Below are positions 1 through 64,000 of a stretch of DNA of 64,000 bases, piece by piece (position 1 is the stretch's first letter; each line of letters starts with the position of its first letter). Position numbers and translations under genes: made by a program. The stretch lies in contig NOWV01000019.1 of NCBI GenBank assembly GCA_003344405.1, positions 124,001 through 188,000 of the forward strand, given 5' to 3'. The stretch comes from Trichoplax sp. H2 (taxonomy: Eukaryota). Below the pieces are notes generated by a model. The model was not told where the DNA came from and did not search any database. It saw only the letters and a program-made list of their open reading frames with translations.

Positions 1-2126
1 CACTGGATTAATATATAATGACGTTATGTCCAAATCCTTGAACATATTTGGCACTGGCTGGATTTTCCCGAAGGACTTGTATTCGTAAGTTACGAATGAA
101 GATTACTCCTGTACTATGCTTTTCTCTTACTAATTGCAAGCGTCTGTAACAAACGTTTCATATTCTTTAGGGCTGAGGTTATCAATAATACTAAACAAAT
201 TGCAATGCCTCCCGATAAAACATTTTCCGGAAGTCCTTACCCATTTGGAGTTGATCCTGTATGCGCTTTAAACAGTTCTTAAGGCCAAATCATTACTGAA
301 ATAACAGTTACTTTTATCGCATATAAACGATTATACCCGTATTATCTATTTACAAGTGTTTTCTCACTAATTTCCTTGTCTATCTTTCAGATTTGGCAGC
401 TGGCACTTAATAAGTTGACATTCTTAAACTCGTTTAAGATGAAGCTATCGGTGATTTTAGGCATTACTCATATGCTGTTTGGTGTTATCCTTAGCCTGTT
501 TAACCACGTGTAAGTAGAAAAGTTGGTTTACTTATTTTTTTCATTTCTGCTAGTAATTGCAGTAGTATGACATATATAACTACTCTATCCCTCTTGGCTG
601 CTTTTAAATTTCTATACCATTTCTAAACTTATTATTTGATGGTTTATTTTGCACAGATACTTTAAGAATCGTGTCAACATTGTAATGGTATTCATACCTG
701 AGGTACAGTAATATTCGGTATCAGACCAGAACTATATCCCTTTTTCTAATACCTATTATTAACCGAAATACCTGCGTCATTAGGTGATATTTCTGCTATC
801 CATATTTGGTTACTTGGTGATAATGATCTTTTACAAATGGTGTATTGTTACCACTTTCTCTAAAAGGGTAAGCAGATAAATTAATTTTATAGTTATTAAA
901 GATTTAGGCTTCTAAGAATCTATCATATGGACTTGTTTAGAAACCAAGCTTATTAATTACACTCATAAACATGGTATTAAGTATTGGAACCGTGAAAAAA
1001 GATCAGCAACTGTATACGGGGCAGGTATGAGGAAGTTTAGTGATAGATAATAGAATTTAGAATTTAGAATTTAGATGACATCTTGTCTTCGTTTTCACTT
1101 TAATAGGCTGGCGTACAAGTATTTTTAGTTGTTTTGGCCGTTATATGCGTACCATGGATGTTGCTTGGTAAACCCCTATATCTTTACTATCGTCACAAGC
1201 ATGTCTATAAGCGCTCAGGGGTACTTATAATTTGATTATTCTCATATTAATGGTTAAATTTTCAATTTAGATTAAATGTTAATGCATTATTGCAGAATTA
1301 TTCTTTAATCAATGACAACACTGCAATAAACGACGATGATCCTCTATTAGATGAACAACCCTCCGAAGAAGCAGCTGAAGTACGTTCTCACATTTTGTAA
1401 ACGTTGTGTGTCAAATGATCAATCTTTTTACTTAGATTTTTTATATCTTGCAGCCGATTGGTAACGAATTTGAATTTGGTGAAATTTTTATAAACAATGC
1501 CATCCATACTATTGAGTACGTGCTGGGATGCATATCGAATACTGCGTCATATTTACGATTGTGGGCTTTAAGTTTAGCTCATGCAGGTAAACGCATCATT
1601 TGCTATAATTATTTTATATGGATTGTTCAATAGACGTTTACTCAATTTTTGTAATGTTAACTTGTAATAGAGTTATCTGAAGTATTGTGGAACATGGAAA
1701 TTAGCAAAATTATTAATTTAAAGATAGGACATGCAGGAGCCTTTGTTTTGTTTGGCGCATTTGCTGGATGGGCAGGTCAATATATAGTAATTAAATACTA
1801 ACGATAAATAATGCACCATGTCATCATTGAAGGATATGTCTTGTTTATGTTGGAAATTGTTACTACGCTTTTATAGGCAGTACAGTAGCAATCCTATTGG
1901 TAATGGAAGGCTTATCTGCTTTTTTGCATGCCTTACGATTGCACTGGTAAGCATATCAATAACCTAATATGTTTGTTAACGTAAATGCTTAATTTAGAAA
2001 TAATCAATGAACAAAATACTCGTTCTTCTTACCAGGGTCGAGTTTCAGAATAAGTTTTACTCCGGCATGGGATATTTATTCCAACCGTTTACTCTTGATG
2101 TCGAAGAGTGGGAAGACGAAAACTGA
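1..2126 (+). CDS. ATP6V0A: V-type H+-ATPase V0 subunit a (116 kDa), 3' part, multi-exon; begins before the window
   Basis: Spliced exons read [111 protein letters not shown]. Stop TGA at 2124-2126. Paralogue number cannot be assigned. Confidence 0.96.
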
Positions 2127-3676
2127 GAAGATTTATAAAATTTACCTAGCCTTATTAGTAATAGATTTTCATATCTTGTTCAGGGTTAGATTCTAGACTC
2201 ACAACTCCGTCCTCACGTTAAATCAACTAGTTGTTGTGGTCAACTCTTGTCTATCACCGGCATGGATATACGTATTCATTAAAACAGAAGTTAGCTATAA
2301 TATTTACAGATCTTGTTCACTGCTATCAAGGACACACCTAATTTGCAGAAAATTCGATGTTGTTTTTGCTAATGCAGTGATAGAAAATTACATTTTATGG
2401 GGTACAAATTGTTAAATGGAATCTATATATTTCTAGCCTCATTATGTGCAAAGAATTAATTGAGTTAAATTCGCAGTGCACGCGTTGTTTATTAAAACTT
2501 ATCAATTTCTTTAAATAAAATACTGGTACTAGCAAGTATGTTAATTAACTATACAATCTGTACTGTGTCTACCTGTGATATATATGGCAAGATGAGTTAG
2601 CCTATGTACGCGTAATATTGAGTACTATGGCATTGCATTCAGAAATGACGTCAACTAGATGCTATAGGGAATGATTTACATATTATTAGAGTTCATACGG
2701 TTAGCGCAACTTTCTTTACATAATATTTAAGCCTAATATCACATACGTTATTTAGCGTAAAACTGAAGTAAAAAGGTAGTAAATGCATTCAGTCAGCAAT
2801 GAACTACATTATACCTCTTCATATATTGTTTTCAATTTTACTTCTAATAAGAAGCTGACGATTAGAGTGATCCCATGGTCTTTACACGTTTTGCGATAGA
2901 AATCAATTTTCGTAACTGGCATGAATACTTTGTTGTACAAACATATAGAATTGAAGCTATAACGCGGGTTATACAAAGATCGGTTTGTAACTACATGTTA
3001 CTATAAACCATTTGATTAGAGCATCGTATACTGTACTCTTACAGCTTGGATGTTCGATGACTTATTTCGATCGCTCAAGCTGAAGAGCTTCTAGACATCT
3101 TGATATACCGAAGCACTAACATAAATATGCCATCAACTAGCAGTACGCTTACCAGACTGTACGTACTTACGTGTAGATATCCTTATAGCTTTCCCTCTTA
3201 CCACACTATCAGCACAATGTAAAACATGTTTTTCTATTTTGCACTTTCATCATACTACCGTTTAAAGCAATCCATAAATCAACTGCCACTTTTATGTAAC
3301 TCATTACTGTACCGCAGTCTACAGTAAACTAATTTATATATAATTACAACAACTACTGCTGCTAGGTTTTAGATATATAATACTTGTAACTTCCCTACCT
3401 TCTGTCAACCCAACTTAAAATACGCTGCTTTATTTTGCAACTGTATCATGCTATCACTTAAATTATTCCTTCAATTCTATCTAAATTAATCTACCGATAT
3501 CAGTCTAGTTTTAACGACCTCGCTATTAGCAATCCAAGTACCGCGTTTCTAGCCAGCGTAACACGGGTGTAACCTATCTATTTTCCATGTATAATTACTT
3601 CTTACCATCGACAGGCAGAGAATGGCGGCTCATGCTTGAATTTTTTCTTAAATCAAAAGCAGGCCTCTTTACACCC

Positions 3677-4140
3677 TGATCTACCTACAAACTACATTAA
3701 TATAAATATGCCTTTGATAGATAATGTGTCCACTAAATTAAAAATTGGCCTAGTTTCTGACTCAATGTAGCTAACCAATGTTTGTCTATGGCATCTTGAT
3801 CTCCATACAAACTACACTAATATAAACATGCCGCCAACGAACAATTGTAATGCACTCGCAAGACAACAGATTTACCTGATGACTAAGTCAATGTAGGTAA
3901 CCGATGCTTGAACTGCATACAATATTATGCAACCTATGCAGATAATACAAATACTGCATGAGCAATAAATCTACCTACTCCCTGATCTACATAGAAATTA
4001 CCCCAGTATAAACATGCCATCAACGAATAATTAATGCGACTGCTAGATTGCCAAATCGCCTAATCATAACTTAATGTCGCTAACTGATACTTGAACTGTA
4101 TACTACACTATGGCAACTGGGCAGACTATACAAATGCAGT
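3677..4140. repeat. Degenerate tandem repeat, about 3 units
   Basis: Motif TGATCT(A/C)C(C/A)TA(C/G)AAA...TATAAA(C/T)ATGCC at 3677, 3797 and 3983, with shared downstream AATGT(A/C)G(C/G)TAAC. A weaker copy lies near 3100. Confidence 0.7.
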
Positions 4141-4175
4141 ATGGGTAAGAAGAAAATCCGCATACTCATGTTACT

Positions 4176-4204
4176 GTTGCTATGACATTGTTGCCCCTAG
4201 CAAC
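4176..4204. promoter_or_regulatory. Tandem RFX X-box motifs upstream of DNAH7
   Basis: GTTGCTATGACAT (4176-4188) and GTTGCCCCTAGCAAC (4190-4204), about 300 bp upstream of the predicted ATG of a motile-cilia gene. Confidence 0.7.
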
Positions 4205-4500
4205 AAGATTATCATCTAATCAAACGCATTATTGCAATTTATTAGGATATACAGTAGAAATCTTAAGTAATTTTTATAATACAGTCAAAAACTTGATCAA
4301 GGCAGAAGCCAATTTGATGCTATAACTGTTGAAGAAATCAACTAATTGACTTGATCAAACTGAAAGAGAAAATTTCCCCCCAGTCTATGGATATTGGTTA
4401 TTGCAAACTCCAATTGAAGCTGAATTGAGCTGTGGGAATTTAGTCCATCGCAATTGAATTAATATCAGTGAAAATCTGATATTAATCGACCATTATAATC

Positions 4501-7500
4501 ATGGAGAATCAGGTAATTAGGATAATTATATAGAGAGTTACATTTCGTTGATGAAGATAGAGATAGTAATAAAGGATAGGTGTAATAATAGGCATACTAT
4601 CGGCATGGATATCGTATTCGATTTTGTTTTTCACCAAGTAGGATAGATGAAATAGTATACTATTAAGATCGTGCTATCACTTGTTATTTCCTATCATAAT
4701 TATCGAAACAGCAGCATTCATTGCTTACTATTATGGGGCGTACTAGAAGAAGTTGTTGTCAACGATAAATTAACAGTCCCCATACAATAACTTTGGATAG
4801 TTAAGTAGCTATTTTAACCTCGATGAGATAGCTAAAATTACATTTCTACGCATACTTATAAAATATACAACATAACCATAAACTTTATCAAAATTAATCC
4901 AACATGGCAGATGGTAAAGTTGCACTTGAACGCTAAATCGAATAACTGAACAGTAAAAGAGTAGATTACAATTCTTGGATTATCTTAATTGTCCTTGACT
5001 ATACTGATGTTATGGCATTTTTTCCTATGTCACTATAGTTATTTCCGCAAGCGAAAACACATGGCAAAAAGACTGGCTCACCTCTTACTTATTTGCCATC
5101 ACTTTCAGAAGTAAATAACATACTCGGATAGAATATCTATGCACTTGATCTAGTCCAATAATGATTCTGTCCTCTATAGCATTGATTCATCGTAGAAAGT
5201 AGATTACCGTCGTATTGACATCTAACTATCAATGCGAATTAGTGCTATCGGATATGAAACAATCACAAGTGTATTAGTATGTTACTATAGAGATCGATGA
5301 CGAATAGTGAAAAAATAAATCTAGTTTTTTATGTTAGAGAAGAAGGATTTACTGTCCTTTCTATTCTCCTATATGGAGACTTTTTTTCTATGAAGATCAA
5401 TGGACGGCTACGGTATCGGTTAGAATGAAAAGAATTCATATGAGATTAAATCATATTTTATTACATCTTACATCATGTAGAAACGAGTTAAACCATCGTG
5501 GAAGAATTTTTCGCCATCGTTCACATTGGATGTAGATGGCACTCAGAATGGTCCTGAACCTGAATTAAATGGAAGATTAAAAGCGAAATACACAACAGGT
5601 AAAAAGAAAATTGGGGGCACTTTTTAGAACAGCGGAAAGGCATTTCGTGACAATGCTATCTATCAATTATTTGGATAAACGAAGACGATAATGTAACTAT
5701 TTTGATCATCTCTTTCCATTTTACTTTAGGCAATCCTGTCATTAAAAAAGATCGCCATAGTAAATCAAAGTCATGGGATCCAACTAAAAGTAAGAATGAG
5801 GGTAAACAGGCAGCAGCAAATGGCCACACTACCGCTCCATCCAGGAAGTTTATTCAACCTAAAAGAGATCGTGAAAATTTTCGTAGCGCCATCGTAAATA
5901 TTATCATGTAAGATGATCATTTAAAAATGAAGAGAAAAAGCTCTAGGAATAGCACCGACAACAGATGGATAACGCCATTTTTTTTCTATTTCCTTAGGCG
6001 AGAAGAATCCCCTCCTTCAACACCTTCACTTCTCGATGGCGAATTACCGCCCATTACTCGCTCCGGTTCGCCTAATTCAGCAGAGAAAGATATTCTGGTA
6101 CGTAGTTCTCCATCACTTCATGCAATTGAATTCCATATCAATTAAATTTTTATCGTCTTACCAATTCCTCCACTTTTTTTTCTTCTTTCTTTCCTCCACT
6201 TCCATCCTGGAATTAATTCATTATCACCATTTTACAGCGCTATTATTACTATATACACAATGGTATTGACACAGAGCATGTAGCACCTATGGAAGATCAA
6301 TGGCTTAACAATGTTCTGTCATTAATTTCTGAACGTCTGAAGGTTAATAGCAACAAATTTGACGATTCATAATATTCATAGAACAACGTAGTTAAACATG
6401 CTTGGAAAAGAGTGATTATTCTTTTGATTTCACCGGTTATCCTTGAAAGAAATATACTCATTTTCTGTTCCTTCTTAGCTTGATCGTGATAAAAGTATCG
6501 AATTACTATCGGACGAAATGAGAGAAGATTACTTATTAAGCGTTAAAAAAGCAATCGGTTAGTAGTTTGAGCAAGTTAGTACGAGTAAAAGCAGTCTACA
6601 GGGATAGATCTAAACCTGTCGATGGTATTTCTTTTTCAGTTGATTTTGTTCTCAAAGATCCAAGAGAGAATACGGATGCAGAAAAAGAAGAAGTACTGCC
6701 CTATAAAGCAGAGTAAGTTCCTAATGATCCAGTTTGTATAGTTTTTTTTTCTCTCTCTCTCTTTCTCTTGAATTAGAAGTTATCCATGCTTACTCAGTCA
6801 ATATCTTGTACCAAAAAATAGGTTAGAAAAAGTACCAAAACCATGGGCAAAATCTTATATCGTCGGTAGGACCGTGATCCTACAAGAGCTCCATATTACA
6901 AATCCTACCATGGCAGCAGTCTTGGACTTGTGGTATAAAAACTACGGGTTAGTGATCGAGAATAATTCGCCCAATCTATTCCACAGTTTCCTATGCTATT
7001 GCTTTGATGCTTACAAAACGAAAATCTTAAAATGGCAACTTTTTATCGCCTAGTATTGATCATTCTTTACCTTATCCATCATATAACAACATCTCTTATG
7101 GACTGTGCTTTGCATAGCGATACTTTTAAAAATTAACTTGAGAAAATCATTTATGATTCCGATCGCATTGATGATAATATTTTAAATATCCATTTATTCC
7201 TGATGATTAGAGATTTACGCCTGATCTCAGTTGAAGAAATACGCCAGCTACCCGATTCAATGGAATTACCTTTCTTTCAAAATTTAATTATGCAACACAT
7301 AGAAAGTACCAAGGATACTCTAACGAAGAGGTAAAGGAAAATTTTACTTATAGATCTTGAAATCGATAGCCTTCAAAGGATGGCGGTTTTATCATTTGTA
7401 TGCGTACCAGTGTAATTTCTTTTTCAATCCAATGTCTAATTAACATCTTTATTCTGACCCTTTCAAGATGGTTTCCAGCTATACAAAATATATTTTATCA

Positions 7501-10500
7501 AGGCAATAAGCGAAAGCAGGTGCCATCCAACCAAAGCCCTCGACGATTAGATTCTTTCTTCAATGCCGCCGCTACACTCATGGGCAATCACTTACAAAAT
7601 TTAGCTTTAAATTCGCTATCGGATTATATGGAAATGTTTTCGCCGAATGAAATGTCTGTTCTTGCTTATCCTAATCCTGGTTTTGTAATCCGATTGATTG
7701 TGGAAGGAACACGTTTAAAATTTGAGCCTGATTTCGAAGACTTCGAGGCTATTTTACTCAATGTTTGTGATATCATCATTAAAGCCGTCTCAGTCATTCC
7801 AAGAGTAGAGACAAAATTATATCAAGACATATCGGGGATTGGTAAAACTCATCTAAAACCAATCATCTTGGAGGAGATTTTAGTGGCTACCAAAGATAGA
7901 ATCAAAGAAATTATTTGGCATGAATCACTTGGGCCTAAACAATTTGCTAAAAACTTTAATAAATACGAGTTTTTAACCTTGAAACAGGTTCATAACATAA
8001 TTTTAAAGACATAGTTTGAGTTAGAATCGGATCTAAGTAGGCTAAGATTTTCATAAAATAGGTTAGTAAACATTTTTAACGCTTTCTTTAGGCTGATGAT
8101 GATGTGGAGAAATTCTTAAACGAAGACCATAGTTTCAAGGAATACATGAAGGTATTTCAATAACTCATGGATTAGCTCTCTGAATTGCTGAGCTTATCCA
8201 TTAAATTTGGGGTATTTTGGGACATTTTAGGAAGTAGAGAAATATAGAAATGTCATGGAAGATATTATTTATAAGATGCGGAGAGTAATTCGCCTAGGAA
8301 TGTTTGAATTACATTGTGATGAAGCAATTCGTTCCCTCTCGAAGAGAGCAGAAAGTCTTAGCACAAGACTACTACGAACAATGTCCGACAAGCATCAGGA
8401 ATTGAATAAGAAGTAAGTCAGGAAATGCATGGACTGAAATTAGTTTATAACGAGTTGAGCCCAAAAGAATAACGATAATGTTTTTGAAATTATAGACTCT
8501 GTGCTGAGTACGAAAAAATAGCTGAAAAAGCGCTCATGTCGCCAACAAACACTGAACACTTGATGGAATTAAAGGTTAGAATATGCAATCCAGTAACCCT
8601 TATGGAATCAATTATTTGAAAAGTATCCATTTCCTTCTTGGTGTAACTAAGTTGTCAATATCTTTTCGTCTTCGTAAACGATTGTTTCTCGTAGGAATAT
8701 ATTGAAAAAGTGGAACTGGATACTGTATTTGATCTAGAAGACGATTTAGTCGATGCTAAAGACAGGCTGTCCTATTTGGTAAGTCATAAAAAGTATTACT
8801 GGATTTATTTCTCTATAGATTAATGGCTAAATTTGATGGTTAATGAATCCATCTTCTCATTATCGTAGGCCGACTATGTCTCCTTCTCACCAGCAGAGAT
8901 GAGACAAAATAGCAACACCTTCCAATGGCATGATCGAATGTCGCAAATCTTCAGCGAGCATAAATCTATCATTAAATCTAGCAGAGTCCAATTTGAAAAT
9001 AGCTTAAAAGTAAGTTTAGGTGCTTGCTATTACTGTATCTACTTTAAAGCTAATGTATCCTTTCTTCACTCTTTCTTTAAATAGCTGAGACGAGAAAGAT
9101 TTATCGAAGAATTGGAAGGATATAATAAACAATTGGAAGAATTTAAGGTAATGATGACAAAAATTGTTGATTCTCGTTTGGGATCATTCCTTTTAATTGG
9201 ATATTATTTTCAATTAATCTGTTGAAATACGCTTTCATTAAATAACGTTGTCTCCATACTTTTACCTAAATTCATCGCTCTCTTTAGTCATTTGGCGATA
9301 TCCAAGATATCCATCGATACCTGAAGAAAGCACAAGCACTAAATACTCGACTAGAAGCAGCTGCTGATAAAATTGATGCCTTCAATAAAGAAGAGGAAGC
9401 ATTCGAGTGGCAATGTACTCAATATCCACTACGAAATCAAATTCTCAATACGCTCAATCCCTACTTACGATTATATGAGCAAACAGTTAACTTCCAAAAT
9501 AAATATAAATCATGGTGGGATGGTCCTATTCATGAAGTGGATCCTGATAATGTCGAACAAGAGGTTGGTGCTTTCTATCGTGGACTGTATAAATTGGAGA
9601 AAACATTTGCAGATTTACCAGCTCCCAAGAAAATCGCTACCAAAATTAGAAGCAAAGTGGAAGACTTTAAACAACATTTACCACTTATTTCTGTCTTGTG
9701 CAATCCTGGACTTCGTGATCGCCATTGGGATGATATGGCTGCTCATACTGGATATCCCATTAAACCGGATAACGAAGCCACTCTTTCAAAGATGGTTAGC
9801 TTAAATTTAGATTCCTATCTGCCGCAATTTGAAGGAATCAGCGAAGCAGCCAGTAAAGAATATGCTCTAGAAAAAGCTCTAGCCAAGATGAACGTTGAAT
9901 GGGAAGATGTTTTATTTAAAATTATCCCCTATCGTGAAACTGGTACTTATATCCTCACATCGATCGATGATATCCAAACTTTATTAGACGACCACATCGT
10001 TAAAACCCAAACTATGCGTGGATCACCGTTTATCAAGCCTTTCGAGGAATCCATTCATAAGTGGGAAAGTACATTGATCCTTCTACAAGATGTTCTCGAT
10101 GAATGGTTGAAAGTCCAAGCTACTTGGCTCTATCTTGAGCCCATCTTTAGCTCGCCAGATATTATGGCGCAAATGCCGGAAGAAGGAAGACGATTTAGTA
10201 CCGTGGATAAACATTGGCGAGATATTATGAAAGCGGTCTTTGCTGATCCACATGTCTTAGCCGTAGCTGAAATTGATAAACTAGCAGAAAGATTGAAAAA
10301 ATCCAACGAATTACTAGAATTAATCCAGAAAGGACTGAATGAATATCTTGAAAAGAAACGATTATATTTTCCCCGTTTTTTCTTCTTATCCAATGATGAA
10401 TTATTGGAAATTTTATCGGAAACCAAAGATCCTACACGTGTTCAACCTCATCTTAAGAAATGTTTTGAAGGAATTGCTCGTTTAACTTTTACTGAAACTC

Positions 10501-13500
10501 TGGAAATTACCCATATGCAAAGCAGTGAAAAAGAAATTGTACCGCTAACAGATGCTATCTCCACTTCTAAAGCGCGAGGGCAAGTGGAGAAATGGCTGTT
10601 AGAATTAGAAGGCATCATGATTAAAAGTATTCGCAAAGTTATCGCCGATGCCCGCGATGCCTACGTTAATTCAGCTAGGAATCAATGGGTAACCGATTGG
10701 GTTGGACAATCTGTCTTGTGTGTTTCACAATTATATTGGACCAGCCAAGTCCATGAAGCCATTCGAGAAGGCCATGATAAAATGAAAGACTATCTACAAA
10801 AATGTAATAATCAACTGAGTGATATTGTCGAATTAGTGCGTGGTAAATTATCCGCTCAAAATCGCGTTACATTAGGCGCTTTGGTAGTGCTAGAAGTCCA
10901 TTCTCGCGATGTCTTGAGTAAATTAATTGATGATAAAGTAAGCAGTGAAACTGATTTTCAATGGCTTAGCCAATTGCGCTATTATTGGGAAAGCGAAAGT
11001 TTAATTACCAGGATGATTAATTCCACTTTAGCCTATGGCTATGAATATTTGGGCAATACAGGCCGCTTAGTAATAACGCCCTTGACGGATCGATGCTATC
11101 GAACCTTATTTGGAGCTCTTCATTTGCATTTAGGTGGTGCACCAGAAGGTCCTGCAGGCACAGGTAAAACTGAAACAGTCAAGGATCTTGCCAAAGCGGT
11201 TGCTAAGCAATGTGTGGTATTTAACTGTTCAGATGGCTTAGATTACATTGCTTTAGGTAAATTCTTCAAAGGTTTAGCATCTTGTGGTGCTTGGTCATGC
11301 TTTGATGAATTTAACCGTATCGATTTAGAAGTATTATCTGTTGTCGCTCAGCAAATTTTAACTATCCAACGAGGCATAAATCAAGGCCTGGATACTTTAT
11401 TATTTGAAGGCACTGAAATTAAATTAGATCCTACTTGTTCTGTATTCATTACTATGAATCCTGGCTATGCTGGTCGATCTGAATTACCGGATAACTTAAA
11501 AGCGTTATTCCGTACAGTAGCCATGATGGTACCCGATTATGCTATGATTGCTGAAATAGTTTTATATTCCTTTGGTTTCGTCACAGCTCGACCTCTTTCG
11601 GTCAAGATTGTAGCAACCTATCGCTTATGTTCCGAACAATTATCATCCCAACATCATTATGATTACGGTATGCGAGCTGTTAAATCGGTTTTAACTGCTG
11701 CTGGCAACTTAAAACTTAAATATCCCGACGAAAATGAAGATATTCTCATGCTACGTTCCATCCAAGATGTCAACTTGCCCAAATTTCTATCGCATGATCT
11801 GCCATTATTCGAGGGCATTGTATCTGATTTATTTCCTGGTGTTAAACTACCTAAGCCAGACTATGCTCTTTTATCCGCTGCAATCGAAGATAATTGTAAA
11901 CGAATGAATTTACAATTAACCGATACCTATTTAACCAAGATTTTGCAATTATACGAAATGATTACCGTTCGCCATGGGTTGATGATTGTTGGTGAACCTT
12001 TTGGAGGCAAGACCTCAGCTTATCGGGTATTAGCAGCTGCACTCTCCGATATTGCTGATCGTGGATCACTCAACGAAAATAAAGTACAAATCACCGTCAT
12101 TAATCCTAAATCCATTACCATGGGCCAACTATATGGATGCTTCGATCCCGTATCCCATGAATGGTCAGATGGTGTTTTAGCAGTTAGCTATCGCGCATTT
12201 GCTACTTCAACCACTCAAGATCGTAAATGGTTAGTCTTCGATGGTCCTGTCGATGCTATTTGGATTGAAAATATGAATACTGTATTAGATGATAATAAAA
12301 AATTATGCTTAATGTCTGGTGAAATTATTCAGCTAGCACCAACAACCAACTTGATATTTGAGCCAATGGATTTGGAAGTAGCCTCTCCAGCTACTGTAAG
12401 TCGCTGTGGCATGATTTATATGGAGCCACAAATGCTCGGTTGGCGACCTCTAATGTTATCATGGCTGAATAATTTACCTAAGACCATGAATAGTGATCAT
12501 AAATTGTTAATGACAAGTTTATTTGATCGCTTAGTACCACCTGCATTGCAATTTATCCGTAAAGGCGGATTTAAAGAAATTTCAGCAACTTCCGATACTA
12601 ATTTAGTCAACTCATTAATGAACTTGATGGATAGTTTAATGGATGAATTCCGCGATGAAGTTAAATTTACAACGCTGTCTGAATACGAAATCAACTCATG
12701 GATCGAGTGTATCTTTTTATTTTCTTTTGTATGGTCTATTGGAGCAACTATTACCGAAGATGGCCGAGTTGTATTTGATACTTTACTACGTGATCTTATG
12801 CAAGAAGGTTTATACGATGACAAAGGCAAAAAATATGGTATTAGCATCACCGTTGAGCCACCTATTCGACCATTTATATGCCCTTTCCCAGATGAAGGAC
12901 TTGTTTATGATTATCGATTTATTAAAGAAGGGCCTGGACGATGGGAAGCTTGGACCGATACAATCAATCAATCAGCTGCTATTCCAAAAGATATTACATT
13001 TAATCAAATTATCGTGCCCACCATTGATACTGTCCGCTATAGTTATTTAATGGAAACATTATTAACCCATGATAAGCCGACGTTGGTTGTTGGCCCGACA
13101 GGTACTGGAAAATCGACCTATATCCAAGATTTCTTATTAAATCGCCTACCAAAGGATACTTATCGACCTGTATTTATCAACTTTTCCGGACAAACTACAG
13201 CTAATCAAACTCAAGATATTATCATGTCTAAGTTGGATAAAAGACGTAAAGGTATCTATGGTCCACCATTAGGGAGGAGGACCATCGTCTTTGTCGACGA
13301 TGTTAATATGCCGGCTCGCGAAATCTATGGAGCGCAACCACCAGTTGAATTATTACGCCAATTCCTCGATCATAAAATGTGGTATGATCGTAAAGATAAT
13401 ACACAGCAAAAATTGATTGATATCCAATTAATTTGTGCTATGGGACCACCCGGAGGTGGCCGTAATCCAGTTACTCCGCGATTTTTACGCCATTTCAATC

Positions 13501-16500
13501 AAATCACCATCAACGAATTCCAAGATGAAACTATGGATCTGATCTTTACCACCATCATCAATTGGCATCTTCAAACGCAAAACTTTAGCGAAGAAGTAAC
13601 CGGATTTGGTAGTAAAATCATCTCAGCTACCAAAGCAATCTATCATAGTGCTATGAAAAATCTACTACCTACGCCTGCTAAATCGCATTACTTATTTAAT
13701 TTGAGAGATTTCGCAAGAGTGATTCAAGGTGTTGCTTTATCGTCACCTGAAGTTATCACAACAACGGATGAGCTGAAAAGGTTATGGACTCATGAAGTCT
13801 ATCGTGTCTATTATGATCGATTAATTGATGAAAAGGATAAAAATTGGCTATTTGAAACGATTAAGGGTGTCCATAAAGATCAATTAGGCTCTGATTTCTA
13901 CGACTTATTCCACCAATACGATTTAAATCAAGATGGTAACATTTATGAAGACGATCTCAATAGTTTAATCTATTGCGATTTTATGGATCCCAAATCTGAT
14001 TTTAAGCATTATATAGAAGTCGATAATTTAGATAAATTACGATCAGTTGTCGAAACTTATCTGGATGAATACAACAATATGAGCAAAAAACCAATGAATC
14101 TGGTACTCTTTAGATTTGCAATTGAGCATGTATCTAGAATTGCAAGAGTTCTCAAGCAACCTCGAGGGCATGCTTTATTAGTTGGAGTAGGAGGTAGTGG
14201 ACGCCAAAGTTTAACACGTCTTGCAGCACATATCTGCGATTATGAATTATTCCAGGTCGAAATGACCAAAAGCTATTCAACTCTAGAATGGAAAGAAGAT
14301 CTTAAAAGGGTTCTACGAAAAGCTGCTGAAGGGGACGTACCATGTGTATTCCTCTTTGCTGATACACAAATAAAGCAAGAATCGTTCTTAGAAGATGTCA
14401 GCAACATCTTAAATACAGGTGAAGTTCCTAACTTATTCCCAGCCGATGAAAAACAAGAAATTTGCGAAAAAATGAGACAAATTGATAGAATGAGAGAGAA
14501 ATCGAGACAAACTGATGGTTCTCCGTTAGCTCTGTTTAGCCTCTTTGTAGAACGCGTCAGAAATAGCTTACATATCGTGCTAGCTATGAGCCCAATTGGT
14601 GAAGCATTCCGTAATTATCTTAGGAAATTTCCATCTCTTGTTAATTGCTGTACTATCGATTGGTTTCATTCTTGGCCAGAAGATGCTTTACATATTGTTG
14701 CTCAACGCTTCTTGGAAGACACTGATCTCAGCGAAAATATTCTTAAAGGTTGCGTTAACATGTGTAAATTATTCCACAAATCAACTAGTGACTTATCATC
14801 GGCATATCTAGCAGAATTAGGTCGTTATAACTATGTTACACCAACATCTTACCTTGAGCTGATCAGCACTTTTAAGGCATTGTTGAATAAGAAACGAAGT
14901 GAAGTCATGAAAGCCAAACGCCGCTACGAAATAGGTCTTGAGCAACTTGTTTCCGCAGCAGATCAAGTATCAGCCATGCAATTAGAATTGGAAAATCTAC
15001 AACCTCAACTTAAGCAAGCATCCAAAGAGGTTGACGATATCATGGTCGTTATTGAGGCAGAGTCCATTGAGGTTTCTAAAACTGAGAAAATTGTTAAAGG
15101 AGATGAAGCAATAGCGAACGAGCAAGCTAAAGCAGCTAAGGCTATCAAAGATGAATGCGATGCAGATTTAGCTGAAGCTATGCCAGTACTAGAAGCTGCA
15201 TTATCTGCACTAAACACATTAACACAACAAGATATCACCTTCATTAAAACCATGTTAAATCCTCCACAGGGAATCAAGTTAGTCATGGAGGCAATTTGTA
15301 TTTTAAAAGGAGTCAAACCAGCTCTATCTGTCGATAATGCCACCGGCAAACGCACTGAAGATTATTGGGCTCCAGCTAAGCGATACCTACTAGGAGATTC
15401 AAATCTACTACGTTCACTACAAAATTATGACAAGGATAATATTCCATCCAATGTTATAAGAAGAATTAATGAACGATATATCGCCAATCCAGACTTTGAT
15501 CCTGAAAAAATTAAAGCTGCATCTATTGCTGCAGAAGGTCTATGCAAGTGGGTTATTGCAATTAGCCGCTACGATAAAGTGGCACGATTGGTAGCTCCTA
15601 AGAAAGCAGCATTAGCTGAAGCTGAAAAAGAGCTAGCGAAAGCTATGGATGCATTAGAAATAAAGAGAGCTAATCTTAGAGAAGTCCAAGATCGATTAGC
15701 TAGTCTGAGAGAAAGATTTGAAGCAAACACTCGCAAAAAGGAAGATTTAGAAAATCAAGTTGAACAATGCTCGAAAAAATTAGATAGAGCGAGGCAATTA
15801 TTAGGTGGTCTTGGAGGTGAAAAAGATCGCTGGAGTGAAACAGCGCTGAAACTTGGTGAAACTTACTCTAACTTAACTGGTGATACTTTAATATCATCCG
15901 GTGTTGTATCTTACTTAGGAGGATTTACATCTGCTTATCGCCAAAATCAAATCAATAAATGGGTTGATTTATGTAAACAAGAAAATATTCCTTGTTCACC
16001 AGAGTATTCTTTAACAGCAACATTAGGTGATAGTGTTAAAATTCGTCGATGGAATATTGCAGGATTGCCTACCGATTCATTTTCCGTTGAAAATGCTATC
16101 ATTATCACCAATTCTCGCCGATGGCCTTTAATGATCGATCCACAAGGTCAAGCTAATAAATGGGTTAAAAATATGGAAAAAATCAACAATTTACACACCA
16201 TTAAATTATCCGATAATGATTATATCAGAACGTTGGAGAATTGTATACAGTTTGGAACACCGGTGCTTCTCGAAAATGTTGGCGAGGAACTTGATCCCAT
16301 TTTAGAACCATTATTGTTAAAGCAAACTTTCAAGCAGGGTGGTAGTATTTGCATTCGATTAGGCGATAGCACTATCGAATATGCCAAGGATTTCAGATTC
16401 TACGTCACAACTAAATTGCGAAACCCTCATTTCTTGCCGGAGACAGCAGTAAAAGTTACTTTACTCAATTTTATGATCACTCCAGAAGGATTGGAAGATC

Positions 16501-19238
16501 AATTGCTTGGTATCGTAGTAGCTAAAGAAAAACCAGAATTAGAAGAAGAAAGAAATGGATTAATCGTTCAAAGTGCTGAAAATAGAAAACAGCTAAGAGA
16601 AATCGAAGATAAAATCCTAGAGTTGTTATCAGGCTCAGAAGGTAATATTCTAGAAGATGAAACAGCTATTACTGTTTTATCCTCTTCCAAGGCTCTATCT
16701 AATGAGATATCTGAAAAGCAAGCCACTGCTGACGAAACTGAACGAGAAATCAACATAGCACGACTTAAATATAAACCGATAGCTGAGCATTCGTCCATTT
16801 TATTCTTTACTATCGCCGATCTTGCCAATATCGATCCTATGTATCAATATTCTCTAACCTGGTTTGTTAATCTTTATGTTCACGCTATCGAAAATTCTGC
16901 AGCTTCCGAAGACATTACTACCCGATTAAAAAATCTAACAGACCATTTTACTTATTCACTCTATTGCAATGTATGCCGATCACTCTTTGAAAAAGATAAG
17001 TTATTATTTTCTTTCCTACTGGGTGTCAACTTATTGCGAAGTAGGAAAGAAATTGAAGAAATAGAATGGCGATTTTTATTAACTGGCGGTATCGGTCTTG
17101 ACAATCCTAATGAAAATCCAACAACGTGGTTGCCTGCAAAAGCATGGGATGAAATCTGTCGCTTGGATGAATTACCTAATTTCAAAGGGATACGCACTCG
17201 ATTCTCCATTTATATTGAAAGATGGAAAGAGATCTATGATAGCTTTGAACCACAAAATGAAGAATTACCTGGTGATTACTCTAGCAAACTACATCGATTC
17301 CAGAAATTGTTAATACTTCGCTGCTTACGACCAGACAAAGTGATACCTGCTGTACTCGACTTTGTAGCGGATAAACTAGGCAAAATGTATGTGGAACCGC
17401 CACCATTCGACTTAGGGAAAGCATTTGCTGATTCACATTGTTGTACGCCATTAATATTTATATTGTCGCCGGGTGCAGATCCAACAGTTGCCTTGCTTAA
17501 ATTTGCTGATGATCAAGGATTCGGAGGAAATCGATTTACTACGCTTTCTCTAGGGCAGGGTCAAGGCCCAATTGCAATGAAAATGATTGATAGAGCGGTA
17601 AAAGAAGGATCCTGGGTTATGTTACAAAATTGTCATTTAGCAGCTTCCTGGATGCCAACTCTTGAAAGGATTTGCGATGAAATGAATCCAGATACAACCC
17701 ATCCAGATTATCGCTTATGGCTAACGAGTTATCCATCCAAAGATTTCCCTGTAGCTGTATTGCAAAACGGTGTCAAGATGACTAATGAACCACCAAAAGG
17801 CTTGAAATTAAACGTTTTAAGATCATATAATACCGATCCTGTCAATGATCCAAGCTACTTTGAAAGTGTCAAGCAAGGTAAATCGTGGAAAAAATTGCTC
17901 TACGGTCTTTGCTTTTTCCATGGACTTGTACAAGAACGACGTAAATTCGGAGCTTTAGGATGGAATATACCTTATGAATTTAATGAAACAGATCTCCGCA
18001 TTAGTGTCCAACAACTCCATATGTTCTTAAACGATTATGAAACAGTGCCATTCGATGCTATTCGATACTTGACAGGAGAATGCAATTATGGTGGTCGTGT
18101 AACGGATGATCGAGATCGACGTTTAATAAAATGCATCTTGAATAAATTCTACAATCAAGATATCATTATAAATGATAATTATACATTTTCTCAAAGTGGA
18201 TCTTATTATGCACCAGCTGAAGGAAAATATGAGAGTTACTTGGAATATACTAAATCTTTACCAAGTGCTGCCCGTCCAGAGGTATTTGGATTACATGCTA
18301 ACGCTGACATTACCAAAGATCAAAAGGAAACTTATTCATTATTTGACAGTATACTTTTAACTCAAGCAAAAACGACATCTAGTCAAGGTAAATCAAGCGA
18401 TGAAATTGTATCCGAAGTGGCTACTGATATTTTAGCCAAATTGCCATCTGTTTACGATACTGAAGCGGCACTACGCAAATTTCCGACAACTTATACACAA
18501 AGTATGAATACTGTTTTAGTTCAGGAAATGACTCGATTTAATCATTTAATTCAAACTGTTCATGCAAGCTTAGTTAATGTACAGAAAGCTATCAAGGGTT
18601 TAGTAGTAATGTCTGCTGATTTAGAGGAAGTAGTAAACAGCATTCTTAAAGGTAAAATTCCAAGTTTATGGATGAAAAAGTCATATCCCTCACTAAAACC
18701 ATTGGGAAGTTATGTTAACGATTTACTACAACGATTAAAATTCTTCCAGGAATGGTATGAAATGGGAGAGCCCACTATTTATTGGCTATCTGGATTTTAT
18801 TTTACTCAAGCATTCTTGACAGGAGCTCAACAAAATTTTGCTAGAAAATATACTATTCCAATTGATTTATTAGGATTTGATTATGAAGTCTTAGAGGATA
18901 AAGACTATGAAAACCCACCTTCAGATGGCGTCTATGTTCGTGGAGTATTCCTCGAAGGTAGTCGGTGGGATCGACAGAAAAAGGCTTTAGCAGAATCGCA
19001 CCCCAAAATACTCTATGATGCTATGCCTGTCATATGGCTTAAACCTTGCAAAAAAGAAGATATTCCAGAGCGTAAGGCTTATGCTGCTCCGGTATATAAA
19101 ACGAGCGAACGACGAGGAACATTATCTACAACTGGACATTCAACTAATTATGTTATTAGTATGTCATTGCCAACGGAAGAGCCACCTGAGCATTGGATTA
19201 TGAGAGGTGTTGCATTGCTCTGCCAGCTAGATAATTAA
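4501..19238 (+). CDS. DNAH7: Axonemal inner-arm dynein heavy chain 7, about 18 exons and 4,000 aa; last exon 9288-19238
   Basis: The 3233-aa ORF has AAA P-loops ([32 protein letters not shown]), stalk and C-terminus GVALLCQL. Upstream exons read [82 protein letters not shown], matching the DNAH7 N-terminus. The first exon (MENQ, 4501-4512) is less certain. Confidence 0.93.
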
Positions 19239-20860
19239 GTTTCAATACGTGATCCTTAACTAATTCAACAAAATGAATATAACCATTGGACTTTATATTC
19301 GTTTCAGCTTAAAATGTCAATTGACCATTTTTAAATATATGTGACATTATTAGTTAGAATAAATTAGATCATCATAACTTAATTTACACTATGTATGGTT
19401 TATACTTTTAGTTCATTTTTGACTTTAATAGAAGTATTTCTTGTACTTGAGGGTCTGCATCTGCTCGATTCGCAGCCCTATAACAATTACTGTATCATGG
19501 TGCAATCACTGTTCTCTACGTATTAGCTTATATAGTGTAACATGAAGAAATCTTTGCTGGATACAGAAATGAAATATGGCTATCTTGTATATATTACATG
19601 TAATAATATCAGTCTCACCAAATTATTTTAAAATGGCAACATTTTTAGTCTACTCGAATTGTGAAAACTTTTATGATGTGCTTTATTTTATATTCAAAAT
19701 TGAAAATTTCTCTACCCTCTTCATATCATTCATCGCCGTCATTTGACAGTATAAATCAAATGGCTATTAAAATTATGGTGAATATAATAACAAGAAAAAT
19801 TTCTAACTTGATCTTCAATAGTTTATACTAATTAGACTGCCCTCGAACAAGGCGATAGTAATTTTATACTAGCACATGTAATAATTAAGTCGTAGACTAT
19901 TTGTATGACTATTTCTACTTCATCAATAAAGCTCTTATTAATTCCTAGCCAAGTTGTTAGTAAATTTCTACTTCCCTAGCAATGCTATAATTGCCAGACA
20001 GAAATGGATAATCTTTACTATGCCTGTTATAATTATAATATACTGATTACAACTGGGAATCTAGATTGAATAATAATATTAATAAGCCATCTAATATCGT
20101 TTCAATCAAGAATATCGAAAATTTAACATTGGCTTTGCAGTATTAATGCATGCATCTACAAAAGGTATTAACAAACTAGAAAGTACCGTCTAATTTTTAT
20201 ACGCGTGTTATTTAATATTACGGTAAATGAGTCGATACAAACAGAAACTGCATAGTTTATTCTTAGATAATACCAAGAATTGAAGGTTTTATTAATTATG
20301 TTAAATCATTTACACGAATATCCAGTATCGTCTAAATTGCTTATGAAATTATATCAATTCTGCAATGCAATTATATAACTAAAATTTGGCTTAATACCGT
20401 TATTGAAAAAATGTTACATTGTCTAATAAATCATTCACTAAATACTTGAGAAGTTAAAACCTAAATAAGATGCAGTTACAGGATTCAGTCTGAAAACGTT
20501 AATCTGGACAGGCAGATAAATCCACGATAGTTATTACCCGTACGCGTATGTTTCTGCAGCACTAGATAGTTATAGAACATACATATTGCAAAAGGAATAG
20601 TATTATACTGTAATCTTAATCTTAATTATATAACCATACATGTAGATCTAGAATTATGCTATATCAGAGATATATCTTAGTTCAATCTACATTACTACTT
20701 TTAGCCATTCAAGATTCAATTGAATGCTTATTTAGGTATGTCCAATGTCATCGCAAATGGCTACAGGAAAATCTTCAACAGTGGGTTAGCAGCACCATTC
20801 TAATGGTGATTACTATGGTTGGTTCCGTCAGTACCGTCCGATCCATGAAACCCAGTATAT

Positions 20861-20919
20861 AGTACTGTACATACTACTGTACAGTACAGTACTGTACTGT
20901 ACTGTACTACCATGGCAAC
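20861..20919. promoter_or_regulatory. APIP promoter region: TACTG/CAGTA simple repeat followed by an X-box-like site
   Basis: AGTACTGTAC...TACAGTACAGTACTGTACTGTACTGTAC, then ACTACCATGGCAAC (20906-20919), about 210 bp before the APIP ATG. Confidence 0.4.
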
Positions 20920-21130
20920 AAGACAGACCCTGTGCAAAGAGAGACATGTGTACTGGCGTAGCCCTAGACGTAGGTTCGACTCAGGAGCGAGCCATAACAA
21001 GAAAGATGCAAAACACTGTTGAATCTTTCTCAAGTCTACTCTAAGCAGCCGAGCGAGAGGGTGGACCATCGAATTATTGTACTGTATGCTGACAGTGGAC
21101 ACAGATATAGTAGACTACTGATCAGCCAAG

Positions 21131-24100
21131 ATGCAGAATGTTCAACAACCCCAAAAAAGGAAATTATCCGACGAGATCATTGCGGAAGATGAAGATTATC
21201 AACGTGATCCTGAGGTAATTTTTAACCATGATAGCACAACCTGTTGAGATGATCTTTGCATGAAATTGTGGAAATAGTCCATCAAGCGCATCCAATCGTG
21301 GAAAGACTACAAAAAGTTAGGCTATCAACATTACTCGTTTCTGCTATTGACAGTAGAGTGCTATATCGGTTTGATGCAACAACATTTAAAATGGATTTAT
21401 CTGGATAGTGCTGATGTAGTTGAATTGAATTTTATGCATTGCCTTTTGCTCTTCTAGCCTTAAGCACCGTAGTACATGTGTACAGTACAACAGCAGAAGG
21501 GTACTGCTGTAGTCAGCTTCGTTATTCCATGACAGCTCTAGTTATGATGGCATAGATTATTCATGATTTGATTGTGTGCCCTTGTTAATCACGATCATCA
21601 TTCTTTTCTCTTGCCTTTTAGCATCCGCGAAACTTAATACCTGAAATTTGCAGGTGCTGTATTGCAAAGTTAATTCATTGTTTGATATTCTGTCAGAAGC
21701 GGTGTTCATCCTTGGGCTTCTTTGTATAATAACATTGCCCTAACGATTCATGGATAGTCTTTAAAATTGTGTTTTATCAGCAATGGACCATCAATTATAA
21801 TTCTTATTGCACTTTGACATTCTTGAAGTACATGAGTCCCGTAGGCAATGTAGAATCCTGTAGTTTTCGTGCTATGGGACTTAACGTAGATTGTATTTTT
21901 TTACTTTGTGCATAACAACATTGGATTATATCGCCCTTTAATGCCGTACTGTACATCTGCTGCAAATGAATATCCGACTAATAGCTACAATAATAATGAT
22001 ATGAGTGGACAAACATTCCGATCAGTATTGTCTCGAATATTTTGATCCAATTAACGCGTCTTCAGTACAGCACTGCAGTATGAAAGAAATCAAGAGATAA
22101 AACTACGTTATTAATAGAAATGCGCTCAAGAGAAACAAATTAGCGATAAGATTATGAATTTCCACTAACTTTTAAGCGTATCGAAGCAGGCATACATACT
22201 ATGCATTCTTATGACAGTAACTTGCGTTACTGCTAGGTACCTTATACTCTGTTTGTAAATGCCTGGTTTCAATTATAATGTTGTCGCCATTACAAATAAG
22301 CTTGTCTTTACATAGTGGGTAAAATTAGAAAACCTTTACTGCAATTGTAAAGAAAATAACACATGCGTAATAGCTGTAGTATAGTCAAAGTTCCTAGATT
22401 ACATTGGAGCATGCAGCAGGTAGAGTACTTCATCCAAAGCTTCACCAGATTATACCATTATTGAGTATCACCCTTTATTACTCTGAGAAATAATTGAGAC
22501 ATATCATAAAGGAAATAATTATTTGCTAGGTATACTGTATACTGTAATAATCGAACTACACAATAACATCTCGCTTGCTGAATTTGTTCTACAGTAGCAG
22601 CTTTACAGCTCTAACGATTGGCCATTTGCCTTCAATTGTTTCTTACAGGTTATTATACAGTCAGGAAGCAATGACGGGCTCTGGTGGTGCCATAAGCATG
22701 AGAAGGAAGTAAGTAGAAACTTCGTGGTTTATAGCAATTAGTGTATATATATTACTTGACACGTAGACGTCAGTGAAGTCTGCTATGAAAGGCATTATTT
22801 TGCTTTGTTGACCCTATCACGACCTGCTTGCATCCATGTACTTTATAGCAAGTTTTGTTTCGTAGCTATATTGGCGTTATGACTTTGACAAACTAGTTAA
22901 CTGTAACTTTGCCCATACCTACATTAATTGACTTGCCAGTTTAAATTATAAAGGTTAGTAAATGCAAATTTATTAATCGAGCATCTAGACAGTGCAATCT
23001 TAACGCTCCTGAAAGCTTTTACACAAAAGTTATGCCACAATCATTGTACTGATAATCTTAACTTTAAACCCCTTAACAATTCGCCATGATTGATCCAACT
23101 AACGGTTGCTGCTCTACTACTGCATAAAGCGATAAAATCTATGTTGCCCCTTCTGGCGTCCAAAAGGAACGTTTGCAGGTACTATTTTAGGCCTTAATGA
23201 ATACTATTGCCAAAGCTATCGTAGCATTGTAACTGTTAAAATTGACTAGTACATCTCTGCGATTGTATACTGTATACAAACAAATTTTAGCATGGAATAT
23301 GCCTATGCCGATTTCATGGTAGGGATCTTGTTTGATGATGCGATGATAGGATTGCTTCTTGCCTAATTTTATTCACCAATTTATCTAGCCCGAGGATATG
23401 TTTGTAATAAACGACGATGGCGATACACTTAAGCTACCGCTAAATGGGTAAGTACTTCATTATATTTGCCTGAAAGTGGTGTATTAGTAGTTTATTACAA
23501 TTAGTTTTTACTTTAATGTCGCTATAAATTATGGCTAGTCATTTTCAGGAGATTTGACAACATGAATGAATCCCATTTCTGAGTAGATTGTGCGGTATTA
23601 TCCAAAACTGTAATTATTTACAACTAAATCAGTTTTTGGGTATTTCAGGAAAATATGCAGAATGAGCCAGTGTACTCCACTCTTTTTGACCATTTATCGA
23701 CTGCGAGGTACTGCGGTATTGCTAGAAAAATTAATTGTAAATATGCGGTATATTCCGATGTACTAAGTTTATTATTTTATTATAATACGATATTATAATA
23801 TTCAATTGTCAGTGCCTTCTGTATGTATTCATCACTGCTCAACTCCTGATTCAATATTTATTAGGATCTGAATGCGTCATACATTCACATTCCAAGAGGG
23901 CGGTTTTGGCAACAATCATTTCGTCAGGAAATGAATTTCGTATTAGTGATCTGCAAATGATTAAGGGTATCTATAAGCGAACCGAAAATAGAAATTATAG
24001 GTATGTAGCATTCATTTATTCTATTGGCTAGTAATTTTTGTGCCTGCTTATTAATTTGATAGGGCAATGCAGTTTATCATTTTAAAGGTATAGGTATTTT

Positions 24101-24554
24101 TTTTCAGATTTGGTGAAGAAGTTGTAATACCTATCATTGAAAATACTCCTACCGACCCGGAACTACAGGTAGTCATCATGCTAGGATGTAGTTATATAAC
24201 ATATATTAGAATTTTATTGTAATATAGATCAATTTGTTTCTAATTCTCACGTCAGTATCAATTACTGTATGATATAATTGTCATGAATTGACCCAATTGC
24301 TAGGAAAATTTAGTCAAAGCAATGGAGAATTATCCAGATACCTGCTGCGTTCTCATACGTAGACATGGACTATACATATGGGGAACTACTTGGCAGCAGG
24401 CAAAACTAATGTAAGAAATGAGCCTTACTTTGTTAATATTGATAATAGTCACCTTATATAACAGATTCTTTGCTAATTAATGTTTCATAGGTATGAATGC
24501 TACGAATATTTGTTTGACATAGCAATTCAACTAAAACAGCTTGGGATGAATTAG
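21131..24554 (+). CDS. APIP: Methylthioribulose-1-phosphate dehydratase / APAF1-interacting protein (MtnB), 10 exons, divergent active site
   Basis: Spliced product: [11 protein letters not shown]...[20 protein letters not shown]...SQCTPLF...VIHSHSK...MIKGI...IPIIENTP...[18 protein letters not shown]...[11 protein letters not shown]. Three Zn-binding His retained. Stop TAG at 24552-24554. Confidence 0.95.
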
Positions 24555-25610
24555 TGAAAACTGATTACAGAGGTCACTATTGCTATATTTTTGCTTGTCA
24601 TAGGACTGTATTATTGTAATTGCTGGAGCTGATGATATACTGCTCCACAGTTATTTAGACGTTGAAGGTTAACAAAGAAAATAACATTTTATTCGGCATA
24701 TCAGCGAAAAATACAATATAGTATAAGGAGTTTTTTCACTATGCCTCGGTTTTAATTTCTTCAAAGGAACTGAGAATACTTAACTAAGATATTACAGATA
24801 GCCCACTTTTCTTGTCGACTGATATACTCAAATTGAACATTCTACTCTTACTTCTCATAATCGTTCAACAGTAAATGGATTGGGCATAGCTTATCAAATA
24901 AAAGATTGAAAAAATTGATTATCTTTCTTGTTTGTATGTATATATCAAGATATAATCATGTCTAATCATTATTCAAATATTATTAAAGGCGACTTTTTCT
25001 TATGATACACATGCATGCATAACACTGATGTACGCAGTATTACAACATGAAAGTTGAAATAACCATGCAGAACATACTAATCAACGTACAAGGGGGTAAC
25101 GTTGAAAGATTTCGTAACGACAAAAACATAGTCAATACTGTACGAGGCATGGTAAAACTTTCAACTTACAGTTTTTGATTACACTACACACACACTAATT
25201 TGATGCTAATTCTCTAGTATGATTTACAGATATTCAGTTGAGATAGGTACAAATAGTGTAGTTAGGTAGGCGAGATTTACAGCTAGGGTAAAATTTCGCT
25301 TAACAACATTCATCGTAATCGGGTGAACTAGTATGAGTTCTTCTAATAATTAGTGTTGTATGAATGAAAAGTTACAAGAGTTGGGATATCCAAGATTTTA
25401 CATACTGCAGATTCTAAATTTCGTAGATACGCTGCATTCAAATACTAAAGTACCTTATAGCTATATAGAATTTATTCTAGATATACGTCGTCCACTTGAA
25501 TGTTGAATACAGACAGACGTTCATATTGCTATCTAATAGCATCAGTATTATCATTTAACGTTCAAATGAAACTGTTCATGATGATTGCAATAGAGGCTGG
25601 CAAATGGCAA

Positions 25611-26213
25611 TCAGTGTAATGATTCCATGACTTTTCGAGCTTCCTTTAATTCCCTAATAAGTTCACGAAGTCCTTCTCGATCGGTCGTGAAAGCAGCAGA
25701 CTTGACCTCATCATTGCTATCAGTAGCGGTGTAATTTAATTTTAAATGAAATTCTGGTTGATCAACTTGTTGCTGTACACTCGAACTCATAACGTAATCG
25801 ACGCGCCAATCGCATGACTTAAACTTGGATAATCGTAAGGAAGTGTCTTGCAATACTTGACGTAATTTTTCCACGTTATCGTGGTATGCCCGACATAATC
25901 CTGTAGCATGTTCTTTCGGCAAACCTAACTGTTGCAATTCATTGCATAATGCATCACTTTCCATATTATATTTAGCAGCATTGCATAAGATAAAATGAGA
26001 CGTTGCAATACTCCCTTTAATATCAGATAAATCAAATTTAGCATCGGCTGTCAACTTGTATACTTTATCATAATTTAATTCTCCTTCTAACATGCATTTG
26101 ATGACCTGAGTGATGAGAAGTTTCATCTTAACCGAAGACATCTTGGATAGATTGGTAATTTCGGCTAATACCCAATCAGGACAGTCTAAATCTCCACAAA
26201 ATTTAAATTTCAT
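25611..26213 (-). CDS. COMMD4: COMM domain-containing protein 4, intronless CDS, 200 aa
   Basis: MKFKFCGDLDCPDWVLAEI N-terminus, ELQQLGLPKEH and the COMM-domain DWRVDYVMSSS. Confidence 0.96.
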   Translation of the reverse strand: MKFKFCGDLDCPDWVLAEITNLSKMSSVKMKLLITQVIKCMLEGELNYDKVYKLTADAKFDLSDIKGSIATSHFILCNAAKYNMESDALCNELQQLGLPKEHATGLCRAYHDNVEKLRQVLQDTSLRLSKFKSCDWRVDYVMSSSVQQQVDQPEFHLKLNYTATDSNDEVKSAAFTTDREGLRELIRELKEARKVMESLH

Positions 26214-26643
26214 CTTGCCTTAGTCTGGTAAAAGTTGATCAGTACGATAAAATGGACTTTATTCTAACGATTCGATAGGTAAGAATGCAATCAATAAGTC
26301 AAGAGGGCTAAAAAAATTGCAATTTTCCTCTCCGCAATGGTGGTCAGCAATCGCCAATAGTCTAGTGGAAGTAATTTGGTCAAGGACTGCTACATTCTAT
26401 AGAATACGCTGGAATCGACAGTACTGACACCATCCAGTATGGCCAGCGAACTATGGAATCGAGCAATCCACTAGGGTAGATGGATTGCAGCTCGACGCCC
26501 GATGAAAAGAAGTGGCGGTGGGTGTGGCCGCAAGCCTTCTTGACTCTCAATGCACCATCTACCTGTATTTGTATAGGATTATCAGCGCTGTATGGGACGT
26601 CATATAGTCATCGACCATGATGGAGATCGATCACCAATTTCTT

Positions 26644-26657
26644 GTTGTCATGGAAAC
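26644..26657. promoter_or_regulatory. RFX X-box in the COMMD4/PMS1 divergent promoter
   Basis: GTTGTCATGGAAAC closely matches the X-box consensus and lies between two head-to-head genes. Confidence 0.5.
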
Positions 26658-26988
26658 AACTAAATTGAAAATGAATGCAGGTATCAAAGTATAGTCCCTC
26701 GTATGCTGTTTTGTATCGCTTATTTCTTCCTTGGGAAACATTGTATCAAAGCATTCCGACCTCTCCGTAGCAGAGCTTGGCGGCCTAATTGCAAAGTGTT
26801 GTGCAATATGTTGTCGTTAGTTTGATAACTATCGTAGGGATGAAATAGCTGTTAGTGCTATAGCAATTTGAGTAGATTGTAGGACGTAGCACTAGTGAGC
26901 TTTTTAGTGACCACTTTCAAGTCTGCAGCAACAACAGGTAGCTGGTTGCACCTTTACTCCACGCTTGCAGCATACAAAATTCGTCCAA

Positions 26989-27009
26989 CTGCTGCTGCTG
27001 CTGCTGCTG
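26989..27009. repeat. (CTG)7 microsatellite upstream of the PMS1 ATG
   Basis: Seven perfect CTG units. Confidence 0.9.
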
Positions 27010-27120
27010 ATCAATTCAGGAAGAATTGGACTTTGGAGATTGTCAACAGTTAATTTCTGATATTAGATCTTCCAATAGCATATCAAATTGTCGTCTATTG
27101 GCTGTTTTCTCATCTCGATC

Positions 27121-30100
27121 ATGAATAAATTAGTTCCTTCTGTTGTTCGTCTTATTTCCAGTGGCCAAGTGATTCATTCCATCCAGTCTGTTATCAAAGA
27201 ATTAATTGAGAATTCTTTAGATGCAGGTGCAACCAGCATCGATATCAAACTTGTAAGTTGATTTACTGTCTTAAAAATCTGGAAGTGATGAATTTTCTGT
27301 ATTGGAGATAGTGAATCGATCATGTCTTACGTGCAGTACGTTACATTAGTCTAACCAAGCTTGCATTGGAGTCTATTTACTGTAAATGGGATAATCAATG
27401 TGGTCAATAATGTCCTTAATGTCAATAATACACTCGATAGTGGACTTTAGTTGTGTTGGTTTTATTGAATGCTATGAAATAATATAATATTATACGTCTG
27501 TATTTGGAATCCTAGTCGTTGTAGCAGTTAAAACAGATCCCTATCCACCATTAATAGTAAACATCGCATCATATTTTTATGATGCTGTAGACCTAATAAG
27601 TTTGCCAGACTACAAGTCGATTGTTGTTGTCATCTCGTAATCTAGCTTTTTTTTATATACTGCAATAAGTTGGATATCAAATTGGATTTGCAATACGGAT
27701 AGACGTATACTATTGCAGTTGCGAGTTCTTAATACGAGTAGTATTAAAATTTTTGTTCTTTTCTTACAACCTGAATTCGCTCTTGCTATAAAACAGGAAA
27801 ATTTCGGATTAGACAAAATCGAGATACGCGATAATGGCTGCGGAATACCAGCAACAGAGACTGCTTACATGGGCCAAAAGCATTATACATCCAAGCTGAG
27901 AGATATGCAGGATTTAAGCTCGATAATGACCTACGGATTTCGCGGTGAAGCATTGAGCTCTTTATGTGCTGTAAGTGATGTTTCAATTGTGACTAAGACT
28001 CAAACTGACAACGTTAGCACATTTTACGAGCTCCATTATGATGGCACGATAAAGAAAAGCAAGCCATCTCATTACGGTCAAGGTACATTGAATATATATA
28101 TATCAGCTAGGAAATAAGACTATTGTAATTTCATTTTCACCGTATGACTGGCTGAATGATAATTGTAATATTTCTGATGTTTGTAACCGTTTTATGTATC
28201 AAATATTGTCCTTTATAACAGGTACATCGATCATTGCGTGCAACTTATTTAAGAGTTTGCCAGTTAGGAGACAGGTATATAAAACCAACAAAAAGTGCAA
28301 AGAAGAATTAAAACGAATAGAGGATTTAATCATTTCTTATGCCATTATCAAACCGACCGTTCGATTCTGTCTTAAACACAATAAAAGTGTAATATGGCAA
28401 AAATGCCAGGTAGCTGATATTGGCTCTGCCATATCGGTCGCATTTGGACGTGCCGTCTTTTCTGAAATGATCACGATCAATTACAAGGGCGAAGATCCAG
28501 CGTTTTCTCTTCGTGGATATATTCCCAAAAATTACTCCAATGATGAGCTAACTGGTAGATCGAATAGTGATCGTTGTTTTATTTATATCAATCAGCGACC
28601 TGTAATGTTTAAAGGTGTCTTGCAGGTGTGTCCTTAGTTTGTACATGGAATAGTTACGGTATAAAATCTATCTCTAGTAGTTAAATTAATAAATACAATT
28701 AACATAGGTGATATGAACTTAACTGTTATTGTTACATTCTTTAAAATGCATTACATTCAGGCCATCAAACACCATTACCTTGCATGCCAAAAAGGACAAA
28801 TTAATAAATGGCCAATCGCTATTCTTGACTTTACTATTGATTCGAAATTGGTCGATGTTAATGTAGAATCGAGTAAAACTCAGGTTTATCTTAGCTTTAA
28901 GGTATATCAATTCCAATTCCCCTTATTTATCGAATTATATAATACTATTGATTACTTAATGTTGACATTGAAGTTAAAATCATCGAGGATTTCAATCCTA
29001 TTTTTTTTTATGACACTCTCTAGGACGAATTAATAGCATCATTTAATGATCACTTAGATTCCTTAGCTCCATCAGAGCATCAATGCAGTGATCCGTAAGA
29101 AACTTTATATGTTTTCATTACTTTCCATTATAAGTCTGAGAAAATTCAAATTATTCTATTTTAATAGACCTCAAAAATTAGATCTGGCAACGAAAGCTCC
29201 TGATGTTTCGGTATCAAATGAATCTTCAGTTATTAAAGAATCAGTGAGCAACCATTGCTACGATCAGATTTCGTATGATGGTAAATCAGTTGAAACTCCT
29301 CATGAAGTATCAAAAGTTCATAATACAGTACAAGCATTTGATATCAATAGTACATCATATGAAAATACTACGAATGCAATGGAATGTACGGATGATCATG
29401 ATGGCCAAAATAATGATAATGCCACCACCGCTAAGATTGGAGATGAAAATATCGTCATATCGGTGCAAGAGTCTGCTACAACTGATAGCAAACATGAATT
29501 ACCTGAATCTTCAAAGGTAGATACTGAAGATTTAATCATGGAAATTGCTGAAGATGATGGCTTTGCTGGTACCGTAGATCATGATAATTCCTTAAATAAA
29601 AATGAATCGATCCCTATTTGTGATAATCATGCAAAAACAACAATTCAGGATAACAATAAAAATGAAGGTATGGTAAATTGACAGTGCATTGTTGATATAC
29701 GCTTACTGTATTACATAGTCCTATTGCTCTCAAGAAACTGACAACAAGCTGACGTGGTTATAATAGTAGATGATGTGGAACGAGTAATTTTGCCGGAAAA
29801 CATCGATCTAGCTAGTTGGAGTAAAGGTAAAGGTTTAGAAGAAAGGACTCTGGAGGTACGTAATACCAATAATGTTTGTATAGATGTGACTGTCTCATAA
29901 TTTTAGCTAACTCATATCGGTTCACTACTTTTACTTATGATTCTAGTTTCATAATTAATACGTCATTTTGTTTAAGCCGGTTAGTATCTTAGTTCCAATG
30001 CGCGGCCCAGAAAATGCTCCAGATACACCACTGGGTGTTGACATGCTTTCAACTCCTGATAAAATAAATGTAAATGCATATCTCTGAAATTCTATTTTTC

Positions 30101-32556
30101 ATCGTTGCAGTTGTCCGTATAAACGTGTTGTTTGCAATTTTTACTAGGACAATGAACCCAATAATAAAGTTTTAGCATCGGACTTACGAAATAAACATGA
30201 TGACTTGATTATAAAAGGTCTGGCACATGTCAAAAGTGTACATAATTGCAGTAAATACGATTTTAGAATACTATTAGCGTAGAAACACGACATTATAATG
30301 ACTTAATTTAAATTGAAATTTCGCCATTATTGTAATTTTTCTAACGTGGGTTCCATGATTAATTGAATGTAACTCTTAGAAACTTCGGCCAAATCAAACT
30401 CAGAACTACAACAATTGAGTGGCATGATCCAGGATAGATGGAAAGCATTGACATCAGGAGAATTATGTAAATCGAAGAAATCATCAAAAGGGAGAAATTT
30501 AAGGTAGTTTTAATTGTGGTATACATAGAAATGTGCCAGTTATGTACAGTCAATGCCAATAATGCTAGAAAATGTAAAAGCTTATCACAGCTAAGTGCTT
30601 TTATTAAATTTTACAATTAGTCCTTTTCCAAAGAGACCGGCAAGCCGAGAAAATAACAAACTTTCTGAGGTATATTACCTAGCCTATTTTTAAGGTTACC
30701 TTTAAGATTATTTTTGTAGATTAATTGACTGTCATCTGCCATGGTCTAATGCGACATCTAATACTCATATACCGGATTCTAACATGTACTAGATTCTATA
30801 AAGTAGTAAGATGTTATTTTATGTATTCTATTTTTTAATTTTATAGGTTTCAAGCCCATCTGTACTCAACTTTTTCACTCCTAATACAACTCGAAGCACA
30901 AATAGCTTATCTGAGGAATCAGATGGAGAGCAAGATGAAACTATTGTTTACAACTTTGAACTAATGAAAGCTAATTATGAAAAATTGCGGTATTACAATT
31001 TCTAGCTCATTAGTGTTGTGCATTTTTTCACATTATTGCTTTAGCTGAACGTTTGTTTATATGCGTTTTAGGAAGAGTCCATTAGATGAGAATACTGAGA
31101 TGATTGGCCCAATTGATTCTACTAAGCTTTGGCTATTGCGTCAAAAGAATGAAGTGCTAGTTGCGGATCCTTACAAGTATGTTGTTTGGAACTTTTATGA
31201 ATCGAAATTGAAATGTTTAAACCTTGTTAGTGTAGTAATTTGAGCTTGTTTCTTGTTAGAATTGAGGAAAGATTTGTTTATGAAAAGTTTATGGCTGAAC
31301 ATCGCTTACCTATCGTTGTGCTAAGTAGATCAATCACATTAACGGAAGGGTAAGTAATAGAGGTATCGTGTGAATCTGCGAGATTCTTTTTGCATACAGG
31401 ATATGGTCTTTCACCCTCATCTATAAAAGGATTGTTTTGATGCAGTATTCATTCCCATCTTTCTTCCACATGTTAGCTACACTTGATTAGTAATCAATTT
31501 CTTGCGATCCTTACAGAATGATTGGTGACCCACTGTTATGTTCGATCTTATGGAATATGTCCAATCAGCATAATCCCCCAGATAAGCATAGGTAAGCCAT
31601 AACGGAAATATAAATCTTACGCTTTTTGTGCCTAATTTATGGTGCATTTGTGAAAGTCAATGCATTTCTTATGCTGTCTATTTGTATCAAAGTTATTATC
31701 AGGATGAGCGACTAGTTGCCAACGGATTTCTAATCAGACGTGATATAGGTAAATTTAGATCAATGTATGACATGCATATATAAGTTGGGGTTGGCTGCTT
31801 ATGAAATATTGTGTATTTCTCTTAGAAATTGATTATCCATATTTTGAAATTGTTTCCATGACACGTAACATCTATAACTATGGAATAGCAGATCTGAAAG
31901 AAATTCTAGGTTGCTACTTTGACAGTTATTTTTGTTTACTGTTTTCTGTTTTAAGAGGTAAACTAACATCGTTTGTTTGTATAGAGTGTATTGCAAATGT
32001 TGAAGGCGACCTGTCAAATGTTTGCAAATTATCACAATGCAGGCCGGCTAAAGTCGTTTCTTATTTTCGAGTGAGTACCATACTAAGTATAATAGTTTAG
32101 ACTTTTTATAATAAAGTATTTGCAAAATTTGGAAGCTTGTTGGTGCATTAATTAAGCAATAGTAGATAACTCTTGTGTAGGATACCTTAGATTGAAAATT
32201 AACGTCTATTGCTTACGCTATGAACTACTAGATATAGCTAGTAGTTCGAAGGTTACATTTATGTTTGTTTTGCGCAGGTAGGACGCACATACATAAATAA
32301 GCCTGTGTTAAGTATCAAGTTGATATTTAAATAGTAGAACTACGTTAAGATGGCGTTGTGCTGTAATTTAATGCAGGGTGAAGCAAGGCGAATAAGTTCT
32401 ATGTTAAAGAAGAATTTGAAGCCTAGCGAAGCCAATGATATCATAGCGAAAATTAAACGGCTACCAACAGACTGTACAAAGAGTCTTCGTGGGAAGGAGC
32501 TTTTTCATCGAGTGGCATTGCTAAAGGCAGAATTGACTACTGATTCAACTTCGTAG
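27121..32556 (+). CDS. PMS1: MutL-family mismatch repair protein PMS1 (MutL-beta type), multi-exon
   Basis: GHKL ATPase motifs [47 protein letters not shown]. The C-terminus ERLVANGF...[10 protein letters not shown]...[18 protein letters not shown] matches animal PMS1. No DQHA(X)2E(X)4E endonuclease motif (reads ADPYKIEE), so not PMS2 or MLH3. Confidence 0.92.
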
Positions 32557-32837
32557 TAGATATGATTAAGTTAAGGATTTGTAAAAATTTTTTGGGTTTT
32601 AGGGCTATGTTGCAAATTTTATCATTATACAGCAAGAAGGCTAAAGCAAATTAAACTTGACTCTACTGGTAGAAAAAATAGTTCGTTGTTGTTTATAAGA
32701 TTGATTTAAAGGTTTATTCCTTTCAAGTTTCACATATGAAAAGTCTACTGATTCAACGAAATTACAAGCTATAGCATTAGCAAATGCATAGATGATAAAT
32801 CGTCATATCGTTTGAATCTAAGACATCGGTAACAGTA

Positions 32838-35462
32838 TTATATTTTATTGAAAGCTGCAATATCCATTGATTGGACTAAATCTTCGATGGCTGTAATTTG
32901 TTCTTCCAAGAAGTCCGTACTAATCTATTAATTATAAAGTATTAAAAAAAATTCCAATCATGTATATGGTTACAATTGTGCTCATCTGTTTTATCATATG
33001 TAATTAATCTCGATAAGAGCTTAAAAATTAATGTTTTGCCCCATCAATGAAGACAGTCGTAGCGTTGTAACTACTTGGTAAATACAAGCGATTTTAATCT
33101 ACTCTTTCAGCTTAGAAATTGTAATTACTGTACGTATGTTGTGAATAAACTCAGATTTTACCTTGTCGTCTTCAATAACAGCAGCAATTTGTAATTTTTT
33201 AATACCGTACCCAACAGGCTTAAGTTTAGCTATGGAGAACATATAATGTGATAAATGAATGCATTGTTTGTGACACGTAACACAGTACCCATTATTTGCA
33301 TATACTGAATACATGTATACTTTAGGAAAAAGTTCGACTTGGTATGAAGTATTATCGACAAGATACGAATAGCAATATCTTTATAAGTACAGTTTCTACT
33401 AATATTTATCAAAAGCACACTATACTATCTGGATTAAAATATCTTGTTGTCAACTACCGATCGTTATTGATTACGGTAACTGATAAAGTCTAAAAGGTAA
33501 TAGAAAGTAGGCTATTACTAGATTTTGCCTAAAAGTCTTTAAAAACTATCACATAATTGAGTCTATTAATCAATTTCCACTAATTATATACTTACACGCT
33601 CCCCAGACTAGACCATCTGCTTCAATAGCGCGAACTTGTTTTTCCATCTCCTGCATGTCTAAAATGATAGAATATGAAATTGTGAAGTCTCAATCTGTCA
33701 AGAAGCTAAGCGTTAATATGCCTCCGATTATAGAAATCCTACCAGTTTCGTCATCCCATGGTTTCACATCTAGTAACAAGCTAGATTTGGCAATTACAGC
33801 TGCCTCTGAAATGGACGATGTAGAAAGCGGTGTTAAACCATTAAGAATAATACTATTTAGAGTCTATATATTACCATCTATTTGTTAAGAGATAAGAAAT
33901 ATCTGTAATCTAAGCTGAAAATGGGATGTTGGTAGAATTATGGGCTTTTTATGGGTTAATGACATACTTTTTGCTTTCTTGGCTTGATAACTCTCCACGC
34001 GTTGCTGCTTCAATTTTTCTTCTTCATCCTTGATAAATAATTATTATAATTTAATTGGCATACTGTGAATATTAAGTAGTCTTTCAAGAGTATCCTTCTC
34101 TTTGGTTGATAATCCAATGTTAAGGAATAAGTATGAAGATCACAGCTAGTAATTGGGTATAAATAGTAATCCGTAGACTTACTTCAGAATCAGATGCGAA
34201 TAAATCGAATTCTTCATCGTCGTCTTTATTGTCCTCTGTTTCATTACCCGCAGGTCCATAGGAACTTAAGCTTTTCTTATCACCGGGAAATCTAATCAAG
34301 AACGATAATAATTGGTAGGTTAGGTATAGCAAAAGAGGCACGATGATACGTCCATTGATTCCTTTCAAAGAATCGAAATCAAGGCTGATGCAGTGTAATC
34401 GATTCTTTGCACAACTTAGCTACTGTACTAATATTGTGTTATGTAATGACGACAATAATGGTACCGTCTATCCCGTTGAGCGATGGCTACTTTACTATTT
34501 ATTAAAAGCAACAGTAAGCAATACTTACGCTTTCCTTTCATTTGCATCGTATGATGAAATGTGACTGAACCAACGCAATGCATGATTCAATTTGTCAGAA
34601 GGTGCACCAGAAAGAGCAGCAAAGACGACACTATCAGCTTGAGATGGTACATAACTATGTAGACAAGGGGAAAAAAATCAAGACAATCCTCTTGATTAGT
34701 AAGATAGTAGCAATACAGTTGATCAGCACAATATCAATCATGATGAGTTGGTAGCAACGTTATTGCTATGGCAAGGCGACCTACGTCTACGCTATCGCAT
34801 ATCGACTAGACTACAGCATGTTCAAGTACCACCATGACGGTAATATTATTGTCAAAGCTATCGTCCACTTTCTATGTGTATGTACAGTACATCAATACAA
34901 GTAAACACATCGCATGCTAGAGTGCATGATAAGGGAAAAATCAATCATAAGTTAATCACGGTCCATCCAAGGAAAGCCATCAAGCCACAGCGACCATGTT
35001 GGTGCCACATCTAATGTCAATTGTGTCCATCACTCCATATCAGCGTGTAATGCAAATCAAGCATGTACGGGCGGTATCCAAGTAAAGCTATCTCGTAAGG
35101 AGTCTTAAGTAATCGCTAGTAGGATTGGTGGATTAGAAGACTTGTCCAAGCTTCTCGAACTGATTTCAACCGGTGATGATACGCGTATAAAGTTAATTGA
35201 TTGAAGTTGTTGGTTGTCAAGGTTAAGCGTTGGCCGGTTGCTTGTTTCTATACTGTCTGTATAGGCAGGAGGGACTGGATGCCCATTTTTAAAGTGATGA
35301 TGGCTAGGACAACTTGGGTTCTTATCATTCAACATTGTCAATCCTAAATATGAAAGATTACTGTAGTAAATCGTTTCCTTACCCTTCAATATAGCTACGA
35401 TCAGCCAAGTAATTATTTAATGAAGTTAAACCAGCTTCACTTTTTAAATCGGGGAAACCCAT
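32838..35462 (-). CDS. EEF1B: Translation elongation factor 1-beta, 8 exons
   Basis: MGFPDLKSEAGLTSLNNYLADRSYIEG/YVPSQAD...HALRWFSHI...DDDEEFDLFASDSE...IAKSSLLLDVKPWDDETDM...[21 protein letters not shown]...VQSMDIAAFNKI*. Confidence 0.97.
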
Positions 35463-35514
35463 CACGTTGTTGGCGAATATTTGACGAGGGGTGGTCGCAA
35501 TAAAGCCACGGTAC

Positions 35515-35523
35515 AAAAGGAAG
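35515..35523 (-). promoter_or_regulatory. Putative TCT / 5'TOP polypyrimidine initiator of EF-1beta
   Basis: CTTCCTTTT on the minus strand, 53-61 nt upstream of the ATG, as is typical of translation-machinery genes. Confidence 0.5.
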
Positions 35524-36035
35524 CCTAGCGCGTAGTCTTGGTACAAATATACCGTAGAAGGGGTGGTGACATCCAGTACAGACAGATGGACTTTTTCTTG
35601 CTCAATGAGGCCATCCAATACCCAAAGATGGCTACTTAGTATGCATCTTTAGCGTCTGTTTTCTAAATCACTGGTACTCGTTCTAATAACATCGACGATC
35701 TCATATCACTGTCTCCAAGTGGAACTTAGTAACAGATAATAAAATTTAGCGTAATATTACTTAATTTAGAAAAAATCAGTCACTTCAAAATGGACCATCT
35801 GCACATTCCACTACGGTCATCGTAATGAAGTAGTTGACACAATATTATTTTGGACGAGAGGAGGTTGAAAATGTCTGTCCGTCCAAGAGTGATGGGACAG
35901 GGCAGGTCCCCAGGTCGTCTACTAGTGGTCCAAGGTACAGTACAGAGGCGAGTAGTAAGTACTGTACTACTAGAGTACTATGTATAGTACTGTACAGTAG
36001 CAAGGATTTCTGCACAGTACAAGTCCATGGTTCAA

Positions 36036-36058
36036 ACACACACACACACACACACACA
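36036..36058. repeat. (CA)n microsatellite
   Basis: About 11 AC/CA units. Confidence 0.9.
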
Positions 36059-36274
36059 GTCTGTCTTGCGGTCTGTCTGTATGCTGCAATCTGTTCTTGT
36101 AGTTACTGTATGGACGAAGCCAGAACTGATCACTTACTTTAAAGTAACAAAATGAGCTGTTTCAGCGAAAGAAGCCGTAAAATAGAACAGCCTGTGCTGT
36201 ATGCACAGTACACTGTACACCAATATGGAAGATTGGAAGAGAAAGCTCAACACTAGGGTTGTTCCGATACATAC

Positions 36275-37376
36275 GATTTCAGTGGTCCATTCAGTACTGA
36301 ATTCGCTTACCACTGGCCTTACACTACTACTCGTAGTCCATCCTGTAGTACTCCAATTCGGCAAGGCTGGACGCCCGGACTACTGTACAGTGTACAGTAC
36401 TACATACTGTATACTGTACTGTACAGTGTACTGGCCGACATTGTCACACTTCGGGCCCACGTCCCACAAATCTCGTACAATACAGTACTAGTATCCAGTG
36501 GTTGTGCGATTTCAGTGATCCATTTAGTACTGAATTCGCTTCCCACTGGCCTTACAGAACACTACTACTCGTAGTCCATCCTGTAGTACTCCAATTCGGC
36601 AAGCCTGGACGCCCGGACTGCTGTACAGTGTACAGTACTACATACTGTATACTGTACTGTACACTGTACTGGCCGACATTGTCACACTTCGGGCCCACGT
36701 CCCACAAATCTCGTACAATACAATATAGTACTAGTATCCAGTGGTTGTGCGATTTCAGTGGTCCATTTAGTACTGAATTCGCTTCCCACTGGCCTTCTAA
36801 CAGAACACTACTACTCGTAGTCCAATAAGTCCGTACTGTAGTACTCCAATTCGGCAAAGCTGGACGCCCGGACAACTGGACAATGTACAATACAGTACAG
36901 TACTATATACTGTATACTGTACACTGTACTGGGCGACATTGTCACACGTCGGGCTCACGTCCCACAAATCTCCTACTGTATAGTACAGTACAGTACAATA
37001 CAGTACAGTGTACAGTGTACAGTACTCTACACTGTACACTGTACAGTCGACAGTACTAGTACCCAGTGGTTGGGGATGCGGGACTAAACGTTCCCACTAC
37101 TGGACATCGATTTGGAGAGAGAGAGAGAGAGAGAGTCATGGCGTTTTGCTTTATTGTGACTGTACACTGTACTGGGCGACATTGTCACACGTCGGGCTCA
37201 CGTCCTACAAATCACGTACAGTACAGTGTACAGTGTGCAGTACTGTACACTGTACACTGTACAGTCGACAGTACTAGTATCCAGTGGCTGGGGATGCGGG
37301 ACTAAACGTTCCCACTACTGGACATCGATTTGGAGAGAGAGAGAGAGAGAGAGTCATGGCGTTTTGCTTTATTGTG
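36275..37376. repeat. Composite tandem array in the EF-1beta/UBE4A divergent promoter: about 3 x 235-240 bp unit A, then 2 x 215-240 bp unit B with (GA)n
   Basis: GATTTCAGTG...GAATTCGCTT...CTCCAATTCGGCAA at 36275, 36509 and 36751. GGGATGCGGGACTAAACGTTCCCACTACTGGACATCGATTTGG(AG)nTCATGGCGTTTTGC occurs twice, ending near 37158 and 37376. Confidence 0.93.
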
Positions 37377-37440
37377 GATGCCATATTGGAGTCTTCTTAA
37401 ATAGATTAAGGTAATTGTGTCTTTTTGTATTCATTGGACT

Positions 37441-40400
37441 ATGGAAGAGATCAAGAATGATAGCAATCCATCGCAGCAACATCAGCATGGATGTCATGAT
37501 CCAGTAAGAGAAGAGACCGTCGACAACAACGTTATGGAGGTCGCCGAGGTAGATACCGATGAAGAGTTTGCATCCAATCCTTTTAGCCAATTGTTTGAGT
37601 CATTACAACATGCTAAAACTGCTGCCAAAAGATTTAAGAACGCCACGGATTTGAAGGAAACCACTTTAATAGGTAAAGGCGAGATAAACTATAGCCTTCA
37701 CTTTGCCTTTCATCCTACTGTAGTAAGCATAATAGGACATTACATCAAGGTTCTTCATCCTGTTGGACTGTCCTGTACTGTACTCGTACTCTACGGTACA
37801 GGTGATCCATGGAAAACTACTACAGCAAGTGGATTCATAAACTAGAGTAGCTGCATGTTGCACATCTTTTATAGCGTGTGCTTGTGTGTCTATGTCTCTC
37901 TCATCACTTGCTTCCTTACTAGTTGTAATGTCAAGCTGCTCAACCTTGACATTACAATCTTTCTTGCACAACTATACAGTACTGTACAATACGAATCTAT
38001 TAACAACAATTCACAATGATGTAACATTTGTAACATGGAAAGAATGGACTCATCTAACACTCATCTTCTTCATCGTAGGCCAAATGAAAATGAACCTTAA
38101 GGACTCAGCTGAACTTCTTCAACTTGATATCACCGCAGACGAATTAATTGTCAATGATATTCTACAACGAATTCTACTAGTGACTGCAGATAAACGTATG
38201 ATAACAGTTGTTTACTACTTACAATTATTGTAGGCCTATGCTGTCCAATGTACAGCATACTGTACTGGAGTTGGTACTGTGATAGGTGTATTAGCTTAAG
38301 ATGAAAACGAGCTACCTCAGTCCGACTAAGAATGAATAATTAATAGTAATCAATAAGTACAGTAATCATTCCATTTCAATACTGAACATGATAAAAATAA
38401 TCTAGTAGCTCAATCTTTCGTATTAATAGACAAGTGTGATGAATTGCAAGGGTAATCTCAAGCATGATAGAAAAATTAGACTAACCCTCTTAATTCTTAT
38501 TTTGCTAGATTTTTCAAAACGTGCTGATAAGATATCTGTAAAAATACCACAGACAATTGTGCTATTGCCATTAAGTAATGAGTTAACTGAAGACCGTTGC
38601 TGTTTGAACTTCGATATTGTCGATGAGGTAATGCTAAAATTGGGTACAATGCTAATGCAATAACTGTTGTACATTCATTCATTCGTGTAAGAAAATTGCT
38701 CGAATAGCAAAGATATAGAACGCCAGTGGTATAGAATACAAGGACATGTAGCTCTCCAATTAAAAATAGACTAGAATAAGAATGGACATAGTTTTATCAG
38801 TGACTATAAATATCATCAATCACCATTCATCATAAAATTATACAATGTCAATAGTATTAATTGCCATGGATAATGTATCAACATTCTAAATAGAATCATA
38901 GCCTTACAAGTGCATTGTGATGATACGTGCTAGTATTATTACTACGATACATATCCTGTATAACCATACACATTCCAAGATCGAAAACAATCTTAGTATG
39001 CTATTGAACGTAGTCATTACCATAGCACCTTGCTAGACACTGTCTTGCGTGTGTGCTCGTATTCAAAAGTACTTGACAGTTATACTGAATGGCAAAATCA
39101 ACTAAATTTCAATCCAATTTCAATACTATTAGGCACTCATAGAACGTCTCAGTATGGCTGATATTCACCCAAATGTCATAACGTTTCGTCCCTCAAATAA
39201 AGCAAAAGATGACCAAAGCTATCGCGTCTCTTTAGCCCTAGTAGCTGAACCTAATCCTATTGTTTATTTATTCGAATGTCATCGTAGAGCTCGTTTAGTN
39301 NNNNNNNNNNNNNNNNNNNATAGTATTAATTGCCATGGATAATGTATCAACATTCTAAATAGAATCATAGCCTTACAAGTGCATTGTGATGATACGTGCT
39401 AGTATTATTACTACGGTACATATCCTGTATAACCATACACATTCCAAGATCGAAAACAACCTTAGTATGCTATTGAACGTAGTCATTACCATAGCATCCT
39501 TACAAGTGCATTGTGATGATACGTGCTAGTATTATTACTACGGTACATATCCTGTATAACCATACACATTCCAAGATCGAAAACAACCTTAGTATGCTAT
39601 TGAACGTAGTCATTACCATAGCATCTTGCTAGACACTGTCTTGCGTGTGTGCTCGTATTCAAAAGTACTTGACAGTTATACTGGATGGCAAAATCAACTA
39701 AATTCCAATCCAATTTCAATACTATTAGGCACTCATAGAACGTCTCAGTATGGCTGATATTCACCCAAATGTCATAACGTTTCGTCCCTCAAATAAAGCA
39801 AAAGATGACCAAAGCTATCGCGTCTCTTTAGCCCTAGTAGCTGAACCTAATCCTATTGTTTATTTATTCGAATGTCATCGTAGAGCTCGTTTAGTTTTAC
39901 AAGAACAATCGGTAAATATGTGGCTGCATTACCTTGTTAATACAGCTTCCAACTCTTATGGAGTAAATAATAGTCTTGATTGACTATGACATAGCTAATC
40001 TTTTTCGATACTCTACTCAACGCAGGCAGATAATCAGTGTAGTAGACAAGCTGCAGAAAAATGCAAAGCTATCGTAGCGACATTTGTTGGGTAATATGAA
40101 TTGTATTACTATCAATAATGAATTAATCAAATAATATTGATGAATATTATGTCATTGAGATATCATTTGCTTTTAATGTTTTACAGCTCTTGCTTACTAA
40201 CACCTGATATTCTATCAGGTCAAGATACAAACAAGCAGTTCGACTCATTACTTACTGATAGGCAATACTCTGGTAAAATTCATTCATTACATTCGTATTC
40301 AAGTTAACATTTTCATTCTTATACAATTACTAACGCTATCGCTTGTTTCCATTATTTGTAATGTAGGAACGCCCGAATTGTACGAATTTTTGAAAGACAT

Positions 40401-43400
40401 TCTAATTTCTTATCCAGACACAAATGACATTGTACGGTCTTTAATGTTACAATTTTAAAATTTAAAATTACTCCAGGCATGCAAATATTATCCTCTTAAA
40501 CGACATCGGAAGTTGGAAATGTTATCTTATGCATATATTTTGTTAAAAACTTCTAGGAACAGATCTTTAAATACAGCGTTGCACCAATTTTTAATATTCA
40601 GAGCATTAAATATGAAGACATCCATCCTAAACTTATACGTCTGTGTAATTTTAGTCAACATGAGCACTTATTAAAGGTATGTAGAGCATTTCGTATCTTG
40701 GTTATAATTCTTGATAATAACTATAATGTCTTTATAGTTCTTAATAGAGTCAAGTCCTTGGCTTCCTAAGGGTTTAAACGTGACAGGAAAATCTTTCGAG
40801 CGGACTTTATTAGGCTCTCTGCTATGCTACAGCTCAATTGTTCCAGCCTTACCTTTATTACAAGGCTTCGGCTTTACAACCTTACATACACTATCAGTAA
40901 GTTGAATTAAATGGCTATAGTAGCTAGTACATAGTAAAATTGAATAATATTGTAGTATTGAATTAACTAGGACGCTTTCTTTATATAGCCAGATTTCTCA
41001 AACCCAACCATGATGCGACCTGCTCAAGTAGAACATATCACTAGTTCTCTCCGAACTCAGAGGGAATACGTTCTAGAATTAATATTTACGGTAAATTACC
41101 CATCTTTTAAATACTGTATTGATCGACTGCATAATTGTAATGCATACTGTAAATTCTATATCTGTTAATATAAGCGTTTATCATTGTATTCATTTCATTT
41201 GTCCCTATTGCGCTAATCGTAGAATTCGTAATTACGAGGCATGCAGCATATCGTTAGTTTCTGCTATACGCCTATGATTATTCTATACAAACTTACGGTA
41301 TATTAATGATTGTGCTCATAAACTATTGCATTATACGCTAACTTTATCTCCACCAAAAATCATTATTTACCAAGATATTTAAAACCTCTTTGAAAGTATC
41401 TGTGGAATGTCGTGGTCATATTTTAGATTGGATCTCCTTATGCCTCTTTCATAACAAGCTTAGATCGAGTGTAAGTACGCCTGGAATTTGAGCAGTTTCA
41501 TTGATGAGTATTGAACCTATACTGGAAAGGGTTTATTGATTTACTAATATTTGCTATCATCTTTCTTTGTAGAGCGCATCACAAATGCATTTTCATGAAT
41601 TAGCTGGTGACGCATTCTTTCTAAATTTATCTTCCATTCTTATGGAATTATGTGACCCTTTTATGATTATATCTTCCCCGAAACTTTTAAAAATTGACCC
41701 AGAAGCTTGCATAGCTAAAAGCAGCGTAACGCAAGCTCATGGCATTTTCAGGCTAAATCTTTATAATGAGACTAAATTAGCTGATCAGACTTCATCAGGT
41801 AAGGATTAAAGAATAGCGCTAATTTTATAACCAGCGTACACCTTTCCTTATGCAGCTATTGTTATAGATATGATTTTGCATTGTTTAGTAATTACATATC
41901 TTCTGATTATTTTTGAATAAAAGAGAACAATACCATTGAAAAGGATGGAGATTTTAGCTTTATTACTGAAATATTCTTTTTGACCCACAAAACTTTACAT
42001 TTGGGTAATTATTAAGACCTTTCGATGTTTACATATCGAATTTATATGCTATTTAACTCTAACAAATGTCTATTTAGCGTTGCCTACCACAATTACTGTG
42101 TACAAAAATTTAATGGAACGCCTTGCAAAGGTTTTATATAAATTTTAGTATAATTATAATTAACGCCGCTGTAACTGTGTTCATATTCATATTTTCACAT
42201 TAGTTGCAGAATATGGTAAGTACTCCAGAAGGGCTTGCCAATACGAATCTACGACAAGAATTTGAAGCTGGTGTTTCACAGCAACTTGCTATGAAGGTTC
42301 GAATTTTGACTCTTATATTAAAAAGCTTTATTACCCACTAGCTTTATTGAATTAATATTATCTTCTTACTTTTGCAATATTGATAGGCGCATGTTTTAGA
42401 CCCCAAACTTTTGGAGCGCATACTGAATTTCTACAATGTAACGGCCGCCTGGGCTTTACAAATTTCTAATACCGACGGAAAACATTATAATCAAATCGAT
42501 TTAAATCAAGAAATGTTATCTACTTCTATCGAGGTAACGTTAAAGTAACCTAATCTCTCTTTACGTATCACTAAGAGATTATTGGTAGCTTTACAAATGA
42601 TCTAATATTATTAGGTACCAAAGAAATTTGCCATGCTGCCGGAGTTCATTGTCGATAGTTTAACCCAATTTATCATCTTTCTTGGGTATATTTAATTTAA
42701 TTTATGTAGCTTACAATATGACTTTTAGTTTATGAATAATTCATCTTATCGTATTGCTAAAAAAGAATATATCGCACTATCAGATTGATTGACCCACTGA
42801 TAAATACCTTTTGTTAGGCACTTTGCTCCGGAGATTCTAGAAATGCAATACGCTAAGTTAGAACCCCTTGTTATCTTCATTACTGGTTTAATGGGGTAAT
42901 GTACATTATACGTGCAATTATTAAAATGACACGTATAGAATAGATTCATTTTGCTATTAGCTTTTTTATGGTCTCTTCGCATTGCATAAAGAGACATAAC
43001 TTGATATTGCTGATTGTCTTGATTCTAGAAGTTCAAAATTCGCCAAAAATCCTCATGTACGTGCTCAGTTAGCTGATGCTTTGGCTCGCTTAGTTCCTAG
43101 TGATGCACATAAACGCATGTTAGAGGTTATTATTAATACAAATTGCGAAATTTATATAACTTGTCTCTTAACTCAGATACAGTCTCATATACTACTCAAT
43201 GATTATTTAACAAAGTGAAAGATTAGTAAGGTGCACCACAAATTTTAACCTTAAATATAGCAAATTTTCTTGGAAAGTAAGCAAATTCAAGATAGTTTGG
43301 CACTAGCAGTCCTTAATGTTTACGTTGACATCGAAAAGACAGATAATTCCGTTGAATTTGAGCAAAAATTCAGTAGGTTTCTGGTATTAGCCTATTAAAT

Positions 43401-45389
43401 TACGGCTACAACCTTCGAAGTCATAATGGTGCATTCCCTATTCATCGAGTAAACTATCTATCTATTTTTCTTACAGGTTATCGACATAATATCTACAATA
43501 TTTTAGAATATTTGTGGACTGTTCCTGCTTACAAAGAAAAAATGATAAAACTTAGCGAAGAGGTTAGTGTAATGATCTTCAAGATAAGTTTTACAAATCA
43601 TGGTACTGAATATTGTACAGTATTATAATTTGCACTTTAAGCTTATACAGGATACTTCCTTGTATTTTTTAAGGTAACTGTTGGAGAGCAAGGACTAAAA
43701 GACGTTATTTTTTTGCGATTTATTCATTTGCTTACCAACGATGCTGTCTTTCTACTCGATGAAGCACTAAGTGTATGCAAACTTTGATATTTTGTAAAGA
43801 TGATTAATATTGTAATAGCAGTTTTAAAAATCATTTTATGACGCTATCTATCATTTATTTACATTCCCAGACTTTATCAGATATTAAGAAATTACAGGAG
43901 GAATTAGCAGATGAGGAACTTAGTAGCCAAGCCAGACGAGAGGTGAGATCTATAAGTTGATTATGTATAATATCGCTCTTTATGATTTTTCTTGTATTTC
44001 ATTAATATTTGATGAGATTGATGTTAACAGTAAAAATGTTTAATGGCAATTTTGTTAGAAATTGCAACAACTAAGCTTTTCTAGCAGAATGGCTCGCTCG
44101 CTAAACATTCTTGGAAATCAAACTGTTAATGCCCTTACATTGTTAACACAAAGTATTGTTAGGTAATTATAGATAGATTCATTATACATTCGTAGTTGTG
44201 TTTTATTGAAAGCGTGCAAGAAAAGAAATTCATCACTCAATCTACTGCGACTTATAGTCGAATAGCTGTAGCTAATTGTTACTATTATTTTCATCAGACC
44301 TTTCACCGAAATTGGAATGGTGGATAGAATTGCTTCAATGTTAAACTACTTTTCTGTACGACTAGCTGGACCGAAACGTGGTACTTTCAAGGTTCTTCTT
44401 ATCATATAATGTATTTCATCATTAGAGAATAAATATTAAATTGTATTGTAATTAATTGGAATTTTATCAGTTGAAATATGGCGAAATAGCAATATATAAA
44501 TAGAGATGATTGAATGTGAGGTTTCTGTACCTTTATAACTGTCTATCTTACTATTATCAAAAGGTGAAAGATTTTTCCGAATTTCATTTTAAGCCCGATC
44601 AACTTATTTGCAATATTGCACTGATTTACACGCAATTGGGCCAATCGGAGAGCTTTTGTAAAGCGATAACGGAAGATGAAAGAAGCTATACGCCACAACT
44701 GTTTTACCAGATAGAGCGAGTTTTAAAGTATATTTGACTAATAGGCTAATTATATATTTTATAACATGTAAGAATATTTTCAGGTGGTTTTTTGGCTACA
44801 ATATGAATATAATTTGTTTCTTTTAGTAAATTGGCTCGACTAGATATTGTATCAGAATTTAAAGAATTACACGACAAAGTTACCAAATTTGCAGCTGAGA
44901 AGAAGGAAATTGAGGAGGCTATGCCCGAAGTAAGCAGTTTCTGTTTTCTTATTGGTTTACTCTTTTATGAAAGCTGAACCAAAAATTAATATCGATAATA
45001 CCATATTTATTACTTAGCCTCCTGAAGAGTTTTTAGATCCGATAATGAATACATTAATGGTTAATCCGGTAATATTACCTACGTCTGGAAAAATAATGGA
45101 TAAGGCAACAATCACGCGGCACTTATTTAGGTAATTTCTTTTTGATGATACTATGTATAGCTCATTCTACAATGCTCTTAACGCCTAACAAAAATGATCA
45201 AGATACTGAATTAAAAATTGCCAGTATGTTGTAATGTGGCCTATGTAATCTCTTCGTAGTAGTCAGAGTGATCCATTTAACAGACTGCCGTTGCAGCTGG
45301 ATGATCTAGTTCCGCATCAGGAGCTCAAAGAACGAATAGAGCAGTGGCTAAGAGATAACAAGATAATATTACCGGATCAAAATGATTAG
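37441..45389 (+). CDS. UBE4A: Ubiquitin conjugation factor E4 A (U-box), about 29 exons
   Basis: N-terminal [11 protein letters not shown] and [11 protein letters not shown]; Ufd2 core [71 protein letters not shown]-box [24 protein letters not shown]...[18 protein letters not shown]. Stop TAG at 45387-45389. Confidence 0.94.
38850..39897. other. Assembly gap (N at 39300-39319) flanked by two near-identical allelic copies of one UBE4A intron and exon
   Basis: About 38850-39299 recurs at 39320-39897 with a few SNPs. The second copy has an extra tandem duplication of about 127 bp (39371-39624). Confidence 0.88.
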
Positions 45390-47277
45390 TACTCCTTTTA
45401 ATACAACGAAAATACTCGTATGTTAAAATCATCAGTGACGAACAACGGAATAATGTAAATTTATCGTTATATGATTTTTGTTTTCTGAAAGCATAATAGA
45501 TTAATATGTTATGATTAATATTATTACCATCTATATGATTTTATCTTAAATTTAAATTGAGAATTACATTATACACTTACGCATTGTCGTTTGACCCTTC
45601 GATCGTTATATGTGATTTCATAAAATAATAATTTTGAATTATACGAAATGAGATTAATTTCTATAATACACTGTAGGGCAGAATTGATTTCATTGATACC
45701 TATGTACGGAATATTATAATAGTAATATAATATGCATACACGTATAAATAATTGGTGAAGCTATAATTTCCCGCTGTTATTTCCATAATCTTAATCGGCA
45801 CTTGACATTAAATGATTTTACACATTCTACAGGATATTGAAATTTTGGGGTCGATTAATTTGAAAATTTTAAACAGTTCTTTATGTGCCACTAAATATTA
45901 ACATGAAGGAAATTGCAGCAGCACCCATCTACTTGTTTCTTATGAGTCATATGTCATTGCATGGAGTATAAGTGCAATTTCATTTTGCTCTGTAAAATGC
46001 TAATGGAATATACGTACTTTAAGGTGTATGAGAGTACTAGTTTCGTCATCTTTTACTTATTTATGTCAATGTAGAGGATAAAATGTAGTTGAATGGCGTA
46101 GATTAATAAAAGGGTTGAAAGATAGGGCAGCAATTACCACATACAATTTCGATTCTAACGTTCAATTTGGCCAGTATGCAAGAGATGTACAGTAATTGGA
46201 TAGATTAGGTTAGTTAATTCCAGTTTGATGGTAGTGTAGGGTTGGCTCAGTTAACGTATCCATGAGTGTACCTTTTATGGTGTTAACCTATCGATTTCGA
46301 GGCATAGCGATTTTATCTATTTATTGTTAAACTGTTCGCATTAAATGTCGGATGCATCATGAGATACATGTAAGTTTGAAATCATGCTCTTTCACATCTA
46401 TAGATCACATCAGTGACTATTCGAAACAAGAAAGGTCCCTGATTACATCTACTCTGTCACACCTATAATACACAAGGCATAGAATAAAAACTGAATCCGG
46501 TAAAATTTTATTTTCAAGATTCCTAAATTCAATTCAGTAATTGCAACAGTATCTAAACGAACCGACGGCACATTAGCTGCAAAGAGACGGTGTGCAATAT
46601 ACATCCATGTATGGCCATATGAACGCTAATTTGCTAGCTACAGTAATTCACACATGTAACATTAAAATTATCCAAAGTTGCAAAGTAATCGAAAGGAAAT
46701 TAAAGCAACGAAGTCAAGGTAACCAAACATTAATGGATCGCAGATATAAACTGCTATTTCTCCAATATTTACAGTAGATGCCTTGATTCAAAGATGAGAT
46801 GGTAATGTTATGAAGTGCAGTACACGTACTTGTATACAGTACTGATAGGACTCGATCATTCAAAGGATACGTGTACTGCAGTAAGGTTATCACAAACTCA
46901 TTTGAGTAGTAACAGTGCTGATACTAAAATTTGATATATTTAGTGAATTCTAGATTGATGCATCTGAACATTGCAACTGGCATTAACACACTACTCAAAA
47001 AAATCGATGCAATATTGCGTTGATGACGTAGATTGGCTCATGATATAGTTTCACATATAATCACATTAATTGCAAATTCGTACTAAATTATAATAGAATA
47101 ATTTTATCATATGAGGTAACAAAAAATATTTTACGCGCACAATAAAAATTTCAATTAACCCTTTGCATATTTTAAATATACAGTATAAAAAGGTCATATC
47201 ATGAATCTCGCTTTACTACTTGTTGAAGTAACGGGAGCCTTTAGTGGATTGCCTATACTTTAGAGGTTACTACGTTA

Positions 47278-49830
47278 CTACGAGAGAAATTTGACGCCAC
47301 CACTGTTATCATTGTCGTTGGGCTGGATATCAAACATAACGGCTTTTCCTTTCTTCTCTAGCACTCGTAACGCACGCTTTAATACCCAAGTTTCTATCTC
47401 ATAAAATTCTAGCCAGGTTTAGAAAATAACAAGGAATAGTTTAGTAACAATCATTTCACTTTGCAGATTTGGTATACAGTATACGCATACAGTGTATGTC
47501 ATACAACTGAGCGCATTAAAATATGTATTGATACAATACTGTAGTATAATTTTATTACAGCATTGCACAATTTTAGTTACAGTTACGAATGGATCATCAT
47601 TTTATCCATAGGATAAAACAGGAATAGTACAGTAGATCTTGAAATAATTAAGATAGATGATATCGTACCTTCCTTCTTTACATCGTTGCCTAACTGTAAT
47701 TCGTATAAGGTGCAAACTGTATTTGTCATACCGCTGCGTTCAGCCTAATAGAATTGTTAATTAATACCACGAAGATAGTAATCAGTAATAATGCATAGCA
47801 ATAGCGAAACTTTATCAGGAAGATAATTTCATTGAAAATACTTCTAATTTAATATCCTTGCGGTTGATATACATTCGTCTAGTATAAACCGATATTGGCC
47901 GTAACATTACAACTACCAGATGTAATTTAAAATAATGACGATATGTATGCTCAGTATGGACTATATTAACAAGTAACGATAACAGATAAAGGCAATGTGC
48001 TAAATGATCTGTTAAAAGTATACTTTTTATCATCTACTTACTGTTTATTATGATAGTATATCTATGGATTGATGATACTCACCCAATTGAAGATCAGTTT
48101 AGCCCACTCTTCCGCCGATCTCCACATTAATAAAGCTCTAGACATTTTCTTATCTTGCCATTCCAGTAAGCCTGCAAAGCATGAGCTATACAAATCACTA
48201 CAATTTGTCTACTCTGATTACCAACTGTAGTATATGGTAGTTATTATGCTGTACATGTAATTGAAATGCTAGATAAATGAATGCATGGCTGCATACCATT
48301 CACTTAATTACAAGTATATCGTATGATAATTGATGATTGTCCTTCATCACTGGCTAGTATTTTAACCATAATTACTGTAATGGACATTCTAGACGCATGA
48401 TCTTCGTGTCTCAAGACAGTGTATTTGAAGTGAAGGCCAAGTCATCCGACCGTAAGCGAAAAAGTTTCGCTGATGTTTAATTAAATATACTAACCTTTAT
48501 CTTTCAGAGCGTTTAGCACCAGATAGACACCATCGATTGGTAGTTTTCCTTAATTACTGTTAAAGAAATAGATTGCATCGATATAGCGTTGAAAGTGATC
48601 GATCTTTCTATTAGTCAACTAATTAACTTCAAGTGCTGTTCTAGTTCTGTATTGCTTACATTAATTAATGGCTATAAATTTAGAAAGGATACGTTTGATT
48701 TTAGCATTATGAAATAAAGGACTAGACAGTGACTCTTGGACATCGATCGCGTAAGATTTAATATGCTTTTGATAGTCTAACACCAGTTCACACCAGGCTT
48801 GAATTTGTTTGGTTTGAGTTTCAACATTTGGCTGAATCCTACATGATATAAAATGTCATCAGTTTACTTTTCACATCCAGTACTTGTACGTAACAGTTAC
48901 CTCTAAAATCACTTTCAATGGATATACTAGTATAATAAATTACTAGTAGTACCAAATTTGATGATGAAATGATATATCCAAACTACAGTATATCATTTTT
49001 ATTCACGCATATGTCCTATTGTACAATAAAAAGTGGCATAACACGAAAGAAATTGGACTCAAAGCGTTGGATCTTGTGGATCGTGATAAGTGGTATTAGT
49101 AAGTATTGGACAGGCAATCAACTTCTTTGAGTACAGACTATCCACTACAATTAGTTCTATCCGAGATAGGTTGCAATTTCAAGGTTAATCATGGTACTGT
49201 AGTGTTGGTAGAACGTACAAGATCGATGCCAGTGATGGCTAGTACTATTTTGATCAGTAAATCCAAAAGGACAGACAAGTAATCGACTTCTCTAGTGATA
49301 CTAAATGATTGATCGTTTTTGCGTGTATGTGTGTAAGCGAGTAGTTTATAGGTTAGAAATCCCAGTTTGAATGGTGCATCAGAATAATATAGGCAATTTT
49401 GCTGAGCATTAGATAAAGTGGTATGCTATAGTATACTTTGTAGGACATTTTATCACTTCATAAATGTACAGTATGAGTTGATTTTACTGTACTGAAGAGT
49501 AGAATGATCGCCAGACCTGATCCTTGAAATGACAAAAACTACAGGAAGGAAGTAATATTACACGCACGTATCTACAAAGCAAACTAAAGCTGAGTCGATT
49601 GTGATGCTGATGAACTAGAAGAGCAGTGATAATAAGCAATTCTTGAAGTTTCATAGCACTCCATAACAGTTTATTTTTGATTCGTTCATTAGTCTAGAAG
49701 ACAACATTCAAATTGGGTCATGGGCATACTGCTGTCCATCGATCTCACAACAAGACACTTACGTAAAGAATGGCGGAAAGTCGTATTGCCATGGCCATTG
49801 AAAATTGGCTAATTGCTTAGCAGTCGTCAT
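47278..49830 (-). CDS. VPS25: ESCRT-II subunit VPS25, 6 exons
   Basis: FQWPWQYDFPPFFTIQPNVETQTKQIQAWCELVLDY...PLFHNAKIKRKLPIDG...LEWQDK...LMWRSAEEWAKLIFNW...NTVCTLYELQLG...LKRALRVLEKKGKA...GVKFLS*. An alternative in-frame ATG lies at 49836. Confidence 0.96.
48549..48692 (-). other. U12-type (minor spliceosome) GT-AG intron in VPS25
   Basis: Donor GTATCCTTT; branch-point-like TTCTTTAAC (48559-48567) 10 nt from the intron 3' end; no polypyrimidine tract; splicing restores K-R-K-L-P. Confidence 0.88.
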
Positions 49831-50209
49831 GATCATCAATAGTTCAATGGTATTCTAACTTGACTTGGAGACTTGGCAGTGGTTTCAAGTCGCAGAATAG
49901 GAAGAAAATGGAGTCGAATGATGGATTTTACGCTACTGTTGGAGCCAGTCCGACTTCAAAGTGGCATCTCGCTTGTCCGATGCAAGCCCGTAAATCTGCT
50001 GTATCATACAGTACTGTTCATTGCATACTACAGTATCATCGAGCCGGTATGCAGTTGATGGACATATTGGACACCACCTCAACAAGGGACTGCAGTATGG
50101 CAGGACCATGGACGACGACTAATAATTTAGAGCAGAACAGACTTTGCAAATTTCTCTACATTATATACAACATGCCGTTAAAAATAGAGAAGACACAGTC
50201 TATTCCATC

Positions 50210-52062
50210 TTGGATAACTTATAGAAACAATAGCTTGTTTGATATTGGTTAAAAGTCCCTGGTATAACCCATAGAGTTAGTTCGTTTTTGAATCTCGATC
50301 TAGGTTGGGAAATTTTTTTTTCCTAATATTTCTTGACTTGCGGATTATTTTACCTCCATAACCTACGTTTGGTTAGTCACTAAAATAAATAACTCATCCA
50401 TGAATATACAGTGTAGTGGTACAGTCTTGTATATTATTAGTCACTGGATAACCTACAGAACCAATGACTTGTTGGATATTTGTTAAAAGTCCCTGGTATA
50501 ACCCATAGAGTTCGTTTTTGAACCTAGATTGGAAAATTTTTTTGCTTACGGGTTATTTTACCTCCATAACCTACAGTTGCTTAGTCGCTAAAGTAAATAA
50601 TTCATCTATGAATATTCGTACAGTGCAGTGACACAGTCTTCTATTTTTACATAGAGATCGTTTTTTAATCTTGATCTAGATAGGGAAATTTTATTTTTAT
50701 AATATTTCTTGACTTACGAGTTATTTTACCTCCATAGCCCACGTTTGGTTAGTCACTAAAATAAATAACTTATTCATGAATATACAGTGTAGTGGCACAG
50801 TCTTGTGTATTTTTAGTCATTGGATAACCCATAAAACCAATGGCTTCTTAGATATTTGTTAAAAGTCTTTGGTATAACCCATGGAGTTCGTTTTTGAATC
50901 TCGATCTAGGTTGGAAAGTTTTTTATAATTTTTTTTGCTTACGGGTTATTTTACCTCCATAACCTACAGTTGGTTAGTCGCTAAAATAAATAGTTCATTC
51001 AAGAATATTTGTACAGTATAGTAATACTATCTTCTATTTTTAGATAGAGTTCGTTTTTTAATTTCGATCTAGATTGGGAAATTTTTTTTCATAATATTTC
51101 TTGACTTACGAGTTATTTTACCTCCATAACCTACGTTTGGTTAGTTACTGAAATAAATAATTCGTTCATGAACATACAGTGCAGGGACACAGTCTTGTAT
51201 ATTTTTAGTCATTGGATAACCTATAGAACCGATGACTTGTTGGATATTTATTAAAAGTCTTTGGTATAACCCATAGAGTTCATTTTTGAATCTCGATCTC
51301 GATTTTGGAAAATTTTTTTATTACTTACGGGTTATTTTACCTCCATAACCTACATATAGTTCATTTTCACTAGAATAAATAATTCTTTCATGAATAGAGT
51401 CACACTGTCTTAAATATATTTAGTCATTGAATAACCTATAGAACCAATGATTTATAGGATATTTATTAAAAGTCCATGGTATAACCATAGAGTTTGTCTT
51501 TTAATCTCGATCTCGATTGGGAAATATTTTTTTCATAATATTTCTTTACTTGCGGGTTATTGCACCTCTATAACCTATATAGTAGGTCGGTCACTAAAAT
51601 AAATAATTCATTGATGAATGTAGTGATACAGTCTTATATATTTTTAGTCATTGGATAACCCATACAACCAATGACTTGTTGGATATTTGTTCAAAGTCTC
51701 TGGTATAACCCATAGAGTTCGTTTTTGAATCTCGATCTAAATTGGAAAATTTTTTTTATTATTTTTTTGAATTACGGGTTATTTCACCTCCATAACCTAC
51801 AGTTAGCTAGTCACTAACATAAATCATTCATTCATGACTATACAGTGTAGTGATACAGTCTTCTATTTTAGTCATTGGATAACCTATACAACCAATGACT
51901 TGTTGGATATCTGTTAAAAGTTCCTAGTATAACCCGTAGAGTTCTTCTTTTAATCTGGATCTAGATTAGGGAATTCTTTTTTATCCTTATTTTTTACTTA
52001 CGGATTATTTTACCTCCATAACCTACAGTTAGTTAATCACTAAAATAAATAATTCATTCATT
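50210..52062. repeat. Tandem satellite, about 9 units of roughly 168 or 205-225 bp
   Basis: The TTATTTTACCTCCATAACC core recurs near 50345, 50552, 50720, 50945, 51113, 51331, 51557, 51779 and 52004. Confidence 0.95.
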
Positions 52063-53007
52063 CATAGTAATGGCTCATTGATCGTAGAGTTAGTTCATGG
52101 AGTGAAATTAAATAGTGAGTACTATAGACCATCGCGGCAGAAATGTCATCTTGTAGAAGTGTTACAGTATATCACACTAGGTAAGCTGCAATGCTGCATT
52201 TTGGTGATCACTAAGTAGTCGGCCGCTCGCATGCTATCCCAGCAGCTACTTCTACTTTCCTACCAATTGAATGAAGAGTATAAAAGAATAAATAACTTAA
52301 TGGGCCCAAAGCGATTTACTAATGTAAAATAGATTCTGTAGTCTGTACTGTATAAATATTAATGTTCATCGTGCAATAGTTCTAACGTAATTGACAAGTA
52401 TCACAGTTCTATAGGACAGTGCCATATCTAGTAGTAGGGACAAACTACTGTCATCAAGTAGCCATCACAGTAAAATAATATGCAAGCTTATCATTTCTTG
52501 CTCATTCTTCTATATGGTAGTAATGAAAGTAAAAGAGAGAAATGATTTTAATAAGGACTAATGGAGTACCGCAAGTCCACTCAGTTATACATAAACTGTC
52601 ATAGTATTGACTAATAAGTAAATTAAGAACGTAGTTTAGCAACCGATTCCGATATGTTGTTGGCGCAAGCTGCTCAGTATAAGTTATAACTAATGTTATA
52701 ACTTATATTATAACCCGTACATAGTACTACAGGCGTGCGGTAAAACAAGGACTAGTATCTTAGCAATTCCCGCATTATTAATGTTGGTACATGTACATTT
52801 CTTGTTGACCAATCACAGAATATGACATCCATTTTGCCCTACTGTCATGAACCATGAAAGCATCACTTGTCATAGTTTATGATAGTATTTTGGCAGGCAG
52901 CATAGTATATAAAATGCAAACTTTAGACTTCCACCTGACATTCCTCGTCGATTAATAAATGTCTACATCAGTGCACTAAGCCATAGCTCATTTCATGCCT
53001 ACAGTCC

Positions 53008-55092
53008 ATTTTGAGAGTCAAGTGCCAGAGTCCTATTCGAGGCGATTTAAGAGCGAATTCCACAGTACAAGAGGATAGCATGCACCGTTTTACTTGATAG
53101 AAATGGAATATTGATGGCATGCACGATTGCACTAGATTGAAATGGAATAATTGTGAACTGCAGGTTGAAATTTTTCAGCATGTGTCAACATGTCCATTGC
53201 ATGTGTACTATCCGTTTTGAGAGTCAAGTGCTAGAGCCCCATTAATAAATGCGTTTTGAGAGCAAATTCAACAGCACAAGAATTTCACTTGATCGAAATG
53301 GAGTTTTTGTAAACTGGAAGTTAAAACTTTTCAACATGTTTCAACATTTACATTGGATGTGTATTATCTGTTTTGAGAGACAGGGGCTAGAGCCCTATTG
53401 GATACCAAATGATAGCTAAATGATACCAAATATATCTCTAAATGATATATTATAATCATAAATTATATAATCTATAAATGTATCATTTAGTATCATGTAG
53501 AGAGCAGATTCAATAGCTCGAGAATTTCACTTGATCGAAATGGAGTATTTGTGAACAGCAAATTGAAACTTTTTCAACATGTTTCAGCATGTGTTCTATC
53601 TGTTTTGAGAGTCAAGTGCTAGAGCCCCCACCCCCATTGGAGGCATTTCGAAAGCACAGGAGGATGGCATGCACCACTTCACTTGATCAAAATGGAGTAT
53701 CTGTAAACTGCAAGTTGAAATTTTTTTAATATGTCTCAACATTTGCATTGCATGTGTACTATCTGTTTTGGAAGTCAAGTGCTAGAGTCCCATTAGAGGC
53801 AATTTGAGAACAAATGTGTACTATCTGTTTTGAGAGCCAAGTACTAGAGCCCCATTGGAGGCAATTGGAGAGCAAATTCGACAGCACAAGAGGATGGCAT
53901 GCACCACTTCACCTGACCGAAATGGAGTATTTGTGAGCTGCAAGTTGAAACTTTTCAACATGTTTCAACATTTGCATTGCATGCGTACTATCTGTTTTGA
54001 GAGTCAAGTACTAGAGCCCCATTGGAGAGCAAATTGGACAACACAAGAGGATGGCAAGCGCCATTTCACTTGATTGAAATGGAGTATTTGTAAACTGCAA
54101 GTTGAAACTTTTCAACATGTTTCAACATTTGCATTGCATGCGTACTATCAGTTTGAGAGTCAAGTACTAGAGCCCCATTAGAGGCAATTGGAGAGCAAAT
54201 TGGACAGCACAAGAGGGTGACAAGCGCCATTTCACTTGATTGAAATGGAGTATTTGTAAACTGCAAGTTGAAACTTTTCAACATTTGCATTGCATGCGTA
54301 CTATCAGTTTGAGAGCCAAGTACTAGAGCCCCATTGGAGGCAATTGGAGAGCAAATGTGTACTATCAGTTTTGAGAGCCAAGTACTAGAGCCCCATTGGA
54401 GGCAATTGGAGAGCAAATGTGTACAATCAGTTTTGAGAACCAAGTACTAGAGCCCCATTAGAGGCAATTGGAGAGCAAATTCGACAGCACAAGAGGATGG
54501 CAAGCGCCATTTCACTTGATCGAAATGAAGTATTTGTGAAAGTGGAAATTTTTTTAACATGTCTCAACATTTGCATTGCATGTGTACTATCAGTTTTGAG
54601 AGTCAAGTACTAGAGCCCATTGGAGAGCAAATTCGAGAGCACAAGAGGATGGCATGCACCACTTCACCTGATCGAAATGAAGTATTTGTAAACTGCAAGT
54701 TGAAACTTTTCAACATGTTTCAACATTTGCATTGCATGTGTACTATCTGTTTTGAGAGCCCCATTAGAGGCAATTGGAGAGCAAATTCGACAGCACAAGA
54801 GGATGGCATGCGCCATTTCACTTGATTGAAATGGAGTATTTGTAAACTGCAAGTTGAAACTTTTCAACATGTTTCAACATTTGCATTGCATGCGTACTAT
54901 CAGTTTTGAGAGCCAAGTACTAGAGCCCCATTGGAGGCAATTGGAGAGCAAATGTGTACAATCAGTTTTGAGAACCAAGTACTAGAGCCCCATTAGAGGC
55001 AATTGGAGAGCAAATTCGACAGCACAAGAGGATGGCAAGCGCCATTTCACTTGATCGAAATGGAGTATTTGTGAAAGTGGAAGTTGCAATTT
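53008..55092. repeat. Tandem satellite of about 165-bp units with about 60-bp sub-repeats
   Basis: Recurring TTTTGAGAG(T/C)CAAGT(A/G)CTAGAGCCCCATT(A/G)GAGGCAATTGGAGAGCAAAT...TTCACTTGATCGAAATGGAGTATTTG...GTTGAAACTTTTCAAC. Confidence 0.95.
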
Positions 55093-56151
55093 TTGAAAGC
55101 GAGTGAAAGTGGAGAGAACAGCGTCAAATGACGTCAGCGTGAGACATGCGCTGTTGTGGCTTTCATCACTTGCATGACGTATCTGTAGAGTGTAGAGTGT
55201 ACAGTGTACAGTGTAGAGCACTCTGGCCACCTTCAGTCAGTATTGTTTTTGGCTCCTTTCTGCAGGTTGGATAGTACTGTAGATTTCATTGGTTTTGACT
55301 GAGGGCAGAATCGCGCGCACGACACTAACTCAACTTGCAATGGCAACGAGTCGAATTGGAGTAGACCCACTCAAACCACCCGCTACACCATAGAATTGGA
55401 GAGAGTGGAGTAGCGATGCGTAGATTTGCCCAAGGCCATGATGGTGCGCATGCGTGGCAGTGGAAGGCAAAGAGTCTTTTTGCAGCGCGGTTTTTGTTCA
55501 ACGAAAAGGGGACAAAATCTGCTGTGGAAAGTCTGTGCAAAAGAGAAACAAGTCTCTATCGGTGAATAACTGCTGTCAAAATCAGCATTTAAACATTTTT
55601 ATTCAACTGAAATAGAAGCATTTTGACAGTGTATTTTCATGTTGTAGGAAATATCGTGAGATTGTCCACTTTTTGAAGTCGTTTTTGTTCAGCAAGACTT
55701 TGTTGTAACGTGGAGTTTCAACGATATCCAAGTACAGCGGTTGGGCTAGCACATTCAAAGGTAAGAAATGGCCTTTGAAAAAAGGCCATTTGTCCAAGTT
55801 AATCATGTTGATAGTAGTTTTAAAGGATCAGCTATCATGGAAAAGGAGTGACAAAGAGTCAATTGATGGATGTTTCTTTTTTTAGCTTGAGTGGTATCGA
55901 GTTGTGTAAGCCATCAAAGGAGTGGATTTTCAAGTCCAATCATTGCCATCCACGTCTCCTTCCTTGCCTACCATCAATAATACTACGGTATATAGTAAAT
56001 GTCACTTTTCCATATTGCGCGTGATCTTGAGACTCAAAAGTGTGCAACAGCAGCCAACCACTTCTTATCATCTCAACGTAGTAGGTGAGGATTATTGCAT
56101 CAAGTCATCATTGGCTAAGTTACATCTTGAAGGGAAAGAAGGAAGGGAACA

Positions 56152-58634
56152 ATGTCGAGCCACTTTGACTTGTGGGCACACTTTCGCCTGGTTGGTATGT
56201 CTGCAAGTGGTAAAACGCATCAATACACTTGCGCCTACTGTGGTCGAAAGTATTCAAGGAATACCACTCGTATGGCTGATCATTTGAAAGATTGTAGCTT
56301 AACACCGGAAGATGTTAAAACTACCCTATTAAATAGTGTCAACGAAGAAAATGGTGACTCGCCTGACAATACGCCGGTAGCGACACCAAATGCCAACAAG
56401 CGTAAACGACCTTCAGGTAGCAGGTATCGATTAGTTCGCCATACATCCAAAAGAGAATTTAGAGAAACTGAAAGAATTATTGCACGAGCATTTTATGCCA
56501 CTGCTACGCCATTTAACAGCATTGAAAATAAGCACTGGCAAGTGATGTTAAGTCGATTTTGTCAAGGATATGAAACGTTAACCAAAGGTCATTTATCCGG
56601 TGTCTTGTTAGACACGGAATACACGCAAGTTCGAGCTAAAATCAATGAAATATTAGATGAAACTCATCGGATTACATTGCTGACCGACATTGTTATAGCT
56701 GATCACAGCGAAGTCTATATTAACTTTATAGCATCGACTCCCAAACCGATCTTTTTAAAGTCGGTATCGATCCATGCAGGTAGGACGAATTTTTCTCATT
56801 CCATATTTATTTGACTTTGACGTTTATGAATGATTATGTAATCAGTCATGCTCACCTTCAACCCAAATTGAAACTATCGAAATGCCTACCATCGATAGCG
56901 GGCGGATATCATCATCAATCATTGAAATGATTGATCCCCCTTAGCTAGAGATTAGGATCATTTTCTTATTGAATTGTGTGTAGGATTTATTGCTCATGAG
57001 TTCACGCTCATTGGATAAACCAATTGTTACGATTACAGCCTGTTTACAAATAGGCTAGTGGCATGATGGATTAGTTCACCATCAAAACGTTTACAGTATA
57101 CCTCTTACCTTCGACTAACTTTACTTGACCTTTGCAGTGATGGCTATAACCGTAGATAGAGTATCATCTCTATATACTGTCCATATCAACATGTGTGTTT
57201 GCAATGTAGGAGTGTTATCCTCTTCAGTTTACCAATGGTAACGAGAGGGTAGCTTGAAATGTAAGAGTGTTGTCATCTTCAGTTTACCAATTGTAACTGG
57301 AAGGTAGCTTGAAAATTCCAGCAAACTTGCAGTATCATTCAATTGATCCAACTGTCTCGTGATGTGATGCCTCGCTTGTAGGCTGTTGTCTAGAGTGAAA
57401 TATTGGATTGTGTCACGGTATGCATGGACTTTAATCGAATTTTTTTCATGTATTACTCGCAGGCAATGAAGTGCAAATGGCTGAAGGAATCGCCTTTCAA
57501 ATCAGAGAGATTTTCAAGGAAATTGACTATCAAAAAGTGATTTCTATCGTTACCAACGACTCCAAAACAGCAAGACCGGTTCAAAATTTGCTAACTGGCG
57601 AGTACCCTCATTTAAATTTTTATTGTTGTTGTAGCCACATTATCAATCTGTTACTATCGGATACCCTGGAAGTAGACTGGAGTAAAGATTTATTATGTAA
57701 ATGTATCGACATAGTCAACTACTTTAACCGGAATGCCTTAGCGTTAGCGACATTGCAAAATTGTCAGCAAGAAAAATATCAACGAGTTATTCCTTTGGTA
57801 ATGCCGGTACTGGATGATTACGAAACTATAAAGCTATGTTACACCTGCCTGCTAAATAGCAAGTCAGCGTTGCATAGTGCTGTCACTGAAGCTGGCTTTG
57901 TTGATACGCATATCTGTAATTTGATAATGTCGGAAGATTTTTGGATGAATTTGAAAATATACTCTGATTTTATGGATCCAATGATCGAAACAGCTGTCAG
58001 TTTTGAAACAACTCAGCCAGCATTATCTGCAGTATTTGATAAATTTCATAGCATCTCTCAACATATTAACAACTGCAACTTGCCTATCAAGACTTCCATT
58101 GCCACATTTTTCAACCAAAAATGGCAATTGATTATCAATCCGATGATGCTGTTAGCTTACCAGTTAGATCCGAAATATCGTGGTGAGCATTTATTATGTG
58201 AACATAATGCTAAAGTGATTTTTATGGTGTCCACTATGGCTGGTCCCAACTCTTCGGCTGCTTTGAGTGAATTAGCCTGTTTTAGAAGTCAACAAGACAA
58301 ATCGGTATTTAGTCAATCCAGCGTATGGGATTGCGCATCTGGTGTTGATGCGTCCTCTTGGTGGGAATTGATCAAGCCAAGTTGCCCTAATCTTGCTACT
58401 ATTGCCAATGTTGCTTTATCGCAGCCGGCCAGTGTAAGTGCTTGTAAACCGAAATGGTTATCATCTTTACTAATACAAGAGCAACGCACTAAATACGACG
58501 TGGAGACTGTTGATAAAATGATCTTTCTCCACTGGAATTTAAATATGTTGGAAGATAAAGATTTGAATGATGTCACAGCAGAAGTCAAATCTATTGATGA
58601 TAGTAGAACAATCGAAGACGACGAAGAAAATTAA
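56152..58634 (+). CDS. BED zinc finger + hAT transposase-derived protein (ZBED-like), 2 coding exons (56152-56779, 57463-58634), 599 aa; probably domesticated and catalytically inactive
   Basis: BED finger LWAHF...CAYC...RMADHLKDC; NLS-like KRKRP; IARAFYATATPFNSIENKHW; CxxH motif CCSHIINLL; LAYQLDPKYRG; hAT dimerisation region SSWWEL...CPNLATIANVALSQPAS. Phase-1 intron CAG|GTAGGA...TCGCAG|GC joins the two ORFs in frame (1800 nt). Confidence 0.88.
57203..57314. repeat. Two tandem copies of about 55 bp inside the intron of the hAT-derived gene
   Basis: AATGTA(G/A)GAGTGTT...TCTTCAGTTTACCAAT(G/T)GTAAC...GGTAGCTTGAAA occurs twice. Confidence 0.8.
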
Positions 58635-60361
58635 GCACCACTGTTATGTTGAAAAGGAAAAAATATCATTTTTTAGTTTCTGTTCTTACTGTATTTAATT
58701 TAATGGAATTGCTACTTTCTATGCTAATTCAACCACCCAAGACGAGCTATACTAAGTACTCCAACAGATGAACGATTGTAGAAACACCTAATTGATCGCG
58801 CTATTCCTGTAACTTACAGTTGTTGTAGATATAAATCTGTAGGTAGTACAAATTATTGGGCTGCAATTATGATACATGTGTTGAGTTTTGCGACTGAGGG
58901 TATCTGCAGTTTGTCCTGATTGTGGAGTTGGTTTTCATAGGTTTAGGAGAATGTTTTTACTGGTTTCATCGGAATAAACGGCCTCGTCACTCCAGGTTAC
59001 GTTACTTTAGGTGTCATTTTGTTATCGAGTTAACATTGATGTACAGAACGGAACAACCATTGCAAAAAATTTCTTTTTGATTTTTTCAACTTGTTAATTG
59101 ATCACTCTTGGATAGCCGTTTGGTAACGGTTGTCTAAACACGCTTAGGCACTCATCTGTATTATCCAATATTAGTTCCTTGTGACCAGTTTGATCGATTA
59201 AAAGGTTGACTTCACCTTTCATCTAATTTTTAGCAATCAATTTATAAGTAGCAATTCTCAAGGCGAATTAATGCACAACTACAAACAACGATTCATTGTT
59301 GTACTACTCTATTTGATAGACGAAAGGCCGTTCTAACTTAGGTTTGAGGCATTTCGTAACGCAATATCGATGTACCAAGTTTAATACAATGAGTACTGCC
59401 AAGGTAGTACTATACTTATTACCTGAATAAATAAATCTATAATGTAGTAATTGTCATAGGATGGTGTAGAATATCATTTTATTCATGTATAACCACTATG
59501 ATGTTATGTATGTCATTCTATCAATAAACGTTTAAAAGGAGATATTAACTGAGGTTGCTTCTCCATGGTCATTTTTAGTGAGTAGCTCTTGGCAAGTGAT
59601 GAATTCGTAGAGTACGATGAAATAGAGTATGGTTATGATGAGGAGAGATGGAGTACCGTCAACGTCCATCAACCGTTTTGTCAATGTTGAGCAAGTATAG
59701 AAATGGAATAGACGTTGTATATGCACTATTGATGAACATCCTTTGAATGATACCTGAAGAAATGAGGGGACCCTACCTTATGCATGTCAAACATAATTTT
59801 AGCAATTGATTATTAATGGACATTTTTATTTGTTGCGTTCGTCTACTTTACATCAATGAGTGGGTATTTCAATTTCTTGGCAGAAAAGTCGACCGCTTTA
59901 TTTTGCCTTTCAATGACGACGTTGTCCATTTCCGTCTTCGCTACAACAACTTGAATAAGAATTCAGAATGATGTGCTAATTGCTGCATCTGCACGCACTC
60001 TTATCCCCCCGATCATGCTGTGCTCGCTAGTCCGCTGCGAGCGATGATGTTGTTGGTCAATATTGTCCCATAAACAAGGATTATCTCCATGATGAATAAA
60101 CAACAAGGCAATTCAATTGGATTTCATCCTTTGTGATAAATGCATTAAACGTGCTTTTACTGCACGTCTACCCTATCATTACAGAACTGAAAAAATCACT
60201 TGGTATTACTGATGCTATCACTATGCCAATGGCCCATTCTCATCATGATTGCGCGTGCATGTCTAGTCGAAATCGAGCTCAAATTGGCCATGCTAACTCG
60301 TCCATTCAATGTGATTTTGGGTTGGAGTACAGTACACTAGTCATTTTGGATCGTTGACTGT

Positions 60362-60520
60362 ACAGTCTAAATTCGGCCTAAGGACACAGTTGGTTATTCA
60401 AGGTTTTCATACAAGTTTTCACAGTACTCCTAAGACAGTCTAAATTTGGCCTCAAGGCAGTTGGTTATTCAAGGTCTAGACTTGGTCATTCAAGGTTTTC
60501 ATCCAGGCTTTGACAGTTCT
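60362..60520. repeat. Short degenerate direct repeats
   Basis: ACAGTCTAAATT(C/T)GGCCT twice; TTGGT(T/C)ATTCAAGGT three times. Confidence 0.75.
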
Positions 60521-60998
60521 CGTATGCATTGGTGTGTCGAACAATGAATTTTCCTTTCCAATTTTTGCATGGCATCGTATATAATCAAGTTCTTATGACT
60601 ATGTGCTTCCACTGTTCTTCCATGGACAGTTTGTACATCATGCTATGAAGTAGAGTAGTCATTTTATCTTCATTTGAGTACTCTTTTTGCCCATTTTGGC
60701 AGTTTGGAAAGAAAATTCAACACATCAGACTCTCTACCTACTGCACTACTGTAGGAGGACGCGGGGCGCTGACTGCTGAGTCATTCAATCCTATCCGTCG
60801 TTGTACAAAAGGCGAGCATGACCCATTGGTCACGTGTTGCGAGCCAGTTGTCCACATGTCCAAACGTCCATGTACAATGAAAAGCAAAAGTAAAAATCAA
60901 GTACGGTGATCGTGACAGTCATGGATGGTTGGTCTCTAGTGCTTCTTGTTCAATTTTCAAATCGCCATCACAATTTGGACTGCTCTAGTACAGTAAGT

Positions 60999-61580
60999 AG
61001 ATCAACCCCAACGATAAAGTATGTACCTATGTTGAGTAATTCCTAGCAAAATGATGGAAAGTACTGGCAACAAGAACGACTACTATACGCGTACAGCACA
61101 CCATTGACTATACAGTAAACCTGCCTATAGAATACAGTAGGTTCCACTGGCGGCTCTATTTAAATAACTACGGTATAAAAGAAACGCCAATGAAGGAATA
61201 GATCAACGCAATGATAAAGTATGTTCTTACGTTGAGTAATTCCTAGTAAAATGATGCAAAGTACTGGCTACAAGAACTACTATACAGTACACCCTTCACT
61301 ATAAACCTGCCTGTAGAATAGGAGACACTGACGGCTCCATTAAATTAAATAAATAAATAACTACAGTACTGTACAAAAAAGAAACGCAAATGAAGGAATA
61401 GATCAACGCAATGATAAAGTATGTTCCTAGGTTGAGTAATTCCTAGCAAAATGATCCAAAGTACTGGCAACAACTACTATACGCGTACAGTACACCATTC
61501 ACTATAAACCTGCCTATAGAATAGGTCACACTGGCAGCTCCATTTAAATAACTACAGTACAAAAAGAAACGGCATGAAAG
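60999..61580. repeat. Tandem repeat, 3 x about 200 bp
   Basis: AGATCAAC...GATAAAGTATGT...GTTGAGTAATTCCTAG...AAACCTGCCT(A/G)TAGAATA...AAATAACTAC at 60999, 61200 and 61400. Confidence 0.93.
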
Positions 61581-62409
61581 CAAGATCCATAGTCAGTGGT
61601 CAGGAATGAGAAGGATTGGTCATGAATGCACCTGTTGGTGGTCTGGACTACTGAACTAGGGATGCGCGGATAGCAGCAGTGGATCCGGTATTCGTAATTT
61701 GGTATTCCAGCCGATGTTAATGACGAAAGAGATTCTACTCGTGCATGAGTTGAAAACTGCGCTATCTTACAACTAGAAAATGACGACTTGTCATGTTATC
61801 GTTATCAATGGATAGTTTATCCGCAATGGCAATCTGTCTGAACTGTATTATTAATGGGAATGGCTATGCCATAGTAAATCCTTTTAGTGCTTGGGTTCCA
61901 AATGAATTCATTGCCTATCTTTTATTTCAATCAAAGAAAGAGATCAAGCAAGGATTAATGCCAAAAATGTTGTAGAGAAATGGACGCAAAGGAATAGCGT
62001 CAAGATACGCCTGAAAAGTAGGAAGGGAATTACTTCAATTCAGCTCATTGATATAATATGAAAACAATTCAAATCTACTGGACGCCATTGTACAAAAAAT
62101 GATGTTTGGAATCAAGTTGTATGCAGTACCACTACAACGAGTAATATCAGAGCGACACCAGCACAAGAATTTCAAAGTATCCTTTGCTGTACAGTGTACA
62201 GCAATGTTATTTTGCTATCAGATATTTGAGTAAAGGTATCAATTCAATTCATGCCTCTCGATATCGGTATAAATCACTGTATTTGCACGTTCGTTTTAGT
62301 GCCAACTTTTCCCAGCTAAGGTATCGAAAGCGAAATGACAGACACTGAATAGGATATCTGTTCGACGGGTATATCCATCTGCATACTCTACCAATATACA
62401 TATCGCTAT

Positions 62410-63125
62410 CAAATTGAAATGAACAAAATTTTCATAGTTGCTGCACTCTACGCTGATGATTGGAAATGTTTCGACTATATAGTGTGTAGTACTGTACTTC
62501 AAATGGAAAAAAAATTTCATATTTGCTGCACTCTCTTCACTGATGATAGGAAACATTTTGACCGTTGTTACGAAATAATATAGTTGTTATAGACATAGTA
62601 TCGCTAAGATCGATCGTATTAAATAAGGCTGTTTATTACAGTCTATTTCTGCAGTTGTTCTGTAAACGATGAAGTCCTAGATAGCATATCTAAGAAAATA
62701 AGTTGTTATCTTATTAAGAATAAGATAAGATTGTCGTTAACGTTCATGGTATGTCCGTGTCTGTAATGTCTCTAAATATGAATAATGATGACGATTAAGT
62801 CCTAGATAGCATATCTAGGAAAATAAGTTGTTATCTTATTATGAATAAGATAAGATTGTCGTTAACATTCATGGTATGTCCGTTATTGCACATTACTGGT
62901 AATTGTCTCTTCTATATAACGGCTCCTAATGCATAATAAAGTTAGTTCGGTACTTAAGCTCTATTGGACTCGTGATTGTTCAGTGCTCAAGCCCTACTGG
63001 ACTTTTGAATTATTGTTATTACGATAAACAAGAAAGTGGAACAACCGTATGGTGGACAGGACTGCAAATTGAAATGAAAAAATTTCCTGCACTCTCTACG
63101 CTGATGATAGGAAATATTTTGACCG
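62410..63125. repeat. Interleaved repeats: 3 copies of a motif of about 65 bp and 2 copies of an 87-bp double-hairpin unit
   Basis: CAAAT(T/G)GAAA...CTGCACTCT...CTGATGAT(T/A)GGAAA near 62410, 62500 and 63065. AAGTCCTAGATAGCATATCTA...GGTATGTCCGT at 62672 and 62797. Confidence 0.85.
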
Positions 63126-63764
63126 TATAGCGTTTTCAGCGATACTACATATGAGCAAAGACGTGACTAGTGAACTTTCTCAACAGATGAAGATAGGATC
63201 GTCAGTTAGAACTGCTTTACCACGGGTAACCAAGTAACGTGTCAAGAGTGTATGGCCATGGACTACAACATATCCTCCTTCTCTCCACCTCAAAATGATA
63301 TTCATTCGTCAATACTGCTACCCTTTTCAATAATACAGGGGGCTTGCTCGTCGTTGGCACCACTGTGACTGTGAGAACTACCAAAGACTGCTGCAATAGT
63401 CACAGGGATTGAGAAAATCGTAACAGGGACTACTGCAATCCAAGGAAAGAAAGCCGTAACAACTTGCAATCTGCAAATCATTGTAAAAGGAGATGACTAT
63501 CTAGTTGTATAGCTGTTCAAGTGGTGGTATAAAATGGAGACTACAGTACTACTCTGTTGTAGCACCAAGTGGAGATCATTTACTACACCAGTAGTAGTAC
63601 TGTATCTTGACATTATTACTAATAGAGAATATCATTCAGGACGAATGATGATTCCTTGGCAAGGAAATACTGCGGCGATCGTAACTGCGAGACTAGCAGC
63701 ACCCACTGAGCTTGTTCGATCAACAAGCTCAATGTGGCCATCTCTGTTAAGGTCAAGTCGTCGT

Positions 63765-64000
63765 CATCCTAGTCGATCATGGATTGATTGATTTCTATAT
63801 CGCTTGTTGACTTGAGTGCGATTGAGAATCGGCATTGATCCATTGGCAATGGATTGGATCATTTTTTGTCTCGCATCCTAGTCGATCATGGATTGACGGA
63901 TTTCTATATCGCTTGTCGACTTGAGTGCGATTGAGTATCGGCAATGGATTGGATCATTTCTTGTCTCGCATCCTAGTTGATCATGGATTGACGGATTTCT
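63765..64000. repeat. Tandem repeat of about 95-110 bp running off the window end
   Basis: CATCCTAGT(C/T)GATCATGGATTGA...GATTTCT near 63766, 63874 and 63969. Confidence 0.9.

Follow-up and report, generated by a model that had tools for sequence, protein, structure and literature searches.

A reading frame for a BED-hAT protein in the genome of Trichoplax sp. H2 raises the question of whether it belongs to a mobile element or to the host. The gene lies in a 64,000-nt stretch of contig NOWV01000019.1, which is referred to here as the window and in whose numbering all positions are given. A preliminary description, made from the letters alone, considered it to be an intact, spliced but catalytically dead transposase gene that had been domesticated in a lineage-specific manner and was serving as a host DNA-binding or regulatory protein. 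The structure of the gene, the fold of its product, its copy number, conservation and relatives all bear on the answer.

The joined coding exons (Table 1) comprise 1800 nt, corresponding to 599 amino acids and a stop codon, with no internal stop, as determined by a script run on the window. The spliced product agrees letter for letter with RDD45098.1, annotated in Trichoplax sp. H2 as 'hypothetical protein TrispH2_002937'. The previously proposed 599-aa open frame with a single spliceosomal intron is thus borne out. The 683-nt coding junction is present in both RNA-type sequencing runs (X15, which is RNA on record, and X16, which is guessed to be RNA) and in neither DNA-type run (X3, which is DNA, and X21, which is probably DNA); these are four of the 24 listed runs and were inspected as contigs, so the junctions carry neither transcript level nor strand. 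Acceptors at 57471 and 57486 would also be in frame, but the RNA joints end the intron at 57462 instead.

The transcript contains four introns, three of them in the 5' UTR. The latter occupy 55562-55647 (found in X15 only), 55761-55885 and 55988-56081 or -56084; X15 shows both joints of the tandem acceptor and X16 shows the one at 56081. A spliced 5' UTR with a donor at 55761 and an acceptor at about 55885 had been predicted. Both sites were right, and two further introns have now been added. The start of the first exon at 55515 is a provisional boundary. The conserved 41-nt block upstream of it is probably the core promoter or the start of the 5' UTR, and the loose ends of this block in X21 resemble its flanks in the window. 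Nothing supported the notion that the block is the repeated motif of the promoter hubs, given that it is single-copy in its own genome. A search of positions 54900-61000 against Rfam gave no match at E<=0.1. The neighboring VPS25 gene, encoded on the minus strand, occupies about 47.3-49.8 kb of the window, and a tandem array (rows 53752-55015) is positioned between it and the BED-hAT gene.

Table 1. Features of the BED-hAT gene, in window coordinates.
Feature	Position	Strand	Remarks
41-nt upstream block	55469-55509	+	40 of 41 letters alike in the diverged run X21
5' UTR exon 1	55515-55561	+	joint over 86 nt GT..AG in RNA run X15; donor GT 55562
5' UTR exon 2	55648-55760	+	contigs of X15 and X16; donor GT 55761
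5' UTR exon 3	55886-55987	+	acceptor AG ends at 55885; donor GT 55988; joints seen in both X15 and X16
Non-coding start of exon 4	56082-56151	+	tandem acceptors ending at 56081 and 56084
Coding exon 1	56152-56779	+	aa 1-209, with the BED finger, the basic KRKRP patch and the first half of the DUF659/RNase H-like core
BED zinc finger	56170-56295	+	ligands C27-C30-H44-C48; PF02892
KRKRP	56398-56412	+	residue 83, disordered linker; kept in both orthologues
First catalytic Asp, TDIV at 178	56686-56694	+	D179 kept; Trp column of DxW is V181
Coding-region intron	56780-57462	+	683 nt, GT-AG, phase 1
Coding exon 2	57463-58634	+	aa 210-599, with the remaining RNase H-like core, the helical insertion domain, the hAT C-terminal region and an acidic tail
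Second catalytic Asp column, VTND	57555-57560	+	N241 then D242; family order is D then N
CxxH motif (CCSH)	57627-57638	+	C265 and H268 kept
RW motif columns (DDY)	57816-57821	+	read D328-Y329
hAT C-terminal region	58320-58538	+	PF05699; W509-W510 and L520 kept
Catalytic Glu column, SVSACKPKW	58446-58448	+	reads K538
3' UTR	58635-59484	+	end approximate: X15 contig to 59484, X16 contig to 59331
Conserved 3' UTR block	59169-59368	+	X21: 19 other letters and 12 gaps in 200

The protein is derived from a hAT transposase and consists of a BED finger, an RNase H-like core with a helical insertion and a hAT C-terminal region. Three Pfam families, zf-BED (PF02892, residues 7-46), DUF659 (147-289) and Dimer_Tnp_hAT (PF05699, 496-568), match the whole protein, all above their cut-offs. 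The AlphaFold2 model, calculated from an alignment of 82 rows, has a mean pLDDT of 89. Its best match among solved structures is Hermes (Foldseek E 1.1e-12; Z 24.9, rmsd 3.5 A over 389 residues), and the next structure that is not a hAT protein has a Z of 11.8. The pLDDT falls below 50 at residues 68-94, the linker that contains KRKRP, a candidate nuclear localization signal.

Residue conservation was counted in an alignment of 78 non-orthologous homologues (P0002 and, selected for rank and length, 77 of the 149 listed matches), to which three orthologous pieces were added. The four BED ligand columns are nearly invariant (C in 45/45, C in 44/45, H in 51/54 and C in 50/51), as is the CxxH motif (C in 75/77, H in 71/77), and the columns of W509 and W510 are at least 90% invariant. 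The homologues have Asp in the D179 column (63/69) and Trp in that of V181 (60/69). They have Asp at N241 (71/76), Arg and Trp at the RW columns (73/78 and 63/76), and Glu at K538 (71/77). The VTD, TRW and ASERTFS motifs of Hermes meet these same columns in both profile and pairwise alignments. The columns were fixed by alignment; the catalytic residues of Hermes itself we take to be D180, D248, W319 and E572. The triad is therefore D179/N241/K538 and not an intact D-D-E. Of 129 non-placozoan rows in a broader alignment, 100 have all three columns filled; 81 of these have D-D-E, and none of the other 19 has D-N-K.

Each motif reading of the preliminary description holds: the complete CCHC finger, KRKRP, CxxH and the C-terminal dimerization region are present, DxW reads TDIV, VTDN reads VTND with the Asp displaced by one place, TRW reads DDY, and the Glu motif reads SVSACKPKW(LS). 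Its term 'catalytically dead' stands insofar as N241, K538 and the altered RW columns mark an inactivated site; the loss of all chemistry is a likely consequence, but D179, D242 and the CxxH motif remain.

Neither near-identical copies nor transposon ends were found. The protein encoded by exon 2 and the upstream 1.1 kb of DNA each gave one match in the 95-Mb genome, counts that are lower bounds. The closest intact relative, P0008, matches only the BED-hAT gene and two remote long open frames in this genome, also a lower bound, and PF05699 occurs in at least five places in the 95 Mb. A search for terminal inverted repeats (TIRs) with 8-bp target-site duplications (TSDs), from 6.2 kb upstream to 5.4 kb downstream, yielded no pair at 9/11 and three weak pairs at 8/11, which is chance level (mean of 2.1 in shuffled controls). 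The absence of ends near the gene, noted earlier by eye, thus withstands a shuffled control. An active autonomous hAT element can be rejected: the triad, the RW motif and the Trp of DxW are not intact, there is no TIR/TSD above chance, and no related copies were found.

The gene is conserved across placozoans. Orthogroup OG_9431, labelled zf-BED.HG4.0 in a published supplement (PMC10580291), holds one gene in each of four placozoans. In the table of the same study (PMC10580291), where gene numbering stands in for scaffold order, the gene and its two orthologous neighbors bear consecutive numbers in three genera (002936/37/38, g07378/79/80 and 003432/31/30, with VPS25 in first place each time). 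N241, D328-Y329 and K538 are identical in the orthologues P0001 and P0004, so these exon-2 losses are old. Of the first 62 residues, which span the BED finger, 61 are identical in two orthologues.

Run X21 contains a diverged copy with 88 and 155 other letters over coding exons 1 and 2. Its intron is at the same place but cannot be aligned (676 letters skipped, 551 other letters between). In codons 1-64 there are 21 listed differences from X21, 19 synonymous and two non-synonymous; taking these as complete, pS is 0.475, pN is 0.013 and dN/dS is 0.018. Both amino acid changes and a 6-nt gap in this span match protein P0005, and for this reason the 243 nucleotide differences were combined with the 44 amino acid differences of P0005 and P0001. 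The whole-gene dN/dS estimated from these combined counts, and not from a codon-model fit, lies at 0.035-0.062 if 45-65 changes are non-synonymous and reaches 0.137 if a generous 100 are assumed; dS is 0.55-0.95. The 44 changes are distributed over about 587 codons, so that constraint spans the whole protein. Among near-identical runs, 10 of the 11 listed coding variants are synonymous. These approximate figures indicate strong purifying selection, which appears to be strongest on the BED finger.

Single copy number, the lack of TIRs and TSDs, splicing, low dN/dS and orthologues beside VPS25 together argue that the gene represents a placozoan-wide domestication, found in Trichoplax, Hoilungia and Cladtertia. 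The proposal of a domesticated gene is upheld in this wider form: the domestication is specific to placozoans but not to one species. The preliminary description had listed multiple copies, TIRs and TSDs, lack of expression, lack of synteny, dN/dS near 1 and an intact triad as observations that would speak against it, and none of these was made. The origin from a hAT element is likewise supported; the regulatory function is an inference, discussed below.

The nearest relatives share 19-35% identity with the protein (1114 representatives at E<=0.001), and below an orthologue at 91% the next match over most of the length is at about 31%. These relatives are hAT proteins of the DUF659 type that come from plants, fungi, oomycetes and arthropods, and all those from outside the placozoans look like transposases. 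The top Atlas clusters are DUF7963/DUF659 families; three of ten clusters carry a species name, and these are from a firefly, a tick and an oomycete. Word-based protein searches, which covered at most the best 8000 candidates, returned the orthologues and one intact relative, and no non-placozoan orthologue was among them. A FastTree phylogeny of 65 rows, comprising homologues picked by likeness to the gene and placozoan paralogues, with no ZBED or DREF sequence, groups the gene with its orthologues at a support of 100, within DUF659-type rows at 83. The other placozoan hAT genes are on long branches, which fits one or several origins alike. A join with two oomycete dead-triad rows (P0020 and P0083, E-D-K) is a long-branch join and is not trusted.

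The vertebrate proteins ZBED1 (hDREF), ZBED4 and ZBED6 of the Ac family and ZBED5/7/8/9 of the Buster family offer a close parallel in architecture, having a BED finger, a full transposase body and a hAT C-terminal region. Like them, the placozoan gene is single-copy, syntenic and constrained, and has kept the WW..L self-association residues. Unlike them, it has a D/N/K triad and a coding intron, and it contains DUF659 where ZBED1 has other RNase-like families. Being of the DUF659 type and lacking DDE, it does not belong to the vertebrate ZBED family in the sense of Hayward et al. 2013. The ZBEDs are reported to have arisen in jawed vertebrates from Ac and Buster elements and to have retained their DDE triad (PMC3606216), and the placozoan table sets the homology group of the gene, which has no human name, apart from the group 'like:ZBED1' (PMC10580291). 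On these grounds, namely domain class and literature, an origin independent of ZBED1/4/6 and DREF is likely.

Drosophila DREF and BEAF-32 are other invertebrate domesticated BED proteins. DREF, which is likened here by domain description and not by sequence, combines a BED with a hATC domain and acts as a regulator at promoters and boundaries (PMC7471704). The plant DAYSLEEPER/SLEEPER genes are also domesticated BED-hAT host genes (PMC11351766); they belong to the plant lineage and are likewise compared by description, not by sequence. Hermes shares the fold and the CCHC BED finger, but it is only 17% identical, and the placozoan protein has lost the second and third catalytic acids and RW and has no TIRs. 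The DUF659-type hAT transposases named above, which supply all the nearest relatives, differ in mostly keeping D-D-E (81/100).

The history of the locus was probably as follows. In a common ancestor of Trichoplax, Hoilungia and Cladtertia, an old DUF659-type hAT transposon would have landed next to VPS25; it would then have lost its ends, gained a spliced transcript of host type and been kept by selection. The present protein would enter the nucleus by means of KRKRP and self-associate through the retained hAT scaffold with its conserved WW..L. W509, W510 and L520 keep the spacing of W590, W591 and L601 of ZBED1, which are required for self-association, nuclear entry and DNA binding (PMC7471704). 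The oligomer could then offer at least two BED fingers to a DNA site that is short and either repeated or palindromic; the BED domains of Hermes are described as reading short subterminal repeats, several of which are gathered by the oligomer (PMC10368747). Once bound, it may, like DREF and ZBED1, recruit transcription or chromatin factors of the host, and DNA cutting would have no part in its role. According to the same account of hAT proteins, domesticated members rarely keep catalysis but do keep DNA binding (PMC10368747).

Published single-cell data offer a hint about the targets. The H2 gene is in module TrH2.darkred with a weak score of 0.60; this module has 127 rows, is unlabelled in the annotation sheet and contains many housekeeping genes in its top 30 (PMC10580291). 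The Cladtertia orthologue belongs weakly (0.51) to a pan-peptidergic module, and no row was found in the module table for the other two orthologues of OG_9431 (PMC10580291). Membership that is weak and differs between species is read as no consistent restriction to a cell type. Since the module of the H2 gene has no cell-type label, the likeliest targets of the protein are genes with broad expression. Overall, the protein is probably a nuclear, self-associating BED-finger DNA-binding regulator that works like DREF or ZBED1.

Several other roles would be compatible with parts of the evidence. The protein might act chiefly as an adaptor or a protein scaffold, in the manner of a SUMO ligase for example, and not as a reader of specific DNA sequences; selection along its entire length and the SUMO ligase activity reported for ZBED1 (PMC7471704) could be read in this way, but the BED finger is the most conserved part and fits a fixed DNA target, making such a role unlikely. 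A domesticated silencer or decoy, which would bind the ends of hAT-derived miniature elements or poison oligomers of active transposases, would make good use of a dead site in a whole end-binding and oligomerization scaffold, given that Hermes BED domains bind subterminal repeats (PMC10368747). Yet no multi-copy cognate hAT family was found in the protein-based searches, P0008 matching only three long-frame loci and PF05699 at least five places in the 95 Mb, and a protein engaged in defence should change rapidly, whereas the finger is nearly invariant. This explanation is rather improbable. Retention as a host nuclease or recombinase with a rearranged active site, made up of D179, the shifted D242 and CxxH, would explain why D179, D242, C265 and H268 are conserved in orthologues and would have a precedent in vertebrate ZBEDs that keep DDE (PMC3606216), but with lysine as the third acid and the RW motif gone it is very improbable. 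The resemblance of all non-placozoan relatives to transposases might even suggest that the gene is a transposon copy of recent date, or one in decay, whose frame has stayed open by chance. That can be practically dismissed in view of the same locus in three genera (by gene numbering), a dN of about 0.01-0.05 against a dS of about 0.75-0.95, four introns and the lack of ends.

A bolder proposal concerns genome architecture. Trichoplax and Cladtertia have in common conserved loops between promoters, placozoans lack CTCF, and the factor that forms the loops has yet to be named (PMC12221973). The gene is conserved in both genera, the BED proteins BEAF-32 and DREF act at boundaries (PMC7471704), and hAT oligomers hold several DNA sites at once (PMC10368747), so a chromatin architectural protein that tethers promoters into hubs is conceivable. 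The hub motif resembles the TIRs of Mutator elements (PMC12221973) and not hAT ends, however, which puts a Mutator-derived or C2H2 protein first; furthermore, the six other BED/hAT genes of the genome are equal candidates, and nothing found here links the protein to the motif. A tethering role is accordingly quite improbable. Its fullest version, in which the dead oligomeric BED-hAT protein is the missing factor that tethers housekeeping promoters without CTCF and is one of about seven immobilized hAT genes forming a transposase-derived regulatory layer, is a speculation to be held just as loosely. Returning to the favored DREF/ZBED1-like regulator, the gene is a concrete candidate for promoter regulation in placozoans, in which the factor responsible for looping is still being sought.

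The gene itself is already known: it has been annotated and appears in a supplement as an unnamed zf-BED factor (PMC10580291). No publication describing it as a domesticated transposase was found in the literature searched, outside which most subscription papers lie. BED-hAT domestication, described for vertebrates, flies and plants, now reaches a non-bilaterian phylum, and the placozoan case involves another hAT clade and loss of the catalytic triad (two of three acids). A 2023 catalogue assigns to Trichoplax five transposon-derived transcription factors (three CENPB, one HTH-Psq and one THAP), none of them a ZBED, and ties this low number to the simple body (PMC10027918). All four placozoans also have OG_4010, a second zf-BED orthogroup, which is represented by two adjacent models in H2 (PMC10580291). 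The BED-hAT gene and OG_4010 show that the count of the catalogue is too low.

Family searches of the genome revealed at least six more hAT/BED loci with long open frames, which have at most weak similarity to each other. No ends clearly above chance were detected at these six loci, the best being one AT-rich pair (10/11) at C186. Their triads, read from alignments at about 20% identity and hence uncertain, are D-M-D at C186, D-E-H at the second C230 locus, N-D-E at C464 and D-N-E at C885; the C289 locus has D-D-E without either Trp-bearing motif intact, and C907 was only partly assembled from exons. The second C230 locus contains a one-base frame break, which the split H2 models of OG_4010 fit, and this orthogroup presumably corresponds to that locus.

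Besides the domesticated BED-hAT gene of the window, long open frames are present at six further hAT/BED-derived loci of the Trichoplax sp. H2 genome. The divergence among these six is very high. The catalytic motifs are changed in most of them, and the D-D-E triad is retained at the locus on contig C289. The six loci possibly constitute a set of additional domesticated genes.

hAT/BED-derived loci with long open frames (G000, the Trichoplax sp. H2 genome; C, contigs; L, excised loci with their own coordinates)
Feature	Position in locus	Contig
hAT/BED-derived locus	L007:3630-5444	G000:C186
hAT/BED-derived locus	L008:3928-5989	G000:C230, near 385 kb
hAT/BED-derived locus	L009:3411-6177	C907
hAT/BED-derived locus	L010:4016-5914	C464
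hAT/BED-derived locus	L015:3845-5908	C289
hAT/BED-derived locus	L017:253-2511	C885

The second BED-hAT gene of C230 is split by a one-base frame break (L008:4640-4650), which may be an assembly error or an allelic difference, into frames of 448 and 240 amino acids. It is probably the pair of adjacent H2 models in OG_4010, the second zf-BED orthogroup of four placozoans, in which each of the other three species has one gene, whereas H2 has two models.

Four BED-hAT homologues, P0020 (from the oomycete Globisporangium), P0083, P0089 and P0103, have the triad E-D-K and have lost the RW motif. They possibly stem from a domestication event of their own in which the Glu-to-Lys change arose convergently.

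The 3' UTR of the main gene contains a 200-nt non-coding block (59169-59368) with about 90% identity to the diverged copy of organism C, and in this comparison it is better conserved than synonymous sites. The block has no match in Rfam.

In both RNA-type runs a low-depth contig extends from inside the 683-nt intron into exon 2 (region 56969-57488), starting at 56969 in one run and at 57004 in the other, and there is no coverage over the initial 190 intronic nt. This hints weakly at an internal start, yielding a BED-less form of the gene, or else at a retained intron. A separate 1085-nt contig of RNA run X15 begins about 110 nt past the gene's 3' end (59597-60000 and beyond); no long ORF was seen in this region, and the contig may be part of the unnamed downstream neighbour (OG_4008) or non-coding.

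Upstream, two tandem arrays (53752-55015 and 50536-52061), composed of nested 62-nt and 154-nt units and also of 224/392-nt units, separate VPS25 from the hAT-derived gene. Elsewhere in the window, a gene at 9288-19235, presumably dynein heavy chain-like from its motifs, has a single open frame of 3316 codons, unusually long for one exon of an intron-rich genome. An intronless frame adjoins a second gene (25614-26219, minus strand, and 27641-29678, plus strand); from their translations we take these to be a COMMD4-like frame and a MutL/PMS1-like gene.
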